A stretch of DNA of 64,000 bases from Acidobacteriota bacterium (lineage in GTDB: Bacteria > Acidobacteriota > Vicinamibacteria > Vicinamibacterales > UBA8438): positions 48,946 through 112,945 of the forward strand of contig JADFPE010000001.1 in assembly GCA_022562495.1 (NCBI GenBank), read 5' to 3'. A program made the translations under genes and the position numbers. The number at the start of each line of letters is the position of its first letter. Position 1 is the first letter of the stretch. Below the pieces are notes generated by a model. It was not told the DNA's origin. It saw only the letters and a list, made by a program, of their open reading frames with translations, and did no database searches. Positions 1-64,000 of this stretch are shown piece after piece.

Positions 1-40
1 ACCGACCCGACCGGCCCCACCGTCGCGACCATGCTCGTGG

Positions 41-1129
41 CTAGGTGTCACGGTTCCCCTCGGCCCTGAACAGCCCCATCCACCCCAGCTCGGCGAACTC
101 GCTCTGATGGCCGTGGAACATGAAGTCGCCCGGATAGCGGAAGGTGGTCTCGAGAATCGCCCGCTCGCCCTGACACAACATGATGGTGTCGGTCGACTCG
201 GACGAGGTCAGCGACGTGCCGGTTCGAAAGACGTCGAAGAACATCCCGTGCAGGTGCAGGCTGTTGATCAGATCGAACTCCGTCAGGTTGACCACATACA
301 TCCGCACGAGCTGACCGACCTGCACGCGAATCGGCTCCTGCATGTAGAAGCTGGCGACGGTGTTGGCGGCATACACCTCGTTGTCGGCGTCGAAGTTGGT
401 GTCGAACCCGTTCAGCACCATCACCAGCTCGTCGGCCGGCGGTCGCGAGACGTCCGACGGCGGGTCGACGATGAAGGCGCCGTAGAGCCCCTTGTGGATA
501 TGCCGTTTCAGCGGGTTGGCGTGACAGTGATAGAGATGCAGACCGAACGGCTCCGCGTCGAACTCGTACAGAAAGCTCTCCCCGGGCATCACCTGATGCG
601 CTGGGAGCGAGCCGTCCATCCCGGGAGGATGCCAGCCATGAAAATGCAGCGTGTGCGGGTGCGACCCCTGGTTGACGAACGTGATCCGCATATGGTCGCC
701 CACCGTGGCCCGGATCGTCGGGCCCGGCACCTGCCCGTTGTAGGTCCACGCCGGGAAGAACACGCCGGGCGCGATCTCGATCTCCCGGTCGACCGCGAAT
801 ATCTGGTATTCGCGAAGCGTTGTGCCGTCCGACTTCGGAGTCTCGCGATAGAACCGCGCACGCTCCTCGGCCGGCAGATCCGAGAAGTTCCAGGTGCGCA
901 GGAACCGGGTCGGGTCGAAAAATTCGGTGGACACCCGACCCACCGGCCCCATGGCATTGCCGAGGTGGTCCAGCGCGGACGCGGACACCACATCCAGCTG
1001 GCCGGCCGCCGAGCCCTGCGAGGCCAGGGCGACGCCACCCGTCAACGATCCGAGCCCCGCCAAACGGAGCCACGCGCGACGTGACCATGATCGGGTTTGG
1101 GGATCTACTCGATTTCGCATTTGAGTCAT
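41..1129 (-). CDS. Tat-exported multicopper oxidase family protein (two cupredoxin-type domains)
   Basis: 362-aa ORF. N-terminal twin-arginine signal (SRRAWLRLAGLGSLTGG). Copper-ligand-type motifs HTLHFHGWH, HCHANPLKRHIHKGLYG, LHLHG and FHGHQSE. Confidence 0.8.
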   Translation of the reverse strand: MTQMRNRVDPQTRSWSRRAWLRLAGLGSLTGGVALASQGSAAGQLDVVSASALDHLGNAMGPVGRVSTEFFDPTRFLRTWNFSDLPAEERARFYRETPKSDGTTLREYQIFAVDREIEIAPGVFFPAWTYNGQVPGPTIRATVGDHMRITFVNQGSHPHTLHFHGWHPPGMDGSLPAHQVMPGESFLYEFDAEPFGLHLYHCHANPLKRHIHKGLYGAFIVDPPSDVSRPPADELVMVLNGFDTNFDADNEVYAANTVASFYMQEPIRVQVGQLVRMYVVNLTEFDLINSLHLHGMFFDVFRTGTSLTSSESTDTIMLCQGERAILETTFRYPGDFMFHGHQSEFAELGWMGLFRAEGNRDT

Positions 1130-1201
1130 TGACAGTTCCGTTTCGGCAACTCAAAATATAGAATGAGTAGCCTAGAAAAGTCAACCGCGGAGGTGCCACC
1201 A

Positions 1202-1870
1202 ATGCTCCCATCCAGCACCGTCGAGAACTACCTGAAGGCGCTCTATCAGGCCGAGGCGACACGCAACGAGAATGGGCTGGTGCCGATAGGACAGCTGGCG
1301 ACGGCGGTGCGGGTTGCCCCGGGAACGGCGACCACGATGGTCAAGGCGCTCGCCGAGTCGGGGTTGGTTCAGTACGAGCCCTATCTCGGTGTCCGGCTGT
1401 CACCGGCCGGGACCAAACTCGCCGCGCTGGTGCTGCGGCGGCACCGGTTGGTCGAGCAGTTTCTGGTCGAGGTCATGGGGATGAGCTGGGCCGAGGTCCA
1501 CGAAGACGCGGAGCAGCTGGAGCATGTCGTCTCGGACCGGCTGATCGAACGGATGGACGCAATGCTCGGACACCCCTCGGTGGACCCGCACGGCGACCCG
1601 ATTCCCACGGCCGACGGCAATGTGGAGTCGCACGAGTACCACTCGCTGTTGACCTGTCCACTAGGGACCCCGGTGAAGGTGATCCGGGTCGCCGACCAGA
1701 ACGCCAACTTCTTGCGGTTCCTCGAGGAGCACAAGCTCAAACCTGGCGAGTCGATCGAGGTCGAGGCGCGAGACCCGGCCGCCGACAGCGTGCAGCTTCG
1801 CACCGACGACGAGCGCCGGATCACGATCGGCACGAATGCGGCGTCGAAGCTCCTGATCGAGGTGCTGTGA
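1202..1870 (+). CDS. DtxR/MntR/IdeR-family metal-dependent transcriptional regulator with C-terminal FeoA/SH3-like domain
   Basis: N-terminus MLPSSTVENYLKALYQ and the central region RRHRLVEQFL...HEDAEQLEHVVS are typical of the family. Start chosen at ATG 1202 because GGAGGTG (1190-1196) precedes it. The ORF in the track opens at 1163. Confidence 0.85.
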   Translation: MLPSSTVENYLKALYQAEATRNENGLVPIGQLATAVRVAPGTATTMVKALAESGLVQYEPYLGVRLSPAGTKLAALVLRRHRLVEQFLVEVMGMSWAEVHEDAEQLEHVVSDRLIERMDAMLGHPSVDPHGDPIPTADGNVESHEYHSLLTCPLGTPVKVIRVADQNANFLRFLEEHKLKPGESIEVEARDPAADSVQLRTDDERRITIGTNAASKLLIEVL

Positions 1871-1880
1871 GGGGTGAATC

Positions 1881-1925
1881 CAGGAGGCAGGAGGCAGGAG
1901 CAGCTGGTCGGCTTCGCCAGCCTCC
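1881..1925 (+). repeat. Heptamer array plus GGCTTCGCC hairpin unit
   Basis: AGGAGGCAGGAGGCAGGAGCA followed by GCTGGTCGGCTTCGCCAGC (1903-1921). Confidence 0.8.
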
Positions 1926-1948
1926 GATCACGTCCTGAACGCCAATCT

Positions 1949-2109
1949 CAGGGTCCGCGCAAGAATACGTTCCCATGATGGGGCGTTGAGGCGCCCGGCT
2001 GACCAGGCGCGAGGAGGGAGCATACGGGCAGGGTTCGACCGACGAGCAACGCCGCCAGGCGGGATGCATCGGCGGTCGACATCGGGACGTTATTCTTGCG
2101 CGGGCCCTG
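1949..2109. repeat. Conserved structured module, copy A1, closed by 26-nt inverted arms
   Basis: Arm CAGGGTCCGCGCAAGAATACGTTCCC (1949-1974) and arm GGGACGTTATTCTTGCGCGGGCCCTG (2084-2109) enclose a 109-nt core. The core is shared with 29336-29442 and 44227-44352. Confidence 0.8.
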
Positions 2110-2551
2110 AGTCGGCGCCGCCCGCGGCGGTCCGGGCGACCGGCTCGCTGTAGGTCGCGTACGATGAAGGGGTTTCCCAGACCGTCACCCGCACTACAGG
2201 CAGGCCGGACGCCTTCGCCTGGTGGTGAATGAGCTGCGCGATACACTCCACCGTCGGGTTGGCGTCGACCAGGTAGACCGGCTCACCCAGCGCCCGGAGC
2301 GGCTCGACCAGCGGGTCGTCGCGACGGAGGATCATCTTGTGGTCCAGCTCGCGGTCCACCCAGCCCTTCACGACTCGCTTGATGTCGCTGAAATCACACA
2401 CCATGGCGCGCTCGTCGAGCGCCGTGGTGCGAACCTCGATCTCGGCGATGGCGTTGTGGCCATGGGGATGCTTGCAGGCCCCGTCGTAATCGAGCAGCCG
2501 GTGGCCGTAACAGAACTCGATGCGCTTGGTCACTGAGAACATCTCGGTCAT
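2090..2551 (-). CDS. queD: 6-carboxy-5,6,7,8-tetrahydropterin synthase (QueD / PTPS family)
   Basis: FSVTKRIEFCYGHRLLDYDGACKHPHGHN matches the PTPS/QueD zinc and catalytic motif region. ATG 2551 is preceded by GGGAG. The last six codons and the stop lie inside a repeat arm (see findings). Confidence 0.85.
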   Translation of the reverse strand: MTEMFSVTKRIEFCYGHRLLDYDGACKHPHGHNAIAEIEVRTTALDERAMVCDFSDIKRVVKGWVDRELDHKMILRRDDPLVEPLRALGEPVYLVDANPTVECIAQLIHHQAKASGLPVVRVTVWETPSSYATYSEPVARTAAGGADSGPAQE

Positions 2552-2828
2552 CACGCTCCCGCGCTCCGGACCCTCTGTCCCGTCCCGGGCGTGCTGCCCC
2601 AATGCCGCGGGCGGGGCACTCCACCCGAGAGCACCAGGTGACAGAGCTCTGGGACAAGACGGCTAGTAGTCGGTGCTGAACGTCCCGCGTTGCACCGAGA
2701 CTCGCCGTGTTCGATGCCGCACTCGGTCAGCACACGGCACGACAAGGGAGAATACCGGCAGTATGCGACCGAGGAGATGCGATGCGGCGTCTATCGCATG
2801 CAGCGGGACTTTCACCACGGGCTGCTAG

Positions 2829-3557
2829 ATGGTAGTGAAACCCAGGAAAGACGGTCAAGAACGGCCGGTGGCCGTGCTCTGCTCGGGCGGTCTGGACAGC
2901 GCGGTGCTGGTCGCTCATCAGACGCGCCACGCCCGGGTCCACCCCGTGTATGTGCGCGCAGGACTGGCGTGGGAGCCTCAGGAACAGAACGTCCTCGGTC
3001 GGCTGCTGGCGGCGGCGCCGTTCGCGGGCCGTGTCGAGCCGCTGATACGCCTCGATGCGACCGTACGCGATCTATACACCCCGTCCCACTGGGCCGTGCG
3101 GGGCACGCCGCCTGCCTTCGACACGCCCGACTGTGACGTCTATCTGATGGGACGCAATGTCACGCTGCTCGCCAAGGTCGGACTGCTCTGTGCCCAGCGG
3201 CAGATCGGCGTGATCGCGCTGGGGCCACTGGCCGGCAACCCGTTTCCAGATGCCACCCCGGCGTTCTTCGATGCGATGGCCCAAGCGCTGTCACTCGGTC
3301 TGGACCACGACATCCAGATCGTCTCGCCGTTCGGACACTTCACGAAGGCCGAGGTGATCAGACTGGGAGTCGAGCTCGGGGTGCCGTTCGAGCTGACCCT
3401 GTCCTGCATGGGCCCGGCCGACGACCGGCACTGCGGGCGATGCAGCAAGTGCCGTGAGCGGCGTCAGGCATTCGACGCCGCTGGCGTCGTCGACCCTGCG
3501 ACGTATGCGAGCCAGACGGCGACAGGCGACAGGAGACCGGAGGCCGGAGAACGCTGA
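2829..3557 (+). CDS. queC: 7-cyano-7-deazaguanine synthase
   Basis: PP-loop VAVLCSGGLDS and C-terminal zinc-cysteine cluster CGRCSKCRER. Divergent from queD. Confidence 0.9.
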   Translation: MVVKPRKDGQERPVAVLCSGGLDSAVLVAHQTRHARVHPVYVRAGLAWEPQEQNVLGRLLAAAPFAGRVEPLIRLDATVRDLYTPSHWAVRGTPPAFDTPDCDVYLMGRNVTLLAKVGLLCAQRQIGVIALGPLAGNPFPDATPAFFDAMAQALSLGLDHDIQIVSPFGHFTKAEVIRLGVELGVPFELTLSCMGPADDRHCGRCSKCRERRQAFDAAGVVDPATYASQTATGDRRPEAGER

Positions 3558-3643
3558 CGGGGTCACAGCTCCACGAGGGTGCGCCGCGTCCCCGAATGTC
3601 GGTCCCCGGTGTCCGGTCCACGCTATTCTGGAGAGGTCTCACG

Positions 3644-4789
3644 CTATGACCGGACCGGCGCCCCGTCGGCGCCACCGGCCTGACGTGATCGCGCTTGACG
3701 CTCCAGCTCGGCGATCAACGCGTCACGGCGGTGCACCAGCTGTCGTTGCTCGCGTCGCCCGTGCTTGGACCCGACGACATACTCACAGAGGATCGGAAAG
3801 GCGATCGTCGAGTCGCAATAGGCAACCACGGTGTCCGGCAGCATGCCGGGGTTGACCTTGCCCCAGCTGATCGCCTCGGACGGGGTGGCACCCGAGAGCC
3901 CACCCCACACGACGTGGTCGGTCGTGATCTGGATGAAGTACTCGCACCCGCCCTTCGGAATGCCGTACAGCTCCCAGAGTGTCGGCTGTCCCTGCAAATA
4001 GAAGTTCTTGGGCGAGCCCCCACCCAGAATCAGGCACCCGTTCCGTGTGGCGTCCAGGATGATCGCTGCCACCTCGTTCACGTCGCGGTTGGGGTCGATG
4101 GTGCAGCCACCGCCGTGCAGCAACTCGTGGGCCGCGAGGTTCATCCCAATCGAGCTGTCACCCGGCGACGATGTGTAGATCGGCACGCCCGCGGCCGCCG
4201 CGCTCGCGACGACCGAGTGCAGCTCGCACCCGGGGTATCGGGTCATCAGGTCCTGGCCGAGCGCATAGTGGAGCGTGGCCGACGACACCGGTCCGGCGAA
4301 CGCCTGCCGGGTGAGAAAACCGCGCACGTAGGCGTCGGTCTCGAGCAGCACCTGGACCGGAAACAGGATGTCGTAGATCCGGATGACACCGTCCTTGTGC
4401 AGCTCGACGTCGTCGAGAAACGGCGAGCCACGGTGCAAGGTGAAGTTCAAAGCATAGTGCAGGTCGTGGTAGAGGTTGGCGCCGGTGCTGATGATGAAAT
4501 CGACCAGCCCTCGCTCCATCAGCTCGATCACACACCCCCCGAGCCCGGCCGGTGTCAGGGCACCGGCCACGGTGAGCCCAATCGTGGTGTCGTTCGCCGG
4601 GTCCAGCATCCTATCCGCGAAGACATGACATGCCTCGGACAGACGACCGGCGTTGAACGCCTGGAACCCCTCGTCGACCAGTCGCCGCACGTCGGCGCTG
4701 CCGCGCGGCCGGTAGTACCGGATTGGGTCGCCGCTCAGATGTCGAGTCGTGGACGTCGGTCCTGACGGGCCTGGTGTGCGATGGGGCAC
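3644..4789 (-). CDS. Deoxyhypusine synthase-like (homospermidine synthase-like) protein
   Basis: The family-typical segments AGALTPAGLGG, STGANLYHDLH and LGGGSPKNFYLQ are present. Start set at GTG 4789, 6 nt after GGAGG. The track ORF extends to 4957 through an Arg/Ser/Pro-rich segment that I consider noncoding. Confidence 0.75.
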   Translation of the reverse strand: MPHRTPGPSGPTSTTRHLSGDPIRYYRPRGSADVRRLVDEGFQAFNAGRLSEACHVFADRMLDPANDTTIGLTVAGALTPAGLGGCVIELMERGLVDFIISTGANLYHDLHYALNFTLHRGSPFLDDVELHKDGVIRIYDILFPVQVLLETDAYVRGFLTRQAFAGPVSSATLHYALGQDLMTRYPGCELHSVVASAAAAGVPIYTSSPGDSSIGMNLAAHELLHGGGCTIDPNRDVNEVAAIILDATRNGCLILGGGSPKNFYLQGQPTLWELYGIPKGGCEYFIQITTDHVVWGGLSGATPSEAISWGKVNPGMLPDTVVAYCDSTIAFPILCEYVVGSKHGRREQRQLVHRRDALIAELERQARSRQAGGADGAPVRS

Positions 4790-4894
4790 GCGGTGCCTCC
4801 GCGAGCACGAGCGACCACACCGGCTGCTGGAGCTACGAGGCCGACCGGCGCCGTGCGGCGAAAGTGTAGCACGGTCCCTTGACAGGACCGGATA

Positions 4895-6301
4895 ATGAAG
4901 GGGAAGGTACTCGGGACGCGTGTGTCCATCCGGGCGGCTCCCCGACCGCACGATCACGTGTCAGGAGGCGATTTGAGCGCGACCACCCAACCGACCCGCC
5001 GCCGTGAGGAGCTCGACCTCCCGGCTAGTTTCAAGTGGCTCGTCCAATCGCCGCTGCGTTCCGGCCTGGTCCGCTTCCTGCACTCCAGAACCAACGAGGC
5101 GTTTGGCGTCGCGGCATTGATGCAGCGCTTCGGCCGGCTGCAGCAGGATGTCGAGAACTGTCTGCGGGAGCTTGTCGCGTTCGGCGTGGCCAGACGGGCG
5201 CCAGGGACGCGGTCGCGCTACGAGGCGACGCGGCCCGGCGACGTCGCCGTCTGTCGCCTGCTCGATCGGTTCCTGGCGCAACAGGAGGCGGTCAGCAGCG
5301 AGGACCGGTCACCGGCCGTGCAGCGCTTCCGCGAGATGATCGGCACGGACGAAAAGATGGTGATCGTCTTCGAGTGGATCCGGACGGCCGCCAAGTCGGA
5401 CATCGCGGTCCTGATGCTCGGACCGACCGGCTCAGGCAAGGAGGTCGTGGCGCGGATGATCCACGAGCTCAGCCGCCGGGGTGCCGGGCGATTCCAGGCG
5501 GTCAATTGCGCCGCGTTGCCAGACACCCTGTTCGAGTCGGAACTGTTCGGCTACGAGAAGGGGGCGTTCACCGGCGCGCACGAGCGGAAACCGGGCCGGA
5601 TCGAGCTGGCTCACAACGGCACGCTCTTTCTCGACGAGATCGGCGACCTCTCGATCATGGCGCAGGCCAAGCTGCTTCGGGTCCTCGAGGACAAGAAGGT
5701 GGAGCGGCTGGGTGGACGGCATAGCATTGAGGTGAACTTCCGGTTGATCTCGGCCACCAACCGGCCCCTCGACCAGTGGGTGCAGGACGGGCGATTTCGC
5801 GAAGATCTGTACTACCGGGTCAACGCCTTCTCGATCCGGCTGCCGTCGTTGCGCGAACGAGCCTCGGACATCCCGCTTCTCGCGCACCGGCTACTTGTTC
5901 GCTACTGCGACGCGAACGGGCTTGCGGCGGACAGCAAGTCGATTGACCAGGGAGCGCTCGACCTGCTGGGTACCTACCACTGGCCGGGTAATATTCGCGA
6001 GCTCGAGAGCACGATCTCGCGCGCCGCGGTCTCGGCGCCCGGCAACGTGATCCGCGCCGAGGACGTGCAGTTTCTGCATCCGGTGGAACCGGTCGAACGG
6101 TCGCGAACACAACTCTCGTCGCTGCGCGAGGCCGAGCGGGTTCACATCCAGCTCGTCCTGGAGGAGGTCGCCTGGAACAAGAAGCAGGCGGCCAAGATTC
6201 TCGAGATCAGCCGCGGCACCCTCTATCGCAAGATCGGTGAATACCACATGGAACCCCACCAACCCGAGCCGACCGCTGCGGCACAACCCAGCGACCGGTA
6301 G
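4895..6301 (+). CDS. Sigma-54-dependent transcriptional activator (AAA+ domain, no receiver domain, C-terminal Fis-type HTH)
   Basis: Walker A GPTGSGKE, the GAFTGA loop (YEKGAFTGA), and C-terminal AAKILEISRGTLYRKI. The N-terminal roughly 150 aa is not a receiver. The real start may be TTG 4973, which follows AGGAGG at 4963-4968. Confidence 0.85.
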   Translation: MKGKVLGTRVSIRAAPRPHDHVSGGDLSATTQPTRRREELDLPASFKWLVQSPLRSGLVRFLHSRTNEAFGVAALMQRFGRLQQDVENCLRELVAFGVARRAPGTRSRYEATRPGDVAVCRLLDRFLAQQEAVSSEDRSPAVQRFREMIGTDEKMVIVFEWIRTAAKSDIAVLMLGPTGSGKEVVARMIHELSRRGAGRFQAVNCAALPDTLFESELFGYEKGAFTGAHERKPGRIELAHNGTLFLDEIGDLSIMAQAKLLRVLEDKKVERLGGRHSIEVNFRLISATNRPLDQWVQDGRFREDLYYRVNAFSIRLPSLRERASDIPLLAHRLLVRYCDANGLAADSKSIDQGALDLLGTYHWPGNIRELESTISRAAVSAPGNVIRAEDVQFLHPVEPVERSRTQLSSLREAERVHIQLVLEEVAWNKKQAAKILEISRGTLYRKIGEYHMEPHQPEPTAAAQPSDR

Positions 6302-6453
6302 GACGCCTGGTGGTCCATGTCACAAGGTTGGCGACGCACCGAGGGCCGTCGAGATCGACGCCGCGCACGACCCACCCACGACGCGCCGAAGGAGCACACC
6401 GGCAGCCTTCGACCCCGCTGAGCGCGAAGTCCAGCGCGGCGGGCCCTGACCGG

Positions 6454-8352
6454 ATGCCTCGGCGGCCGAATACCGGCGTCCTTGTGACACGGGCCGCTGC
6501 GATGGGGGGCTGGTCGCGGTTCACGCCCCTTGTTGCGATCGCGCTACTTGCCAGTCTCGTCCTCCTAGCGCGTCTGACCACACCGGGGGCGGTGGGCGCC
6601 GGTCTGCTAGCCGCCGGCCTCGCGCTGGGCGCGTGGCGCGTCGTGCGGCAACCCACCCGACTCCAGAGAACCGGTCAGCCCGACTCGGGCGACGCGACGG
6701 ATCGGGCCGGCATCGAAGCGCTGGCCCGGGCGATCGACGCGCGGGATGGCCGCACACCGAACCATGCCACACGGATGCAGGTCTATGCGGCCGGCCTGGC
6801 CCGCGCCGCGGGCCTGCCCACGACCGACATCGAGGGTGTCCGGTTGGCGGCGTTGGTCCACGACGTCGGGAAGCTGGCGGTGCCGGTGCACCTCCTGTCG
6901 CGGCCGGAGCCGCTGACGATCGAGGCGTCGGCCACGATCAGGACCCACCCCGCGGTGGGCGCCGAGCTTGTCCGCGGTCTCGACGACGCGTTCCCTCTGG
7001 CGGCCGTGGTGCGGGGTCACCATGAGCGGTGGGATGGCATGGGGTACCCGGACGGGCTGCTCGGAACCGACATCCCCCTGGGCGCCCGCATCGTGGGTCT
7101 GGTCGAGTGCTACGAGGCCCTGACGACCGCTCGGCCAGATCACGACCCCCTGGAGACGAACGCGGCGCGGACACTGCTCCGTAAGGAAGCGGGTCACGCG
7201 TTCGACCCGGATCTGGTCGCCCGGTTCCTGGAGGTGCTGCCGGCGTTGACGGGGGAACTGGCGGAGCGCGGTGTCAGCGACCGCGCCGACGCGGGAGCGG
7301 CCAGCGACGCCCCCACACCGTCGGACGCCTACGGCCAGATCGCCGAGGCGCATCGAGAGCTCCCTCGTCTCTACGACGTCGCCCGATCGATGGGTACCAG
7401 TCTCGGGCTCGCCGACACGATGACACGGTTCTGCGGCACGCTGCAGCCCCTGGTGCCCTTCTCGTGCTGCGCCCTGTTTCTCAAGGACGACGACGGGGAC
7501 GCCTTGCGGTGCCGTTTTGCGACCGGCACCGGCGCGACCGTGATCAAGAGCCTCAGCCTACGTACTGGACAGGGGCTCGCAGGATGGGTCGCGCAGCATC
7601 GCCGCCCGCTCCTGAACGGCTCGCCTGACGCCGACGCACAGGCGGCCGGTGTCACCGCCGACGAAACGTTCGAGCTGGCGTCCGCGCTGGTCTACCCCGT
7701 GGAGTTCGGCGACCGGCTCATCGGCGCGCTGGCGCTCTATCACGCGCAACCGGGGTTCTACACCCTGGCTCACCAGCGGCTGCTGGAACACGTCGTGGAA
7801 CAGCTCTCGGCGGTCGTGGCCAACTCACTGCTGTTCGACCAGGCCCAGGAAGCCTCGTTGACCGATGTGTTGACCTCACTGCCCAACACCCGATCCTTGT
7901 TCTTGCACCTGACGCGCGAGCTGGCACGGGCGAAGCGGCTCCGAGCACCGTTGGCGCTCGTGCTGCTCGATCTGGACGACTTCAAGCAGATCAACGACCG
8001 CTACGGTCACCACGTGGGCGACCGGACCTTGTGCGACGTGGCCGGTATCCTGCGCGCCGCCATTCGGCCGTATGACATCTGCGCCCGCTACGCCGGCGAC
8101 GAATTCATCTTGATTCTCTCGGAGTGCAGTGCGGAGGAAGCGGAGCGCAAACGCGACGAGCTGGAACAGACTGTGCGCGAACGGGGATTCGAACCGCATC
8201 CGGGCACCCGGCGGCCGCTGAGCATCAGCGCCGGGGTCGCCATGTTCCCCGCCGACGGGCAGTCGTACGAATCGCTGCTCGCCGTCGCCGACCGCCGGAT
8301 GTATCAGGACAAGGCCAGACACAAGCGGCAGGCATCGGGTCTCCGTCTGTAA
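6454..8352 (+). CDS. Membrane-anchored HD-GYP / GAF / GGDEF-domain c-di-GMP signalling protein
   Basis: HD-GYP motifs HDVGKLAVP and HHERWDGMGYPDGL, a central GAF-like region, and a C-terminal GGDEF domain whose signature reads RYAGDEFILIL. Start uncertain (6310, 6454 or 6502). Confidence 0.8.
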   Translation: MPRRPNTGVLVTRAAAMGGWSRFTPLVAIALLASLVLLARLTTPGAVGAGLLAAGLALGAWRVVRQPTRLQRTGQPDSGDATDRAGIEALARAIDARDGRTPNHATRMQVYAAGLARAAGLPTTDIEGVRLAALVHDVGKLAVPVHLLSRPEPLTIEASATIRTHPAVGAELVRGLDDAFPLAAVVRGHHERWDGMGYPDGLLGTDIPLGARIVGLVECYEALTTARPDHDPLETNAARTLLRKEAGHAFDPDLVARFLEVLPALTGELAERGVSDRADAGAASDAPTPSDAYGQIAEAHRELPRLYDVARSMGTSLGLADTMTRFCGTLQPLVPFSCCALFLKDDDGDALRCRFATGTGATVIKSLSLRTGQGLAGWVAQHRRPLLNGSPDADAQAAGVTADETFELASALVYPVEFGDRLIGALALYHAQPGFYTLAHQRLLEHVVEQLSAVVANSLLFDQAQEASLTDVLTSLPNTRSLFLHLTRELARAKRLRAPLALVLLDLDDFKQINDRYGHHVGDRTLCDVAGILRAAIRPYDICARYAGDEFILILSECSAEEAERKRDELEQTVRERGFEPHPGTRRPLSISAGVAMFPADGQSYESLLAVADRRMYQDKARHKRQASGLRL

Positions 8353-8371
8353 ATCGCTACAGGACGAGGGG

Positions 8372-8626
8372 TCAGACCCGGTCGATCGGTGTGTCCGGAT
8401 CGATCCAGTCGGCTCGCCGGCCGGTGAGCCCGGTCACGACGAGCGCGGCGCCCGTGGCCCCGCCGATCAGCCCCAGCCCATCGGTCAGCCAGCTCTCCCA
8501 CCCGTAGTCGCCAACGGCGATCACGGTCGCCGGTACCAGCAGCACGAGACCAGCGACCAGCGCCGGCGTGCGGCGCATCGCCAGCCGCAGCAGCATCCCG
8601 CGCGTGCGCCGCATTCTCGTGTCCAC
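8372..8626 (-). CDS. Small hypothetical membrane protein (two predicted TM helices)
   Basis: 84-aa ORF with two hydrophobic stretches (ALVAGLVLLVPATVIAV and GLGLIGGATGAALVVTGL). No recognisable family. Confidence 0.4.
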   Translation of the reverse strand: MDTRMRRTRGMLLRLAMRRTPALVAGLVLLVPATVIAVGDYGWESWLTDGLGLIGGATGAALVVTGLTGRRADWIDPDTPIDRV

Positions 8627-8677
8627 CGTTCACACTCGAGGCATGGCCCACCGCTGGGGGCACCCGCACCGCCGCGC

Positions 8678-9454
8678 TCACATGCCGGTGCTGTGGAAAC
8701 CGCCGTCGACCACCAGCACCTCACCAGTAACCCCGCGACCGCCTGGACCCAGGAGAAACCTGGCCGTCTCGGCCACCTCCGCGGCGTCGATAGTTCGACC
8801 GAGCGGTGACCGGTCGCGATAGTGGTGCAGAATCTGGCTGAACCCGGGAATTCCGGCGGCGGACAGCGTCTTGATCGGTCCCGCCGAGACCGCGTTGACC
8901 CGGATGTTGCGTGAGCCGAGGTCACTCGCCAGATACCGGACGACTGCCTCGAGCGCGGCTTTGGCCACCCCCATCACGTTGTAGTTCGGGAACACGCGCT
9001 GGCTGCCCAAATAGGTCAGCGTGAGGATGCTGCCGCCGCCCCGTTGGTCCATCAGGGGCGCGGCTGCACGTGCCAGCGCCAGGAGGGAGTACGCGCTGAT
9101 GTCGAGCGATTGCAGGAAGTCCTCGCGTGACGTCTCGAGAAACGGTTCGGACAGCGCCGCGCGCGATGCGAATGCCACCGCGTGCACGAGAAAGTCCAGC
9201 CCGTCGCGCTCGCGCTCGACGGTCGCGCACAGGTCGCGCACCTGCGCATCGCTGGTCACGTCGCAGGGCACCATCAACGGTGGCTGGCACAACGTGGCGC
9301 CAAGCTTGCGCACGTTGCCCTCGAACCGCTCCGTCGCATATGACAGCGTCAGCTGCGCCCCCACCGCATCCATCGCCTGGGCGATCGCCCAGGCCAGCGA
9401 GCGCTTGTTCGACACCCCCACGATCACGCCATGGGTCCCAGAGAGATCGATCAT
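8678..9454 (-). CDS. fabI: Enoyl-[acyl-carrier-protein] reductase (NADH), FabI type
   Basis: SDR fold with GVSNKRSLAWAIAQA near the N-terminus and the catalytic Y-x6-K region YNVMGVAKAALE. Confidence 0.9.
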   Translation of the reverse strand: MIDLSGTHGVIVGVSNKRSLAWAIAQAMDAVGAQLTLSYATERFEGNVRKLGATLCQPPLMVPCDVTSDAQVRDLCATVERERDGLDFLVHAVAFASRAALSEPFLETSREDFLQSLDISAYSLLALARAAAPLMDQRGGGSILTLTYLGSQRVFPNYNVMGVAKAALEAVVRYLASDLGSRNIRVNAVSAGPIKTLSAAGIPGFSQILHHYRDRSPLGRTIDAAEVAETARFLLGPGGRGVTGEVLVVDGGFHSTGM

Positions 9455-9520
9455 CGATGTACTCGGTGCTGATCCGCCGCGCGGGCGAGCCGGGTCTGCT
9501 GACTGGACTATGCACGGTTG

Positions 9521-10174
9521 CTACCCGGAACGGCCCTTGCCGCGGGTGCGCGACCGGCCCTGACCGGATCGATCGGAACGACCCGGGTTCGACGAACGGT
9601 TGGCCGAACGTGGTCGTGGGGGACGTGACCCGTTCTTGCCGTGTCCGACCCAGCCGAACTGTCTGTCATTGCCGTCGGCGCGATTACCGTTCGGTTGCCC
9701 CTGGGATTTGCCGCCCGGCCGCCGTGCTCGCCGCGGCCCGCCGTCGCGATTGACGGTTTCCCGAATTGTGAACACCGGCGCCTGTCGGATAGGTGGCGGC
9801 GTGCCCTCCGGTCGTTCGAGCGTTGCGCGGATCAGCGATCGTCGGACCGAATCGACCAGCGACGGTTGGGCGGACTCGACCGCCGGGGGCGGGTCGGGCG
9901 GCGCCTCAGGCGCCGCGGGTTCGGCGTTGGCCGGCCCTTGCAGCGCCGGCGCGGCGCCGGCAGCACTGGCGCTCGACAACGCGGCGACCAGTCGTGTCTG
10001 GCGTCGCGGCGGCACCCGGGCAGCCTTGTATGGATGCTCGGTGTCGCACGTCGTGCACCGGGTCAGTTTGATCTCGTCGCCGACGAGGGCGACCACGGCG
10101 TGATTGGTCACGCGGCGTTCGCGTGGGCAGTAGTCATCTAGGACATCACCCAGGCCATGCTGACGCTGCTCCAT
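9521..10174 (-). CDS. Hypothetical protein: N-terminal Cys-rich (zinc-ribbon-like) module plus long Arg/Gly/Pro-rich disordered tail
   Basis: 217-aa ORF. DDYCPRE...LTRCTTCDTEHPY supplies C-x23-C-x2-C-x3-H. The C-terminal half is low complexity (RRARRPGGKSQG...RSRTRGKGRSG). Confidence 0.6.
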   Translation of the reverse strand: MEQRQHGLGDVLDDYCPRERRVTNHAVVALVGDEIKLTRCTTCDTEHPYKAARVPPRRQTRLVAALSSASAAGAAPALQGPANAEPAAPEAPPDPPPAVESAQPSLVDSVRRSLIRATLERPEGTPPPIRQAPVFTIRETVNRDGGPRRARRPGGKSQGQPNGNRADGNDRQFGWVGHGKNGSRPPRPRSANRSSNPGRSDRSGQGRSRTRGKGRSG

Positions 10175-10676
10175 GAATCCCTCTCAAACAGTAGGTTGGT
10201 TCGATACGGCGGGACCGTTCAGCGGCAGGTTGAATTCCATCCGAGTTGCGTGTCCCGAGTCAGGGGTTGGCACACATTTTCCGGGCGGGGCATCCCGCGC
10301 GGGCGCCGCTGGGCTTCTCGCTCAGCGGGGTCGAGTACGGTCGGACTGTTCCCTCGTTGCGCCTCGCAATGGCCGGACGCGGCATGCGTACGACACCGGA
10401 CAATCGGTCCGCGAACTTCTGGCTCGGGACACTAGACGGACCTGGAGGGACAACGCTGCGGCCCGAGAAGGCCCTCACGCATTCCAGACACAGACCCGAG
10501 TTACGAACACGCGAAGCACCTGTTTCGTCGCTTCAGGAAGAAGGCTCGCGTTGCGCAGTAGGACGGTGATACGCACGGCCCGGCAACGATACACCCTCCG
10601 TGTGGGGTTTGCCGGGCGGCTGCAAAGCGCAGAAGTTATTCTACTACGCCTGCCCCGATTCGTAAACGGTCGATCG

Positions 10677-12086
10677 TCAAGACCGTGTCTCGGCGTCGCG
10701 GGCGACGACGGTCAGCTCGTCCACCCACCCGCGCGTCTCGAGGAGCGCCGCTGCCACCGCCTCGGGCGCTGTCGACTGCGGGGTCCGCCGCGCCGTCACC
10801 GATCCACGCGCCGTGATCCGTCCGGCGGCGTCGGCATCCAGCCGGTTGTGATACCGCCGCCAGGCATCCGGTGACAACGACGCGAAGTCACGGTTCGTTG
10901 CCAGCAGGTCCCGAACCATGCGGCCGACGACCTCGTGGGCCTCCCTGAACGGCACGCCGCGGGTCACCAGCAGATCCGCGACGTCGGTAGCCAGTGCCAG
11001 CCCGGACGCGGCGGACTCGGTGTGTGCGGGGTCGAGGCTGAGAGACCGTACGACAATCGTTGTTGCCCGGGTCGAGCGTTGCACCGTGGTCTCGGCATCG
11101 AACACCGCCTCCTTGTCCTCCTGCAGATCTTTGTTATACCCGCTCGGCAGCCCTTTCATCGTCGTCAGCCACCCGGTCAAGTGGCCGATCACGCGACCGG
11201 TCTTGCCGCGCACGAGCTCGAGCGGGTCGGGGTTCTTCTTCTGAGGCATCAGGCTGCTGCCGGTGGTGACCGCATCGGCCAGTCCGAAGAACCCGAACTC
11301 CTCGCTGGTGAAGATCACGAGATCCTCGGCCAGCCGACTCAGGTGCACCATCGTCCCCGCGCACGCATAGAGAAACGCCGAGACGAAATCACGGTCCGCC
11401 GTCGCGTCGAGACTGTTGGCCACCACGCGGGAAAATCCTAGGCGCCCGGCGAGCGCCGCCGTGTCGATGGCATAGCTTGTGCCGGCAACCGCGCCGGACC
11501 CGAGGGGCAACGCGTCGGCTTCCTCGCGGGCGATCTCCAGACGACGGTGGTCCCGTCGCAGCGCTGCGGCGTGCGCCAGAAAGTAGTGCGCCACGAGGAT
11601 CGGCTGCGCCCGCCTGAGATGCGTATAGGACGGCATCAAGGCCGGTCCGGCGGCCTCGGCGCGGCCGGCCAGGGCGTCGACCAGCGCCACGAGCTCGCAC
11701 TGCAGTACCGCGATGCGACGACGCAGATACAGACGCAAATCGAGCGAGACCTGCTCGTTGCGCGAGCGGCCGGTATGCAGCCGCTTTCCCGCGTCCCCGA
11801 CGCGTTCAATCAGCTGGCGCTCCACGAACGCGTGGATGTCCTCGTCCGGCCCGTCGATGAAACCGGGGTCGGCGCGACCGCGGTCCCGGATCTCGAGGAG
11901 CGCCGTTCGGATCGCGGTCGCCTCGCCGCGGGACAGCACCTCGGCCCCGACCAGCGCCTCGGCCCAGGCCAGACTGCCGGCCACGTCATCTTCGAACAAC
12001 CGCCGATCGAACTCGAACGAGGCCTGAAATTCGAAGACCTCGCTGTCGGGCGGCGCGTCGAACCGGCCGGACCACAGATGGGTCAT
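10677..12086 (-). CDS. argH: Argininosuccinate lyase
   Basis: N-terminus LWSGRFD and the fumarate-lyase signature GSSLMPQKKNP. Confidence 0.95.
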   Translation of the reverse strand: MTHLWSGRFDAPPDSEVFEFQASFEFDRRLFEDDVAGSLAWAEALVGAEVLSRGEATAIRTALLEIRDRGRADPGFIDGPDEDIHAFVERQLIERVGDAGKRLHTGRSRNEQVSLDLRLYLRRRIAVLQCELVALVDALAGRAEAAGPALMPSYTHLRRAQPILVAHYFLAHAAALRRDHRRLEIAREEADALPLGSGAVAGTSYAIDTAALAGRLGFSRVVANSLDATADRDFVSAFLYACAGTMVHLSRLAEDLVIFTSEEFGFFGLADAVTTGSSLMPQKKNPDPLELVRGKTGRVIGHLTGWLTTMKGLPSGYNKDLQEDKEAVFDAETTVQRSTRATTIVVRSLSLDPAHTESAASGLALATDVADLLVTRGVPFREAHEVVGRMVRDLLATNRDFASLSPDAWRRYHNRLDADAAGRITARGSVTARRTPQSTAPEAVAAALLETRGWVDELTVVARDAETRS

Positions 12087-12100
12087 AGGGAGAAGAAACC

Positions 12101-12270
12101 TCAGTAGTCAGAAGTCAGAAGAGAGCCGGTCGGCTTCGCCGGCGTGCATGTGTCCTACCCGAGGCTCCCCTTACTTGTAGCGCTCCCGAGGCGCGATGAC
12201 CGGGGGGTCGATTTCTAGATGTCGGCGCAGCCTTCCAAAGCTCTCCTGCCTCCTGCCTTCTGACTTCTTG
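12101..12270. repeat. Composite inverted heptamer-array element between argG and argH
   Basis: Left arm TCAGTAGTCAGAAGTCAGAAGAGAG plus hairpin GCCGGTCGGCTTCGCCGGC. Right arm CTCTCCTGCCTCCTGCCTTCTGACTTCTTG. The unique core between them is roughly 100 nt. Confidence 0.8.
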
Positions 12271-12281
12271 TGCATTCGTGT

Positions 12282-13481
12282 TTACCCCTCCGCGCCGCGC
12301 TGCTTCGCAGCGGCCAGCTCGACCGGCAACCCCCAGAGCTTGATGAAACCCTCCGCGGCGCTGTGGTCGAACTGGTCCCCCTCGTCGTAGGTGGCGAGCG
12401 CTTCCTCATAGAGCGCATACGGTGACCTGCGCCCCACGACCCGGCAATTGCCCTTGAACAGCTTGAGCCGGACACTGCCGGTCACCCACTGCTGCACGTT
12501 GGCGACCAGCGCATCGATCGCGCGCCGGGTCGGAGTAAACCAGAGACCGTTGTACACGAGGTCCGCATACACGGACGACAGCCCACGCGTGATCCGCTCG
12601 AGGTCTTTCGAGATCACCAGAGTCTCGAGCTCGCGATGGGCCATGTGCAGCACGACCGCCGCCGGGGCCTCGTAGATCTCCCGGGACTTGATGCCGACGA
12701 GCCGGTTCTCAACCATGTCAATCCGCCCCACACCGTGGGCGCCGGCGATCGTCTCGAGACTGCCGATCAGCTCGACCAGCGGCATCGCGACACCGTTGAC
12801 CGCAGTCGGCACGCCCTGCTCGAAGTTCAGCTCGACATGGGCCGGCGCGTCAGGCGCGTCCGCCGGCGACTTGGTCAGCGTGTAGACCTCCTCGGGGGCC
12901 TCCGTCCACGGGTCCTCGAGCACACCGCACTCGATCGATTTCCCCCAGAGGTTCGAGTCGGTGCTGTACGGGCTGTCGACCGTGGCAGGCACGGGGATAT
13001 TGCGCTCCCGCGCGTAGGCAATCTCGGCCGGACGTGACATGCCCCATTCCCGCGCCGGCGCCACCACCCGGATCGCTGGGTTCAACGCGCGCGCCGAGAC
13101 GTCGATCCGGACCTGGTCATTCCCCTTGCCGGTGCAGCCGTGCGCGATCGCGCTGGCCGACTCCATCTCTGCGATCTCCACCAACCGCTTCGCGATAAGC
13201 GGACGACCGAGCGCGGTTGCCAGCGGATACTGGCCCTCGTAGAGCGCGCCCGCCTGCAACGACGGGAGCACATACTGCTCGGCGAACTCGTCGCGCACAT
13301 CGAGCACGTGGCACCGAACCGCCCCAACCGCCATCGCCCGCTCACGCACGTCGTCGAGCTCCTTCCCCTGACCCAGATCCAAGGTGACCGCCACGATCTC
13401 CGCCTGATACTTCTCCGCCAGCCACGGAATCGCAACCGAGGTGTCGAGACCGCCCGAGTATGCGAGCACGATACGTTCCAT
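12282..13481 (-). CDS. argG: Argininosuccinate synthase
   Basis: MERIVLAYSGGLDTS ATP-binding motif. ATG 13481 is preceded by AGGAAG. The track ORF extends to 13598 into a repeat. Confidence 0.95.
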   Translation of the reverse strand: MERIVLAYSGGLDTSVAIPWLAEKYQAEIVAVTLDLGQGKELDDVRERAMAVGAVRCHVLDVRDEFAEQYVLPSLQAGALYEGQYPLATALGRPLIAKRLVEIAEMESASAIAHGCTGKGNDQVRIDVSARALNPAIRVVAPAREWGMSRPAEIAYARERNIPVPATVDSPYSTDSNLWGKSIECGVLEDPWTEAPEEVYTLTKSPADAPDAPAHVELNFEQGVPTAVNGVAMPLVELIGSLETIAGAHGVGRIDMVENRLVGIKSREIYEAPAAVVLHMAHRELETLVISKDLERITRGLSSVYADLVYNGLWFTPTRRAIDALVANVQQWVTGSVRLKLFKGNCRVVGRRSPYALYEEALATYDEGDQFDHSAAEGFIKLWGLPVELAAAKQRGAEG

Positions 13482-13523
13482 CTTCCTGTTGCTCCTGACT
13501 GTCGCTGTCGGGTCAACCACGAC

Positions 13524-13696
13524 GGAGGCAGGAGACAGGACGCAGGAGGCAGAAGAAAGCTGGACGGCTACGCCAGCTTCTTCCACGAACACGATCAACC
13601 CCTATCAGACAGGCGGCAATGACGAAGCTCGGCCGATCTACGACTCGCCCGGCCGCTCCGATTCCTCCTGTCTCCCGCCTCCTGTCTCCTGTCTCC
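13524..13696. repeat. Composite inverted heptamer-array element between argR and argG
   Basis: Left arm GGAGGCAGGAGACAGGACGCAGGAGGCAGAAGAA plus hairpin AGCTGGACGGCTACGCCAGCT. Right arm CCTCCTGTCTCCCGCCTCCTGTCTCCTGTCTCC. Confidence 0.8.
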
Positions 13697-13709
13697 TTGG
13701 AATTCCCCA

Positions 13710-14162
13710 TTACCCCTTCGCCCATCCCCCGAGCCGCCGTTCGATCGTTCTGGCGCTGCGCTCGACGCGCGTCACCACCAGGACCGTGTCGTCCCCGGCC
13801 AGCGTGCCGACCACCTCGGGCCACGCAGCCTGGTCGAGCGCGAAGGCCAGCGGCTGCGCGTGCCCCGGTTCGGTCTTCAGGACCAGCAGCTGCTGGACCC
13901 GGTCGACCCGACGCAGATGCTCCACGACCGCCCGTCGCACCCTGTCGCCTGTGACGGCCGGCAACCGCGTCTCGGCCGGGGCCGTTCGATACGCGCCGTC
14001 CGCCGCCCGCTTGACGAGCCCGAGCTCCTTGATGTCCCGCGAAATCGTCGCCTGTGTCGCCTTGATCCCCCGTACGGCCAGCTGTCGCCTGAGCATGTCC
14101 TGGCTGCGCACGGCGTGCCTGGACACGAGATCGAGGATCGCCGACTGGCGGTAGGTTTTCAT
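13710..14162 (-). CDS. argR: Arginine repressor
   Basis: 150-aa protein with the winged-helix N-terminus RQSAILDLVSRHAVRSQDMLRRQLAVRGIKATQATISRDIKELGLVK. Located inside the arg cluster. Confidence 0.9.
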   Translation of the reverse strand: MKTYRQSAILDLVSRHAVRSQDMLRRQLAVRGIKATQATISRDIKELGLVKRAADGAYRTAPAETRLPAVTGDRVRRAVVEHLRRVDRVQQLLVLKTEPGHAQPLAFALDQAAWPEVVGTLAGDDTVLVVTRVERSARTIERRLGGWAKG

Positions 14163-14176
14163 AATTATTCACCGCT

Positions 14177-14190
14177 ATGCATTAGTATAC
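14177..14190. promoter_or_regulatory. Candidate ARG box (ArgR operator) upstream of argR
   Basis: TGCATTAGTATACA fits the TGNAT-W4-ATNCA architecture of ARG boxes, with one asymmetry between the half-sites. It lies 15-28 nt upstream of the argR start in an AT-rich patch. Confidence 0.45.
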
Positions 14191-14263
14191 ATGAGACAAT
14201 CGGATGTCAAGAACCTGCGGCGTCCCGCGACGCTGTTTTTTGATTGACTCGGGTCCGCGGGTG

Positions 14264-14299
14264 GACGTATAAATAACCGAAGGTTGGTATAAATATACA
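14264..14299. promoter_or_regulatory. Candidate tandem ARG boxes and -10 element abutting the argC start codon
   Basis: GTATAAATAAC (from 14267) and GTATAAATATACA (from 14287) repeat with a 20-bp period. The second reads GGTAT-AAAT-ATACA. TATAAA at 14288-14293 sits 5 nt before the ATG. Confidence 0.4.
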
Positions 14300-15291
14300 T
14301 GGCTGACGCTATCTCCATCGGGATCGCCGGCGCCACCGGGTACGCTGGTCAGGAGCTGATCAGGCTGGCCGCGCGACACCCGGCGGTCCGGCTCACGATG
14401 GCGATGGCCTCCGGCACCGCCGACAGCGTCCGGACGCTGCCCTCGCTGACTCGCGTCTGGGACGGTGAGGTCACGCCGCTGTCGGTCGACCGGCTGGCGG
14501 CCGAGACCGACGCGGTGTTCATGACCTTGCCAGACCCGGTTGCAGCGGAGGTGGGTCCGGCGCTCGTGGCGCGCGGTGTGCGGGTGTTCGATCTGTCCGG
14601 CACGTTTCGGCTGCGGGACCCGGCGCTACGCCGTCGCTGGTACCCCGCCACGCCGGCTCTCGCAGAACCGGCCGTCTATGGCCTGACCGAGCACTACCGG
14701 GCGGCGCTGCCAGACGCGCGGCTGGTCGCCTGTCCGGGGTGCTACCCGACCGCGGCGGTGCTCGCACTCCGACCACTGATCGACGCCGGTCTGCTCGAAG
14801 GCGACATCGTCATCGACGCCAAGTCGGGCATCTCGGGCGCCGGCAAGACGCCATCCGAGCGCACCCATTTCTCGGAGTGTTACGGCAGTGTGGCCGCCTA
14901 TGGCCTCTTCGAGCACCGGCATGGCGCCGAGATCGAGCAGGAGCTCGAGCGGACCGTGACGTTCACGCCGCATCTCGTCCCGTTGGACCGGGGCATTCTC
15001 GAAACGATCTACGTGCGCGTGCGACAGGCAGTCAGCGAGACGATGGTCGCGACCGCGCTCGAGCAGGCTTACGCAGACGCGCCGTTCGTCCGGCTCAGGG
15101 GTGAGGCCCTCCCCGAGATCAAGCACGTCACGTACACCAACTTCTGCGACATCGGCTGGCAGCTCCACGCACCGTCGGGGCGGCTGGTGCTCGTTGTCTG
15201 TCTGGACAACCTCGTCAAGGGGGCGGCCGGTCAGGCTCTGCAGAACCTGAATGTCGCGTTCGGATTGGACGAGACGACCGGATTGTCATGA
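14299..15291 (+). CDS. argC: N-acetyl-gamma-glutamyl-phosphate reductase
   Basis: GATGYAGQELIRL NAD-binding N-terminus and active-site Cys context PGCYPTAA. Confidence 0.95.
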   Translation: MADAISIGIAGATGYAGQELIRLAARHPAVRLTMAMASGTADSVRTLPSLTRVWDGEVTPLSVDRLAAETDAVFMTLPDPVAAEVGPALVARGVRVFDLSGTFRLRDPALRRRWYPATPALAEPAVYGLTEHYRAALPDARLVACPGCYPTAAVLALRPLIDAGLLEGDIVIDAKSGISGAGKTPSERTHFSECYGSVAAYGLFEHRHGAEIEQELERTVTFTPHLVPLDRGILETIYVRVRQAVSETMVATALEQAYADAPFVRLRGEALPEIKHVTYTNFCDIGWQLHAPSGRLVLVVCLDNLVKGAAGQALQNLNVAFGLDETTGLS

Positions 15292-16211
15292 CCGGGGATG
15301 CGGCCACGATCGTACTGAAGCTCGGCGGCGAGTTGCTGGAGGAGCCGGATGGACGCCGAGACATCGCCACGGCCATCCGCCGCCTCGCGTCACGGTCCCC
15401 CCTCGTCGTCGTGCACGGCGGTGGGCGCGAGGTCGACGCGGAACTGGCCGCCAAGGGGATCCCACAACAGGCGGTCGATGGGCTCCGTGTGACTGACGCG
15501 GCCACCCTCGACGTTGTCGTCCGGGTGCTCGCGGGCCGTGTGAACACCCAGCTCGTGGCCGCGGCCCGGGTCGCCGGGGTGCAGGCGGTCGGGCTGACCG
15601 CTGCCGACGCCGGTGTGTCGACGGTCACGCGGGCAGAGCCCTACACGGCGGCCGACGGCACCCTCGTCGACCTGGGTTTCGTCGGGCAGCCAACTGGCGC
15701 CGACCGGCCCGTGCTGCTGGACCGGCTCTGTCAGGCGGGTCTCGTGCCGATCGTGGCCAGCATCGGCGCCGACGACCGAGGGCAGTTGCTCAACGTGAAC
15801 GCCGATACGTTGGCCGGGCATCTCGCAGCGCGGCTGGGCGCCGCGCGACTCTTGATCGCCGGCGGCACGGCCGGCGTGTTGGACGCGCAGGGTCGGACCA
15901 TCCTATCGATGGATATGGACATGCTGCAACGGGCCATCGCGGACGGCCGGGCCAGGGCGGGGATGGTCGCCAAGCTGATCGCATGTCGCGAGGCCCACCG
16001 CGCCGGTGTGGGTCGGATCGACATCGTCACTGGCACGCACACCGACAACCTGGACAGCAGCGCGGGTACGACGATATTGCTGTCCGGGCTCGAGGGCTCG
16101 GTGTCTGAGAGAAAACAGGATGGCTACACAGGGACAGGACATCCAGGCAGTCGAGGCCGAGCACCTGCTGCAGGTGTACAACCGCGTGCCGATCGTGCTC
16201 ACACGCGGTGA
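15288..16211 (+). CDS. argB: Acetylglutamate kinase
   Basis: VVVHGGGREVD and the amino-acid-kinase fold. The ATGA start overlaps the argC stop. The reading frame runs 92 nt into argD (see findings). Confidence 0.9.
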   Translation: MTGDAATIVLKLGGELLEEPDGRRDIATAIRRLASRSPLVVVHGGGREVDAELAAKGIPQQAVDGLRVTDAATLDVVVRVLAGRVNTQLVAAARVAGVQAVGLTAADAGVSTVTRAEPYTAADGTLVDLGFVGQPTGADRPVLLDRLCQAGLVPIVASIGADDRGQLLNVNADTLAGHLAARLGAARLLIAGGTAGVLDAQGRTILSMDMDMLQRAIADGRARAGMVAKLIACREAHRAGVGRIDIVTGTHTDNLDSSAGTTILLSGLEGSVSERKQDGYTGTGHPGSRGRAPAAGVQPRADRAHTR

Positions 16212-17319
16212 GGGGAGCTATGTCTACGACATCGCGGGGCACGCATATCTGGACTTTCTCACCGGGATCGGCGTGGCCTCGCTGGGGCACGCGCACCCGG
16301 GATTGGCCGCCGCACTTGCCGAGCAGGCCCGCACGCTGCTGCACACCTCGAACCTGTATTTCCATCCCCTCCAGGGGCAGGTCGGCCGCCGGCTGACAGC
16401 GCTGTCGGGTCTCGCGCGCGCTTTCTTCTGCAACAGCGGCACAGAGGCGGTGGAAGGCTGCCTGAAGTTCGCGCGGCGGTACTGGCATACACGCGGTGAG
16501 ACCGCGCGCACCCGGATCGTCGCCCTGGAACGGTCGTTTCACGGCCGCACCTTCGGGTCGCTGTCGGTCACCTGGACGCCAGGGTATCGCACACCGTTCG
16601 AGCCGCTGCTCGACGGGGTCGCCTTCGTCTCGCCGACTGACCCGGAGGCCCTCGACACGGCGGTCGGCTCCGACGTGGCCGCGATCATCCTCGAGCCGAT
16701 CCAGGGTGAGGGGGGAATCTGGCCGTTGTCACCGGAGTTCGTCGACGCGGTCACCGCGGCCTGTGAACGTACCGGCACCTTGCTGATCGCGGACGAGATC
16801 CAGTGCGGACTGGGCCGGACCGGCGCGCCGTTTCACTCGGCGACGCTGGGGTTGCGTCCCGACCTGATGGCCCTCGGAAAGGCGCTGGGCGCGGGGGTGC
16901 CAATCGGCGCGATCTTGATGAGTCAAGAAGTGGCGGATGCGATCTCGCCGGGTGACCACGGCACGACGTTTGGCGGCAACCTCCTGGCCTGCCGGGCGGC
17001 GTTGGTGTACCTCGATGCCATGGAGCACGGCGGTCTGGCCCGGGTCCGAGTCGCCGGCGCACGCCTGGCAGACGGCCTGCGAGCGCTGGCGACCCGGTAT
17101 CCCGTGATCACGGACATCCGCGGCGCCGGACTCATGCGCGGTCTCGAGATGACCGAGGCGGTGGCAACGCGGGTCGTCGCCGGCGCGTTGGCCCACAATC
17201 TCCTGGTCAACCGCACCGCGGGACGGGTCGTGCGCCTGCTCCCGCCGCTGACCATCTCCGACGGGGAGATCGACGAAGGGCTGCAGATTCTGGATACGGT
17301 CCTGAGTGAAGCGCAGTGA
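16120..17319 (+). CDS. argD: Acetylornithine aminotransferase
   Basis: Class-III aminotransferase with N-terminus LLQVYNRVPIVLTRGEGSYVYD and PLP-lysine context DLMALGKALGAG. Start set at ATG 16120. Confidence 0.9.
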   Translation: MATQGQDIQAVEAEHLLQVYNRVPIVLTRGEGSYVYDIAGHAYLDFLTGIGVASLGHAHPGLAAALAEQARTLLHTSNLYFHPLQGQVGRRLTALSGLARAFFCNSGTEAVEGCLKFARRYWHTRGETARTRIVALERSFHGRTFGSLSVTWTPGYRTPFEPLLDGVAFVSPTDPEALDTAVGSDVAAIILEPIQGEGGIWPLSPEFVDAVTAACERTGTLLIADEIQCGLGRTGAPFHSATLGLRPDLMALGKALGAGVPIGAILMSQEVADAISPGDHGTTFGGNLLACRAALVYLDAMEHGGLARVRVAGARLADGLRALATRYPVITDIRGAGLMRGLEMTEAVATRVVAGALAHNLLVNRTAGRVVRLLPPLTISDGEIDEGLQILDTVLSEAQ

Positions 17320-17885
17320 TCGCGATGGACCCGACCCGCACCCCGACGACCCGACACGGCATCCGCGACCCGGCCGCGACGACGGCCCCCCTCGAGATCC
17401 GGCCGGCTGGTCGCCCCGACGTAACGGCCATCAGCCGGCTCGTGACCGCGAACGTCGGTCTCGGACATCTCTTGCCGCGCACACCGGAGGAAATCGAACG
17501 CCACGTGTCCCGGTTTCTCGTCGCAACCCTCGACAACACCGTGCTCGGGTGTGGTGAACTGGCGCCACTCAGCGAGAGACTGTCCGAGATTCGGTCACTG
17601 GTCGTGGCCGCCGGGTCGCGCGGGACCGGTATCGGTACCGCTGTCCTGGCGGCGCTCGTCGCCGGGGCCCGCCGCCAGGGCGTGCCGCGTCTGTGTGCCT
17701 TCACACACGTACCGCACCCCTTCGTGGCAATCGGTTTTTCGATCGTGCCACACACCTGGCTGCCGGAGAAGATCATGACCGACTGCCAGGGGTGTGAGTG
17801 GTTCCGGCGCTGCGAGCAAACTGCGGTCGTCATCGAGCTCGGGTGGGGTCAGAGCGGACCACGCGGCACGGCGAGGACGATCTGA
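17316..17885 (+). CDS. GNAT-family N-acetyltransferase (short N-acetylglutamate-synthase-like)
   Basis: GNAT acetyl-CoA motif LVVAAGSRGTGIGTAVL. Embedded between argD and argJ with overlapping stop/start codons on both sides. C-terminal CQGCEWFRRC cysteine cluster. Confidence 0.75.
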   Translation: MIAMDPTRTPTTRHGIRDPAATTAPLEIRPAGRPDVTAISRLVTANVGLGHLLPRTPEEIERHVSRFLVATLDNTVLGCGELAPLSERLSEIRSLVVAAGSRGTGIGTAVLAALVAGARRQGVPRLCAFTHVPHPFVAIGFSIVPHTWLPEKIMTDCQGCEWFRRCEQTAVVIELGWGQSGPRGTARTI

Positions 17886-19087
17886 TGGTCGAGCGCATCA
17901 CGGGGGGCATCACCGCACCGGCGGGCTTCGAGGCTGCCGGGGTCGCGTGCGGCATCAAGGCAACCGGGCTGGACCTCGCGCTGATTGTCTCGACACCACC
18001 GGCGCGGGCGGCCGGCATCTTCACGACGAACCTGGCGGTAGCGGCGCCGGTCGTGGTCACCCGCGAACACCTTCGGCGGTCGCACGGCACCACGTCGTCC
18101 ATCGTCATCAACAGCGGCTGCGCGAACGCCTGCACCGGCGACCAGGGGCTGGCGCTGGCCCGGGCGATGGCGACCGACACGGCCCGCACCATCGGGTGTT
18201 CTGCAGAACAGGTCCTCGTCTCGTCCACCGGTGTGATCGGCGTCCAGCTGGACGGCGAGAAGCTACGCCACGGCATCACGCACGCCGCCGCAGCGCTGAG
18301 TCGCGACGGGCATGAGGCGGCGGCCGAGGCCATCATGACGACCGACCCATGGGCAAAGGAGGCGGCCGTTCGGGCCACGACGTCCGCCGGTGTCTTCCAC
18401 ATCGGTGGGATGGCCAAGGGCGCCGGGATGATCGAACCGAACATGGCCACCATGCTGGGGTTTCTGACCACGGACGCCGATGTCGGACCGGATCTGCTGC
18501 AGCGCGCGCTCGCAGAGGCAGCCGATGACACGTTCAATGCCATCACGGTCGACGGCGAAACGTCGACCAACGACATGGTCTTGTTGCTGGCCGGGGGGCG
18601 TTCCGGCGTCCGGATCGACGAGACCGGCTATCCGGCGTTCGTCGATGCGCTCCACACCGTGTGTCGGGAGCTGGCGCTCGCCGTCGTCACGGGGGGCGAA
18701 GGCGCCACCAAGCTCATCACGGTCACCGTCACCGGCGCGCGCACGACCGCCGAGGCCAAACAGACCGCACGCGCGATCGCCAACTCGCCGCTCGTGAAGA
18801 CGGCGGTGCACGGTGGCGACCCGAACTGGGGCCGACTGGTGGCGGTCGCCGGGCGAGCCGGTGTCGCATTCGATCTCACGCACGCGCGGGTCCGAATCGG
18901 TGAGGTCGAGCTGTTCGGCGACGGGCAGGTTTTCGCTGACCGGGAGCCGGCCGCAGCCGAGCACCTGAAGGGGGCAAAGGTCGCGATCGGGGTCGACGTG
19001 GGCGTCGGCGGCACCGGCACCGCCACCGTCTGGACCTGTGACCTCAGCGCCGAGTACGTCCACATCAACGCGGACTACCGAACATGA
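17885..19087 (+). CDS. argJ: Bifunctional ornithine acetyltransferase / N-acetylglutamate synthase
   Basis: Autoprocessing-site context ATMLGFLTTDA and the conserved C-terminus ADYRT. ATG 17885 overlaps the upstream stop codon. Confidence 0.95.
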   Translation: MVERITGGITAPAGFEAAGVACGIKATGLDLALIVSTPPARAAGIFTTNLAVAAPVVVTREHLRRSHGTTSSIVINSGCANACTGDQGLALARAMATDTARTIGCSAEQVLVSSTGVIGVQLDGEKLRHGITHAAAALSRDGHEAAAEAIMTTDPWAKEAAVRATTSAGVFHIGGMAKGAGMIEPNMATMLGFLTTDADVGPDLLQRALAEAADDTFNAITVDGETSTNDMVLLLAGGRSGVRIDETGYPAFVDALHTVCRELALAVVTGGEGATKLITVTVTGARTTAEAKQTARAIANSPLVKTAVHGGDPNWGRLVAVAGRAGVAFDLTHARVRIGEVELFGDGQVFADREPAAAEHLKGAKVAIGVDVGVGGTGTATVWTCDLSAEYVHINADYRT

Positions 19088-19111
19088 GGCTCCAAGACCG
19101 AGACACACTCT

Positions 19112-20122
19112 ATGGACACCATCAGCGACACGAAATCCGTATCGAGTGAGGATGCCGTCGCGCCGGACGTGATGCCCAGGACGGGCCGCACCTATCTGTC
19201 GGTGCTCGACCTGTCGCCCGAAGCACTCGAGGCCTGCCTCACGCTGGCCGCGCGGTTGAAGCGGGAGCGGCATTTGGGTGCCGACGCGCCGACGGCGCGG
19301 GCGCTCAGGGGACACTCGCTGGCGCTGCTGTTCGACAAGCCGTCGCTACGGACCAGGACCGGATTCGAGATCGCGATGCGGGAACTCGGCGGGAACGTGA
19401 CTTGTCCGCCGTCGGCCGACGCCCTTGGCACGCGTGAACCGCTTGCGGACGTGGCACGTTCCCTCGAACGATGGGTGTCGGTCGCCGCGATCCGCACCTC
19501 CGAGCAGATGCGGCTGCGCGAATTCGTCGAGGCCACCACGCGACTGCGCATCGTGAACGCCTTGACCAACGAGGAGCACCCCTGCCAGGCACTGGCCGAC
19601 TGTCTGACCGTGCGCGAGCGATGGGGTGCGGTGCGGGGTCGCACGCTGGCGTATGTCGGCGACGGCAACAACGTGGCCGCCTCGCTGACCCACGCCGCGA
19701 TGATGCTGGGACTGAATCTGCGGCTGGCATCACCCAAGAGGTTTGCCCTGCCGGAGGCGACACTCACCGCGGCCCGCCGGGTGGCTCGTCACGGCGCGAC
19801 GGTCGTGCAGTTACAGGACCCGGTCGAGGCGGTTCGTGGTGCCGACGCCGTCTACGCCGATGTCTGGACCTCGATGGGACAGGAAGCGGACCAGACTCGC
19901 CGCCGCGCTGCGTTCCAGGGCTATCGGGTGACGAGCGCGCTCATGGCCGAGGCCAACGACGACGCCGTCTTCATGCACTGTCTGCCGGCGCACCGAGGCG
20001 AAGAGGTCGACGCGGACGTCTTGGAGGGCCCGCGCTCCGTGGTGTTCGACCAGGCGGAAAACCGGCTCCACACCCAGAAGGCGTTATTGCTGATGATGCT
20101 GGGCGGCACGGACCTGTGCTGA
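19112..20122 (+). CDS. argF: Ornithine carbamoyltransferase
   Basis: Carbamoyl-phosphate motif PSLRTRTGFE, HPCQALAD, ornithine loop DVWTSMGQE, and HCLPAHRGEEV. Confidence 0.9.
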   Translation: MDTISDTKSVSSEDAVAPDVMPRTGRTYLSVLDLSPEALEACLTLAARLKRERHLGADAPTARALRGHSLALLFDKPSLRTRTGFEIAMRELGGNVTCPPSADALGTREPLADVARSLERWVSVAAIRTSEQMRLREFVEATTRLRIVNALTNEEHPCQALADCLTVRERWGAVRGRTLAYVGDGNNVAASLTHAAMMLGLNLRLASPKRFALPEATLTAARRVARHGATVVQLQDPVEAVRGADAVYADVWTSMGQEADQTRRRAAFQGYRVTSALMAEANDDAVFMHCLPAHRGEEVDADVLEGPRSVVFDQAENRLHTQKALLLMMLGGTDLC

Positions 20123-20205
20123 TGTCGGGGCGTGGGACTCAAGGCAAGGCGCGCAGCCCGTGGTGACAATCCCGCTGTATTCGACCGTATGTATGACACG
20201 GGCTC

Positions 20206-20703
20206 CTATGACTGCGTGAGCGACGCGGCCGCCTTCTCGACCGCCTCGGCAAGCCCCCGGCGGTGGTCGTCCAGCCGCGCCCGGATCGCCGGGTCGCCCA
20301 GCGCGAGAATCTGCGCCGCCAGCACCGCCGCGTTCGTCGCCCCCGCCGGCCCGACGGCGACCGTGGCCACCGGCACTCCCGGCGGCATTTGGACGGTCGA
20401 CAGCAGCGCGTCGAACCCGCCGAGCGGCGATGCGTCGATCGGCACGCCGATGACCGGAACAACCGTGTGCGCCGCGACCACACCGGCCAGATGCGCGGCG
20501 GCGCCCGCACCGACCACGAAGACCTGCACGCCGCGATCGACCGCCGCTTCCATCACGCGCCGCACCCGGTCCGGAGATCGGTGGGCGGAGGCCACCGTCA
20601 TGTCACACGTGATCCCGAGGTCGCGCAGCGTGCGGACGGTGTTGGCCATCACGTCGGCGTCCGACCCAGACCCCATCAGGATCTGCACCTGCAGATCACC
20701 CAT
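20206..20703 (-). CDS. purE: N5-carboxyaminoimidazole ribonucleotide mutase
   Basis: ILMGSGSDADVM and GAGAAAHLAGVVAAHT motifs. Start set at ATG 20703. The track ORF continues upstream into a repeat. Confidence 0.9.
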   Translation of the reverse strand: MGDLQVQILMGSGSDADVMANTVRTLRDLGITCDMTVASAHRSPDRVRRVMEAAVDRGVQVFVVGAGAAAHLAGVVAAHTVVPVIGVPIDASPLGGFDALLSTVQMPPGVPVATVAVGPAGATNAAVLAAQILALGDPAIRARLDDHRRGLAEAVEKAAASLTQS

Positions 20704-20739
20704 CGCTCCCCCCTCCCCTCGTGCCCAATGTTCGCCAAG

Positions 20740-20800
20740 CTGAAACTGGCGAAGCCCTCCGACTGTCCCCTGACTCCGGCCTCCTGACTTCGGCCTTCTC
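20740..20800 (-). repeat. Heptamer array plus hairpin unit (reverse orientation) between purD and purE
   Basis: The plus strand reads CTGGCGAAGCCCTCCGAC then TCCCCTGACTCCGGCCTCCTGACTTCGGCCTTCTC. This is the complement of the array-GGCTTCGCC unit. Confidence 0.75.
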
Positions 20801-20813
20801 GAGCATCTTCTCG

Positions 20814-22085
20814 CTATTGCGCCTTGCGTCCGATGTCGGTTCGGACCTGTTTGCGAGCGAACGTGATTCGCGCCACGGCGGCATAGGCGCATTCGATGGC
20901 TTCTGCCAAGTCGACGCCGCGGCCGACCACCGTGATCACCCGTCCGCCCGTGGTCACCACCGCGTCATCCCGAACGCCAGTACCGCCGTGGAACACCAGT
21001 ACCCCCGCGATCGCCGACGCGTCGTCGAGCCCCGCGATCGCCGCGCCGGTCTCGTAGGCCCCGGGATACCCGCCCGATGCGAGTACCACCCCGACGTGCG
21101 GGTCCCGCGTCTGGTCGCACGAGGTCGTCTCGAGCGCACCCCGCGCCGCCGCCTCGAGCAGTGGCGCCAGCTCGTCACGCACCATCGGGAGCACCACCTG
21201 CGCCTCGGGGTCGCCCAGGCGGACGTTGAACTCGATCACCCGGGGACCCTCGGCGGTGATCATCAGCCCGACATAGAGGAACCCCCGATACGGATGTCCC
21301 TCGCGGGCCAGCCCGTCGAGGACCGGCCGGACGATCTCGCATCCGATGCGACGCTCGATGTCCGGGGTCACCAACGGACTCGGCGCCAACGCACCCATCC
21401 CACCAGTGTTCGGACCCGCGTCACCATCGAAGGCGCGCTTGTAATCCTGGGCGGTTGGCAAGGCGAGCGCCTGACGCCCATCGCAGATCGCGAAAAACGA
21501 GGCCTCTTCGCCGACGAGACACTCTTCGATCACCACCCGGTGTCCAGCCTCACCAAACCGGTGATCGAGCATCGCGTCGCGCACCGCCTGCTCGGCCGCG
21601 GCGCGGTCGGGCGCGACGGTCACGCCCTTCCCAGCCGCCAGCCCGTCGGCCTTGATGACGACGGGGAATCCGAACTCCGGCCCCGCCACGACCGCGAGCG
21701 CCTCGTCCGCCCGCTCGCAGACGCGGAAGCGGGCGGTCGGCACATCGTGGCGCGCCATGAAATCCTTCGCGAATGCCTTGCTCGATTCGAGCTGGGCGGC
21801 GACACGGCTCGGACCGAACAACAGCCGGTCACGCGCCGCGAACAGATTCTGCACCCCAAGCGCCAGCGGCAGCTCCGGCCCGATGACGGTGAGATCGACC
21901 GCCTCCGCCTCGGCGAGCGCAAGCACGGCGGCCGGGTCCGACACGTCGAGCGGGTGCTGGCGCGCGACCTGTCTCGTGCCGGCGTTGCCCGGCGCGCACA
22001 CGACCTCGCTCACGCCGGGCTCGCGGTTGAGCTTCCAGGCCAGAGCGTGCTCGCGCGCGCCACTCCCGACAACCAGAATCTTCAT
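20814..22085 (-). CDS. purD: Phosphoribosylamine-glycine ligase
   Basis: MKILVVGSGAREHALAWKL N-terminus and an ATP-grasp core. Confidence 0.95.
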   Translation of the reverse strand: MKILVVGSGAREHALAWKLNREPGVSEVVCAPGNAGTRQVARQHPLDVSDPAAVLALAEAEAVDLTVIGPELPLALGVQNLFAARDRLLFGPSRVAAQLESSKAFAKDFMARHDVPTARFRVCERADEALAVVAGPEFGFPVVIKADGLAAGKGVTVAPDRAAAEQAVRDAMLDHRFGEAGHRVVIEECLVGEEASFFAICDGRQALALPTAQDYKRAFDGDAGPNTGGMGALAPSPLVTPDIERRIGCEIVRPVLDGLAREGHPYRGFLYVGLMITAEGPRVIEFNVRLGDPEAQVVLPMVRDELAPLLEAAARGALETTSCDQTRDPHVGVVLASGGYPGAYETGAAIAGLDDASAIAGVLVFHGGTGVRDDAVVTTGGRVITVVGRGVDLAEAIECAYAAVARITFARKQVRTDIGRKAQ

Positions 22086-22395
22086 CGACAACAACCGGAT
22101 GTCCGAGCGACGCTGCTCCTCACACTGTCCAGACGACGGTAGCGCAGCGTCGCTGGGTCGTTGACGGCACCGGGCGTTCGGCGTAAGATTTTCGATCGGC
22201 CCACCTCACGAACAGGGCGCCAGGTGGAGCCGCTGCCTGGCTGAAGGCCGCCCCGTGTCGAGGGCGAAGGCAGGTAGTGAAGCACGAATGGTCCGTACAC
22301 ACTAGCCTAGCATACTCGTTCGGCGACACCCGACCGCCGGTCGCACGGGGTCACCGACGCATCATCGAAGGCGGGTCGCTCACCGCGCAAGGGAG

Positions 22396-22605
22396 GTGGC
22401 ATCAGGTTTGGCTGAAGTCAAGGTGCAAGATGGCGAATCGATCGAAGGCGCACTGCGCCGCTTCAAGCGCAAGGTGCAGCAGGAGGACATCATCAAGGAC
22501 ATCAAGAAGCACGCGTACTATCTGAAACCGGCCGACAAGCGTCGCGCGAAGCAGGCGCTGGCGCGCAAGCGGAGTCGCAAGAAGCAACGCCGGGAGACGG
22601 AGTGA
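22396..22605 (+). CDS. rpsU: 30S ribosomal protein S21
   Basis: AEVKVQDGESIEGALRRFKRKVQQEDII is the canonical S21 N-terminus. The true start is probably TTG 22408, because GGGAGGTG sits at 22391-22398. Confidence 0.9.
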   Translation: MASGLAEVKVQDGESIEGALRRFKRKVQQEDIIKDIKKHAYYLKPADKRRAKQALARKRSRKKQRRETE

Positions 22606-22768
22606 CTGCGGCGGGCCGCAAGACCGGTTGGCCACCGGCGACATTTGACAGTTCTCAGGGTTCATAGTACGTTTGCGCGGCCTGGAGCATAGCCAAAACT
22701 TTGGAAAATAGCGTCTTACGGTCGATCGTGTGACGACGACGGCGTAGGACCCACGGGGAGAGTTTCCT

Positions 22769-23110
22769 ATGGAAATCGAGGAAAGAAAGCTCGAAAACGT
22801 GGTGATCCTGGATCTCAAGGGCAAGCTGACGATCGGCGAGGGCGATGAGCTTCTGAAGGAGACAATCAACAACCTTATGCAGCAGGGCCATCGCAATCTC
22901 CTACTCAATCTCGAGAACGTTCCCTATGTCGACAGCGCAGGGCTCGGAGGGATCGTCCACACCTACACGACCGTCAGTCGTCAAGGTGGCAAGCTCAAGC
23001 TCGTCAACCTCACCAAGCGCATCACCGATCTGCTGGCGATCACCAAGCTGTTGACAGTCTTCGAGACGTTCGAGTCCGAGGCCGATGCGGTGAGCAGCTT
23101 CAGCTCCTGA
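22769..23110 (+). CDS. STAS-domain anti-sigma-factor antagonist (SpoIIAA-like)
   Basis: 113 aa. VVILDLKGKLTIGEGDELL...LENVPYVDSAGLGGIV contains the conserved phosphorylatable-Ser context (DSAGLG). Confidence 0.85.
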   Translation: MEIEERKLENVVILDLKGKLTIGEGDELLKETINNLMQQGHRNLLLNLENVPYVDSAGLGGIVHTYTTVSRQGGKLKLVNLTKRITDLLAITKLLTVFETFESEADAVSSFSS

Positions 23111-23187
23111 CGAGCCGCGTACACCACGGACTGCTTGCCTGCAACGCCGCGCTGTATCGATGGCGCACATCTCTACCGAGCGAGGCC

Positions 23188-24105
23188 ATGACCGGCGTTT
23201 CACTGTACGGTGAGACGCCGGGCCACCGCCTGGCGGCCGATCTGCTCATCTCGCTTCGGCCGGATCAGTGGACAAAGAATCTCATCGTGTTCGCGGGGCT
23301 CGTGTTCGGGGAACAACTCCTCGAGCCGGGTGCCGTGGCCCGTGCTGGCGGGGCGTTCGGCGTCTTCTGCGCGCTGTCGAGCGCGATGTATCTGGTCAAC
23401 GACGTGGGCGACCGCGCCCGCGACCGGCTGCACCCGGTGAAGAGCGGTCGGCCGATCGCGGCCGGACGTGTATCCCAGGCGACAGCAATCGGTACGGCCG
23501 GACTCCTGATCGCCGGCGGCGTCGCTGCGGCCTACCTGCTCGCGCCCCGGCTGGCGCTGCTTGCGCTCATCTTCGTTGGGGTGCTGATCCTGTACTCGCG
23601 GGTCCTGAGACAGGTCGTCATCCTCGACGTCCTCGCGATCGCTATCGGGTTCGTGCTGCGGGCGGTGGCCGGAGCCGTGGCCGTCGACGTGCCGATCAGC
23701 CAGTGGCTGCTGGTCTGCACGCTGCTGCTGGCGTTGTTTCTCGGGTTCTCCAAGCGGCGCCAGGAGGTCGACGCCCTGGGCGCTGACGCGACGCAGCACC
23801 GTCCCACGCTCGGCCGTTACACCCCCCAGCTCCTGGATCAACTGGTCACCGTCGTGGCGGCCGCAACCCTGGTAAGCTACGCTGTGTACACCACCGGCGC
23901 GGAGACCGTGGAGAAGTTCGGCACCGAACTACTGACCTTGACGATCCCGTTTCCGATCTACGGTGTGCTGCGTTATCTCATGCTGGTGCACGACACGGCA
24001 TCCGGCACCGGTCCGTCGGACATCTTGCTCCGGGATCGTCCGCTGGTGGTGTGCGTGGTCGGGTGGGCCCTGTCGGTCGCCATCATCATCTACCGACCGT
24101 TCTAG
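23188..24105 (+). CDS. UbiA-family prenyltransferase, decaprenyl-phosphate phosphoribosyltransferase-like
   Basis: RPDQWTKNLIVFAGLVFG and NDVGDRARDRLHPVKSGRPIAAG resemble the DPPR-synthase subgroup of the UbiA family. Multiple TM helices. Confidence 0.8.
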   Translation: MTGVSLYGETPGHRLAADLLISLRPDQWTKNLIVFAGLVFGEQLLEPGAVARAGGAFGVFCALSSAMYLVNDVGDRARDRLHPVKSGRPIAAGRVSQATAIGTAGLLIAGGVAAAYLLAPRLALLALIFVGVLILYSRVLRQVVILDVLAIAIGFVLRAVAGAVAVDVPISQWLLVCTLLLALFLGFSKRRQEVDALGADATQHRPTLGRYTPQLLDQLVTVVAAATLVSYAVYTTGAETVEKFGTELLTLTIPFPIYGVLRYLMLVHDTASGTGPSDILLRDRPLVVCVVGWALSVAIIIYRPF

Positions 24106-24145
24106 CTGGCGACGACAAATTTGCCGGCGATGTCGTGCAGAGGAG

Positions 24146-25315
24146 ATGTCTAGCAACCCGCCCATGCCTACGCTGGTGAATGCACCCCCGCGTGACGAAC
24201 CGGTGACCCCACACAGCCGGACGGCACTCGTCGCCGTCGTCAAGACGACCCCCGACTCGGTGCTCGACGACTACGCGCAGGTCATGGAAGCGGCGCGGTT
24301 CCGCAGCGCGCTCGACCCGACCGCCGACACGCTGCTGAAGCTCAATCTGTCCTGGACCAAGTATTTCCCGGCCTGTTCGAGCCAGCCCTGGCAGGTAGAG
24401 GGGGTCGTCAAGACCCTGCTGGATGGCGGCTTTCCCAGAGACCGGCTGCACCCGCTCGAGAACAAGACGGTGGTCACCGATCCGCGGCAGGGCTGCCGAA
24501 ACAACGGGTGGGAAGCGGTGCTGTCTCGGTACGGTCTTGGTTTTACGGCCCTGCCCGAGGTCGACTGGCAGGTCTACCGGTTCGAGAGTCCGCTGCTCAA
24601 GCTGAACCACATCTTCCCCGATGGCATCGAGGTCCCGGCGATGTACCCCGGCAAGCAGATCGTGCATCTGCCAACGGTCAAGACCCACGGTCACGCGGTG
24701 ACGACGGGCGCCGTGAAGAACGCGTTCGGCGGCCTTCTCAAGGAGGTGCGTCACTATGCGCACAAGTACATGCACGAAGTCCTGGTGGATCTCCTGTATA
24801 TGGAGCGTGAGCTGCACCCCGCGAAGTTCAGCGTGATGGATGGCACCGTGTGCGGGGACGGCGCCGGGCCGCGCACGATGATGCCCCGGATCCACAACTA
24901 CCTGCTGGCGTCGGCGGACTCGGTCGCAATCGACTCGGTCGCGGCCAGGATGATGGGATTTGACCCGCGATCGATTCCGTATCTTCGGATGGCGGAGGAG
25001 CGCGGCCTCGGCGTCGCGAATCCGAAGGACATCGAGATCGTCGGTGAAGACGTACGGAACGTGAACTTCGGGTTCGAGACGAGGAAGTCGCTGGTGATCT
25101 GGGGCGACCAGCTGATCCGGCGCGGGTTCCTGCGACCGCTGGAACGCCTGCTGCTGCACTCGCCGCTCGTTGTCTGGGCGCCGTTCGCGTCAAACGTCTA
25201 TCATGACTGGCTGTGGTACCCGACCGTGGGCCGGAGCCGGATCCGGGAGTTCTCCCGGACCGAATGGGGGCAACTCTGGACCACGTATCGCGAGGCGACC
25301 GACAGAACGACCTGA
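24146..25315 (+). CDS. DUF362 domain-containing protein
   Basis: LVAVVKT..., LPTVKTHGHAVTTGAVKNAFGGL, MDGTVCGDGAGPR and ASADSVAIDSVAARMMGFDP follow the DUF362 pattern. Start set at ATG 24146. Confidence 0.7.
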   Translation: MSSNPPMPTLVNAPPRDEPVTPHSRTALVAVVKTTPDSVLDDYAQVMEAARFRSALDPTADTLLKLNLSWTKYFPACSSQPWQVEGVVKTLLDGGFPRDRLHPLENKTVVTDPRQGCRNNGWEAVLSRYGLGFTALPEVDWQVYRFESPLLKLNHIFPDGIEVPAMYPGKQIVHLPTVKTHGHAVTTGAVKNAFGGLLKEVRHYAHKYMHEVLVDLLYMERELHPAKFSVMDGTVCGDGAGPRTMMPRIHNYLLASADSVAIDSVAARMMGFDPRSIPYLRMAEERGLGVANPKDIEIVGEDVRNVNFGFETRKSLVIWGDQLIRRGFLRPLERLLLHSPLVVWAPFASNVYHDWLWYPTVGRSRIREFSRTEWGQLWTTYREATDRTT

Positions 25316-25320
25316 GGGCA

Positions 25321-25548
25321 TCAAGGCGCGCACGTGCGCGCCTCGCGGTCGCGGAGTGGAGCCTTGGGGGTCCCCGCGGAGCGCCCGCGTGGGGTGCGGA
25401 GCAAAGCCCCGACTAAGGGTCCGCGCAAGACACAGGTACCCGTTTTGGGGCGTCAAGGCGCGCACGTGCGCGCCTCGCGGTCGCGGAGTGGGGCCTTGGG
25501 GGTCCCCGCGGAGCGCCCGCGTGGGGTTCGGGGCGAAGCCCCGACTAA
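25321..25548. repeat. Tandem direct repeat (2 x 96 bp, 132-bp period) rich in palindromes
   Basis: 25321-25416 and 25453-25548 are near-identical. Each contains the perfect 18-bp palindrome GGCGCGCACGTGCGCGCC and the hairpin CGGGGC-GAA-GCCCCG. The 36-bp linker carries GGGTCCGCGCAAGA, the motif also found at the A-module arms. Confidence 0.85.
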
Positions 25549-25554
25549 GCTACG

Positions 25555-26721
25555 ATGGCTGAGTTCAACATCCAGTCGGATTCCGTCGATGTCACGCGGA
25601 TCATGGAGCAGATCCGTCAGCGTATCCAGGAGAAACGCGGCAGGGACTACACCGAGCAACAGATACACGAGCTGGCCACCGTCAAGCTCGAGCGGTTTCT
25701 CGACCCACAGCAGGTACGGTCGGATCTGGTCGAGCACTACCGGCAACTCGAAGCACCGGAGCCGTTGGATCCGACCCCGCACGAGAGTCCGGGGCCAGAG
25801 CCGGAGCGGTTCGATTTCAACGAGGACACGATTTACGCGTCGTCCAGAGGACAGATGGGGAAACTGATCCGCCTGATCCGCAAGCTCTTGAACCCGATCC
25901 TCAAGCTGTTCTTCAACGTGAACTCCGTCGTGTTCGCGCTGTCGCGGCAGTCCGAGATCAACACCTGGACCTTGCAGCTCCTGCAGCAACAGGCCGACCT
26001 CGCCGAGCGTGTGACCACGCGGGCCGGCGCGAAGTTCGCGGCGCGCGAGGAGCTCGATGCCCTGAACTACGAGGTGCTCAACAACCTCGTGGTGGAGATG
26101 ACCCGGCTGTCGGTCGACATGAAGAACCACCGGAGTCTGGTGGAATCGGTTGCTAGCCGACTCGACTTCGACGAGCGGCGGGCACGCGCGCTGGAGTCGG
26201 TGGTCCAGAGTCGGTCCCCGCAACCGCCCCAGAACGCGGATGACGAGAGCACGTCGTCGACCGGGTCTGGCCGGACCCGCCGACGGCGGCGACGGTCGCG
26301 GCGACGGCCCGGTGAGACGGCGACGCCCGACTCGGGAACGCCCACCGCGGCCGCGGCGGGCGCCCAGGGCAACACCGCACAGCCGGCGCCGGACACCTCG
26401 ACGTCCCCAACGGACATGGCTGCGCCGGACATCGTGCCGCGGCCGAACAACGCCGCGGCGCCGGCGTCTACGCCGACCGTGGAACCATCGGCGATACCGC
26501 CGGAGACGACCCCAGCGCCCCCCGCCACTGCTCCGTCTCCAGACCCCGACCCGCGAACACCGCCAGCGGTGCCTCCGGTCGCCAACGCCGGGTCGCCGGA
26601 TCCACCCCCCACGCCACCGACCCAAGGTCCGAGCGATGCCCCCGCGCCGGCAACAGCGCCGGCGACCGAGACGGTCGCGCGGCCGTCCCCCCCAGGAGAC
26701 GCCCGCGCCGACGAGCAGTGA
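25555..26721 (+). CDS. Hypothetical protein: conserved helical N-terminal half, poly-Arg tract and Pro/Thr/Ala-rich tail. It leads the glycosyltransferase block.
   Basis: 388-aa ORF. The N-terminus SVDVTRIMEQIRQRIQEKRG and the later coiled-coil-like region look like a real domain. The tail contains RTRRRRRRSRRRP followed by about 150 aa of P/T/A-rich sequence. Its stop overlaps the next gene's start (GTGA). Confidence 0.6.
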   Translation: MAEFNIQSDSVDVTRIMEQIRQRIQEKRGRDYTEQQIHELATVKLERFLDPQQVRSDLVEHYRQLEAPEPLDPTPHESPGPEPERFDFNEDTIYASSRGQMGKLIRLIRKLLNPILKLFFNVNSVVFALSRQSEINTWTLQLLQQQADLAERVTTRAGAKFAAREELDALNYEVLNNLVVEMTRLSVDMKNHRSLVESVASRLDFDERRARALESVVQSRSPQPPQNADDESTSSTGSGRTRRRRRRSRRRPGETATPDSGTPTAAAAGAQGNTAQPAPDTSTSPTDMAAPDIVPRPNNAAAPASTPTVEPSAIPPETTPAPPATAPSPDPDPRTPPAVPPVANAGSPDPPPTPPTQGPSDAPAPATAPATETVARPSPPGDARADEQ

Positions 26722-28046
26722 AGCTCGCTGTCGTCGTCCAACGCTACGGCGCCGAGCTGAACGGCGGCGCCGAGCAGCATGCCCGGTATGTCGCTGAGCA
26801 CCTCGCGCGACACGCCGAAGTCGAGGTCTTGACGACCTGCGCGACCGACTACATCACGTGGCGCAACGAGCTCAACGCCGGTGTCGAGCGGGTGAACGGC
26901 ATCCCGGTCAGGCGGTTTCCGGTCAGCCGCGAACGCAACGTCGAAGATTTCGGTCGGCGGTCGACGCAGGTCTTCGAGGAGCCGCATTCGGTCGGTGCCG
27001 AGCTGGCGTGGTTGCGCAGCGAGGGACCGACCAGCCCGAGTCTCATCAATCATCTACGTCGGCACGGCGATGCCTACGACTACTGCATCTTCTTCAGCTA
27101 CCGCTACTACCATGCGTATCACGGCATCCGGATGGCGGGCCCACGGGCCGTGCTGGTCCCCACCGCCGAACGTGACCCGGCGCTGGGGCTGCGCATCTTC
27201 GGCGGCAGCTTTCGCCGCGTGCGAGCACTCATGTACAACTCGTACGAAGAGCGGGCGCTGATCAACGCGGTCTCGAACAACGCAGCCGTGCCGGGCGTTG
27301 TGGTGGGCATCGGGTCGGAGGTGCCGGCGCACCCGGAGCCGCAACGCTTTCGCCAGACAACCGGCATCGAGGGCCCCGTGCTGATATACGTCGGTCGGAT
27401 CGATGAGAACAAGGGCTGCCGCGAGCTGTTCGACTACTTTCAGCGCTATCTGCGTCTCTCGCCTCAGCTGACCCTCGTGCTGATCGGGAACACGGTCATG
27501 CCAATTCCCACGCACCCAAGGATTCGGCATCTCGGCTACGTGACCGATCAGGAGAAGTTCGACGCGATGGCGGCGGCCGACCTGCTGGTGATGCCCTCAC
27601 GCTACGAGAGCCTGTCGATGGTGACGCTGGAGGCATGGGCCCTCGGTCGCCCCGTGCTGGCCAACGGCCGCTGCGACGTATTGTGCGGCCAGTGTATCCG
27701 CAGCAACGGTGGACTCTACTACGAGAGCTACGAGGAGTTCGCCGAAACGCTGCACTCGATCGTCTCGAGCAGCGCCCTACGCACCGCGTTGGGCGCGAAC
27801 GGGCGGGCCTACTTCAACGCGCATTACACGTGGCCCGTCATCGAACGGAAGTATCTGGACATGCTCGACCGGTTGAATCGCGAGGACGCCGGGCAAGTGA
27901 CCCGGCCGGAGCCGCTGCCGGGTTGGTTCGGCCGGCGCCGGCGTGATCTACCGCCCGGCCGCCAGGTCGTGGACCGGCTCCCCACGGGGCCGGCGCCACG
28001 CGCCGGCTGCACCCAGGATGCCGGGCCTTCAGCAAGCGACGCATGA
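26718..28046 (+). CDS. Glycosyltransferase (GT-B fold, GT4-like), paralog type A
   Basis: MKLAVVVQRYGAELNGGAEQH N-terminus and C-terminal donor-binding region VMPSRYESLSMVTLEAWALGRPVLAN. Confidence 0.85.
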   Translation: MKLAVVVQRYGAELNGGAEQHARYVAEHLARHAEVEVLTTCATDYITWRNELNAGVERVNGIPVRRFPVSRERNVEDFGRRSTQVFEEPHSVGAELAWLRSEGPTSPSLINHLRRHGDAYDYCIFFSYRYYHAYHGIRMAGPRAVLVPTAERDPALGLRIFGGSFRRVRALMYNSYEERALINAVSNNAAVPGVVVGIGSEVPAHPEPQRFRQTTGIEGPVLIYVGRIDENKGCRELFDYFQRYLRLSPQLTLVLIGNTVMPIPTHPRIRHLGYVTDQEKFDAMAAADLLVMPSRYESLSMVTLEAWALGRPVLANGRCDVLCGQCIRSNGGLYYESYEEFAETLHSIVSSSALRTALGANGRAYFNAHYTWPVIERKYLDMLDRLNREDAGQVTRPEPLPGWFGRRRRDLPPGRQVVDRLPTGPAPRAGCTQDAGPSASDA

Positions 28047-29278
28047 CTGCGGGGTCTTCATCGACGCGTCCCGCGGTACATCAGGTCCTGGCCACGCTCG
28101 GCTATGGTGACGCCATCGGCAACGAGGTGCTTGGCATCCGCGCCGTGCTACGCACGGCCGGCTACGCATCCGAGATCTTCGTCGAGACCGCCGACCCGCG
28201 GCTGGAGCCGCTTACCCGCGACTATCGGGATCTGATCGATGCCTCACACCCCGACAACATTCTCATCCACCATTTTTCGATCGGGTCCCGGGCATCGCGG
28301 ATCGCCTACGCCCTCGCGGACCGGATGGTGCTCGTCTATCACAACATCACGCCCCCCGAGTACTTCGTCGGGGTGCACAAGGACCTCGTGCGGCAGTGCT
28401 ACAGCGGCCGACGCGAGCTGCTCGCCTACGTGAACCGGTGCGACCTGGCGCTGGGCGACTCGGAGTTCAACCGCCAGGAGCTCGAGCAGTTCGGGTTCCC
28501 GCGTACGGGTGTGCTCCCGGTCGTCCCGAGCTTTGCCCACCTGGACACGACACCGGACCGCACCCTGGTCTCGGAGTTCGACGACGAACGGATCAACATC
28601 CTGTTCGTCGGTCGCATTATCCCGAACAAGCGGATCGAGGACGTCATCCGCTGCTACCAGGCGTATCGGGTCATGCATCAGCCCCACGTCCGGCTGCTGC
28701 TGGTGGGCGCCTACGGCGGGTTCGAGTCGTATCTCGCCACACTCCATCACCTGATCGCGACCCTGCACGTGCCGGATGTGCATATCATGGGTCACGTCTC
28801 GAACGCCGAGCTGACCGCGTGCTACGACGTGGCAGACCTGTTCCTGTCGGCGAGCGAGCACGAGGGCTTTTGCGTGCCGCTCGTCGAGGCGTTCCACAAA
28901 CGGATACCGGTGCTCGCCTACGCCGCGGCGGCGGTGCCCGCGACGATGGACGGCGCGGGTGTCCTGTACGAAACGAAGGACCCCAGACATGTCGCCGCGA
29001 TCATGGACACGGTGCTCTCGAACCCTGCGCTCGAGTCGGAGATCGTGCGGAGCCAAGACGCGGCGTTGGACCGGCTCCTGGCGCGGGACTTCGGCGGGCT
29101 CCTGTTGGATGTCGTCGACCAGGTGACCCGATCTCCTCGGCTCCCACGCGCCGAGGTGCGGTGGGACTTCTGGCAGCGGTTCGCGGAATGGGAACGCCTG
29201 GAGGAGCTGCGTCTCTACCGCCCGTCCGCCTACAAGGCGCTGCCCTTCGCGCCCGGAGAGCGCGGCGAGAACCCGTAA
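28043..29278 (+). CDS. Glycosyltransferase (GT-B fold, GT4-like), paralog type B
   Basis: ILFVGRIIPNKRIED and LSASEHEGFCVPLVEAFHKRIPVLAY (E-x7-E region). The start overlaps the upstream stop. Confidence 0.85.
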   Translation: MTAGSSSTRPAVHQVLATLGYGDAIGNEVLGIRAVLRTAGYASEIFVETADPRLEPLTRDYRDLIDASHPDNILIHHFSIGSRASRIAYALADRMVLVYHNITPPEYFVGVHKDLVRQCYSGRRELLAYVNRCDLALGDSEFNRQELEQFGFPRTGVLPVVPSFAHLDTTPDRTLVSEFDDERINILFVGRIIPNKRIEDVIRCYQAYRVMHQPHVRLLLVGAYGGFESYLATLHHLIATLHVPDVHIMGHVSNAELTACYDVADLFLSASEHEGFCVPLVEAFHKRIPVLAYAAAAVPATMDGAGVLYETKDPRHVAAIMDTVLSNPALESEIVRSQDAALDRLLARDFGGLLLDVVDQVTRSPRLPRAEVRWDFWQRFAEWERLEELRLYRPSAYKALPFAPGERGENP

Positions 29279-29335
29279 GGAATGGCTCCGCGCTTCGGAC
29301 CTCGTCTAGTAGGATGCTGAGAAACGACAGGGATC

Positions 29336-29442
29336 GGTTTTCGGAGCGCGGCGCCCGGCTGGCAAGGCGCGAGGAGGGAGCAGCCAGGCGGGCTGTGACC
29401 GACGAAGCAACGCCGCCAGGCGGGACGCCCCGTCCGAAAACC
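29336..29442. repeat. Conserved structured module, copy A2, closed by a different 10-bp stem
   Basis: GGTTTTCGGA (29336-29345) and TCCGAAAACC (29433-29442) enclose GGCGCCCGGCTGGCAAGGCGCGAGGAGGGAGCA...CAACGCCGCCAGGCGGGACGCC, which is homologous to A1 and A3. Confidence 0.75.
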
Positions 29443-29447
29443 AGGCC

Positions 29448-30512
29448 ATGGTGATCAACCAGTGGCTGCCGGCCGCCCATCGCGGCGACGCGGTGGGAGA
29501 CAGCGCTCGTCGTGTGCGCAGGTTGCTGCGCGCACGAGGCCACGACTCGGACGTCTACGCCCTGACCATCGATGACGACCTGCGCGGGGAGATCCGCGCC
29601 TTCTCAGACCCGGCGGCACGGCAGGGCGATGTCACGATCCTGCACTTCGCGATCGCCTCGCCGATGAGCGACGCGCTGGCGTCCCTGCCGGCCGGGAGGG
29701 TCATCCAGTATCACAACATCACACCGGCGCATTTCTTTGCCGGCTACGACGCCGGGATCGTTGCCCTGGTGACCCGTGGGCGCCAGGAACTGGCCGGTCT
29801 GGCCGGACAGGTCGACCTGGCGTTGGGCGACTCCGAGTACAACCGGCAGGAGCTCGAGACCCTCGGGTTCGCCACGACCGCCGTGTTTCCGATCGCGGTG
29901 AACACGGCGCGTTTGACCGAGGCGCCGCCGCGCCCGGCGCTCGAACGGGTGTTACGCGACGGGCTGACCAACATCCTCTTCGTGGGGCGCATCGCCCCGA
30001 ACAAGAAGCTCGAGGACCACCTGCGGCTCGCGGAGCACTACAAGCGGTATGTCGACCCGTTTCACCGGTTCATCTTCGTGGGCCGGGAAGACGCCTGCCC
30101 CCGTTACTACGCGATGCTCCGTGCCCTGATGACCCGATATCGAATGACAAGCGAACGGTTCTGGTTCGTCGGTTCGGTGCCGGATGCGGACCTGGCAGTG
30201 TTCTATCGGACCGCGAGCGCCTATGTGTCTCTGAGCGAGCACGAGGGGTTCTGTGTCCCGTTGCTCGAGGCGATGGCCACCGGCGTGCCGGTGCTGGCGT
30301 ATGCCTCGACGGCGGTTCCGGAAACGCTCGGTGGTGCCGGTATCACGTTCTCGCCAAAGGACTTGGAGCATGCAGCGGAGATGCTCGGACTCCTGGTGTA
30401 CGATGAGAGTTTGCGCGCGGACATTCTCGAGGGTCAGCGACGCCGATTGACGGATTTCACCGACTCTCGGTTCGACACCCACCTCGACCGGCTCGTGGCG
30501 CATTTCTCGTAG
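29448..30512 (+). CDS. Glycosyltransferase (GT-B fold, GT4-like), paralog type B-prime
   Basis: ILFVGRIAPNKKLED and LSEHEGFCVPLLEAMATGVPVLAY. Clearly paralogous to 28043-29278. Confidence 0.85.
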   Translation: MVINQWLPAAHRGDAVGDSARRVRRLLRARGHDSDVYALTIDDDLRGEIRAFSDPAARQGDVTILHFAIASPMSDALASLPAGRVIQYHNITPAHFFAGYDAGIVALVTRGRQELAGLAGQVDLALGDSEYNRQELETLGFATTAVFPIAVNTARLTEAPPRPALERVLRDGLTNILFVGRIAPNKKLEDHLRLAEHYKRYVDPFHRFIFVGREDACPRYYAMLRALMTRYRMTSERFWFVGSVPDADLAVFYRTASAYVSLSEHEGFCVPLLEAMATGVPVLAYASTAVPETLGGAGITFSPKDLEHAAEMLGLLVYDESLRADILEGQRRRLTDFTDSRFDTHLDRLVAHFS

Positions 30513-30574
30513 GACGGAACGAATGGGAGATCCACCCGATGCATGATTGTGCAGACACGTGCTCTGACGTAGAC

Positions 30575-30628
30575 GCTGGCGAAGCCCACCGGCCGTCTCC
30601 TGTCTCCTGTCTCCTGTCTCCCGACTCC
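30575..30628 (-). repeat. Heptamer array plus hairpin unit (reverse orientation) between two glycosyltransferase genes
   Basis: GCTGGCGAAGCCCACCGGC followed by CGTCTCCTGTCTCCTGTCTCCTGTCTCCCGACTCC, i.e. (CCTGTCT)n. Confidence 0.85.
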
Positions 30629-30651
30629 GGTAGAGCGTCCTTCTAGATCCC

Positions 30652-31992
30652 GTGAAGATCGCGTTCATCGTCCAACGCTACGGCGCCGAGATACTCGGCG
30701 GCTCCGAATATCACTGCCGGTTGATCGCGGAGCGGCTCGCCGGCCGGCATCAGGTGGAGGTGCTGACCACCTGCGCGCGCGACTACATCACCTGGAAGAA
30801 CGAGTATCCGGAGGGCGCGGACCGGATCCGCGGTGTGACCGTGCGACGCTTCGCGAACGACCGCACGCGGGACCTGGCGTCGTTCAACGAGTACTCCGAC
30901 TGGATCTTTCACCACGACCATTCGTCGGCGGACGAGGAGGAATGGTTGAGACGACAAGGGCCGTGGTGCCCGGGCCTGCTCGCGTATCTCGACCAGCACC
31001 ACCGGTCGTATGACGCGCTGATCTTCTTCACGTATCTGTATGCGCCGACGGTCCTCGGGCTGCGGGTGGACCCGGCCCGCAGCATCTTGGTGCCAACGGC
31101 GCACGACGAGCCGGCGATCCGACTCGGTCTCTACCGGGAGGTGTTCTCGCTTCCGGCCGGAATCGCCTACAACACGAACGTGGAGCGTGGGTTTCTCAGG
31201 CAGCTGTTCTCGATCGGCGCGAAGATCGAGGAGACGGTGGGCTGCGGCGTCGAGCTGCCCCCGTCGCACCTGCACGACCTGCCGACGAGCACGCCGGACA
31301 CCTCGACAGACGGCGCCGATCAGACTGACCAACCGGAGCGGGAGGAGGCGGACGACAACGGCGCGCTCGGCTCGCCGCTGTCCGCTCGTGGCGCCGTGTT
31401 CCGGCGACGGCACCGTCTGTACGGCCCGTTCGCGCTCTACGGCGGACGGATCGACCCCGGAAAGGGCTGCGAGGAGCTGCTCGATTACTTCCACAGCTAC
31501 GCCGAGTCGGACGGTGACGCGTCTCTGGTGCTGATGGGACTCAAGCTGATGCCGATTCCCGACGCGCCCCACCTGCGGTTTGCCGGCATGCTGTCGGAAG
31601 TGGAGCGGCTCGAGGCGCTCGAGGCGGCCACGGTGGTGGTGGTGCCGTCACCCTTCGAGAGTCTGTCGCTGCTGGCCCTAGAGGCGTTTTCCGTGGGCAC
31701 ACCGGTGCTCGCCAATGCTCGCAGCGACGTGCTGACGGACCACTGTCAACGCAGCAACGGCGGTCTGTATTACAGCAACCGCGACGAATTCCGGGAGTGC
31801 CTGCGGTTGCTGATCCACAACGCCCCCCTGCGTGCCGCCATGGGACGTCAGGGACGCGACTACGTGCGTACCCACTACCGGTGGGACGCCATAATCGGCA
31901 AGTACGACCGGCTCATGTCCGGCTTGCAGCGCTCGCGGCCGGTCGGACGCAACCGGCGCGCCGGACGCCGCCGCGGTGGGGGGAAGACCTAG
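30652..31992 (+). CDS. Glycosyltransferase (GT-B fold, GT4-like), paralog type A-prime
   Basis: MKIAFIVQRYGAEILGGSEYH and VVPSPFESLSLLALEAFSVGTPVLAN. Paralogous to 26718-28046, with an extra acidic Ser/Thr-rich insertion (TSTPDTSTDGADQTDQPEREEADD). Confidence 0.85.
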   Translation: MKIAFIVQRYGAEILGGSEYHCRLIAERLAGRHQVEVLTTCARDYITWKNEYPEGADRIRGVTVRRFANDRTRDLASFNEYSDWIFHHDHSSADEEEWLRRQGPWCPGLLAYLDQHHRSYDALIFFTYLYAPTVLGLRVDPARSILVPTAHDEPAIRLGLYREVFSLPAGIAYNTNVERGFLRQLFSIGAKIEETVGCGVELPPSHLHDLPTSTPDTSTDGADQTDQPEREEADDNGALGSPLSARGAVFRRRHRLYGPFALYGGRIDPGKGCEELLDYFHSYAESDGDASLVLMGLKLMPIPDAPHLRFAGMLSEVERLEALEAATVVVVPSPFESLSLLALEAFSVGTPVLANARSDVLTDHCQRSNGGLYYSNRDEFRECLRLLIHNAPLRAAMGRQGRDYVRTHYRWDAIIGKYDRLMSGLQRSRPVGRNRRAGRRRGGGKT

Positions 31993-32019
31993 CCGTCCGT
32001 GGTGACGGGACGCCGATCC

Positions 32020-33417
32020 TCACCCGCTGCCCCGTTTCCGTCGCGGCCGGATTTCGTGGCGCCTGATCATCTCGTTGAGTGTCGTCGGCTTGACCCGGAG
32101 CATCTCGGCGGCCCGCTTCTGAACCCCGCCCGCCGCGACGAGCGTCCGCTCGATGAGCTGAGTCTCGAAGGCGGCGGTGACCTCCTTGAACGAGATCCCC
32201 TCCGGCGGCATCACGAACTGCGGAATCTGGAACGGTCGTGACGTCCGGACCGTGTCCGGAATCAGCTCGACGCCAATCCGGGTGCCAGTGGCCAGCACGA
32301 CCGCCCGCTCGATGACATTCTCGAGCTCACGCACGTTGCCGGGCCAGTCGTACTGCTCCATCAGGTCGAGGGCGTCCGGTGTCAGCTCCAGATGCCTATC
32401 GTTCTCGAGTCCATACTTCTCGAGGAAGTGCTGGGCCAGCAACCGGATGTCCTCGCGCCGATCGCGGAGCGGCGGCAGCTCCACTTTGATGACGTGGAGC
32501 CGGTAGTACAGGTCCTCCCGGAAGCGGCCGTCCGCCACCCTGCTCTTCAAGTCCACGTTGGTGGCCGCGATGATGCGCACATCGACCTTGACCGTGTCGA
32601 CACCGCCCAGCCGCATGAACTCCCGCTCCTGCATCACCCGCAACAGCTTCGCCTGGGTCTCCACCGGCACGCTTCCGATCTCGTCGAAGAAAATCGTGCC
32701 CTTGTCGGCGATCTCGAACAGCCCCTTCTTGGGCGCGATGGCCCCGGTGAACGCGCCCTTGAGATGACCGAACAGGTGCGATTCGAGCAGATCCGGCGGG
32801 AGGCTGCCGGAGTTCACGGTCACGAACGGGCGCTCGGCACGAGTCGACTTGTCGTGCAACGCGCGTGCTACCAGCTCCTTCCCGGTTCCGCTCTCCCCCT
32901 GCACCAGGATAGTGGCGCGGCTTGGTGCGGCCTGGACGATCAACTCGAAGACCTGCCGCATCCGCCGGCTGCGACCGATGATGTCACTGAACTCGTGGGA
33001 CTGCGCGCGCAGACTCTCGCGCAGAGTGCGGTTCTCGATCACCAGCCGCCGGCGCTCGGCGGCGTTGCGGACGACGACCAGCACCTCCTCGTTCTTGAAC
33101 GGCTTGGTCACGTAGTCGAAGGCGCCGCGCTTCATCGCGGCGATCGCGTTCTCGACCGACGCGAAGGCGGTGATCAGAATGACCGGCAGATCTTTGTCGA
33201 GCTTCAGCAACTCGTCCAGGGTCTCGATCCCGCCGATCCCGGGCATCATGACGTCGACGATCGCGACGTCAAAGGATTGTGCGTGCGCCAGCGCCAGCCC
33301 GTCTTCACCGGACGACGCCAGCGACACGTGACAGCCCTCACGCTCGAGGAGCGTCTGCAGGATCTCCCGCATGATTTCCTCGTCGTCGATGACTAACACG
33401 GACGCGTTGCGTAGCAT
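32020..33417 (-). CDS. Sigma-54-dependent response regulator (NtrC family)
   Basis: Receiver domain (VLVIDDEE...VDVMMPG), AAA+ domain with GESGTGKELVARALH and GAFTGA, and C-terminal HTH AAEMLRVKPTTLNEMIRRH. Start set at ATG 33417. Confidence 0.9.
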   Translation of the reverse strand: MLRNASVLVIDDEEIMREILQTLLEREGCHVSLASSGEDGLALAHAQSFDVAIVDVMMPGIGGIETLDELLKLDKDLPVILITAFASVENAIAAMKRGAFDYVTKPFKNEEVLVVVRNAAERRRLVIENRTLRESLRAQSHEFSDIIGRSRRMRQVFELIVQAAPSRATILVQGESGTGKELVARALHDKSTRAERPFVTVNSGSLPPDLLESHLFGHLKGAFTGAIAPKKGLFEIADKGTIFFDEIGSVPVETQAKLLRVMQEREFMRLGGVDTVKVDVRIIAATNVDLKSRVADGRFREDLYYRLHVIKVELPPLRDRREDIRLLAQHFLEKYGLENDRHLELTPDALDLMEQYDWPGNVRELENVIERAVVLATGTRIGVELIPDTVRTSRPFQIPQFVMPPEGISFKEVTAAFETQLIERTLVAAGGVQKRAAEMLRVKPTTLNEMIRRHEIRPRRKRGSG

Positions 33418-33528
33418 CGGCCTCCTCGTCCTCGGCGAGTGTCTAGCGAAGCTCCATCTCAGACCGTCCCGACCCGGCTGGCTCCGCCTCGCTAGCCGAG
33501 CGTGTCTCACCGCCCCGCGACGCGGGGG

Positions 33529-36516
33529 CTAGTGTCCCTGCGCACCCAACCGCTTCTCCGCGCGGGGCGGCAGCGGGAGACTCACCGTGAACCGTGTACC
33601 CTGGTCCGGTCCGCTCCGGCACTCGATCGAGCCACTGTGCTCCTTGATGACGCCGTAGGCAATCGACAACCCAAGCCCGGTACCCTGCCCGACCCCTTTG
33701 GTGGTGAAGAACGGGTCGTAGATGCGCGGCAGATCCTCGCTGGCGATGCCGGTACCGGTGTCCGCCACCTCGATCACGGCGCGGGTGTCCTCGACCCGTG
33801 AGGTGATCGACAACCAGCCCCCAGTCGACATCGCATCCCGCGCGTTCAGGAACAGGTTCAGGAACACCTGCTGCAGCTTGAACTCGACGCCCTGGACCAC
33901 CGTCGGCGTCGAGGACAGCTCGCGGCGAAGCCGGATGTTGGCCGTCTGGAACTGATGCTCGAGCAGCGCCAGCACATCGCTGATCACGGCGTTGACATCC
34001 ACAGGACCCGGGGCATCGGACCGGCCCGGTCGGGCCAGATTGAGCAACCCGTTGACGATCTTGGCGGCGCGGAACGTCTGGTGCTCGATCTTCTCGAGCA
34101 GCTTGGTCCGCGGGTCGTCCGGCTCCATGCCCTCGAGCAGCATCTGGGTGAAACTCGAGATCCCGGTGAGCGGGGTGTTGACTTCATGCGCAACACCGGC
34201 CGCCAGCAGACCGATCGACGCCATCTTGTCCGACAGCTGCAGCTGCTCCTCCAGATGCACGCGGGCGGTGATGTCCTCGAGGATCACCAGCGTGCCGGCG
34301 GTGTCGCCCTCCGGTGTCCGGAGCGGTGCGATCGCGGCATCGACCAGCAGTTGCCGCCGTTCGTCTGCGTGCCGCGACGTGAGTGGGACACGATACAGCG
34401 TGGCGCCCGTCGGCTGCTCGCGGCGAGCGCGATGCAACCGCTCGGTGAACGACGCGTCGAACAGGTCGGTGAGCGGCTCGCCGACCGCGGCATCGTGCGT
34501 CACACCGTAAATTCGCTCGAGGGCGGCGTTCCACCGGAGCACCCGGTCTTCGAGGTCGAGCACCACCAACCCGTCGTTCAGCGACTCGATGATGTTCTCG
34601 TTGAACTTCCGGATCCGGTCGACCTCGGACGCTGTCACCTGGAGCTGGGTGTACAACCGACCGTTCTCGATCGCCGTGGCCACCTGTGCGGCCACGGCCG
34701 CGAGCAGGGCGACATCCTCACTGCTCAGCGGTTCGCCGCTGGTTTTCGCGCCCAACGCCAGCACCGCGATCGTTTCTTCTTCAGAGACGCACGGCACGAA
34801 ATAGTGGATCTCGTGCTTTCGCCAGAAGGACACCTCCGCGTCCGGGTGACGGCGCATGGAGGCCGGCTCATCGAGCATCACGGTGTGGCGGTCGACCAGC
34901 CGTCCACCGATGCTCGAGGTCCGCTCCAGCGCCGGCCAGTCGGCGACCACGCGTGAACCACTGGCGTGGAACGGGCGGAAGACGCCGCTGGCGGCGTTGC
35001 CGGGCGGAGAGAGCATCAGCACCGTGTGGTCGATGACCAGCGTCTCGGTGATCCGGGTCACCAGCCGCTCGGCGAGACGGTTGAGATTGAGATCGCTGTT
35101 CAGGTCGCGGGCGAACCCAACGAGCGCGCGACGATAGTCGTAGCGGTCCCGGTAGTGCACGCGGTCGAGCATCGACTGGATGGCGTTCTTGACGGGGCTC
35201 GCCACGAGCACCACGACCGCCGTCGCCAGCAGAGCGATGATCGAGTTGTGCCCGTCGGACTCGTCGAGGAACACCGCACTGGCCAACCGTTCCAGCACGA
35301 AGTAGATGCCGATCATCAACGAGACCGCGACGGTATAGACCAGCCCGCGTTTGATGATCACCTCGACGTCACGCAGGCGATACCGCACGATTGCCGCCGC
35401 GAAGGCGAGCGGGATGAGGCTCAGCGGGATTGCGGTGAGGTCGAGCCGCGCGGTGTCGAACCCGAGCGCCCACGGGAACGCGTAGCCCAACGCGAACGGC
35501 AGCCCGGCCGGCACCGCGCCCCAGACGATCCAGCGGAGCTGGCGCTTCGACGTCACCGACGGCACCCGACGCAGGGTGAGAATCATCAGCGCCAGTCCGG
35601 CGATGGCGCAGGTCGCCAGATAGGCGTACTCCAGCCGCCAGACCACCTCGACCCTCGTCGTGAAGACCGCCGATCTCGCATCCCCCGCCAGCACCACCGC
35701 CTGCACCAGCCCCAGCACGACCGCTGGCGCATAGACGAGTGGCAGCAACAACCACCCCAAACGGTCCCGCACCCATCCGGGCGCGCGCTCCGGAAACACC
35801 AGCGCGAAGTGCACGAACATCGGCGCGAGCACCAGCGTCGAAATAGCATCCGCCCAGTAGAACACCCAATCCAGCCGGTCCAGACGACCGCTGAACGAGA
35901 AGGCGAACATCCCGAAGAACGCGACGCTGAGCCAGAAAAAGTGGAGGGTGGCCTTGTTCCCCGGTCGCCCAAACCGCACCGACGCGCCCACCAGTAACGT
36001 GAATACCCCGATGGCGACGAGGACGAAGTAGACCGCCGTCGCACCGGTAGGCACCGGTCGCAGGATCACGTCGTAGAGCCGGGCCTGACCGAAGCGCAAC
36101 AGCGAGTAGGTCAGCTCGGTGCCGGGCTGACCCGCATGCAGGGCCACGACCACATCGGCGGGTGTCTCGACCCCCATCCCGTCGATTGCCAGCAACAGGT
36201 CCCCAACCTGGATGCCGGCCAGGTCCCCCGCCTCGCCGGGTCCGATCTCGGTTGCCGTGAGCCCTTCAGCCCGCTCGGTCCACAGGACCCCGTCGACCAC
36301 CTCGTGCCAGTTGGCTCGCACGACCACGTTCGCCGCGGCGAGCCAGATCAGGCCAGCAACCAGCGCGACCGCCAGGACGGGCGGCGCCCAGGCGCCCCAG
36401 CGAGTGCGCCAGGCACGCGACGCGGTGGAGACGGAAGACGTTCGAGTCATCGATGCGAATGCGAGGACGTCTCGCCTACTCCTGTCCGCCCGCACGGCGC
36501 GAGCCCTGTTCCACAC
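33529..36516 (-). CDS. Sensor histidine kinase with N-terminal PDZ-like domain, polytopic membrane region, GAF and PAS domains
   Basis: PDZ-like GDLAGIQVGDLLLAIDG, then about 8 hydrophobic helices. H-box GVAHEVNTPLTGI, and ATPase G-boxes DTGTGI and GTGLGLSIAYG. Start uncertain (36516 or ATG 36450). Confidence 0.9.
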   Translation of the reverse strand: MWNRARAVRADRSRRDVLAFASMTRTSSVSTASRAWRTRWGAWAPPVLAVALVAGLIWLAAANVVVRANWHEVVDGVLWTERAEGLTATEIGPGEAGDLAGIQVGDLLLAIDGMGVETPADVVVALHAGQPGTELTYSLLRFGQARLYDVILRPVPTGATAVYFVLVAIGVFTLLVGASVRFGRPGNKATLHFFWLSVAFFGMFAFSFSGRLDRLDWVFYWADAISTLVLAPMFVHFALVFPERAPGWVRDRLGWLLLPLVYAPAVVLGLVQAVVLAGDARSAVFTTRVEVVWRLEYAYLATCAIAGLALMILTLRRVPSVTSKRQLRWIVWGAVPAGLPFALGYAFPWALGFDTARLDLTAIPLSLIPLAFAAAIVRYRLRDVEVIIKRGLVYTVAVSLMIGIYFVLERLASAVFLDESDGHNSIIALLATAVVVLVASPVKNAIQSMLDRVHYRDRYDYRRALVGFARDLNSDLNLNRLAERLVTRITETLVIDHTVLMLSPPGNAASGVFRPFHASGSRVVADWPALERTSSIGGRLVDRHTVMLDEPASMRRHPDAEVSFWRKHEIHYFVPCVSEEETIAVLALGAKTSGEPLSSEDVALLAAVAAQVATAIENGRLYTQLQVTASEVDRIRKFNENIIESLNDGLVVLDLEDRVLRWNAALERIYGVTHDAAVGEPLTDLFDASFTERLHRARREQPTGATLYRVPLTSRHADERRQLLVDAAIAPLRTPEGDTAGTLVILEDITARVHLEEQLQLSDKMASIGLLAAGVAHEVNTPLTGISSFTQMLLEGMEPDDPRTKLLEKIEHQTFRAAKIVNGLLNLARPGRSDAPGPVDVNAVISDVLALLEHQFQTANIRLRRELSSTPTVVQGVEFKLQQVFLNLFLNARDAMSTGGWLSITSRVEDTRAVIEVADTGTGIASEDLPRIYDPFFTTKGVGQGTGLGLSIAYGVIKEHSGSIECRSGPDQGTRFTVSLPLPPRAEKRLGAQGH

Positions 36517-36615
36517 AAGAACCGCGGGGGTGGCGTAACCTATAGCAATTCATCGACTTGCATCGCACTTTGGGCGTCTGCCCACACAGACATCCAAATT
36601 TCCGCATGCGATCTC

Positions 36616-36645
36616 CAATTCAATGAATTGCACCATGGAGTGCAA
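36616..36645. promoter_or_regulatory. Adjacent palindromes upstream of the histidine-kinase gene
   Basis: CAATTCAATGAATTG (36616-36630) is a perfect 15-bp palindrome. It is followed by TTGCAC-N6-GTGCAA (36628-36645). Both sit in a locally AT-rich segment about 100 nt upstream (minus strand) of the kinase start. Confidence 0.3.
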
Positions 36646-36885
36646 CCGTCCCGGGGACCTGTTTTCCACTGCGCATACACATGTCCGAAGAACCAGTAGG
36701 AACCGGCAGCTCGACACGAGCTAGACAATGTTCAGCGGGCGACACGGTGACGTGTGAACACGTCCTGTCGCCCTCGGGGACGATGTCTAGCCCCCGCGTA
36801 GCAGGGTTCTGAACAACGCCGCCGAGCGATGTCGCGCCGAGCGTCGTCCGGGCGGTCGAGGCGTGCCGTCGTTCGTGTCCAGGAA

Positions 36886-38814
36886 TCAGAAGTGCACCAC
36901 GAGGCCGCCGACGAACTCCTTCGGTGCACGGGCCACCAGCAACTCGTCAAACATCGACACGCCAGCCTGCGGCTCGAAGAACAGACTGCGGACGGCCACC
37001 AGGAGCTCCCACCGGCTCCCTTCGAACGGCGAGAATGGGAGCGTCTGATTCACCCGGACGTCGAAGCGGGCATCCAATCCGCTGGGTGCCTGGCCGTTGG
37101 CTCGCACGAACGCGGTGTTGACACGACACCGGACGAACACCCGGGTCGCAGTCCCGGGGATCTCGGTCTCGATGGCACCGCTCAAATCGTGGAACCGCTC
37201 CACGTCCGGACGCATCGTCCCTGGCACCACGGCGCCGAGCGCCGCGTCCACGCCGACCTGGCTCCAATGCGCCTCGGCGATGGTGTAGTCGATCGACCCG
37301 CTGAGCCGGTCGCCCAGCTGGCGGCGCAGCGACACCACCCACCCACGATTGGTGAGCGAGCCGGCCCGGGCCAGGTAGTAGTGCCCGGTCGACGCGTTAC
37401 CCAGCGCGTCGACACCGAAGAGGGTCGCCATCTGGTCGCTCACATCCTGGTAGTACCGACGCAGCCCGACGACGTAGCGATCGGTGAGGTCGTACTCCAG
37501 ACCCACGTCGACGTGGCGGGTGCGCTCCGGATGGAGATCACCCCACAGAGAGAACGCCGCGAACGTCCGCTCGGGTGGCAGCCACAGCCCGGTGTTGGCC
37601 GGGGGCAGGAACTCCTCGGCGCCCGGGGCGACCATCTCCTGCGAGCCGCCGACCCGGATGCGAATGCCAGTGACCGGCGTCACCGTCACCGCCACGCGCG
37701 CACTGAACAGACCGTCCTCCTCGATGTACCCGTAGGTGGCATAGCGGCCGCCGTAGTCGACCGTCAGTCGTGGCGACAGCGTCCAGCTATCAGACGCGCC
37801 GAAGCTGGCCGCGTATCGACTCTCCGAGGCGACGGTGAGCGCTGCCGGGTTGGCGCCCTCATAGCGCTGTCGCCCGTAGGAGACGGCGAAGCCGAGCCGG
37901 TGCGCTGTGTCGGCATCCGCGAGGTACGCGCCGGACAGCACCCACGACGTCAGATTACCCGTGCTCATGGCGCCCTGGGCCAACCAATCGCCGCCCCAGA
38001 CCGGCGCGCCGACCGACAGATTCGCGATACCGGCCGAACCGGGCACCACCGCGATCATGTCCGGCGCCGCATCGAGCGTGCCGCGTGTCAGCAGATTGAC
38101 CTCGCCCCTCAACGGCAGACCGAGCAGGCCCGTCGCGAGACGCGTCGGCGGCCCGAGCGAGCGGGTCAGCCTTGTGACCCTGCCGGCGCTCGACTCGCCG
38201 GCGGACACCGGTGCCACGGCGGCAACACGCGCCTCGGCGTCCTTCAACACGCTCCGATGGGCCCGGCGGAGACGCCAGGCCTTTTCGCTGTGGTCGTGCG
38301 GCGCCGATGTCGCGGTGCCGGCACCGTCGAGCACGGCTGCGTCCGTCTCCTCCGGCTGCGCACCGTCGTCGGCGCGGATCGGCAGACCGACACTGGCCGC
38401 GATCGGTTCGGCCACCTGCCCCACACGGCTCAAGGTGATCGCGTGCACGCTCGGCGTGCTCGCGCCCACCTCCACCAGCTCGCGGCGTGACGCTGCATAT
38501 CCCGGCAGATGCGCCTGGACGAGATACGCGCCCGGCGCCAGGGACCGCAGCAAGAAGCGCCCGTCCGCATCCGCCAGGGCCAGCTCGGAGCCAGATGGGC
38601 CGAACGCGGAGATCATTGCACCGTCGAGCGGCAGACCGGCCGGGTCGGTGACGACCCCGACGATTCGACCCAGAACCGCGGAGACCGCCTGTGTCACAGG
38701 GGTGTGGTCGACCGGCTGTTCCTGGCCGTCCCGCCCGGGGGCTGCTTCCGCGCGCACCCCGCCGAGCGCGAGGAGCACTATGGCGACGACGCGCATGCGT
38801 TCGGACCAAGCCAT
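36886..38814 (-). CDS. Outer-membrane beta-barrel protein with N-terminal CarboxypepD_reg-like domain (TonB-dependent-receptor-like)
   Basis: Signal peptide MRVVAIVLLALGGVRAEAA. Carboxypeptidase-regulatory-like segment GRIVGVVTDPAGLPLDGAMISAF...DGRFLLRSLAPGAYLV. Alternating beta-strand pattern and a C-terminal aromatic residue (VVHF). Confidence 0.7.
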   Translation of the reverse strand: MAWSERMRVVAIVLLALGGVRAEAAPGRDGQEQPVDHTPVTQAVSAVLGRIVGVVTDPAGLPLDGAMISAFGPSGSELALADADGRFLLRSLAPGAYLVQAHLPGYAASRRELVEVGASTPSVHAITLSRVGQVAEPIAASVGLPIRADDGAQPEETDAAVLDGAGTATSAPHDHSEKAWRLRRAHRSVLKDAEARVAAVAPVSAGESSAGRVTRLTRSLGPPTRLATGLLGLPLRGEVNLLTRGTLDAAPDMIAVVPGSAGIANLSVGAPVWGGDWLAQGAMSTGNLTSWVLSGAYLADADTAHRLGFAVSYGRQRYEGANPAALTVASESRYAASFGASDSWTLSPRLTVDYGGRYATYGYIEEDGLFSARVAVTVTPVTGIRIRVGGSQEMVAPGAEEFLPPANTGLWLPPERTFAAFSLWGDLHPERTRHVDVGLEYDLTDRYVVGLRRYYQDVSDQMATLFGVDALGNASTGHYYLARAGSLTNRGWVVSLRRQLGDRLSGSIDYTIAEAHWSQVGVDAALGAVVPGTMRPDVERFHDLSGAIETEIPGTATRVFVRCRVNTAFVRANGQAPSGLDARFDVRVNQTLPFSPFEGSRWELLVAVRSLFFEPQAGVSMFDELLVARAPKEFVGGLVVHF

Positions 38815-38857
38815 GACGCCCTCTTTCGTGTCGGTCGCGACCCGGACGCGGCGTCTC

Positions 38858-39919
38858 TCAGGACGCCGACACCGAGAAATCCACGTGACGGACTAGCGAC
38901 GCGCCGTTCGTGTTGTCCGTGATCTTGATCTCGAGCCGATAGTCGGCCTCGGGAAACGAGCCCAAGGGCACCACCTGTCCGCCCTGGAGCTGGTGCCCGC
39001 CCGCGAAGTCGAAATCCTTCGGCAAGGTCTGCGCATTGAATGTCTGGGTGCCGCTGGTGTTGAAGAACTCGTCGCCGTCGGGCCGCCTCGTGTGGAAGTT
39101 GAACTCCACCGTCACGTCGGGCAACCCGTCACTCGTCAAGCCGACGTTGTAGATCAGAAAGAATGTCGACAGCTCCTCGCTGTCGGGATACGTGCGATTC
39201 ACCCTCGGCACCAAACGCGTCGTGCCGCCCAAGACGTAGGGGTTGGCCAGATGCTGATCAGGTGGAAGGGGTGTCGAGAGCGACTCGATCCTGTCCAACA
39301 AGATCACGCTACTCGTCGCCAGCTCGTCGGACCACAGGTCGGGCACCGACACCGCCTGCTTGAGCATCATCGTCTTGGCCTCGGTGCCGTCGGACACCTC
39401 GCTCTCGCTCAGCGCGACATAGACGTCGTAGTCGCCGCCCGGCGCCGAGAACGCACGGCGGATCTCGTAGACACCATCCGCCGTCGGCACACCGAGGTCG
39501 ACGTGATACGCGTCCTCGAACACCGCCGTGGGAAGCGCGGACGCCGCTTCGGCGGCCGTCGCGCCGGCGGCGGGCTCGGCGGCCGCCGGGCCGGCGCTGT
39601 GTGGCGCCACGAAGATATACATCGCCACCGTGGGGGTGCGGATCTTCGACTGCTCGACCGACAGGGTGAACGGCACGAACGTTTGCTTGTCGTACGCTTT
39701 CAACGCATCGTTCGCCCAACCGAACGGCTCCTCGGTCGGGACGATCTGTCCCCGCAACGCTGCGGCGATGATCGTACTGAGCGACATCAGTTCCTGTTCC
39801 TGAGCCTCGTCGCGGTCCTGTGATGGCGCGGCTCGTCCGACCGAGGCAGCCAGGGCACACACGATCACCGTGGCGATGAGAGACGACACCGCCATACGGT
39901 GACGAACGGTCGGCTTCAT
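38858..39919 (-). CDS. Hypothetical secreted protein or lipoprotein
   Basis: ORF with signal-like N-terminus MKPTVRHRMAVSSLIATVIVCALAASVGRA. AAGGAG lies upstream of ATG 39919. Ends 44 nt upstream of the barrel gene. No family recognised. Confidence 0.55.
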   Translation of the reverse strand: MKPTVRHRMAVSSLIATVIVCALAASVGRAAPSQDRDEAQEQELMSLSTIIAAALRGQIVPTEEPFGWANDALKAYDKQTFVPFTLSVEQSKIRTPTVAMYIFVAPHSAGPAAAEPAAGATAAEAASALPTAVFEDAYHVDLGVPTADGVYEIRRAFSAPGGDYDVYVALSESEVSDGTEAKTMMLKQAVSVPDLWSDELATSSVILLDRIESLSTPLPPDQHLANPYVLGGTTRLVPRVNRTYPDSEELSTFFLIYNVGLTSDGLPDVTVEFNFHTRRPDGDEFFNTSGTQTFNAQTLPKDFDFAGGHQLQGGQVVPLGSFPEADYRLEIKITDNTNGASLVRHVDFSVSAS

Positions 39920-40197
39920 GGGGGGTGCTTCTCCTTGGGGCTCCAGGCAAGATTGAACAGCATCGATCATAGGCGACCTCCAGGATCCAAGTCAAACAGA
40001 CTGGGCGCACCTAACCCCGTGAAATCAGGGCTTTCAGGCCCCAATCGACCCTCGGCGCCGGCGCCTGACCTCGTGGTATCATCCGCAGCCACTAGCCTCG
40101 GCGGTCCGCGTCCGATCCACGGCGACCGCGCCCGATCCCAGGTCGAGGGGGAACCCGAACGCCGGTCACGGCAGCCTCCCCACGCGACGGAGCCATC

Positions 40198-41763
40198 ATG
40201 TCGATCGTCACCCGTCGCACAGGCCCGGCACTCGTGCTCGTCGTGCTCGACGGGTGGGGCGAGAGCACGCAGCGGGACGGGAACGCCATCCAGCACGCGC
40301 GGACGCCGGTCTACCGGGAGCTGCGTGAGCGGTACCCGTCCGCCCTGCTAACCACCTGCGGTGAAGCGGTCGGGCTGCCGGCGGGGCAGATGGGCAACTC
40401 CGAGGTCGGGCACATGAACCTGGGCGCCGGGCGTATCGTGTTCCAGGACCTGACCCGCATCGACCAGGCGATCGCGGAGGGCACGCTCGAGACCAACACT
40501 GCCCTGACGACGCTGGTCGACTCCTGCACCACCGGCGACCGTGCTCTGCATCTGGTCGGCCTCCTCTCGGACGGCGGCGTGCACTCCCACCTGCGGCATC
40601 TCGAGGCGCTCATCCGGCTGGCCGCGCGACGCGGGGTGCGCCGGGTCCTGGTACACGCGCTGACCGACGGACGCGACACGGCGCCGACCGCTGGTGTCGA
40701 GTATCTCGCCGCGCTCGGCCGCACATGCGACGAGGTCGGGGTTGGGCGGGTGGCGACCGTGTGCGGCCGCTACTATGCGATGGACCGGGACCGGCGGTGG
40801 GACCGCACGCGGCGCGCCTACGAGGCGATGACGCGCGGTGTCGGCCAACGCGGTCCGGACGCTGGGGTCCTGGTCGAACAGGCCTACACGCGTGGCACCA
40901 CCGACGAGTTCCTCGAGCCGTGTGTGATCATCGATGCCGAAGACGAGCCGGTCGGTCTGCTCCAGGACGATGACGCGGTGGTCTTCTTCAATTTCAGGGC
41001 CGACCGCGCGCGACAGCTCACTCGCGCCCTTGCATTCGACCCGTTCGACGAGTTCGAGCGCACCGCGCCACCCGCATTGCGGGTGCTCACGTTCACGCAG
41101 TACGACGCCACGTTCGGTCTTCCCGTGGCGTTTCCACCACAGACGTTCTCCGGCAACCTGGCCGACGTCCTGACGGCGAACGACCGCACCAACCTCCGGC
41201 TGGCGGAGTCGGAGAAGTATGCTCACGTGACCTACTTCTTCAATTGCGGAGAGGAGCAGCCGGCGCGCGGCGAGGACCGGATCCTCGTGCCGTCACCCAA
41301 GGTACCGACTTACGACCTGCAGCCGGAGATGAGCGCGGCCGGGATCACCGACCACCTGGTCGCGGACCTGGACGCAGGACGACATGACGTCATCATTTGC
41401 AACTTCGCCAACGCGGACATGGTCGGACACACCGGTCGCTTCGACGCAGCCGTCACGGCGGTCGAGATGCTCGATCGGTGTCTGGCGCGCATCGTCACGG
41501 CCGTCCGGGCCGCGGGCGGTACGGTCATCATCACCGCGGACCATGGCAACGCGGAACAGATGTGGGACAGCGAGCGCAACGGCCCGCACACCGCGCATAC
41601 GACCAACCCGGTGCCGGTGCTGTTGATCGGTCCGGACGTGAAGGCTGGCATGCCGTTGAGCGACGGATCATTGCGAGACATCGCCCCCACGATGCTCGGC
41701 GTGCTGGGGATCGCACCACCGGCGGAGATGACCGGACGCGACCTGCGGCGCTGGGTGGAGTGA
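40198..41763 (+). CDS. gpmI: 2,3-bisphosphoglycerate-independent phosphoglycerate mutase
   Basis: LVVLDGWG and the catalytic-serine context GQMGNSEVGHMNLGAGR. C-terminal metal site ADHGNAE. Confidence 0.95.
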   Translation: MSIVTRRTGPALVLVVLDGWGESTQRDGNAIQHARTPVYRELRERYPSALLTTCGEAVGLPAGQMGNSEVGHMNLGAGRIVFQDLTRIDQAIAEGTLETNTALTTLVDSCTTGDRALHLVGLLSDGGVHSHLRHLEALIRLAARRGVRRVLVHALTDGRDTAPTAGVEYLAALGRTCDEVGVGRVATVCGRYYAMDRDRRWDRTRRAYEAMTRGVGQRGPDAGVLVEQAYTRGTTDEFLEPCVIIDAEDEPVGLLQDDDAVVFFNFRADRARQLTRALAFDPFDEFERTAPPALRVLTFTQYDATFGLPVAFPPQTFSGNLADVLTANDRTNLRLAESEKYAHVTYFFNCGEEQPARGEDRILVPSPKVPTYDLQPEMSAAGITDHLVADLDAGRHDVIICNFANADMVGHTGRFDAAVTAVEMLDRCLARIVTAVRAAGGTVIITADHGNAEQMWDSERNGPHTAHTTNPVPVLLIGPDVKAGMPLSDGSLRDIAPTMLGVLGIAPPAEMTGRDLRRWVE

Positions 41764-41773
41764 AGAGAGACTC

Positions 41774-41929
41774 GAGAAGGCAGACGTCAGAAGGCAGACG
41801 TCAGGAAAAAACCGGAGGGCTTCGCCGACGTGGGCTCGCTGCAACCAGGTTGGCTGAAAACGATGCGCTGGCTGCACTAATGCTGGCGACAGCCGACCGC
41901 TTCATTCTGCCTTCTACCTTGCTGACTGC
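41774..41929. repeat. Composite inverted heptamer-array element downstream of gpmI
   Basis: Left arm GAGAAGGCAGACGTCAGAAGGCAGACGTCAGGA plus CCGGAGGGCTTCGCCGACG. Right arm CATTCTGCCTTCTACCTTGCTGACTGC. The core contains ATGCTGGCGACAGCCG, also present at 47262-47277. Confidence 0.75.
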
Positions 41930-41962
41930 TTTACCTCGAGGGCGCGAAGCGCGCTCGAGACA

Positions 41963-42268
41963 TCATTCGGCCGGCTGACCCGCTTCGTCTACGGCAATCC
42001 GGAGGGAACGCAGGAAGCGGCGGTCGTTGGAGCTCATCACGCCAATCTCGCCCACCGACCCACCCTTTGCTACGGCGACGCCGGCTTTGGCCAGTCCTTC
42101 CCTCTTGGGCCGGTTCGCGAACCCGATGACCGCCTCGAGCGACACCTTCATACTGTAGCCGGCGGCCCTGGCTTTCTCGTGACAGGCCTCCACTCGGTGA
42201 TCGTCCGCGACGGCGGCGGCCATGGCGTCGGCCAGCTCCCGCGACAACCGGTTCACGACATCGTTCAT
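41963..42268 (-). CDS. Small hypothetical protein
   Basis: 101-aa ORF with non-repetitive composition. No recognisable family. Confidence 0.4.
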   Translation of the reverse strand: MNDVVNRLSRELADAMAAAVADDHRVEACHEKARAAGYSMKVSLEAVIGFANRPKREGLAKAGVAVAKGGSVGEIGVMSSNDRRFLRSLRIAVDEAGQPAE

Positions 42269-42612
42269 CCTGGGACCTCCTCACCGTCAGGGGCGCACTG
42301 TCGATGTCACCCTCAGGAGATGGCTCGTGGATCCCCGGTGCCGGATCGGCTGAGGAGCCTCGAAGGTGAGATCTGGAGACCGGACCAGAGTCATGGGAGA
42401 GGCCACAAAATAGAGGGCCATCGGAAATTCTAGCCACAACATATAGGTGTGTCAAGGCGATGACGGAGACCGGATAGCGAACGCGTAGCCGGGTCGGGTC
42501 AGAGGTCGATCGCGGCGTGTGCTGTGTGCCGGCATCACCGCTGTCGGTGCGAGGCGCGACCCTCACCATCGGATAGGGCACCTGCTCCGTCATCCACTAC
42601 AATCGCACTGCG

Positions 42613-44163
<1,551 letters not shown>

Positions 44164-44177
44164 TGACACGTGACCCG

Positions 44178-44225
44178 CAGAAGTCAGAAGGCAGACGTCC
44201 GAAGAACGTCGGTGGGCTGCGCCAC
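44178..44225 (+). repeat. Heptamer array plus hairpin unit downstream of the mutase gene
   Basis: CAGAAGTCAGAAGGCAGACGTCCGAAGAA followed by CGTCGGTGGGCTGCGCCAC. Confidence 0.75.
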
Positions 44226-44226
44226 T

Positions 44227-44352
44227 TTAGGGTCCGCGCAAGAATAAGTTCCCCCGTTGTGGGGCGTCGAGGCGCCTGGCTGGCACGGCGCGAAGAGGGA
44301 GCATACGGGCAGTATTCGACCGACGAGCAACGCCGCCAGGCGGGATGCATCG
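44227..44352. repeat. Conserved structured module, copy A3
   Basis: TTAGGGTCCGCGCAAGAATAAGTTCCC...GAGGGAGCATACGGGCAGTATTCGACCGACGAGCAACGCCGCCAGGCGGGATGCATC aligns along its length with 1951-2062, with few substitutions. Confidence 0.8.
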
Positions 44353-44518
44353 CCAGCCGAATGCTACCGTCATTATGACCGGGGCCACTTAGTCGAGAGA
44401 AGAGCTACAACGTGCGGTGGTGGGTCGTACGAGAACCCACCGTCGAGGCACCTGCAGTCCGGAGCCTAGAGCCTGAAGCCGAGGACAGGCTACCGGTCTT
44501 CAGCAACCAGTTCGAGAC

Positions 44519-45550
44519 GTGTCCAAGGAATCAGCAGACAGGCCTGTCCTGCTGCAGGTCGAGCGTCTGACCACGGTCTTCGACCTCGGCGACCGAGAGG
44601 CGGCGGCGGTGCGCGCGGTCAGTTTCATGATCCGCGCAGGCGAAACGCTCGCGCTGGTCGGTGAGTCCGGCAGCGGAAAGTCGGTCACCGCGTTGTCGTT
44701 GCTGGGACTGGTGCGTCCACCGGGACGGATCACCGGCGGGTCCATCCTCTGGAAGGGCCTCGATCTGGTGCATCTGGAGGAAACACGGCTGCATCGAATA
44801 CGCGGCCGTGAGATCGCTCTGGTGCTGCAAGACCCGGGCGCCGCCCTCAACCCGGTCTTCACCGTCGGCGATCAGATCATCGAAACGCTCCTGGCGCACG
44901 GCGTCGTGCCGAAGCCCGGGGCACGGGCTCGGATGCTCGAGCTCCTCGACGCGGTCCGGATTCCGGACCCGGACCGGCGCGCCGACGACTATCCGCATCA
45001 GCTGTCCGGTGGTCTGCGTCAGCGGGTCATGATCGCCCTCGCGCTCGCCGGTGACCCCGAGCTGCTCATCGCCGACGAGCCCACCACCGGACTCGACGCC
45101 ACCACCCAATCCCGAATTGTCGACCTCCTGCGCGACCTCGTCGAGCGCCACGACCTCTCGTTGCTGCTCATCAGCCACGATCTGGCGGTCGTCAGCGCCT
45201 GTGCCGACCGCGTCGCCGTGATGTACGCCGGGCAGATCATCGAAGAGGGTCCCGCGCAGGCGGTTCTGCACAACCCAGGGCATCCCTACACCCGCGGTCT
45301 CCTGGCATCGGTGCCGGGTGCCGCGCCCGGAGTCCCGCTTCGCGGCATCGAAGGTGCGCCACCCCGGCTGGGCGAGCTACCTCCCGGCTGCGCCTTCGCG
45401 CCACGCTGTCCGGAGCAGTTCGACCGGTGCAAGACCGTCATGCCGGAATCGTGGGCGCACGACACCGGCACCGTCGCCCGCTGTCACCTGCACGACCCGG
45501 GTCAGGCCGTGCCGGCCACCACCGACGAGGGTGGAGCGCCGGGTCCCTGA
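44519..45550 (+). CDS. ABC transporter ATP-binding protein (oligopeptide/dipeptide DppD/OppD type)
   Basis: Walker A GESGSGKS, signature LSGGLRQR, Walker B LLIADEPTTGLD, and the C-terminal Cys-containing oligopeptide-type extension. Confidence 0.9.
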   Translation: MSKESADRPVLLQVERLTTVFDLGDREAAAVRAVSFMIRAGETLALVGESGSGKSVTALSLLGLVRPPGRITGGSILWKGLDLVHLEETRLHRIRGREIALVLQDPGAALNPVFTVGDQIIETLLAHGVVPKPGARARMLELLDAVRIPDPDRRADDYPHQLSGGLRQRVMIALALAGDPELLIADEPTTGLDATTQSRIVDLLRDLVERHDLSLLLISHDLAVVSACADRVAVMYAGQIIEEGPAQAVLHNPGHPYTRGLLASVPGAAPGVPLRGIEGAPPRLGELPPGCAFAPRCPEQFDRCKTVMPESWAHDTGTVARCHLHDPGQAVPATTDEGGAPGP

Positions 45551-45552
45551 CC

Positions 45553-46422
45553 ATGCCGCTGCTCGAGGTCGAGGGCCTGGTCAAGCACTTCGTGCGACGG
45601 CGTCCGCTCCGATCGACCGTCGTGGTCCACGCGGTGAACGACATCAGCTTCACCGTGGACGAGGGAGAAAGCTTCGGCCTCGTGGGTGAATCGGGCAGCG
45701 GCAAGACCACGGCGGCGCGTTGTATCCTGCGGCTCACGACACCCACGGCCGGCGAGATCCGCTTCGACGGTGAGCCGATCCGCTCGATGTCACGCCAGCA
45801 GCTGCGGAGGCTGCGCCGCACCGTTCAACCGGTGTTTCAGGATCCCTACGCGTCGCTGAATCCACGGCTGCCGGTCGGCGAGAGCGTGGCCGAACCGCTC
45901 GTCGTCCATCGCATCGGCACGGCCGCGAGTCGGCAGGCCCGTGTGGAGGAATTGCTGGACCAGGTAGGACTGGACCGGTCGCACCTCCGGCGACGCCCGG
46001 ACGAGCTGAGCGGCGGACAGCGCCAGCGGATCGCGTTGGCGCGGGCGCTGGCCCTCGGTCCACGCCTCGTGGTGCTCGACGAGCCGGTGTCGGCACTCGA
46101 CGCGTCGGTGGGCGCCCAGATCGTCAACCTCTTGATGCGGCTCCAGCGTGACCTGGGTCTTGCCCTGCTGTTCATCACCCACGACCTGCGTCTCGTGCGG
46201 CACATGACAACCCGCGTCGCGGTGATGCGGGCGGGGCGAATCGTCGAGACCGCGGCGACCCAGGCGGTGTTCGCCGCGCCACGGCACCCTTACACACGGA
46301 CCCTGCTCGCGGCCGCCGACCTCGCAAGCCGGCGCGGCCAGGTCGACCCTGGTGAGAACCGGCCGGACGACGGTGACACGCCGCTGCGCGAGGTCGCGGT
46401 CGGACACTGGGCGCGGGTGTGA
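45553..46422 (+). CDS. ABC transporter ATP-binding protein (oligopeptide/dipeptide DppF/OppF type)
   Basis: Walker A GESGSGKTT, signature LSGGQRQR, Walker B LVVLDEPVSALD. ATG 45553 lies 2 nt after the upstream stop. Confidence 0.9.
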   Translation: MPLLEVEGLVKHFVRRRPLRSTVVVHAVNDISFTVDEGESFGLVGESGSGKTTAARCILRLTTPTAGEIRFDGEPIRSMSRQQLRRLRRTVQPVFQDPYASLNPRLPVGESVAEPLVVHRIGTAASRQARVEELLDQVGLDRSHLRRRPDELSGGQRQRIALARALALGPRLVVLDEPVSALDASVGAQIVNLLMRLQRDLGLALLFITHDLRLVRHMTTRVAVMRAGRIVETAATQAVFAAPRHPYTRTLLAAADLASRRGQVDPGENRPDDGDTPLREVAVGHWARV

Positions 46423-46437
46423 GAGGGCGGAGTGCGC

Positions 46438-47151
46438 TCAGATGCTCACCCCCATGGCAGGCGAGCGATGGGACTGCCGTACGTCCTGTGCGACCTGACC
46501 GTCGCGTAAGTGGATCGCCCGGTGGGCGTACGCGGCGACGGTCGCCTCGTGCGTGATCAGGACGATCGTGTTCCCCGTCGCGTGCAGCCGCTCGAACAGC
46601 GTCAAGATCTCCAGACCGGTCTTCGAATCCAGATTCCCGGTCGGTTCATCAGCCAGCAGGATCGACGGATTGTTGACGAGGGCGCGCGCGACCGCGACAC
46701 GCTGACGCTGGCCGCCGGACAGCTCGTTCGGCTTGTGCGTGACCCGATCGGAGAGCTCGACCCGGTCGAGTGCCTCGAGCGCGCGCGCGCGCCGGGCAGG
46801 ACCGGGGACCCCGGCGTACACGAGCGGCAGCTCCACGTTGTGCAACGCGGTGGCGCGCGGCAGCAGATTGAAGGTCTGGAAGATGAACCCGATCTCCTCG
46901 TTGCGAATCCGCGCCAGCTCGTCGTCTTCCAGCTCCCGCACCTGTTGACCGTTGAGCAGGTAGCTGCCGCGGCTGGGCGTGTCCAGGCACCCGATCAAAT
47001 TCATCAGGGTGGACTTGCCGGAGCCGGACGGACCCATGATCGCTACATACTCGCCACGCTCGATCTGTATGGAGACCCCCTGCAGGGCATGGATCTCCTC
47101 GCCACCCATGCGGTAGGTCTTCCACAGGTCGCGGGTCTCAATGAGGGCCAT
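46438..47151 (-). CDS. ABC transporter ATP-binding protein (MacB/LolD/FtsE-like)
   Basis: Walker [10 protein letters not shown], signature [15 protein letters not shown], Walker [13 protein letters not shown]. Confidence 0.9.
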
Positions 47152-47174
47152 GTCCAGCGTGTCCTCCAGGCTTG

Positions 47175-47280
47175 GGAGTCAGAAGGCAAAAGAGCATCGG
47201 TGGGCTGCACCGTCGACAACGGACCGCGTCGGTTTGATTCGGTCAGACCGGCTGAAGTGATGCTGGCGACAGCCGTCTCA
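47175..47280 (+). repeat. Heptamer array, hairpin unit and shared core segment
   Basis: GGAGTCAGAAGGCAAAAGAGCA, then TCGGTGGGCTGCACCG, and later GATGCTGGCGACAGCCG, which is shared with the 41774-41929 element. Confidence 0.65.
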
Positions 47281-47404
47281 GGGCACCCCATTGTATACGT
47301 CGTCGGGTGAGATTCCGTCGACCACGGGGTGCGGTCACGGCCACTGCGCCGTCTGCGCACCCTCGGCTACCAGAGTCTGATACTCGGCGTTCGCACCGGC
47401 GAGG

Positions 47405-47806
47405 TTACCGGCCCGCTGGTACCGGCGATGCCGGGTCGGCGACTGGGTCGGGAGCACGCGCCGGGACCGGGTCGCCACCCTTGACAGGTCGCCGGGCGCG
47501 GCGGGGTACGTCGTCGGTCCCGGGGCCTGCAATGCGCGACCCCGGGTCATCCGTGCTCGCGTCGGCGGCGACCTGCGTGCCCGACGGGATCGAGGCCGAA
47601 CGCTCCCCCATCATCCAGCCGAGCAACGCGATCGAGGCCACGGCAACGACACCGACCGCGAGTCGCAGGCCCCCCCTCCGCCGCTGGGGCCGTGCATAGC
47701 CGAGGGTCGACAGAATCAACTCGACCTGACGACCGGCGCCGGGTGCGTGCGGCGCGGCCGTGTCGGCGTACCTGGCCCGCCGGAGCGAATCGAGCAACGT
47801 ACTCAT
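47405..47806 (-). CDS. Hypothetical single-pass membrane protein
   Basis: 133-aa ORF starting 18 nt downstream of the ExeA-like gene. One hydrophobic helix (LAVGVVAVASIALLGWMM) and a Pro/Asp-rich tail. Confidence 0.4.
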   Translation of the reverse strand: MSTLLDSLRRARYADTAAPHAPGAGRQVELILSTLGYARPQRRRGGLRLAVGVVAVASIALLGWMMGERSASIPSGTQVAADASTDDPGSRIAGPGTDDVPRRARRPVKGGDPVPARAPDPVADPASPVPAGR

Positions 47807-47823
47807 GACACTCGTGTCCTGCC

Positions 47824-48840
47824 TCAGAGGTTCGCGACATCATTCCCAGGTGGGGCATCGCGCCTGGACGGCGGTGCTCCTCGTGATACAAGATCCCCCA
47901 ACCCCGCGCTGCCCGTGCCGATCAGGACCGACAGCCCGAGCGCGACGGCCACAGCAACGGCACGGCGTCGCAGGCGGATGCTGAGCGCCGGCGCGCGCGG
48001 CGTGGCCCGCGGCAGCTCGAGACTCTCGGACGCGGCCTTGACGATGTCGGCGCCGATGACGTTGGTGCGGTCGGCGAACCCGGCCAGCAGAGCACGGTCG
48101 CACAGCAAGTTGATGACCCGTGGGATCCCTTGCGACAGCCGGTGGATCGCCTCGAGCGCCCGCGGCCGGAACCTGACCGACGCCCCGCCGCCCGCCACAC
48201 TCAGGCGGTGGATGACGTAGGCCGCCACCTCGTCCGGGGTCAGCGGATGCAACTCGTACGTGATCGACACTCGCTGCGCCAGTTGTCGGAGCTCAGGCGC
48301 ACGGAGCGTGGTGCCGAGACCCAGCTGTCCCACCAGGACGATCTGCAGGAGTTTCTCCTTGTCGGTTTCGAGGTTCGAGAGAATGCGAAGCTGTTCGAGC
48401 ACCTGCGGTGGCAGGTTCTGCGCCTCATCGACGATCACCATGGCGCAGGCACCGAGCGGCAGCAGGGATCGCAGAAAATCGTTGAGCGTGTTGATCAACG
48501 CCTGTTTGCTGATCTCGCTCATGTAGCCGTGCCTGAGCTCGTCACGCGAGACGACGCCAAAATCCTGCAGGATGCGCTTGAGCAGATCAGTCTCCGAGAG
48601 GAACGGATTGAGCAAGAGCGCACTGAAGGTCCGTCGGTCGCGACGCTCGAAGAGCGCCCGACACAACGTGGTCTTGCCGGTGCCGATGTCCCCGGTGACG
48701 ACGACGAAACCCTCGCGACGATGCATCGCGTACTCGAGCAGATCGCACGCGCTGGCGTGGGTCTTGCTGCGAAACAGGAATTTCGGGTCCGGCGTCAGAC
48801 TGAAGGGCTTCTCGGTGAAACCGTAGTACTCCTCGTACAT
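47824..48840 (-). CDS. ExeA/GspA-like AAA ATPase (PEP-CTERM/secretion-associated type)
   Basis: N-terminus MYEEYYGFTEKPFSLTPDPKFLF, Walker A GDIGTGKTT, Walker B MVIVDEAQNL. Start set at ATG 48840 after GAGGAG. Confidence 0.85.
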   Translation of the reverse strand: MYEEYYGFTEKPFSLTPDPKFLFRSKTHASACDLLEYAMHRREGFVVVTGDIGTGKTTLCRALFERRDRRTFSALLLNPFLSETDLLKRILQDFGVVSRDELRHGYMSEISKQALINTLNDFLRSLLPLGACAMVIVDEAQNLPPQVLEQLRILSNLETDKEKLLQIVLVGQLGLGTTLRAPELRQLAQRVSITYELHPLTPDEVAAYVIHRLSVAGGGASVRFRPRALEAIHRLSQGIPRVINLLCDRALLAGFADRTNVIGADIVKAASESLELPRATPRAPALSIRLRRRAVAVAVALGLSVLIGTGSAGLGDLVSRGAPPSRRDAPPGNDVANL

Positions 48841-48999
48841 TGCGGTGCTCCTCGTGCAGCGTCCCACGAGTGACGCGCCGGACTCTGCTTCACGATTCCC
48901 GCCGACGACGCTTGGCTAGCTCGCACAGCGCTGCACACATTTTCCTATTGTGGTGTCGGCCGATCCGGCCCGGAACGATAGGGGGGAGCGAGGAATCCC

Positions 49000-49036
49000 A
49001 GGAGTCAGGAGACAGGAGGAAACCGGGCCGGCCGGC
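49000..49036 (+). repeat. Heptamer array unit
   Basis: AGGAGTCAGGAGACAGGAGGAA followed by the GC-rich palindromic CCGGGCCGGCCGGC. Confidence 0.7.
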
Positions 49037-49076
49037 TGTCACCACGTGCGGCCGGGCTAGGTCTCGCCACGGGTTG

Positions 49077-49583
49077 CTACGCCGGCAGCTCCGGAGGCGG
49101 AGGAGAAGCGACCGGCGCCGACGGCGGGGTGGAACGGAAGATGAGGGCGCCGAGCAGCCCCCCGAGCGTGGAGAAGACCATCCCCACGGCCAGCATGAAG
49201 AAGAATCCGACGACCACGGCGCCGAGGCCGCTGCCGGACCCGAAGCTCTCCATCAGCTCACGCACCTCGGGCGGCACGTCGGCTGCCGAGTCGAGCAGCC
49301 CGTTCATCAGGCCGCGCTGGAGCGGCGCCGTGACGAGCTGGATCGGCAGCGACACGACGGCATAGACCACCGCTCCGAAGATGCCGGTCAAAAACCCGCC
49401 AAACGCCCCCTCGCCGAGCTGGATCGGATCTGGTCTGCCGTGCTGGGTCAGGTAGGCGGTCACGACGCCGCCCCCCATCACCCAGAGACAGCAACAGTTG
49501 CCAAGCGAGATGATCGGCAGGGCGGACAGCACGCCCATGAACAGACCGCCGAAGAGCACCGGCTGCAGTAGGGCCTGGGACAT
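49077..49583 (-). CDS. Hypothetical polytopic membrane protein
   Basis: 168-aa ORF with four hydrophobic segments, an NCCCLW motif and a Pro-rich C-terminus. Confidence 0.6.
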   Translation of the reverse strand: MSQALLQPVLFGGLFMGVLSALPIISLGNCCCLWVMGGGVVTAYLTQHGRPDPIQLGEGAFGGFLTGIFGAVVYAVVSLPIQLVTAPLQRGLMNGLLDSAADVPPEVRELMESFGSGSGLGAVVVGFFFMLAVGMVFSTLGGLLGALIFRSTPPSAPVASPPPPELPA

Positions 49584-49597
49584 GGGGTCGTCTGGTC

Positions 49598-49623
49598 CAA
49601 GAAGTCAGAAGTCAGACCTCAGA
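49598..49623 (+). repeat. Heptamer array unit
   Basis: CAAGAAGTCAGAAGTCAGACCTCAGA. Confidence 0.7.
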
Positions 49624-49706
49624 TGGAACCGGTGGCCCGACGAGCTCCGAAGCGCCTCCTTCCCCGATCCCCGATATCGCGAGCTGGGCGTGTCCGGGTC
49701 AGCGCG

Positions 49707-51020
49707 CTAATCGTAGTACTCGAGACCGAGGTGGGTGATGAGCTCCTCGCCACGCATGTACCGCAGCGTGTTCTTCAGCTTCATCAGCTGAATGAACAGA
49801 TCGTGCTCCGGATATAGACCGGGGGCGTGCATCGGGCTCTTGAAGTAGAAGGAGAGCCACTCCTGGATGCCGCTCATGCCGGCCCGTTTCGCCAGGTCGA
49901 GAAACAACACGAGATCGAGCACGATCGGCGCGGCAAGGATGCTGTCCCGACACAAGAAGTTGATCTTGAGCTGCATCTTGTAGCCGAGCCACCCGACCAG
50001 GTCAATGTTGTCCCAGCCCTCCTTGTTGTCACCACGCGGCGGGTAGTAATTGATCCGGACAACGTGACAGAGATCCTTGTATAACGTCGGATACAGCTCG
50101 GGCTGCAGGATGTAGTCGAGCACCGACTTCTTGCTTTCTTCCTTCGTCTTGAAGGACTCGGGGTCGTCGAGCACCTCGCCGTCCCGGTTCCCGAGGATGT
50201 TCGTCGAGAACCACCCCGACACCCCGATGAGCCGCGCCTTGAGGCCGGGCGCCACGATCGTCTTGATTAGGGTCTGACCGGTCTTCAGGTCCTTACCCAT
50301 AACCGGCGACCCGTTGTCCAACGCGAGCTGGTCCAGGGCCGGAATATCGGCGCTGAGGTTCGGCGCGGCGTTGGCATACGGGATGCCTTCCTTCAACGCC
50401 GCATAGGCGTAGACCATGCTGGACGCGATCTCGTCAGCATTCGACTCCAGCGCCTGCTCGAACGCCGCAATCGACTGGTGCGCCGCGGTCGGGGTCATGA
50501 AGATCTCGGTGCTGCCGCACCAGACCATGACCAGCCGGTCGAGGTTGTGCGTATCCTTGAAGGCACGGATGTCAGCCCGCACCTGCTCGGCGATCTCTCG
50601 CTTGTTGGCACCCGTTTTGACGTTGGTGCCCATGAGCCGCTTGACATACCGCTGGTCGAACACCGCCGGCCAGGGCCGGATCGCCTCGAGCTCCGGTTGG
50701 ACCTTCTCGAGCATCGACACGTCGAGCACGCCGGCCGTTATGGCCGCCTCGTAGCAGTTCTCCTCGAAGATGTCCCAGGCGCCGAACACCAGGTCGTCGA
50801 GCGACGCCAGCGGCACGAACTCCTTGATGAGCGGCGAGCGCCCTTCGTTGCGCTTCCCCAGCCGGACGGTGCCCATCTGGGTGAGCGAACCGATCGGCGA
50901 CGCCAGCCCCTTTCTGATGAGCAACGTGCCGGCGATGAAGGTGGTGCTGACAGCGCCCATGCCGACGAGCAAGACGCCGAGCTTGCCGTTAGCGGGTGTA
51001 ATTTCGACTGTGTCTTTCAC
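49707..51020 (-). CDS. myo-Inositol-3-phosphate synthase
   Basis: NAD-binding N-terminus GVLLVGMGAVSTTFIAG and the conserved C-terminal region SGWFSTNILGNRDGEVL...FKTKEESKKSVL resemble the archaeal/bacterial MIPS type. Confidence 0.85.
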   Translation of the reverse strand: MKDTVEITPANGKLGVLLVGMGAVSTTFIAGTLLIRKGLASPIGSLTQMGTVRLGKRNEGRSPLIKEFVPLASLDDLVFGAWDIFEENCYEAAITAGVLDVSMLEKVQPELEAIRPWPAVFDQRYVKRLMGTNVKTGANKREIAEQVRADIRAFKDTHNLDRLVMVWCGSTEIFMTPTAAHQSIAAFEQALESNADEIASSMVYAYAALKEGIPYANAAPNLSADIPALDQLALDNGSPVMGKDLKTGQTLIKTIVAPGLKARLIGVSGWFSTNILGNRDGEVLDDPESFKTKEESKKSVLDYILQPELYPTLYKDLCHVVRINYYPPRGDNKEGWDNIDLVGWLGYKMQLKINFLCRDSILAAPIVLDLVLFLDLAKRAGMSGIQEWLSFYFKSPMHAPGLYPEHDLFIQLMKLKNTLRYMRGEELITHLGLEYYD

Positions 51021-51133
51021 GGCCGGACACTATATCATGGCGGCCGGCGAGCATCCGAATTATGGCGGCCGGCGGCCATCCGAGCGCCACCGAGCCGTCA
51101 ACCGGACACCGCTGGAGACGGCGGCCTGGCCCG

Positions 51134-51712
51134 ATGACGTGTATGGCATTTTTGAAGAAGCTCACAGGAGAACAAGACCTCCGGGTGTCGATGATCGGAC
51201 TGCAACTGGGCGACCGGGTGTTGCAGATCGGCCACCGTGGCCCGCGCCTGATCGCGCTGCTGGCCGCCAAGGTCGGGGTCAGCGGGCAGGCATCGGCGCT
51301 CGTGACCGACGACGCGGCGGCGGACACGATCAACCGCGTCGCGACGGCCCGCGGCGTGCTCGTCGATGTCAAGGTCGCCCCGCTCCGGACACCGCCGTTC
51401 GCCGAGGGTTGGTTCGATGTCGTCGTCATTCCGGAGCTGATCGGCGCCATGCGACCGCACGAGCGGGTGGGCACCCTGCAGGGCGCACGACAGGTGCTGC
51501 GGGTGGGAGGACGCTGTCTCGTCATCGAGACCGCGCCGCGCGGCGGCCTCGGCGCGCTGTTCTCGGCACGTTCGGTCGACCCCCACTATCGCGCGCAGGG
51601 TGGTGCCGAAGCGGCGCTGCGCGCCGAGGAGTTCAAGCCGGTGCGCACGCTCGCCGAACGTGACGGGCTGCTCTTCACGGAGGGCACGAAGCGTGACCTG
51701 GCGCAACCCTGA
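51134..51712 (+). CDS. Methyltransferase-fold protein with atypical SAM motif I
   Basis: Overall class-I methyltransferase layout (LQLGDRVLQIG..., FDVVVIPELIGAM, LRVGGRCLVIE). The usual GxGxG is replaced by IGHRGPR. Start uncertain (51062, 51134 or 51143). Confidence 0.55.
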   Translation: MTCMAFLKKLTGEQDLRVSMIGLQLGDRVLQIGHRGPRLIALLAAKVGVSGQASALVTDDAAADTINRVATARGVLVDVKVAPLRTPPFAEGWFDVVVIPELIGAMRPHERVGTLQGARQVLRVGGRCLVIETAPRGGLGALFSARSVDPHYRAQGGAEAALRAEEFKPVRTLAERDGLLFTEGTKRDLAQP

Positions 51713-51945
51713 CGAGTGTCCTGACCTCTTCTGAGCACACCAGCTGTCTCGAACGGCTGCACCGGCCAACCGAACAGCAAGTACATACGTCAAAGAACCG
51801 AGAAAACGTGTGATCAGTGCCGTTCCGGTCGTGATCGAAGCGGCAAGGCTTTTGCTAGGTAACTCTCGAGTACAGAACTGTCAGTCCAGGGACTCGATCG
51901 GAACACGGCCCATCAGATGGTCCGCGTCATGAGTGCGGCGAAGCA

Positions 51946-52170
51946 TTGAGCGCCGTCGATGACAACGAGTCTCGGTGCGAGGTGCTACTGGAGATCGTGG
52001 TCGGCCCGGATGGCACCGTCAGCGATGTGAGAGTGCTGCACCGGCTCGGGGGTGGGCTCGACACACGGGCCATCGCAGCGGTACGGCAGTGGCGCTTCTC
52101 TCCGGCGCGACGGGTCGGGACACCGGTCGCCGTCATCGTGCAGGTCGGTGTGGAGTTCACGCTGCGATAG
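51946..52170 (+). pseudogene. Isolated TonB C-terminal-domain fragment (probable gene remnant)
   Basis: The 74 codons encode VLLEIVVGPDGTVSDVRVLHRLGGGLDTRAIAAVRQWRFSPARRVGTPVAV, the distal part of a TonB_C domain. An in-frame TAG at 51856 excludes any Pro-rich or TM N-terminus. Confidence 0.5.
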
Positions 52171-52211
52171 GGACGGGGGTCACCCCAGCGCAAAGAACAC
52201 AGAGCATCGAT

Positions 52212-53045
52212 ATGGATCTCGCCCTGGCCACCGTGACCGTAATCTCGTTGACGATGGCGTTCGCCATGGGTGTCGTGACCTGGCGTCTGATGCGGGAGGA
52301 GCGCCGGCGCTCCGACGCCCACGTGGCCACCCTGCTGGCTGAGCTGGAACGACCACGCGAACCCACCCTCGGCGCCGTCGAGCGAGTTGCCCTGGACGCC
52401 CCCCGCGTGGCGGCCCCCGTCCGCACAGCGGAGTCCGCGCCGCCGCGACGCCAGGCCACTCCCGCCACACCGGCGGTGGGACCTGCGCGGTCGGCCGGAA
52501 CGGTGACGCCCCCGGTCCCGGTGGCGCAGTCGCCGACCGGACTGTTTGCCACGATGACCGGGTCACCCGTGTCGCTCCGTCCCTTCCTCGCCACCCTGGC
52601 GGCCGCGGTGGCGGTGGTGGCAGCCGTGTCCGTCACCATGCTGTCCGGGCTGTCCGGCGGCCCCCTCGCGGACCCCGGCTCCGGCACGCCAGGGCCGGTC
52701 GAGCTGCTCTCGTTGACGCATGCCAGGGAGGGCGAGTATCTGGCGATCACCGGGTCGATCCGGAACCCGTCCGATGGGATCGAGCGCGGGCAACTGAGTG
52801 TCACGGCAACCGTGTTCGACCGGGACGGCACGGTGGTGGGGACCGCACAGACGCCGCTGCCGGTGGCGGTGCTGGCCCCCGGGCGCGAAACCCCATTCAC
52901 CATCTCGCTCCCCGACGCCGACCGGATCAACCGGTATCGCATCAGCTTCATGGAGGGGCAGACCAGCGTGCCCCACATTGATCGACGGCGGCCGAACGAC
53001 CAGGCGCGCTCAGTCGCACCGGCGCCCACAGGAGACCGACCATGA
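52212..53045 (+). CDS. Hypothetical membrane-anchored protein
   Basis: N-terminal TM helix (LALATVTVISLTMAFAMGVVTW), a Pro/Ala-rich linker, a second TM helix, and a C-terminal beta-rich domain. Its stop overlaps the next gene's start (ATGA). Confidence 0.5.
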   Translation: MDLALATVTVISLTMAFAMGVVTWRLMREERRRSDAHVATLLAELERPREPTLGAVERVALDAPRVAAPVRTAESAPPRRQATPATPAVGPARSAGTVTPPVPVAQSPTGLFATMTGSPVSLRPFLATLAAAVAVVAAVSVTMLSGLSGGPLADPGSGTPGPVELLSLTHAREGEYLAITGSIRNPSDGIERGQLSVTATVFDRDGTVVGTAQTPLPVAVLAPGRETPFTISLPDADRINRYRISFMEGQTSVPHIDRRRPNDQARSVAPAPTGDRP

Positions 53046-54076
53046 CCCGACGTACCTTGGCCGCGCTGTCACTCGCCGCGGCGGCTCCGCTGGTTGTCGC
53101 TGGTCAGCAACCACCGGAACCGGACGACCAGGCATTCGTGTTCCGCACCGGTGTCGAGCTGATCAACGTCACCGCGACGGTCACCGATGCCCGCGGTCGC
53201 TTCGTCAGCGGGCTGACCAGGGACGACTTCCTGGTCTACCAAGACGGAGAGCTCGTGGAAGTGACCCACTTCGACAACGAGCGGGTACCGGTGAGTCTCG
53301 GGATTGTCCTCGACACCAGTGGGAGCATGGAGGGCCGGAAGATGGAGGCGGCCAGGAAGGCCCTCGACCGATTCCTGTACGACCTGCTCGGCCCGGACGA
53401 CGAGATTTTCCTCTATCGGTTCAGCTACACACCGGTCCTGCTGCAGGACTGGACCGCCGACCGCGGCCGGCTCAGTCGCGCGATCCGAGATATCCGTCCG
53501 CGAGGCGGCACCGCGCTGTACGACGCGGTGGCCGAGTCGGTCCCCCGGGTGGCCGAGGGGCAGCATTTCAAGAAGGCGCTGCTGATTATCTCCGACGGCA
53601 ACGACACCAACAGCGAGACCGACATCCGGGAGCTGCGACGGCTCATCCGGGAGAGCGAGGCTCTGATCTACGCGATCGGCATCGACGGACGCTCGACGCC
53701 TACCGGTTGGAATCGCCGGGGCCCGACGATCCGGATGCCGATTCCCACGCCGTTCCCATTCCCGGGCGGCGGCCGCCGACCCCCGCAGCTACCGACCGGC
53801 CTCAGCAATCCCAGAGCCGCGAATCGGGACGACCGCGTCAATGTGACGGCGCTCCGGGATCTTACAGATGACAGCGGCGGACGGACCGAGATCATCCGGG
53901 ACGCAGACGACCTCGACCCGGCAACCGCCGGCATCGCCGACGAGCTGAGCCGGCAGTACTACCTCGGCTATCCGGCGCAAACCGAGAAGGATGGCCGCTG
54001 GCACTCGATCCGAGTCGAAGTGCGCAATTCTGCTTATCGCGTCCGCTCCCGACGCGGCTATATGGCGACACCCTGA
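53042..54076 (+). CDS. VWA-domain protein of the VWFA-related acidobacterial type
   Basis: N-terminal FVFRTGVELINVTATVTDARGRFVSGLTRDDFLVYQDGE module followed by a VWA domain with MIDAS motif LDTSGSMEG. Confidence 0.85.
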   Translation: MTRRTLAALSLAAAAPLVVAGQQPPEPDDQAFVFRTGVELINVTATVTDARGRFVSGLTRDDFLVYQDGELVEVTHFDNERVPVSLGIVLDTSGSMEGRKMEAARKALDRFLYDLLGPDDEIFLYRFSYTPVLLQDWTADRGRLSRAIRDIRPRGGTALYDAVAESVPRVAEGQHFKKALLIISDGNDTNSETDIRELRRLIRESEALIYAIGIDGRSTPTGWNRRGPTIRMPIPTPFPFPGGGRRPPQLPTGLSNPRAANRDDRVNVTALRDLTDDSGGRTEIIRDADDLDPATAGIADELSRQYYLGYPAQTEKDGRWHSIRVEVRNSAYRVRSRRGYMATP

Positions 54077-54081
54077 CGCAC

Positions 54082-54139
54082 GAAGAAGGCAGAAGGCAGA
54101 CTTTTCTTCTGCCTTCTGCCTTCTGCCTTCTGCCTTCCC
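54082..54139. repeat. Heptamer-array hairpin (GAAGGCA/TGCCTTC repeats), terminator-like, between the VWA and ZIP genes
   Basis: GAAGAAGGCAGAAGGCAGA - CTTT - TCTTCTGCCTTCTGCCTTCTGCCTTCTGCCTTCCC. The left arm is complementary to the right arm, and the right arm carries two extra heptamers. Confidence 0.85.
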
Positions 54140-54169
54140 GATGATCCCGCCTCTGCTATCATCCCGCGC

Positions 54170-54898
54170 GTGGAGCTGCTTGCCGCGGTCGGTCTGAGCT
54201 TGGTCGGGAGCGGGGGCGGGGTGCTCATCGCCTCACCGCTGCTGTTACTCCGTCGCCATGTTCGTCTCCAGCTGGTGCCCGGTCTCATCAGCTATGCGGT
54301 AGGCACGCTTCTCGGTGTGGCACTGCTGGCGTTGGTCCCGGAAGCGCTCGAATTGCTGCCGGCGCCGCGGGCATTGGGAGCGCTGCTGGCAGGGATCCTC
54401 GGTTTCTTCATGCTCGAGAAACTGGTCATCTGGCGTCACTGCCACACCGCGGACTGCGACGCCCACGACAGCAGCGCGGCGCTCATCCTGATCGGCGGTA
54501 GTCTGCACAACTTCACCGACGGCGCCATCGTGGGCGCGGCGGTCCTGACGTCGCTGCCCTTGGGCATCACGACCGCCCTCGCCGTGGCGGCTCACCAGAT
54601 CCCACAGGAGGTGGGGGACTACGCGATCCTGCTCGACGCCGGGTACTCGCGCACCCGGGCCTTCGTCATGAACACGCTGTCGGCCTCGACATGCGCGCTC
54701 GGTGCTGTCGCAGTCTACGCGGCGGCCAGCTGGACACCGACCGCGCTGCCCTACGTGCTCGCCTTCGCCGCCGGGAGCTTTCTCTACGTGGCAATGTCCG
54801 ACCTCATCCCCGGGCTTCACCGTAACCCGGTCGACGTGGGCGCCGTCCCTCAGGTCGTGCTGATCGCCGCCGGCATCGGAACGATCGTGCTGTTGTGA
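54170..54898 (+). CDS. ZIP-family divalent metal transporter (ZupT-like)
   Basis: HNFTDGAIVGAA and HQIPQEVGDYAILL metal-binding motifs. Multiple TM helices. Confidence 0.9.
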   Translation: MELLAAVGLSLVGSGGGVLIASPLLLLRRHVRLQLVPGLISYAVGTLLGVALLALVPEALELLPAPRALGALLAGILGFFMLEKLVIWRHCHTADCDAHDSSAALILIGGSLHNFTDGAIVGAAVLTSLPLGITTALAVAAHQIPQEVGDYAILLDAGYSRTRAFVMNTLSASTCALGAVAVYAAASWTPTALPYVLAFAAGSFLYVAMSDLIPGLHRNPVDVGAVPQVVLIAAGIGTIVLL

Positions 54899-54907
54899 CG
54901 ACGTGAC

Positions 54908-54932
54908 GGCCTTTGGGCTTTGGGCTTTGGGA
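54908..54932 (+). repeat. Short tandem heptamer (GGCTTTG)x3 of a different sequence
   Basis: GGCCTTTGGGCTTTGGGCTTTGGGA begins 10 nt downstream of the ZIP gene stop. Confidence 0.7.
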
Positions 54933-55140
54933 CAAGACACGACAAGGGCCGCCCTTCCGTTTACGAAGCGTGGCCCGCTTTTTCGTGCGTCAGCGAGCGC
55001 CTACAGCCCATAGCCGTAGGGCGGTCCGGCTGGGCTTGGGGCGCTTCGGGTGCTCCCGCTCCCTGCTTGGACAAGGTCTGAGTGAGGGCCACGGGCACTC
55101 GGTTGACCGCTAGGACGCTCTCTCGTTGTCCTCTTCAGGT

Positions 55141-55164
55141 GACAATTCAGCCGTCCTAATTGTC
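55141..55164. promoter_or_regulatory. Inverted repeat, candidate enhancer-binding-protein site (UAS)
   Basis: GACAATT-N10-AATTGTC is a perfect 7-bp inverted repeat. It lies 57-80 nt upstream of the sigma-54 -24 element. Confidence 0.35.
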
Positions 55165-55220
55165 TGATGTAAATCTCTCAAATAGCTGATTTAAAGGGCG
55201 TTACAAGAATTTAACGCCTC

Positions 55221-55236
55221 TGGCACAGCCGTTGCT
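55221..55236 (+). promoter_or_regulatory. Sigma-54 (-24/-12) promoter upstream of the BON-domain gene
   Basis: TGGCACAGCCGTTGCT matches TGGCAC-N5-TTGCW with correct GG-to-GC spacing. It lies about 85 nt upstream of ATG 55320 in an AT-rich intergenic region. Confidence 0.65.
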
Positions 55237-55319
55237 CAATACATCGTCGAGGTCTGACGGTCGTGGCGAGGCACGGGGCCTCATTGCCACCGGGGACCAA
55301 GTGAACATGGAGGTGTCAG

Positions 55320-55871
55320 ATGATGGTGCGTGCAACGGCGATACTCTTCGTCCTCGCCCTCGGGTCAACTCTTGTGTTCGCCGAGCCCGAGCGGAAGAAG
55401 CTGCAGGTCTTCGAAGACATCCAGAAACAGGTGAACCGGTACTCCTACTTCACGATTTTCGATGACGTCAACGTCGCCATCGACGAGCACGGCGTGGTCG
55501 CGTTGACCGGCCATGTCACCAGTCCGCACACGAGCAAGGAGATCGCGAAGCGGGTCGCCGACGTCGACGGCGTCAACGGGGTCGACAACGCCCTCACGGT
55601 GCTTCCGGTCTCGCGGTTCGACGACCAGCTCCGGTACGGCATCGCCCGAGCGATTTACGGCAACTCGAACTTCTGGCGTTACGGGGCCGGTGTCTCACCG
55701 AGCATCCATATCGTCGTCGAGCGCGGCCATGTCACGTTGACCGGGGTGGTTGCCAACCAGGTCGACCGCCAGCTGGCGGAGACCCTCGCCCGGCAGTCGC
55801 GGGCCTTCTCGGTGACCAACCGCCTACGAACCAACGAGGAAGCGCGCGGTGAGCTCGAGCTGCTGAACTGA
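55320..55871 (+). CDS. BON-domain protein (OsmY-like), secreted
   Basis: Signal peptide followed by two BON repeats (VALTGHVTSPHTSKEIAKRVADVDGVNGVDNALTV and VTLTGVVANQVDRQLAETLARQ). GGAGGTG lies upstream of the start. Confidence 0.85.
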   Translation: MMVRATAILFVLALGSTLVFAEPERKKLQVFEDIQKQVNRYSYFTIFDDVNVAIDEHGVVALTGHVTSPHTSKEIAKRVADVDGVNGVDNALTVLPVSRFDDQLRYGIARAIYGNSNFWRYGAGVSPSIHIVVERGHVTLTGVVANQVDRQLAETLARQSRAFSVTNRLRTNEEARGELELLN

Positions 55872-55922
55872 TTCCATTCGAAGGGCCCGGACGTCCCCAG
55901 CCTTCCCCCAGCGGCGTCACGA

Positions 55923-55988
55923 GACCAGAGGAGCCCTAGGGGGGCAACCCGGGGGCCCTCCTCTGGTCCGGCGTGGCCCCCACGCCGG
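55923..55988 (+). terminator. Two consecutive GC-rich hairpins downstream of the BON gene
   Basis: GACCAGAGGAG (55923-55933) pairs with CTCCTCTGGTC (55958-55968). CCGGCGTGG-CCC-CCACGCCGG occupies 55968-55988. No U-tract follows. Confidence 0.4.
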
Positions 55989-56052
55989 CCCTCTTGCCCC
56001 TGAGTGGCCCCGGTCAGGGAATACCGCGCGTCTGGCACGGGTCTGCGGTACA

Positions 56053-57879
56053 GTGAAGATGCACCCGATGCCGATACCACGGATCGTCGTAGCGGTCGGC
56101 TTCGTCGGTCTGCTCGGAACCGGAATCCCGAGTCCACCGGCGGCATTCGGCCAGACGCGCGACGGCGCGGGTCAGCCGTTCGGCCAACCAGCTCGTGACA
56201 CCTCGGCACTCGACCCGACGACCGGCTTGGCCGCGCTGTCGGGGCGCGTGCTGACCGGCGACACCGGCGCCGTCGTCAAGCGCGCGATGGTGCGTCTCGC
56301 CGACCAGGACACCCGCAACCGCCGGACCGTGCAGACCGACGACAACGGGCGCTACCGGTTCGCCGACCTGCCGGCCGGCCGGTACACGGTGACGGTGAGC
56401 AAGGCGGGGTTCATCACCCTCGCCTACGGTCAGAAACATCCGCGTCAGCCGGCGCTCCCGATTCAGGTCGACGCCGGCCGGCAGCTCCGCAACGTCAACA
56501 TCGCGCTGCCGCGAGGCTCGGTGATCACTGGGCACGTCGTGGACGAAGACGGAGAACCGATGGCGCGCGCCCTGGTGCAGGTGCTGCGGTACGTCTACCG
56601 TCAGGGTCTGCGCCAGATCGAGCCGGCCGGCACCGACCAGACCGATGACCGGGGACAGTACCGCGTGTTCGACCTCGAGCCGGGCGAGTACTTCGTCAGC
56701 GTGACGCAGCCCCGCCGGCGCGGCGGGTTCGGTGGAGGCGGACCGGGTGGGCGCGGCGCGCGCGCGGGACGTGGTGGACGCGGGGGCGGCGGGCTCTTCG
56801 GAGCACCTGACGTCGTCGAGGACCCCGAACCGCTCGGTCTCGCGCCGACGTACTACCCCGGAGTGACCATGCTGCGGGACGCGATCCCGCTCACACTCGG
56901 CCTGAGCCAGGAGATGCGCGAGGTGAACTTCGCCGCACAGCTCGTCCCGATGGCGCGTGTCGGCGGCATGGTCTTTGGCCCTGACGGATCACCGGCCCGC
57001 GGGACGCAGGTGTTGCTGACCTCGGCGGAGGTCATGGGACGCACGCCGGGCTCCACGTTGGCCGGACGCGTCGACCGGGTCGGCTACTTCGAAGTGACCA
57101 ACGTACCACCCGGACGTTACCTGGTCCAAGCGCGAGAGGGACGCGGCCGGAGAGACGGCGCGCAGGTCTTCGCGAGCCAGGAGATTACGGTCAACGGGCA
57201 GGACATCTCCGACCTGACGATGATGCTGCGGCACGGCGCCGTGATCCGCGGCACGCTCACCTTTGACGCCACCCAGATGCCGGACCCGTCCGACCTCGAG
57301 CGGTTGCGGGTCACCACGAGCCCACTCAACCCGACGCCGTTCGAGCAACGCGGGGGGGCGGATGCGGGCGTCGAGGTGGACGGCAGTTTCGTCCTGAGCG
57401 ACATCGGTGGCGGCCCGCGCCTGATCCGGATGAATCGGTTGCCGGATGGACTGCAGCTCAAGGCCGTGTATGTCGAAGGACGGGACGTCATCGACACCCC
57501 GCGGGATTTCGCCGCCGGGCAGACCCTCTCGGGAGTCACGCTGGTGCTCACCGACCAGATCACCGAGCTGGCCGGCATGGTGCACGACCACCGGGGCGAT
57601 GCGGTGACCGAGTTCACCGTCATTGCGTTTCCCACCGACGAGCGGCTCTGGCAACCGCAGTCCAGATACATCATGGCGTCGCGGCCGGACCAGAACGCCC
57701 AGTATCGGATGCGTGGGCTGCCGCCGGGCGACTATCTCCTGTCGGTGGTCGAGGTCGTCCAGCAGGGCGAATGGTTCGACCCGCGCTTTCTCGACGACTT
57801 GCGACGACGCGCGGCGCATGTGACCCTCCGAGATGGCGAACACAAGTCGGTGAACCTCGGCCTCGAAGCGCCGCAGTAG
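56053..57879 (+). CDS. Secreted protein with multiple CarboxypepD_reg-like repeats
   Basis: Signal peptide. Repeated motif GRVLTGDTG..DDNGRYRFADLPAGRYTVTVSKAGF and later similar units. A Gly/Arg-rich linker. Confidence 0.75.
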   Translation: MKMHPMPIPRIVVAVGFVGLLGTGIPSPPAAFGQTRDGAGQPFGQPARDTSALDPTTGLAALSGRVLTGDTGAVVKRAMVRLADQDTRNRRTVQTDDNGRYRFADLPAGRYTVTVSKAGFITLAYGQKHPRQPALPIQVDAGRQLRNVNIALPRGSVITGHVVDEDGEPMARALVQVLRYVYRQGLRQIEPAGTDQTDDRGQYRVFDLEPGEYFVSVTQPRRRGGFGGGGPGGRGARAGRGGRGGGGLFGAPDVVEDPEPLGLAPTYYPGVTMLRDAIPLTLGLSQEMREVNFAAQLVPMARVGGMVFGPDGSPARGTQVLLTSAEVMGRTPGSTLAGRVDRVGYFEVTNVPPGRYLVQAREGRGRRDGAQVFASQEITVNGQDISDLTMMLRHGAVIRGTLTFDATQMPDPSDLERLRVTTSPLNPTPFEQRGGADAGVEVDGSFVLSDIGGGPRLIRMNRLPDGLQLKAVYVEGRDVIDTPRDFAAGQTLSGVTLVLTDQITELAGMVHDHRGDAVTEFTVIAFPTDERLWQPQSRYIMASRPDQNAQYRMRGLPPGDYLLSVVEVVQQGEWFDPRFLDDLRRRAAHVTLRDGEHKSVNLGLEAPQ

Positions 57880-57992
57880 GGGCTCCAGGAACAACCTCCC
57901 GGCTGTGGGCTCCGGGCCTCGGGCGCTCGGCTGCAGCGGCCCTCGATCTCCGGTCCCCGGTCTCCGATATATACTGGCGGTCCTTCCCGACC

Positions 57993-60674
57993 ATGCCCTC
58001 CACACCCCGCCTCTTCCTGATCGACGGCAGCAACCAGATGTATCGCGCCTATCACGCGATCCACGGACTGACCGGGCCGGACGGTAAATCGACCAACGCG
58101 GTCTACGGCTTCATCGCGATGTTGCGGAAGCTGATCAGCGACCAGCAACCGGACCTGGTGGCCGCCGCGTTCGATCTGAAGGGACCGACCTTCCGCCACG
58201 AGCTCGCCGCCGACTACAAGGCGACCCGGCGTCCGATGCCTGACGACCTCGTGGAGCAGGTCCCCTGGGTGCACGAGGCCTGCGCGGCCCTGGGTGTCCC
58301 GGTCGTGACCCACGAGGGGTTCGAGGCCGACGATGTGATCGGCACGCTGGCCACGCGGGCGGTTGCCGCCGGTGTCGACGTGGTCGTGGTCACCGGGGAC
58401 AAAGACTTCTTCCAGCTCGTCGGTGACCGGATACAGGTGTTCAATCCTCGGGATGAGGGCACGTGGTTCGACGGCGCCGGGGTGCTCGAGAAGTTCGGGG
58501 TGCGTCCCGACCAAGTGGTTGACGTCCTCGCGCTGATGGGGGACGCGAGCGACAACGTCAAGGGGGTGCCCGGCATCGGCGCGAAGGGGGCGCGAGAGTT
58601 GCTCTCTGACTTCGGCTCGCTCGACCGGCTGCTCGCACACGCCGACGAACTGCCGAACAAGAAGCATCGCACCGCACTGACCGAGCATGCCGACGACGCC
58701 CGCCGCAGCCGCGAGCTCGTGCGTATCTGCACGGACGTGCCGGTACCCTACGATCCGGAACGGTTCCGCTATCAGGGCGCCGACCGGAGGCGCTGCTTCA
58801 CGCTCTTCTCCGAGCTCGGGTTCAGGTCACTGCTGAGCGAGTTCGCGCCAAGCGCCGACAGCGTCGAGACTGACTACCGGCTCGTCACCGAGGTCGCCGA
58901 GCTCGAGGCGCTCGCCGCCTCGCTACGCGAGGCCGGCCGCTGCGGGTTGCACGTGCTGACGGTGTCCGGCCCGCCCACCCGCGACGGCCTCGTCGGCCTG
59001 GCCTTCTCGACCGCCGCGCGCTCCGCCAGCTACGTGCCGCTGGCACGAAACGAGCTGGACCTGAGCGGCAGCCTGGACGGCCGGATCATCTTTGGAACAC
59101 TGGGACCGATTCTCGAAGACCCGCAGGTGCGCAAGATCGGGCATGACCTCAAGCGGGACATGCTGTGGCTCGCCGCACATGACGTACGCCTGGAGGGGCT
59201 CGAGCTCGACACGATGATTGCGAGCTATCTCCTCAACCCCGATGCGACCCGGGAGGCACCGCCCCTCGAAACCGTGGCACTCGAGCACACCGGCTACCAG
59301 GCGCTGAGGGCCGAGACGGTGCGTGGCAAGGGTGCGAAGGCGCCCGACTTCGACCAGCTGCCGCCGGACGCGGTGCTGGCCTATGCCTGTGAGCGGGCAG
59401 ACCTGCCGTTGCAAGCGGCCGATCCGCTGAGGGCGCGCCTGGACGAGGAGCGCCTGGCAGAGCTCTGCCGCGAGCTGGAACAGCCGCTGATCCCGCTGCT
59501 GGCCGACATCGAACGTGCCGGCATCCAGGTCGCCACCGACGCGCTCGCCGCACTGTCTCGACGGATGGACGCCGAGCTGAGCGAGCTGCAGTCGCAGATC
59601 TTCAGCCTGGCAGGTGAGGCGTTCAACATCAACTCGCCCCGACAGCTGTCGGTCATTCTCTTCGAGAAGCTGGCGCTACCCACACGGAAGAAGACCGGGA
59701 AGACCCGCGCCGCGTCCACCGCGGCGGCCGTGCTCGAGGAACTGGCAGCGCATCATGCCCTGCCACGTCTGGTGATCGAGTGGCGAGCGGTCCAGAAACT
59801 CAAGGGCACCTATGTCGACGCCTTGCCCCGGCTGGTCCGGCCGGACACGGGCCGTGTGCACACCTCCTTCAACCAGGCGGTCGCGGCAACCGGGCGCCTG
59901 AGTAGCAGCGACCCGAACCTGCAGAACATCCCGATCCGGACACCGCTCGGCCAAGAGATTCGACGCGCGTTCGTCGCGCGCGACGGACACGTGCTGATCT
60001 CCGCCGACTACTCGCAGATCGAGCTCCGCGTGCTGGCGCATCTCTCGGCGGACGCCGCCCTCATCGAGGCGTTCGTCCGCGGCGAGGACATTCACGACCA
60101 GACGGCGCGCCACGTGTTCGGGACCGAGAGCGGGCTCGACCCGCACGAGCTCCGTCGCCGGGCCAAGATCATCAACTACGCCCTGATCTACGGCAAGACG
60201 GCGTTCACGCTGTCTCGGGACATCGGCGTGACGCCGCGGGCCGCGCAGGCGTTCATCGACGCCTATTTCGATGGCTACCCCGAGGTGCGGGGGTACCTGG
60301 ATGGGGTGGTCGACGAGGCGCGCGAGAGCGGCGAGGTCCGGACGATGTTCGGGCGGCGCCGGCTGGTACCGGAGCTGCGCAGCCGCAACGGCCAGATCCG
60401 CGCGGCCGCCGAGCGGATGACCGTCAACATGCCGATCCAAGGCACCGCCGCCGACATCCTGAAGCGGGCGATGATCGATCTCGCCGGTGCCCTGCCGCCG
60501 TCCGCCCCGATGATCCTCACGGTGCACGACGAGTTGCTGATCGAGGCGCCTCGGGACGAGGCGGACACGGTGGCCGCGCTGGTGCGCGACCGGATGGAAC
60601 GGGCCGCCGAGCTCGCGGTGCCGCTGACAGTCGATGTCGGGATCGGCGAGAACTGGATGGCCGCCAAGGAGTGA
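57993..60674 (+). CDS. polA: DNA polymerase I
   Basis: 5-prime nuclease N-terminus LFLIDGSNQMYRAYHA. Polymerase motif A DYSQIELRVLAH, motif B RRRAKIINYALIYG, motif C VHDELLIE. Start set at ATG 57993. Confidence 0.95.
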   Translation: MPSTPRLFLIDGSNQMYRAYHAIHGLTGPDGKSTNAVYGFIAMLRKLISDQQPDLVAAAFDLKGPTFRHELAADYKATRRPMPDDLVEQVPWVHEACAALGVPVVTHEGFEADDVIGTLATRAVAAGVDVVVVTGDKDFFQLVGDRIQVFNPRDEGTWFDGAGVLEKFGVRPDQVVDVLALMGDASDNVKGVPGIGAKGARELLSDFGSLDRLLAHADELPNKKHRTALTEHADDARRSRELVRICTDVPVPYDPERFRYQGADRRRCFTLFSELGFRSLLSEFAPSADSVETDYRLVTEVAELEALAASLREAGRCGLHVLTVSGPPTRDGLVGLAFSTAARSASYVPLARNELDLSGSLDGRIIFGTLGPILEDPQVRKIGHDLKRDMLWLAAHDVRLEGLELDTMIASYLLNPDATREAPPLETVALEHTGYQALRAETVRGKGAKAPDFDQLPPDAVLAYACERADLPLQAADPLRARLDEERLAELCRELEQPLIPLLADIERAGIQVATDALAALSRRMDAELSELQSQIFSLAGEAFNINSPRQLSVILFEKLALPTRKKTGKTRAASTAAAVLEELAAHHALPRLVIEWRAVQKLKGTYVDALPRLVRPDTGRVHTSFNQAVAATGRLSSSDPNLQNIPIRTPLGQEIRRAFVARDGHVLISADYSQIELRVLAHLSADAALIEAFVRGEDIHDQTARHVFGTESGLDPHELRRRAKIINYALIYGKTAFTLSRDIGVTPRAAQAFIDAYFDGYPEVRGYLDGVVDEARESGEVRTMFGRRRLVPELRSRNGQIRAAAERMTVNMPIQGTAADILKRAMIDLAGALPPSAPMILTVHDELLIEAPRDEADTVAALVRDRMERAAELAVPLTVDVGIGENWMAAKE

Positions 60675-60693
60675 CGGGCGTCGCGAGTGGTCG

Positions 60694-60742
60694 TTGACCT
60701 TGCGGCAGGGTAAAATTAGAGTATTACCAGTGTGAGTATTAC
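60694..60742 (+). promoter_or_regulatory. Putative sigma-70 promoter and direct-repeat operator of vapBC
   Basis: TTGACC (60694-60699), a 17-nt spacer, then TAGAGT (60717-60722). GAGTATTAC is repeated at 60719-60727 and 60734-60742. GGAGG lies 7 nt before ATG 60758. Confidence 0.45.
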
Positions 60743-60757
60743 TGTGGAGGCACCATC

Positions 60758-60982
60758 ATGCGGGTCACAGCGAAAGGACAAGTGACGATTCCCCAGCACA
60801 TCCGTGAGGCGCTGGGCTTGCTGCCCGACTCGGAAGTCGAGTTCGAGCTCGAGCGCGACGGGGTCACACTTCGCAAGGCCCGCCATGCCTCGCGGCGTGG
60901 CCAGCGGCTGGTCCAGCGGATGCGCGGAAAGGCGACCGTCCGCATGAGCACGGATGAGATTCTGACGCTGACGCGGGGCTAG
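60758..60982 (+). CDS. vapB: AbrB/SpoVT-fold antitoxin (VapB-like)
   Basis: MRVTAKGQVTIPQHIREALGL swapped-hairpin motif. 74 aa. Ends 2 nt before the PIN gene. Confidence 0.85.
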   Translation: MRVTAKGQVTIPQHIREALGLLPDSEVEFELERDGVTLRKARHASRRGQRLVQRMRGKATVRMSTDEILTLTRG

Positions 60983-60984
60983 CC

Positions 60985-61491
60985 GTGGCACGTGTGCTCG
61001 TCGACAGTAGCGTCATCCTCGATATCGTGACCGACGACCCGGTGTGGGGTGAGTGGTCGATGGACACGCTGGCCCGGTGTGCGGAGACCGGGACGCTCGT
61101 GATCAACCCTATCATCTACGCCGAGGTGTCTGTCGGGTTCACACGGATCGAAGAGGTCGAGGAGGCGCTGCCGTCCGACTACTTCGAGCGCGCCGCGCTG
61201 CCGTGGGAGGCGGCGTTCCTGGCGGGCAAGTGTTTCCTGCGCTACCGGCGCCGGGGCGGCCGAAAACACTCTCCGCTCCCCGATTTTTACATCGGGGCAC
61301 ACGCGGCAGTTTCCGGATTCTCGCTGGCGACGCGCGACCCTCGACGGTATCGCGGATACTTTCCAACGGTCGGTTGCTGTCACCCTGATGATGCCGGTCA
61401 TCGTCGCGAACGGGTGAACAGTGGGCGTCACAGCTTGCTCAGACCTCGAGGCCTCACGACCAACACGTGCTCCTTGTTCGGCACTCGTTGA
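60985..61491 (+). CDS. vapC: PIN-domain ribonuclease toxin (VapC-like) with aberrant extended C-terminus
   Basis: VLVDSSVILD (first acidic residue), YAEV, and LATRDPRRY (distal Asp). The frame then continues about 35 codons past the usual end, into the 3-prime end of the convergent gene. Confidence 0.8.
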   Translation: MARVLVDSSVILDIVTDDPVWGEWSMDTLARCAETGTLVINPIIYAEVSVGFTRIEEVEEALPSDYFERAALPWEAAFLAGKCFLRYRRRGGRKHSPLPDFYIGAHAAVSGFSLATRDPRRYRGYFPTVGCCHPDDAGHRRERVNSGRHSLLRPRGLTTNTCSLFGTR

Positions 61492-62582
61492 TGTGGTTTC
61501 CAGTTCCCGATGTCGATCACACCGCTGTTTCTCAGCCTCAACACCTCCGCTCTGACATCACCCTCCCAGACCAGCGGGAATTCGAGCATCAAGCCCAGCA
61601 CCACTTTGTAGTCAACTCGCTTCTGCCGCTTCAGCAGCTCGATCAAGCGTTCGCGACTCTGAGCCAGATTGTCCTGACGCTCGGCATCGAACGACCGCGG
61701 CCCAGGTTGCAGGTCCCCAGTCGGAAAGAGGGACTCCATCCCTGTGCGGCGTTCGCGCTGGGTCTGCTTTGCGTCGAGTCGCACTCTCTCCTGTTCCTCG
61801 ACGAACTTTTCCTCCACCTTCCGAAACTCCAAGAGACCTTTCAAGTGTCGAGTCCCGTACACGAGGTGGAAATACGACCTGTCTGAGGTCGGCTTCAAGA
61901 TGCGAGTCGAAGTCACGAAGTCGAACCCGCCGATCATCCGCAGCCGCTCACAGTAGAGCGCAACGATCGCAGCCTCGCGCCCGGGACCCTTTTCGAGCAC
62001 CGCTTCCCAGCCGGGGCCTCCGAACAGGTCGTCAAACGACATCTCGGGACTCGGGGTGTCCAGGAACCGATTGATGTGATCGAACATGAAGTTCACCAGG
62101 ACTTCACCCCGATGCCGAAGAATTGGCGCGATGTGCTCGGGTCCGAAGCCGGTCCATCCAGCCGGGTCTATGAACACGAACGAGAAGGCTTTACCGATCA
62201 GCTTGAGGATCTCTGGAATGACCAGTTCGAATTCTGAATGGAGGATCTGGACGTCGATGTCCCCAACACCCTCGGTAGCGCTCCGAAGGGACTCGAACCT
62301 TCCCGCGTCCTTCTCGACGAAGATGCACCGTATGTCCACGCGCCGGCCCCTGGCCTTGAAGATTCCCTCACGAACCTGCCGTAACTTCTCGATCGCGATC
62401 TTGAACGACGTATCTTCGAAGTCCTCCCCTTTGGACTTCCAGGGTCCGGAAAACCCGTCGACATACACGAACTCGTCAGCGAACGAGCCGATGTTGTAGG
62501 CGACTCGTTCGAGGTACTGCTCCAGGAAGAAGTGCTTGAGGTAGGTCTGTTCGCAATCGCGATAATAGGCTGAGGGTTTCAC
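61428..62582 (-). CDS. tcmP: Three-Cys-motif partner protein (TcmP family)
   Basis: YLKHFFLEQYLERVAYNIG, FVYVDGFSGPWKS and FVFIDPAGWTGF match my recollection of the TcmP family, which pairs with Gp37/Gp68 proteins. Start proposed at GTG 62582. The track ORF runs to 62840, overlapping the upstream gene. Confidence 0.7.
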   Translation of the reverse strand: MKPSAYYRDCEQTYLKHFFLEQYLERVAYNIGSFADEFVYVDGFSGPWKSKGEDFEDTSFKIAIEKLRQVREGIFKARGRRVDIRCIFVEKDAGRFESLRSATEGVGDIDVQILHSEFELVIPEILKLIGKAFSFVFIDPAGWTGFGPEHIAPILRHRGEVLVNFMFDHINRFLDTPSPEMSFDDLFGGPGWEAVLEKGPGREAAIVALYCERLRMIGGFDFVTSTRILKPTSDRSYFHLVYGTRHLKGLLEFRKVEEKFVEEQERVRLDAKQTQRERRTGMESLFPTGDLQPGPRSFDAERQDNLAQSRERLIELLKRQKRVDYKVVLGLMLEFPLVWEGDVRAEVLRLRNSGVIDIGNWKPHQRVPNKEHVLVVRPRGLSKL

Positions 62583-62610
62583 CCTGTTGCTCTCTCGGTG
62601 GCCACTGCTG

Positions 62611-63408
62611 TCAGGACGCCTGGAGGGCAAACACGGTCCGCTCCACATGCTCGCGTTGGTCCTTGCTGGGAATCGGCGCGCGGTCGATCCTCGGAAAGTT
62701 GTCATAGGTCCGTCCGGCAAGCCTGCGTCCAGTCTTCGCCTTGCGCACCCCTCCCCACTGTTTGAAGAAGAAGGGCACCCTGGCGACGCGACACTGGTCG
62801 CGTATTGAGAGGACCCAGTCCGGATCCATGGGGCGAGCACCAGGACCGCTCTCGCCGCCGACGATCACCCAGTGGACACCGCTCAGATCGAGGTTCCCGA
62901 GATCCTCCAGGAGCGGTTCAATTGATAGAAACCGAACGGCGGCGGGCGCAGAGCGAAGATCATCCACGCGAGGCAACCCGTGTTTACGATTCTCGACACT
63001 GACACCCCACCAGATGTGCCGGCTTTCCGCCGCAAAGCGGAGCTCATTTTGCAACAGCGAGGCTAGCCGGGCTGACCGCTTGGTCAACACCTGGAATGTG
63101 TGCCAGTTGGCCCGCTGCATGACCCTCGCGACCGAGACGATGTAGTCATCCGAAACCTCGTCTTGAAACAGGTCGCTCATCGAGTTGACGAACACCATCC
63201 GCGGGGCGCGCCATCGTAGGGGTTCGGTCAGTTTCTCGGGGACCAGCCGCAGATCGAACCCCTGTTCGTACGGATGCCCCGCCACACCACGAAACCGCTC
63301 GGCGAATGTCTCGGCATAGCAGTGAGTGCATCCGGGGCTGATCTTCGTGCACCCGCGCACCGGATTCCAGGTCGCGTCCGTCCATTCAATCGAGGTCTGG
63401 TCACTCAT
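62611..63408 (-). CDS. Gp37/Gp68-family (DUF5131) three-Cys-motif protein
   Basis: N-terminus SIEWTDATWNPVRGCTKISPGCTHCYAE with C-x6-C-x2-C, and later FVNSMSDLF. 265 aa. Confidence 0.8.
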   Translation of the reverse strand: MSDQTSIEWTDATWNPVRGCTKISPGCTHCYAETFAERFRGVAGHPYEQGFDLRLVPEKLTEPLRWRAPRMVFVNSMSDLFQDEVSDDYIVSVARVMQRANWHTFQVLTKRSARLASLLQNELRFAAESRHIWWGVSVENRKHGLPRVDDLRSAPAAVRFLSIEPLLEDLGNLDLSGVHWVIVGGESGPGARPMDPDWVLSIRDQCRVARVPFFFKQWGGVRKAKTGRRLAGRTYDNFPRIDRAPIPSKDQREHVERTVFALQAS

Positions 63409-63700
63409 TTTATCTTCGCTTTTTATTCGCTACAAAAGTCTAGCTCATGCCGACGAGAATCGAAAGGGCTTTCGGCCGCGATCGGCTCTCAGTACCCGTC
63501 TGGCAGCGACACCGCGACAATGTCATCGACGCCGCGGGGATGCGGCCGACGGCGATGGCGGCCATGCTGCAGGTCGTGCCGCTCCATCGGTGCTCCCTTT
63601 GGAACGGGGCCACCTTGCGTCTTGCCGCACCGCCGCGCCAGGTCGAATTTGTCTTTCCGAAAGAAGTCGTCAACAAACTTCGGCGTTATCAGGATTCTGA

Positions 63701-64000
63701 TCAGCCACCCTCATCGAACGGCGGAGCTTCCCGACTCTGCTTGGGAACAACCGGTGCAAACCGTGTGCGGATGAAGTCTCGGGCGCTCTCGGGCGTCAGC
63801 TTCACCGTCCCCGGCCCGCTGCGCACGAAGAAGTCGCCCTCGTCAGACTCCTCGGTCTCCTTCCCCTTGAGAAAGACCGGCTCGGGGCTGCGCTGGCAGC
63901 TCACCAGACAGACCGACTTCCCCTTGACGAGCTGCATTCGTGGGTCGATGCAGGTGCCTGCGCGATCACCGAGGGCACTCTGGACGACGTGGGTCAGATG
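63701..64000 (-). CDS. 3-prime end of an unidentified gene that continues beyond the window
   Basis: The minus-strand frame is open from the window edge to TGA at 63701-63703 (..CIDPRMQLVKGKSVCLVSCQRSPEPVFLKGKETEESDEGDFFVRSGPGTVKLTPESARDFI..). Composition is non-repetitive. No family assigned. Confidence 0.35.
   Translation of the reverse strand, partial: HLTHVVQSALGDRAGTCIDPRMQLVKGKSVCLVSCQRSPEPVFLKGKETEESDEGDFFVRSGPGTVKLTPESARDFIRTRFAPVVPKQSREAPPFDEGG

Follow-up and report, generated by a model that had tools for sequence, protein, structure and literature searches.

The argR-argG-argH operon lies in a 64-kb stretch of Vicinamibacterales DNA that was analysed as a whole (the window), and each of its two spacers, 12087-12281 and 13482-13709, carries purine-rich heptamer arrays on opposite strands. 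The order Vicinamibacterales ranks among the most abundant groups of bacteria in soil, and its genetics is almost unstudied. Arrays of the same unit, G-N-C-A-G-R-A, recur throughout the window, where 16 of them occupy 13 loci at a spacing of roughly one array per 4.5 kb (Table 1). Period-7 tandem arrays were called by TRF at all loci, which places them among the heptameric long simple-sequence repeats. Every locus listed in a preliminary description of this DNA contained what had been described there; the description had overlooked one array, 3517-3550, which is located within the 3′ end of queC, where it codes for the C-terminal tail ...TATGDRRPEAGER* of QueC.

Table 1. Modules, arrays and insert interiors in the window
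Feature	Positions	Strand	Context and parts
Module	1871..1921	+	Directly after stop codon (1868-1870) of + gene 1163-1870; leader 1871-1882; array 1883-1900 GGAGGCAGGAGGCAGGAG; hairpin GCTGGTCGGCTTCGCCAGC 1903-1921
Degenerate array	3517..3550	+	Last codons of queC (2829-3557); no clear hairpin
Module	12087..12143	+	Antisense to arg operon; array 12101-12121, its end 14-15 nt from argH start codon (12086); hairpin GCCGGTCGGCTTCGCCGGC 12125-12143
argG-argH insert interior	12144..12214	.	Unique; no homologue outside orthologous loci
Module	12215..12281	-	mRNA sense, directly after argG stop (12282-12284); leader ACACGAATGCAC; array 12243-12269; anchor GGCTGCGCC 12224-12232
Module	13524..13580	+	Antisense to operon; 43 nt from argG ATG (13481); array 13524-13556; hairpin AGCTGGACGGCTACGCCAGCT 13560-13580
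argR-argG insert interior	13581..13664	.	Common only to orthologues L001, L002, partly L085/L086; contains degenerate hairpin of minus-strand module
Array	13665..13709	-	mRNA sense, directly after argR stop (13710-13712); leader TGGGGAATTCC; array 13665-13697, 4.7 units
Module	20746..20813	-	purD-purE spacer, directly after purD stop (20814); leader CGAGAAGATGCTC; array about 20768-20800; anchor GGCTTCGCC 20748-20756
Module	30575..30628	-	Antisense between two + genes; anchor 30578-30586; array end ~24 nt from putative start of gene at 30652
Module	41764..41829	+	Directly after stop of + gene 40198-41763; array 41774-41806; anchor 41818-41826
Convergent partner module	41880..41929	-	~34 nt after stop of - gene 41963-42268; degenerate array 41900-41929; hairpin GGTCGGCTGTCGCCAGC on - strand
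Module	44164..44225	+	Directly after stop of methylmalonyl-CoA-mutase-like gene (42613-44163); array 44176-44203; anchor GGCTGCGCC 44215-44223
Short module	47175..47212	+	~24 nt from start codon of - gene 46438-47151, antisense; anchor variant GGCTGCACC
Array AGGAGTCAGGAGACAGGAGG and divergent GC-rich hairpin CCGGGCCGGCCGGC	49000..49036	+	Between two - genes
Array	49598..49623	+	~14 nt from start codon of - gene 49077-49583, antisense; no canonical anchor
Array, 4-nt tip, inverted array	54077..54139	+	One near-perfect hairpin; no GGCTTCGCC tip; 5 nt after stop of 53042-54076; 31 nt before next + gene

Dimers of G[GAT]CAG[GA]A (GDCAGRAGDCAGRA, at most one mismatch) numbered 30 in the window, where 0.64 were expected and 100 shuffles gave at most 3; the hairpin anchor GGCTKCGCC had 14 matches against 3.85 expected. 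With crude longest-ORF calls (86% coding, 14% non-coding) 12 of the 16 arrays were intergenic (P = 6e-8), and once the ends of argG, argR and purE were curated the number rose to 15. The proposed intergenic repeat family with a hairpin partner is therefore genuine, and its bias is strong. Arrays lie on the plus strand in 10 cases and on the minus strand in six, which is no strand skew; analogies to CsrA, Hfq, KOPS, Chi and boxA sites were dropped, given this lack of skew and poor fits of the motifs. Array density per 10 kb is 2.2 in the window, 0-0.5 in congeners and 0.05 in other phyla, a contrast that marks a burst of arrays in the lineage of the window. In a metagenome scan the module family was found at at least 120 loci.

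The order of parts within a module is a leader of ~10-12 nt, two to six heptamers and an imperfect hairpin, GAAGCCGGAG-GGCTTCGCC-GGCTTC; the leader between stop codon and array is often mini-palindromic. In 10 window modules the array is followed by GGCTKCGCC (one mismatch allowed), after a gap of exactly 12 nt in eight of them; a ninth has 11 nt, and the degenerate copy at 3521 has 29 nt. As the distance from array to anchor is nearly constant, array and hairpin make up one phase-locked unit. A consensus was built from 84 modules (window plus metagenome loci) aligned on the anchor, which is itself imposed by the search pattern; conservation ends at +8 past the anchor, and the three bases that follow it are a mixture of GGC, AGC, ATC and GTC.

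This anatomy bears on the possibility that we are dealing with purely local microsatellites, each array having arisen in place by replication slippage, with nothing moving between loci. Heptamers are the commonest class of long simple-sequence repeats in many bacteria (Mrazek 2007, as cited in PMC4679880 and PMC4692102), and other heptamers do occupy equivalent places in related or other genomes (L005, L110). The number of units in an array also changes between strains, as in a microsatellite: the 44164-44225 array has one CAGAAGG unit more in strain L133 than in the window, and the two arms of one arg insert count 4.7 and 5 units in the window, 2.7 and 2 in L085. Still, a local origin has to explain a non-repetitive hairpin motif of ~25 nt, in a fixed 12-nt register, at 10 window and >80 metagenome loci, and repeated independent origin of such a motif is implausible. 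It also has to explain whole inserts of 130-180 nt at sites that are empty in relatives. We regard it as quite improbable.

The empty sites were best seen in the arg operon. Both spacers, argR-argG and argG-argH, are only 18-46 nt long in L083/L084, L087 and L088, relatives whose ArgG is 86-92% identical, and the argR-argG spacer is insert-free also in L003 and L004; the window and L085 alike keep the 45-nt argG leader on the 3′ side of the insert. Where two modules converge, an operon spacer that is otherwise short becomes a ~195-230-nt stem-loop region. The arg spacers are lineage-specific insertions and the purD-purE module is likewise lineage-specific, so that the presence/absence differences between sister genomes which the preliminary description had proposed to look for were seen at both places. 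More generally, the modules are lineage-specific insertions at the very edge of coding sequences. Comparison of filled and empty argR-argG sites revealed no visible target-site duplication, the spacers being too diverged to define one. Strain SNPs in the 13665-13697 array fall at unit position 2.

Modules occur singly or as two convergent copies; an inverted partner, 9-235 nt away, was present for 16 of 77 modules (21%). In a homology search the interiors of paired elements were unrelated to each other and to other loci. In the close relative L118 the argG-argH spacer measures 59 nt and consists of one module, orthologous to 12087-12143, whereas the window has two modules and a unique core; the argG-argH pair was assembled stepwise from separate modules. 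With unique interiors and a pair put together in this way, the idea that each inverted pair is a single MITE could not be upheld, and a classical MITE was rejected on the same grounds, together with the low share of modules with inverted arms and the lack of a visible target-site duplication. The opposed arg arrays pair with each other in predicted folds (-110 kcal/mol, z -4.55 for one, z only -0.87 for the second). A scan of the arg region found no sigma-70 promoter and no T-run terminator in the spacers; a dedicated regulator of arginine genes is unlikely.

Orientation of the modules had earlier been thought to be unrelated to the flanking genes. We observed the opposite: median distances to a CDS boundary are 12 nt for the array end and 94.5 nt for the hairpin end, with the array end nearer in 51 cases against 12 (P = 3.7e-6), and the hairpin end points toward the spacer interior. 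Neighbours within 30 nt comprise 40 co-oriented stop codons and seven antisense starts; distances from stop codon to array concentrate at 8-14 nt. Most modules are situated between co-directional genes and within operons (argR-argG-argH, purD-purE), and in co-directional spacers 28 are sense and 13 antisense. Divergent spacers hold five of 57 modules, against 76 of 398 in the background.

A GC-rich hairpin 30-60 nt past a stop codon brings to mind a factor-independent terminator or attenuator, which in a high-G+C organism can lack a U-tract, and convergent genes do flank some copies (1871-1921, and the pair formed by 41764-41829 and 41880-41929). Convergent spacers as a class, however, are not enriched (11 of 57 modules versus 78 of 398 in the background). 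The preference for operon interiors, the antisense orientation of about a third of copies, the absence of a T-run past the anchor in the 84-module consensus and the lack of a terminator-like site called in the arg spacers also speak against termination, an account to which we give little credence. In its canonical form, a GC-rich stem-loop and U-tract closing a transcription unit, the intrinsic (Rho-independent) terminator was rejected.

The tip hairpins fold better than shuffled sequences, and the sense-strand fold is the more stable one in 65 of 80 (P = 6e-8); folds of whole elements on the plus and minus strands gave mixed results with no consistent strand preference. Compensatory changes in the stem, reported in the preliminary description, did not survive tabulation of the stem pairs in 49 modules of the main subtype. 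The only variable pair, -5/+1, is C-G in 17, C-A in 14, T-A in four and T-G in five; its 3′ base is A or G whatever its partner, with no association, and the outer GAAG/CTTC pairs are simply conserved. Pairing in fixed register is 46% Watson-Crick, and G-U (79) and A-C (88) are about equally frequent, therefore without strand asymmetry. A structured RNA defined by covariation was thus rejected, as the stem pairs show no compensatory changes. Conserved sequence without covariation fits shared ancestry and not selection for an RNA structure.

It is conceivable, though rather unlikely, that the host selects the module as an RNA element that works in cis in 3′ UTRs and between cistrons. A CsrA-like protein could bind the repeated CAGGA; the terminating ribosome could be the element's target, the array beginning about where the mRNA channel ends once the A site holds the stop codon; or Rho could be excluded, the purine-rich, C-poor sense transcript keeping it off and antisense transcripts gaining a C-rich loading site. 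Such an element would account for the position of arrays 8-14 nt past stop codons, for the preference for sense in both counts given above, for the more stable sense hairpin and for the motif of ~25 nt being conserved across contigs spanning 40-72% G+C. CsrB repeats read CAGGAxG, and CAGGAG[GAT] may be similar to them by analogy. Presence at orthologous sites nevertheless varies among near relatives and density differs >4-fold between congeners. Many units have GAA, not GGA, and so lack both a GGA motif and a Shine-Dalgarno-like sequence; arrays are often in stems, not loops. Neither the missing covariation nor the inconsistent strand preference of whole-element folds is what selection on the RNA would predict, and some copies are in frame within coding sequences: besides the queC tail, there is a module in frame in ribD of L110. 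In the Omnitrophota genome L063, heptamer arrays without the hairpin motif are in frame in dapF, lysA and asd.

The 8-14-nt stop spacing, the sense bias, the constancy of the motif and the stability of the sense fold are counter-hints to a REP-like dispersed repeat, suggestive of selection for a function in the transcript.

Intergenic heptamers of a similar kind were described by Rehm et al. (2015), GGGAATC in Xanthomonas and GGGGA(C/T)T in Nostoc (PMC4692102). These lie nearer to the 5′ ORF, at most ~50 nt after a stop codon (coding strand) or before a start (non-coding strand), and are favoured between co-directional genes and rare between divergent ones (PMC4692102). In our family the array end is likewise near the 5′ ORF and divergent spacers are rarely used; tandem runs of two to six units, non-coding bias, the occurrence of inverted repeats and unit numbers that vary between relatives (L133; L085 and the window) are further likenesses. 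Differences are the unit, GNCAGRA, which is not uniformly G-tract-bearing, the host phylum, Acidobacteriota, and the phase-locking of the array to the GGCTTCGCC hairpin together with a short leader ahead of the array, unreported for Xanthomonas and Nostoc. Cyanobacterial STRR are further heptameric intergenic repeats.

Since the positional geometry equals that in PMC4692102, the arrays could also be G-quadruplex-forming repeats like those of Xanthomonas and Nostoc (GGGAATC, GGGGAYT), and (GGAGGCA)n with at least four GG tracts might form two-tetrad quadruplexes. However, GTCAGAA and GGCAGAA units without GG tracts take the same place in the module and are mixed with GGA units, and there is no preference for four units. 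We consider this account very improbable; judged by sequence, the G-quadruplex subtype of heptamers, with at least four G-tracts per array and a preference for four units, would not include these arrays.

TAACTGA direct repeats occur in marine Beggiatoaceae, cyanobacteria and Bacteroidetes (MacGregor 2015, PMC4679880). Like our modules, they form abundant intergenic arrays of two to six copies, some inside ORFs, with one unit dispersed over distant lineages; in contrast, they are AT-rich, mostly precede start codons by a few nucleotides on the sense strand, and no hairpin is described for them. REP, BIME and REPIN elements, mobilised by RAYT transposases (PMC3116915, PMC2817692, PMC3733652), share with the family the many extragenic copies of a short, imperfect, GC-rich palindrome (hundreds here, by extrapolation from window density), location at 3′ ends of genes and in operon interiors, often in convergent pairs, lineage-specific expansion and sequence conserved by descent. 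Unlike REP, the modules have no GTAG or CGTC tag and carry a microsatellite attached on one side; unlike REPINs, with their conserved doublets, their doublets have spacings of 9-235 nt and unrelated interiors.

Two mobile repeats come close in other respects. Small dispersed repeats (SDR) of Nostoc punctiforme, reportedly described by Elhai and colleagues in 2008, are said to be embedded in heptamer arrays, and as tiny hairpin-forming mobile repeats accompanied by tandem heptamers they would resemble our modules; here the hairpin follows the array on its 3′ side in fixed register and is not inserted within it, and phylum and sequence differ. Rickettsia palindromic elements are MITEs that insert in frame into genes. 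They too are small palindromic non-coding DNA found both in spacers and in frame (here L110 ribD and the window queC tail), but the modules have no conserved full-length element, and their terminal inverted repeats are the arrays only.

The sequence family is thus best read as resembling known bacterial heptamer repeats and REP elements, and as belonging with the heptamers of Xanthomonas, Nostoc and Beggiatoaceae. The preliminary description had called the element unfamiliar. This holds for the sequence family itself, with no Rfam match at gathering thresholds in the whole window, only chance miRNA-like long-hairpin matches in E-value mode (arg spacers; 1860-2100), and no description for Acidobacteria or Vicinamibacteria found in a literature search; it does not hold for the kind, which is known (PMC4692102, PMC4679880).

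Taken together, we put at about one half the probability of the reading as a whole, in which the modules unite a REP-like dispersed repeat with a microsatellite and form a high-copy family of small composite elements between the genes of one uncultured Vicinamibacterales (Acidobacteriota) genome. Indeed, the family behaves more like the REP/MITE-type dispersed DNA suggested at the outset than like a conserved regulator. How the modules spread and what they do to RNA we infer as follows. Judging from their anatomy, arrays could lengthen 5′ of the hairpin when the polymerase stalls and slips, and switching of templates between inverted repeats could keep the two arms of an insert alike; correction of quasipalindromes by template switching is a mechanism of E. 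coli. The hairpin-bearing module would spread to new sites by some trans-acting activity, for which REP/RAYT offers the closest parallel; neither a transposase nor a RAYT nor a reverse transcriptase gene was seen beside any copy in the 64-kb window and the 20-kb pieces of relatives. Because modules would be co-transcribed with neighbouring genes, they would put a stable, C-poor stem-loop into 3′ UTRs and intercistronic spacers, where it probably affects mRNA 3′-end stability or the insulation of cistrons.

One could speculate further that the modules are the footprint of an undescribed multi-phylum process that writes heptamer arrays at CDS borders, or a new stop-proximal 3′ UTR element; we see this as unlikely. 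In the first version a hairpin-recognising nuclease, transposase or polymerase would nick beside GGCTTCGCC and add or copy 7-nt units; in the second, a class of 3′ UTR elements near the stop codon would engage terminating ribosomes or Rho. Either, if true, would account for the one geometry of heptamers in Xanthomonas, Nostoc, Beggiatoaceae, Omnitrophota (L063) and Acidobacteria, as well as for the ~10-12-nt leader that separates stop codon from array.

As a dispersed repeat fused to a microsatellite, the family joins intergenic heptamer microsatellites to REP-like hairpins, both of them poorly understood, and its phase-locked module with a defined position relative to the stop codon offers a handle on how heptamer arrays arise and on whether they have any effect. 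Extrapolation from window density, not a count, gives >1000 copies in a 6-Mb genome. The family lengthens operon spacers and adds tails and loops to proteins (queC in the window, ribD elsewhere); it is liable to confuse gene callers and short-read assemblers, and offers markers for strain typing. Viral contigs yielded nine matches, of which ~4 were genuine arrays.

In the window (G+C 66.7%), period-7 arrays were found with TRF at every locus listed in the preliminary description, and a further one was located at 3517-3550. Allowing no more than one mismatch, the dimer pattern GDCAGRAGDCAGRA occurred 30 times in the window against 0.64 expected, and the hairpin anchor GGCTKCGCC 14 times against 3.85 expected. 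In 10 window modules the anchor (one mismatch allowed) lay 3′ of the array: exactly 12 nt away in eight modules, with one more at 11 nt and the degenerate copy at 3521 at 29 nt; as this distance is near-constant, array and hairpin make up a single unit with fixed register. When genes were called crudely (86% coding), 12 of the 16 arrays fell between genes (p = 6e-8); the caller over-extends three gene ends (argG, argR and purE), and with the argG ATG, the true argR frame and the purE start the figure became 15 of 16.

A metagenome scan with a query of two units plus the anchor returned at least 120 loci, on contigs with G+C from 0.40 to 0.72. In the anchored consensus of 84 non-redundant modules with three or more units each, (CAGRAGN)n-GAAGCCGGAG-GGCTTCGCC-GGCTTCTG, the heptamer phase was detectable back to -45, and no conservation was seen beyond +8. 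The leader between stop codon and array, mostly 8-14 nt long, had a weak, GAATGCTC-like consensus and was enriched in mini-palindromes (arms of at least 3 bp in 18 of 35 versus 9.1 in shuffles). On lower-G+C contigs the module was often an array, the GGCTTCGCC tip and an inverted array, together one long hairpin directly after the stop; window 54077-54139 is a tip-less form of it.

Coordinates of arg genes, leaders and repeats in the window and in comparison loci
Feature	Source	Position	Strand or sequence
argH	window	10677-12086	minus
argG	window	12282-13481	minus
argR	window	13710-14162	minus
Mini-palindromic leaders	window, for example; also L105, L151, L159, L173	13698-13709 (window, GGAATTCC)	GAGCGCTC, GGAATTCC, GCACGTGC, GAGTGCTC
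Heptamer arrays	L110	4739-4771, 4951-4981, 5246-5277, 5289-5305	
In-frame arrays	L063	2318-2384, 15283-15300, 15675-15705	
Second repeat family	window	1936-2075, 44220-44352, 29350-29425	
Second repeat family	L173, L191, L089, L094, L163, L165, L170, L171, L178, L201, L205, L085/L086, others		
Repeat regions	L005	9560-9960, 16154-16218, 17962-18085	

Modules are insertions that accumulate stepwise. The exact ArgG protein was found on two metagenome contigs, L001 and L002, with identical gene order; the nearest ArgG in the species collection came from Vicinamibacterales MAGs (76-78% identity) and then an Acidobacteriota MAG (72%), all other matches being below 60%, and the protein database gave relatives at 80-94% on long contigs. 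L001 and L002, of the same species, carry the same inserts as the window in both arg spacers, with few array SNPs, at heptamer position 2. In congeners with ArgG identity of 92% (L083/L084), 88% (L087) and 86% (L088) both spacers are empty, only 18-46 nt long, and in L003 and L004 the argR-argG spacer has no insert. The empty argR-argG site of L083 reads stop-TGGAGA-GTGGTTGACCCGACAG..., and its 45-nt argG leader survives in the window and in L085, on the 3′ side of the insert. This insert is common to the window and L085/L086 (91% ArgG identity), with 4.7 and 5 units on the two arms in the former versus 2.7 and 2 in the latter. The number of units in an array is variable, and two lineages can differ in both arms at once. 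The argG-argH spacer of the close relative L118, 59 nt long, is made up of one antisense module, with 2 nt between its hairpin end and the argG stop and 15 nt between its array end and the argH ATG. The window spacer has this module together with a unique interior of 83 nt and a second module, in sense orientation, that follows the argG stop. Per 10 kb, the window had 2.2 arrays, congeners 0-0.5 and ArgG loci of other phyla (1.3 Mb) 0.05.

The argG-argH spacer of L085/L086 holds a different repeat from that of the window, and the purD-purE module of the window is absent from congeners, which have other sequences there. A GC-rich repeat of L085's own, GCGCGCC.CGCGGGCGCGGCGCGGGGCTT.GGG..CCCGC.AGCGCCCGCGTG.GGTTCGGGGCG.AGCCCCG (2390-2480 and 11400-11490), occupies both spacers; from one congener to another, these spacers harbour different repeat families.

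Array ends had a median distance of 12 nt to the nearest CDS boundary and hairpin ends one of 94.5 nt to the next, and the array end was the nearer in 51 cases versus 12 (Wilcoxon p = 3.7e-6). Neighbours within 30 nt were a co-oriented stop codon (40) or an antisense start codon (7). Modules occupied 28 co-directional spacers in sense and 13 in antisense, 11 convergent and 5 divergent spacers, on a background of 244 co-directional, 78 convergent and 76 divergent. Of 77 modules, 16 had an inverted array in the 300 nt downstream, and none had a direct one there. The earlier view that orientation is unrelated to the flanking genes is therefore wrong: the array end sits at the CDS edge, co-oriented stops are favoured, and the geometry is that of the GGGAATC and GGGGAYT repeats (Rehm et al., PMC4692102). 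Those repeats lie nearer the 5′ neighbouring ORF regardless of ORF orientation: on the coding strand they follow a stop, and on the non-coding strand they precede a start, in each case by no more than 50 nt. They are favoured between aligned ORFs and rare between divergent ones (PMC4692102). The tight spacing from the stop codon, the sense bias and the conservation of the motif across genomes speak for the main alternative, a selected RNA or protein-binding function linked to translation termination or Rho, which we nevertheless consider unlikely; the scattered distribution of modules across the phylogeny, the units of GAA type and the copies within CDS argue against it.

Such copies inside genes are tolerated. 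The sole non-intergenic array of the 16 forms the last codons of queC (2829-3557), so that the C-terminal tail of QueC (...TATGDRRPEAGER, then stop) is encoded by a degenerate heptamer array (3517-3557). The tail in L085 is array-like but different, and the queC of L088 has none, ending soon after the conserved DPAxY; an array seems to have become part of the reading frame. On L110, a 56% G+C metagenome contig, ribD (4113-5258) carries in frame, in the interdomain linker, a complete module (CAGAAGT x4.7 with a GGCTGCGCC hairpin); a second in-frame array, AATCGGC x4.4, encodes SAIGNRQSAI, and two further heptamer arrays lie at the ribD stop codon. Homologues have different 7-residue-periodic peptides at the same loop (e.g. 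NSKLKTKNSKL), and their length, 368-426 aa, varies partly in array-encoded loops. In L063, an Omnitrophota MAG of 43% G+C, from another phylum, GAAGTCA/AGAAGTC arrays are in frame in asd-like, lysA-like and dapF-like ORFs; they share the unit found in the window and lack the GGCTTCGCC hairpin.

The predicted fold of the argR-argG spacer RNA pairs the two arrays (-110 kcal/mol, z -4.55); for the argG-argH spacer z was only -0.87. The tip region was predicted to fold more stably than shuffles, and on the sense strand better than on the antisense (-11.2 versus -9.3 kcal/mol; sense better in 65, antisense in 15), with three competing registers: GAAGCC-GGAG-GGCTTC, CCGG-N9-CCGG extended by GAAG/CTTC, and GGC-TTC-GCC. 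Compensatory changes in the hairpin stems, proposed in the preliminary description, were not borne out: the tip showed no covariation, its sole variable pair being C-G (17), C-A (14), T-A (4) or T-G (5), and no strand asymmetry, since G-U and A-C counts were equal. Primary-sequence conservation in the absence of compensatory changes fits copies that share descent or a site read as sequence; it gives no support to a selected RNA fold. No promoter-like or T-run terminator-like sites were found in the arg spacers, and no Rfam family matched. Beside the module pair between convergent genes 40198-41763 (+) and 41963-42268 (-) there is a separate perfect GC-rich hairpin, CTCGAGGGCGCGAAGCGCGCTCGAG (41935-41960), with no clear T-run.

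The reading we prefer, with a probability of roughly 0.5, is that modules are CDS-edge insertions whose array, which is in phase with the 5′ stem GAAG and runs into it, would grow 5′ of the hairpin via stalling and slippage. The arms would be kept matched through template switching between inverted repeats, and dispersal could depend on a trans-acting activity, with REP/RAYT as the closest analogy. At RNA level the effect would go no further than a stable stem-loop, poor in C, within 3′ UTRs and operon spacers.

This kind of element is already known as heptamer repeats, alongside REP/REPIN hairpins, and cyanobacterial STRR and SDR are among the examples. Long simple-sequence repeats with heptanucleotide units are known from prokaryotes, as related in later papers (Mrazek 2007, via PMC4679880 and PMC4692102), and include Xanthomonas and Nostoc repeats (PMC4692102) and TAACTGA repeats (PMC4679880). 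The apparent novelty lies in a composite module in which leader, microsatellite and the conserved GGCTTCGCC hairpin are locked in phase; we found no description of it in Rfam or the searchable literature. Three further points seem new as well: the quantified stop-codon-proximal placement, the abundance in Vicinamibacterales, and the occurrence of empty, single and double states within a single operon.

Many Vicinamibacterales contigs also carry another repeat family, unrelated to the first and 78-90% identical among them, with a core of 80-134 nt, GGCGCGA(C/G)GAGGGAGCA-hairpin-GACCGAGGAGCAACGCCG-CCAGGCGGGATGC. In the window, copies directly follow the heptamer modules 1871-1921 and 44164-44225, and a copy in L173 is likewise directly downstream of a module. 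Compensatory changes are present in the central hairpin (UA 12, GC 4, CG 3; AU 14, CG 4). The family has no Rfam entry and may represent either a structured RNA or a MITE. In L005, the Acidobacteriota MAG with 72% ArgG identity, the argR-argG spacer of ~400 nt holds an inverted pair with CACGGAG/CACAGAG-like repeats; GGCTCAG arrays are present too, as are CAGCTGG arrays, which form an inverted pair immediately 3′ of a stop. The window has the same architecture with other units. Finally, ArgJ and ornithine carbamoyltransferase were called on L001 (3360-5597) as one fused product of 745 residues, and are two genes on L002 (240-2477) and in the window (17798-20122); the strains probably differ here through a frameshift or in their assembly.

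Follow-up and report, generated by a model that had tools for sequence, protein, structure and literature searches.

A module of ~110 nt (29336-29442) lies immediately upstream of a glycosyltransferase (GT) gene. It is closed by a stem, the 3' strand of which stops just short of the start codon. Does this module regulate the gene, or does it belong to something larger? An earlier note on this DNA interpreted the conserved core, which is closed by different helices in different copies, as the product of a selected RNA or DNA secondary structure. In the present study, we analyzed the window (the whole stretch of 64,000 nt) together with related sequences from other genomes. The best explanation, which we regard as highly probable, is that the module belongs, as copy B, to a family of type II MITEs, which would be mobilized in trans and the core of which would be kept by selection at the level of the element.

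A 33-nt motif from the 5' part of the core occurs three times in the window with no more than three mismatches, always on the + strand (1990-2022, 29350-29382, and 44271-44303), against an expectation of 0.00 in shuffled sequences. The sharing of a core between three copies (A, B, and C) was confirmed, and these copies score highly over ~85-105 nt. Three decayed copies (D, E, and F) were found in addition to those previously described, giving six in the window (Table 1). Four of the six lie on one strand. The target duplication of copy C is perfect (TTA at 44227-9 and 44389-91), and CTAG is present on both sides of copy D. The flanks of copy A are TCA and TGA, which are not identical. The arms of copy A (28 nt) and copy D (26 nt) are 86 and 81% complementary, respectively. 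In copy D, the clamp at the base of the core is destroyed, but the apical domain is still recognizable (2740-2776). Copy C was fixed in the strains compared. Copy E was fixed in related strains and is uninformative on mobility, and a strain comparison of copy A yielded nothing as the flanking protein was without a record. The strain differences in copy C comprise 16 changes within 59 nt of the core, whereas the remaining ~320 nt contain 2 substitutions. From such comparisons, we propose that recombination between copies may shuffle the arms and the centers of the cores. Copies A and C, when folded alone in 146-nt segments, were no more stable than shuffled sequences (z = -1.2 and +1.2, respectively). 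Since these copies are unremarkable alone, the support for a structure comes from the family rather than from the three copies of the window.

Table 1. Positions of the repeat copies, the parts of copy B, and the neighboring gene in the window
Feature	Position	Strand	Remarks
Copy A, complete 157-bp element	1951..2107	+	25-28-nt terminal inverted repeats GGGTCCGCGCAAGAATA...; 88.2 bits
Copy D, decayed 160-bp element, GCAGCCCGTGGTG-arm subfamily	2666..2825	+	20.3 bits, E 0.0019
Copy E, diverged 184-bp element, GTGTCCCGAG... termini	10250..10433	-	
CTAG with target TA (29307-8)	29306..29309	+	Left boundary of copy B
Copy B, left arm	29309..29340	+	32 nt, full length; length and position match full elements
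Copy B, 10-bp stem, 5' strand GGTTTTCGGA	29336..29345	+	Perfect stem
Copy B, basal clamp, 5' half GGCGCCCGGCTGGCAAGGCG	29350..29369	+	Helices 2 and 3, 2x2 loop, CAA bulge
Copy B, apical domain, strands CGAGGAGGGA / GACCGACGAA	29370..29406	+	From family alignment and RNAalifold
Copy B, basal clamp, 3' half, 19-mer GCAACGCCGCCAGGCGGGA	29407..29425	+	Identical in copies A, B, and C
Copy B, 10-bp stem, 3' strand TCCGAAAACC	29433..29442	+	Sole remnant of the right arm
GT4 glycosyltransferase gene	29448..30512	+	Neighbor, not part of the element; Pfam Glycos_transf_1, 1.5e-19
Copy C, 159-bp element	44230..44388	+	94.7 bits; right arm decayed
Copy F, remnant: right arm and decayed core	~47811..47925	-	15.4 bits

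The extent previously assigned to the module holds for the span of the core, but not for its left end: the element reaches 29309, with its TA inside the CTAG at 29306-9. Members of the family are flanked by CTAG on both sides, by CTNAG, or by TA, and the spacing between these flanks and the core equals that in copy B. The distance from TA to CGGAGCGCGG is 32 nt in copy B and also in L068; the nearest relative of copy B is L007. The perfect 10-bp stem is present as described. It begins with the last 5 nt of the left arm (29336-40) and is the outer part of a 28-nt inverted repeat with 75% complementarity, as identified by an inverted-repeat scan. In comparison with full-length right arms (e.g., ...CCGGAAGGCACTTCTGATTCAGCTGAGACAGGCCACTAG), copy B has lost ~25 nt and the right terminus, and 10 bp of pairing remain from its arms. 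Copy B is immobile; its left arm and core are intact and most of its right arm is deleted. The apical domain contains tandem G·A motifs as well as pairs that covary (N-N' = G-C and XX/YY = GG/CC), with the hairpin GCAGCC-aggcg-GGCTGT at 29380-96. Copy B as a whole folds into a single rod (-71 kcal/mol, z = -5.05).

This rod stops 5 nt short of the ATG, and the covariation of the family (see below) is genuine. Copy B may thus be read as a host-selected cis-acting RNA, such as a leader or riboregulator, governing the translation of the GT gene, in which the stem would block or position the ribosome-binding region. No earlier start is possible between the in-frame stops at 29307-12 and the ATG at 29448, and the GT protein aligns with its paralogue from residue 3. 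Presence in an mRNA is also plausible: copy B sits between co-oriented GT genes with no predicted promoter or terminator, and the transcript of the GT operon probably includes it as a very stable hairpin. However, in contigs the GT protein of which is 100% identical, an unrelated intergenic sequence of 116 nt extends up to the same ATG. Identity in these contigs is 96-99.3% for the flanking genes and 100% for the next intergenic region. The site of copy B, therefore wholly different between strains that are 96-99% identical, has been replaced in the sister strains; the alternative allele bears another repeat, and no clean empty site with a single target duplication was recovered. Since unrelated sequences stand upstream of the same gene in sister strains, copy B is not a dedicated regulator and its transcription would be incidental. 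Furthermore, the same core lies beside unrelated genes in both orientations at hundreds of places; its neighbors fall into four orientation classes, with no fixed position upstream of one gene family. The stem itself is a leftover transposon arm. The cis-regulatory reading of copy B is, thus, largely refuted, and we consider it very improbable. The short spacing between the 3' arm and the GT start codon is real, whereas gene-specific regulation is contradicted by the sister strains without the element.

The wider family has the anatomy of a MITE. Full elements of ~160-166 bp consist of a target duplication of TA (often CTAG) or TNA, inverted arms of ~40 nt, and the core; they are small and non-coding, with a median palindrome span of 166 bp. 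Sixty-seven members have both halves of the core and full flanks. Among 56 elements with strong arms, the flanks were CTAG/CTAG in 16, CTNAG in 4, and other sequences with TA on both sides in 11; those of L107 were CTGG/CTGG. Target duplications are, thus, present in the family, and copy B shows the left boundary alone. The arms, as terminal inverted repeats, are 86% Watson-Crick paired over 59 elements. The earlier observation that the closing helices are unrelated between copies, yet complementary, was borne out, and these helices are the inverted arms of the MITE. The copies are dispersed: a covariance model gave 104 matches at E <= 0.001 in 100 loci, and a scan with the exact 19-mer identified at least 119 genomic stretches. 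The genomes concerned carry labels from about eight phyla, several of which belong to metagenome bins; the label 'Alphaproteobacteria' of L003 is doubtful because this contig matches the Acidobacteria contig L073. Family copies were found in many soil-bacterial genomes. The 19-mer was absent from the viral sequences of IMG/VR, a blastn search of plasmids gave no match, and carriage by phages was rejected as all 120 viral 14-mer matches were due to chance according to nhmmer. Literature searches with sequence strings and with the topics MITE, IS1182, and Acidobacteria found no description of the family.

In a full element, the outer ~20 nt of the arms are terminal inverted repeats, and the arms surround a core of ~85 nt with a clamp at its base and an apical hairpin domain that can be replaced. 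We envision that DDE transposases of the IS1182/IS5 type, the genes of which lie elsewhere, would recognize the terminal repeats and mobilize the element in trans. Insertion would occur at TA-containing sites, very often CTAG, TAG, or TAA at gene ends, and this preference would account for the copies that abut genes.

Candidate partners were identified for one arm subfamily only. Three insertion sequences of 1.47 kb (L009:848-2320, L070:6236-7706, and L019:4063-5537), with a mutual identity of 70-84%, have termini consisting of CTAG followed by CAGCCCGTGGTGAAAG..., which are those of one MITE subfamily that includes copy D of the window. They encode DUF772 and DDE_Tnp_1. Their best NCBIfam match is IS1182; the IS1182/IS5-like assignment is approximate because this match is below the curated cut-off (145 vs 270 bits, in a frameshifted copy). 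The insertion sequence and its MITE occur on one chromosome, OZ252227.1 (L019 and L095). No partners for the arm types of copy B and copies A/C were found in the ~0.9 Mb examined. Mobilization in trans is, thus, supported for one subfamily, and we infer it for the others. The three partners contain no core-like or clamp sequence, and so binding of the transposase to the core is not supported. The absence of the clamp also ruled out the possibility that the core represents the joined subterminal ends of a parental insertion sequence. Copies consisting of the 3' half alone, which lie downstream of ordinary host genes and not of transposases, further counter such an origin.

In contrast to the arms, the core is strongly conserved. 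Pairwise identity between subfamilies is 34-37% in the outer arms, which are still complementary, and 85% in the 5' half of the clamp over 55 elements, which were found without using this half. The conservation of the 3' half is inflated because sampling of the family was seeded with the exact 19-mer; in 13 copies found without it, the 19-mer decays. In an alignment of 68 sequences, 93.5% of cells were paired, compared with 30-48% when the partners were slid. Double changes occurred in 17 of the 28 pairs (12.3 +/- 1.1 in shuffles) and further pair types numbered 56 (45.6 in shuffles); none of 500 shuffles reached the observed values. Three tandem G·A motifs alternate with covarying Watson-Crick pairs. 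Their occupancy is 49-62 of 68 per position, and one of the covarying pairs, 37-93, is CG in 34 sequences, GC in 18, and AU in 9. G·U is kept at pairs 17-115 (55/68) and 46-68 (41/68), and in the arms G·U exceeds A·C (94 vs 39, p = 2e-6); these counts, like those of covarying cells, do not represent independent events because the copies are related. In 63 of the 68 elements, the more stable fold is that of the purine-rich + strand (-101.7 vs -91.1 kcal/mol).

The internal pairing that the earlier note considered possible in all three copies corresponds to helix 2/3 of the family consensus, and the covariation it proposed as a check is strong in the 68-sequence family. Its claim of a selected secondary structure holds at the family level, for a covarying conserved core, but as a property of a mobile element and not of the GT gene. 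The neutral decay that it named as a sign against selection was also seen, in copies D, E, and F and in the right arm of copy B. Since decay and covariation are both present, selection would act on the lineage of the element and not on each insertion. A scan against Rfam 15, also suggested there, gave no match at the gathering threshold over the whole window and, in gathering or E-value mode, nothing credible for the window, copy B, or a canonical element. Sub-threshold matches were rejected as spurious GC-rich hairpins (Pyrobac-1, 16 bits, in copy B; MIR1858, 27 vs 137 bits, in the canonical element). The elements contain no conserved promoter or terminator.

What holds the core constant? The data suggest selection on the element lineage, and the strand asymmetry suggests that the core acts as a folded single strand in the purine-rich (+) sense, as RNA or ssDNA. 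Our best guess is that a factor of wide conservation, on which the element depends for its spread or persistence, may use the invariant clamp and the bulges and loops conserved in it as a recognition platform, and that the arms may be swapped or co-evolve to fit whichever transposase is at hand. We tentatively speculate, while regarding it as a possibility of less than even likelihood, that the invariant clamp (GCGCCCG-NN-UGGCAAGGCG / GCAACGCCGCCAGGCGGGAUG) and the helix with three tandem G·A motifs form a new RNA/ssDNA module that binds a conserved host or transposase-associated factor and boosts mobilization in trans or retention. If so, one core would parasitize many IS1182/IS5-type transposases by exchanging terminal repeats, and would have its counterpart in the central domains of SINE superfamilies, the conservation of which is unexplained. 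The orientation of the elements was random relative to neighboring genes (18:13 for tandem flanks and 34:24 overall, with gene calls from a crude GC3 filter that missed some genes) and to local GC skew (34:45). Therefore, orientation provides no independent support for a role as RNA or as ssDNA at replication forks.

This randomness and the decay of individual copies would also fit a core that folds, but has no function as a single strand. The palindromes would then arise from hairpin-templated repair or gene conversion, and conservation would reflect recent horizontal spread or two inverted double-stranded binding sites. The 3' strand of L005:424 has been converted to the perfect complement of its 5' strand (CCTGTCTGG / CCAGACAGG), and core centers were swapped between strains in a conversion-like manner. 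However, homogenization should erase mismatches, whereas the same asymmetries are retained in different subfamilies and under different phylum labels, namely, the three tandem G·A motifs, the 17-115 G·U, bulges of CAA and of A, and GG opposite NN. Purines are always on one strand. Moreover, at least 12 alleles of the apical hairpin and the exchange of G-C, C-G, and A-U at one G·A-flanked pair imply long constrained divergence and not a recent spread, and the partner insertion sequences lack the putative binding sites. We consider this explanation unlikely.

Approximately 40% of gene-adjacent copies end exactly at the stop codon of the neighbor, the core being ~30 nt from the ORF. The hairpins are very stable (mean, -102 kcal/mol). 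A host benefit may, thus, be envisioned, in which the core is an RNA module (a 3'-end stabilizer, an RNase III/E site, or a transcription insulator) carried by the MITE, and insertions at gene ends are retained for this reason. Similar proposals exist for ERIC, Correia, and REP elements; Correia elements are cleaved by RNase III and ERIC has RNase E effects (PMC10969869). However, the copies at stop codons have no orientation preference (~15 sense vs 10 antisense) and no U-tract or terminator signature, and a generic hairpin role does not require an invariant 19-nt block in eight phyla. The association with stop codons is explained by the preference for TA/CTAG targets in genomes with ~68% GC. 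A host benefit of this type appears quite improbable to us.

Mobility as single-stranded DNA, in the manner of REP/REPIN (RAYT-mobilized) or IS200/IS605-type palindromic elements, would match the strand-asymmetric hairpin, the imperfect palindrome, and the common strand of four of the six window copies. However, terminal inverted repeats and TA/TNA target duplications, both present here, are missing from those families, and a DDE-type partner has the same termini. Orientations are mixed within loci with no GC-skew bias, and there is no GTAG-type REP signature. We find this possibility scarcely credible. Several other candidates were rejected by eye: a sigma-54 promoter (the spacing of TGGCA...TTGC is wrong), a k-turn (the bulge and G·A are not adjacent), the cores of hammerhead and twister, folds resembling 6S and SRP, a CsrA GGA-loop decoy (conservation of the apical loop does not extend beyond Acidobacteria), a decoy resembling an SD sequence (with the covariation, the purine tract changes strand), and a short encoded peptide (most variants contain stops).

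The interpretation as a MITE with a selected core accounts for a GC-rich, 'structured RNA-like' signal that recurs in environmental genomes, those of Vicinamibacterales among them. It also advises caution: hairpins near start or stop codons are not to be taken for gene-specific regulators. The family is a clear case of a MITE the interior of which is far more conserved than the ends recognized by the transposase; the interior fold is covarying, strand-specific, and common to subfamilies with unrelated ends and many phylum labels. Cultured carriers (Noviherbaspirillum album CPCC 100848 and Solicola sp. PLA-1-18) exist and a matching transposase is in hand, which makes the conserved central domains of non-autonomous elements experimentally approachable in bacteria.

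Type II prokaryotic MITEs share the terminal inverted repeats alone with an insertion sequence (PMC10969869). The present family resembles them in its length of ~160 bp, its non-coding sequence, terminal inverted repeats, target duplications, and many dispersed, mostly intergenic copies, and its identity with the insertion sequence is limited to termini of ~20 nt. In contrast to those MITEs, the core and not the terminal inverted repeat is most conserved, and one core is combined with several unrelated arm types and with TA and TNA duplications. The ERIC/IRU elements of Enterobacteriaceae and Vibrionaceae are similarly MITE-like, TA-flanked imperfect palindromes of ~127 bp, with an unusual conservation across genera, transcription into a long hairpin, and variable presence among strains (PMC10969869). 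However, there is no sequence similarity, and ERIC has one arm type and does not extend beyond two gammaproteobacterial families, whereas the present family extends to approximately eight phylum labels and has many arm types and a defined IS1182/IS5-like partner. The Correia elements of Neisseria (CREE/NEMIS) are MITEs of 100-155 bp with terminal inverted repeats of ~26 bp and a TA duplication; they have a functional central site (IHF) and form RNase III-cleaved hairpins in mRNAs. They differ in being restricted to one genus and in their core, which does not form a rod with covariation and tandem G·A. We know of no partner transposase for Correia elements. TA, TNA, and YTAR duplications are typical of IS5-group elements, and the 1.47-kb partners with DUF772 and DDE_Tnp_1, terminal inverted repeats of ~20 bp, and CTAG/TA flanks resemble the IS1182/IS5 families, whereas the ~110-nt module itself encodes nothing. 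A parallel to the conserved interior is found in the non-autonomous CORE-SINE, V-SINE, and Deu-SINE, eukaryotic elements in which a central domain is conserved over very wide taxonomic ranges and the terminal modules differ according to the autonomous partner responsible for mobilization. SINEs are animal retrotransposons, whereas the present family consists of bacterial DNA transposons; the resemblance lies in logic and not in descent.

The three sequences of the earlier note (copies A, B, and C) agree with its description of a shared module. The window contains three instances of a 33-nt 5' core motif at ≤3 mismatches, always on the + strand (0.00 expected from shuffles), and the copies have the 3' block AGCAACGCCGCCAGGCGGGAYGC in common. 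The perfect 10-bp stem reported for copy B is present (29336-45/29433-42) and makes up the outer portion of an imperfect inverted repeat of 28 nt; the arms of copy A are 28 nt long. Copy B lies between two GT4 glycosyltransferase (GT) genes of the same orientation, and its fold is one rod (-71 kcal/mol, z = -5.05). By themselves, copies A and C did not stand out from shuffles. The ATG at 29448 is the earliest start downstream of the in-frame TAG TAG (29307-12), and neither a promoter nor a terminator was predicted at copy B.

Relatives were gathered by scanning one genome per species for the exact 3' clamp 19-mer GCAACGCCGCCAGGCGGGA, which gave at least 119 stretches (L-numbered loci). The matches listed came for the most part from Vicinamibacterales or Acidobacteriota MAGs, and 67 members among them had both core halves and full flanks. 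True members were also labelled Nitrospirales (complete chromosome), Longimicrobiales, Ectothiorhodospiraceae, Sedimenticola, one further gammaproteobacterium, Desulfobacterales, Bradymonadales, Phycisphaerales, and Streptosporangiaceae, and included the isolates Noviherbaspirillum album and Solicola sp.; MAG labels may mislead (the "Alphaproteobacteria" locus L003 matches Acidobacteria contig L073). The Nitrospirales locus L005 (OY820905.2, 1.104-1.112 Mb) contains five copies in 8 kb, in both orientations. At L005 and at another locus, L061, the palindrome runs ~30 nt past the element into alike A/T-rich flanks (AAAAAAATGTCTCATCACCAC...), which suggests that the element inserted into another repeat or forms part of a longer composite.

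The family has the architecture of a MITE, a small non-autonomous DNA transposon. Aligned full elements showed a fixed order of TA/TNA, a ~40-nt arm, the core, the complementary arm, and TA/TNA, with a median palindrome span of 166 bp. Both flanks are TA (mostly within CTAG) or TNA (CTAAG, CTTAG, TGA). Strong-arm elements had CTAG/CTAG (16/56), CTNAG/CTNAG (4/56), or other TA on both sides (11/56); judged by these counts, TA/CTAG flanks are far above chance in ~68% GC DNA. Many copies terminate exactly at the stop codon of a neighbouring gene (core-to-ORF distance ~30 nt), as expected when an element that seeks TA/CTAG inhabits GC-rich DNA. The family passed all sequence-level MITE tests except a clean empty site. 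Copies D and B end a few nucleotides from the first ATG of the downstream ORF (2825-2831, CTAGATGG, putative ORF start 2829; 29443-29450, AGGCCATGG), which may be a coincidence given the target preference. A tandem pair of 132-nt units at 25316-25549 (95% identical) has another GC-rich palindromic core (AAGGCGCGCACGTGCGCGCCT...). The units are connected by a left arm of the MITE type, CTAA/GGGTCCGCGCAAGACAC (25416), which resembles the arm of copies A and C and suggests that this arm type also carries a different core. The array stops ~10 nt upstream of the ATG at 25553.

Element copies, insertion sequences, and heptamer repeats by window coordinates or L-numbered locus, and pairs of the G·A helix
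Feature	Location or pair	Strand	Flanks	Remarks
Copy A			TCA/TGA
Copy C			TTA/TTA	Perfect duplication
Copy D	2666-2825		CTAG at either side	Missed by the earlier note; clamp destroyed; covariance model (CM) + terminus search
Copy E	10250-10433	-		Missed by the earlier note; diverged; CM + terminus search
Copy F	~47811-47925	-		Missed by the earlier note; remnant; CM + terminus search
IS1182/IS5-like insertion sequence	L009:848-2320			~1.47 kb
IS1182/IS5-like insertion sequence	L070:6236-7706			~1.47 kb
IS1182/IS5-like insertion sequence	L019:4063-5537			~1.47 kb
G·A helix 1	C34-G96
G·A helix 2	G35·A95 + A36·G94
G·A helix 3	N37-N'93			C-G 34, G-C 18, A-U 9
G·A helix 4	G39·A92 + A40·G73
G·A helix 5	X41-Y72 + X42-Y71
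G·A helix 6	G43·A70 + A45·G69
G·A helix 7	Hairpin			A dozen or more stem alleles
Heptamer repeats, window	12094-12272, 13528-13694, 20746-20814, 30576-30626, 41768-41826, 44177-44223, 47177-47211, 49600-49623, 54084-54153
Heptamer repeat, other locus	L120:2885-3000			Family fills the copy-B site of sister strains

A search of the gathered loci (~0.9 Mb) for arm termini away from any core identified three copies of an insertion sequence (IS), all in Vicinamibacterales genomes. They are bounded by CTAG/CAGCCCGTGGTGAAAG ... CCACGGGCTG/CTAG, share 70-84% pairwise identity, and each encode a ~470-aa protein with DUF772 and DDE_Tnp_1, for which NCBIfam ranked IS1182 best and IS5 next. One MITE subfamily (L035, L047, L087, L095, and window copy D) is bounded by these same termini of ~20 nt, and an IS (L019) and a MITE (L095) are located on one chromosome. 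IS-MITE identity ends past the termini, and no core sequence was found inside the three IS copies. Since a type II MITE is defined by identity to an IS limited to the termini (PMC10969869), the family belongs to this type. The ~0.9 Mb searched yielded no IS partner for the remaining arm types. The transposase of the L009 copy is seemingly frameshifted (split between 918-2105 and a second frame), and the L019 copy adjoins a MITE with a different arm type.

The earlier note argued from a conserved core closed by different helices, and comparisons across the family bear this out. Among 55 canonical-length elements, mean pairwise identity was 34-37% in the outer arms, 46-56% in the inner arms, 68% in the apical domain, and 85% in the 5' clamp, which played no part in ascertainment. 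Despite their divergence, the arms pair at 1982 Watson-Crick and 94 G·U of 2294 aligned positions. The covariation that the note proposed to examine was supported at the family level: RNAalifold predicted 28 pairs from 68 sequences, 17 with compensatory changes, and 93.5% of cells were paired, against 30-48% for slid partners. Double-change cells numbered 262 (101 +/- 6 in shuffles), pairs with double changes 17 (12.3 +/- 1.1), and further pair types 56 (45.6 +/- 2.5); none of 500 shuffles equalled the observed values on any measure. By sequence comparison, the core is probably a selected fold. Its most distinctive feature is a helix of three tandem G·A/A·G motifs alternating with covarying Watson-Crick pairs, with G·A occupancy of 49-62/68 per position. 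The basal clamp below it is built from helices 2 and 3, invariant GG facing a variable dinucleotide, two bulges (CAA and A), a GCAA block, and a conserved G·U at 17-115 (55/68). In two gammaproteobacterial members, the apical domain is wholly swapped for an unrelated 100-150-nt insert exactly between GGCAAGG and GCAAC; the apical domain is replaceable, and, therefore, the clamp is the invariant part.

The two strands of the element are not equivalent. In the arms, G·U was commoner than A·C (94 vs 39, p = 2e-6) and purine·purine mismatches were commoner than pyrimidine·pyrimidine (127 vs 52), and the + strand was more stable as RNA in 63/68 elements (-101.7 vs -91.1 kcal/mol, Wilcoxon p = 8e-12); shared ancestry inflates these counts, and their direction is consistent. 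All asymmetries place purines on the + strand, and this speaks against both a symmetric cruciform and a role in double-stranded form only. Alternatively, pairing may arise as a side effect of homogenisation of the palindrome, and the conserved blocks may serve as double-stranded sites. In copy L005:424-527, the 3' clamp strand is now CCAGACAGG, which complements the copy's 5' strand CCTGTCTGG perfectly, and the conserved GG loop has been removed; this shows that DNA-level arm-to-arm palindrome correction takes place as well. However, the same purine-sided mismatches and bulges persist and the conserved blocks are missing from the partner IS, and we consider this explanation to be weakened relative to a selected fold. 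Orientation was near random relative to flanking genes (>E> 18, <E< 13, >E< 16, <E> 11, by a crude GC3-based gene caller) and random relative to local GC skew (34 to 45). Random orientation is the outcome of a DDE transposon, and, thus, any selection on the fold would act on the propagating lineage and not on resident copies.

Copy B is complete on its left side, with TA at 29307-8 followed by a 32-nt arm equal in length to that of locus L068 and others. Its core is intact (94.1 bits by CM, every covarying pair formed). However, the right arm is absent beyond TCCGAAAACC, with the GT start 5 nt on. Therefore, copy B is an immobilised, partly deleted element. Together with copies D, E, and F, it indicates that individual insertions decay. 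The earlier note had named decay like that of mobile-element remnants as evidence against its reading, and this was observed in D, E, and F and, in the clamp, in 13 copies, including L005:424-527, which were found without the 19-mer and are decaying in situ. Half-elements at L092, L049, L104, L012, L031, L029, and L094 (also L011, L088, and L021:1-120) retain only the 3' clamp, right arm, and terminus. They are independent and lie directly downstream of ordinary host genes (the L029 host ORF apparently reads into the element), and their homology begins 0-10 nt 5' of GCAAC or inside the apical hairpin. These breakpoints are all close to the centre of the palindrome, the pattern predicted by breakage at the hairpin tip, a reading limited by 19-mer ascertainment.

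Eight contigs in other assemblies carry a gene whose GT product is 100% identical to that of 29448. In all eight, the upstream intergenic region is 116 nt (169 in the window) and is unrelated to copy B from just past the upstream stop codon to the same ATG; it holds a (CAGGAGA)n repeat and a hairpin. The neighbouring genes share 96.0-99.3% identity, most changes being at third positions, and the next intergenic region is 100% identical. Since an identical protein lies downstream of unrelated sequence, copy B is a strain-specific allele that is dispensable for the GT gene, and the regulatory role envisaged for it failed the tests for a gene-specific leader. Identity to the sister strain is ~96% in genes upstream of copy B and ~99% downstream, and this step suggests a recombination breakpoint in the copy-B intergenic region. 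Four consecutive GT4 genes at 26718-31992 form two paralogue pairs (26718 vs 30652, 76-80% nucleotide identity over the first ~150 nt; 28043 vs 29448, 37% protein identity). A second intergenic repeat family consists of purine heptamer runs (CAGAAGK/CAGGAGA or complement), a short hairpin, and GGGCTKCGCC; this family fills the copy-B site of the sister strains, and the number of heptamers beside copy C varies between strains (the window lacks 7 nt after 44184).

Copy C is also present in these sister strains with identical arms and flanks, and copy E is fixed among the compared related strains. Between the window and sister loci L128-L130, copy C has 16 differences (14 substitutions and 2 single-nucleotide indels) within 44277-44335 (59 nt), including a swap of the whole apical hairpin allele (CATAC/GTAT to ACAAAT/ATTTGT), and the remaining ~320 nt has 2 substitutions only. 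This core change looks like short-tract gene conversion from another dispersed copy, which would offer a mechanism for the arm/core mosaic. Each version is defective: the window version has A·C at N-N', and the sister version has an extra T in the 19-mer.

We infer that all subfamilies are mobilised in trans by related transposases, that copy B lost its right arm through deletion, and that it is probably co-transcribed with the GT operon. The core is probably kept because the element needs it as a folded single strand (RNA or ssDNA), and its most plausible role is that of a platform recognised by a conserved factor. As a regulator of the GT gene the family holds little interest; as a mobile element whose core is strongly constrained, its interest is moderate.

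No prior description of the family was found in Rfam 15, the papers searched, PLSDB plasmids, or IMG/VR. The Rfam scan suggested previously gave no match at gathering thresholds anywhere in the window, hits at E ≤ 10 were mere noise, and membership among REP or IS200-type elements was also rejected. ERIC and Correia elements are the closest in behaviour. However, unlike these, the present family joins one core to many unrelated ends, is spread across phylum labels, and has a tandem-G·A rod. In its logic, the family resembles those SINE superfamilies that have a conserved central domain in common.
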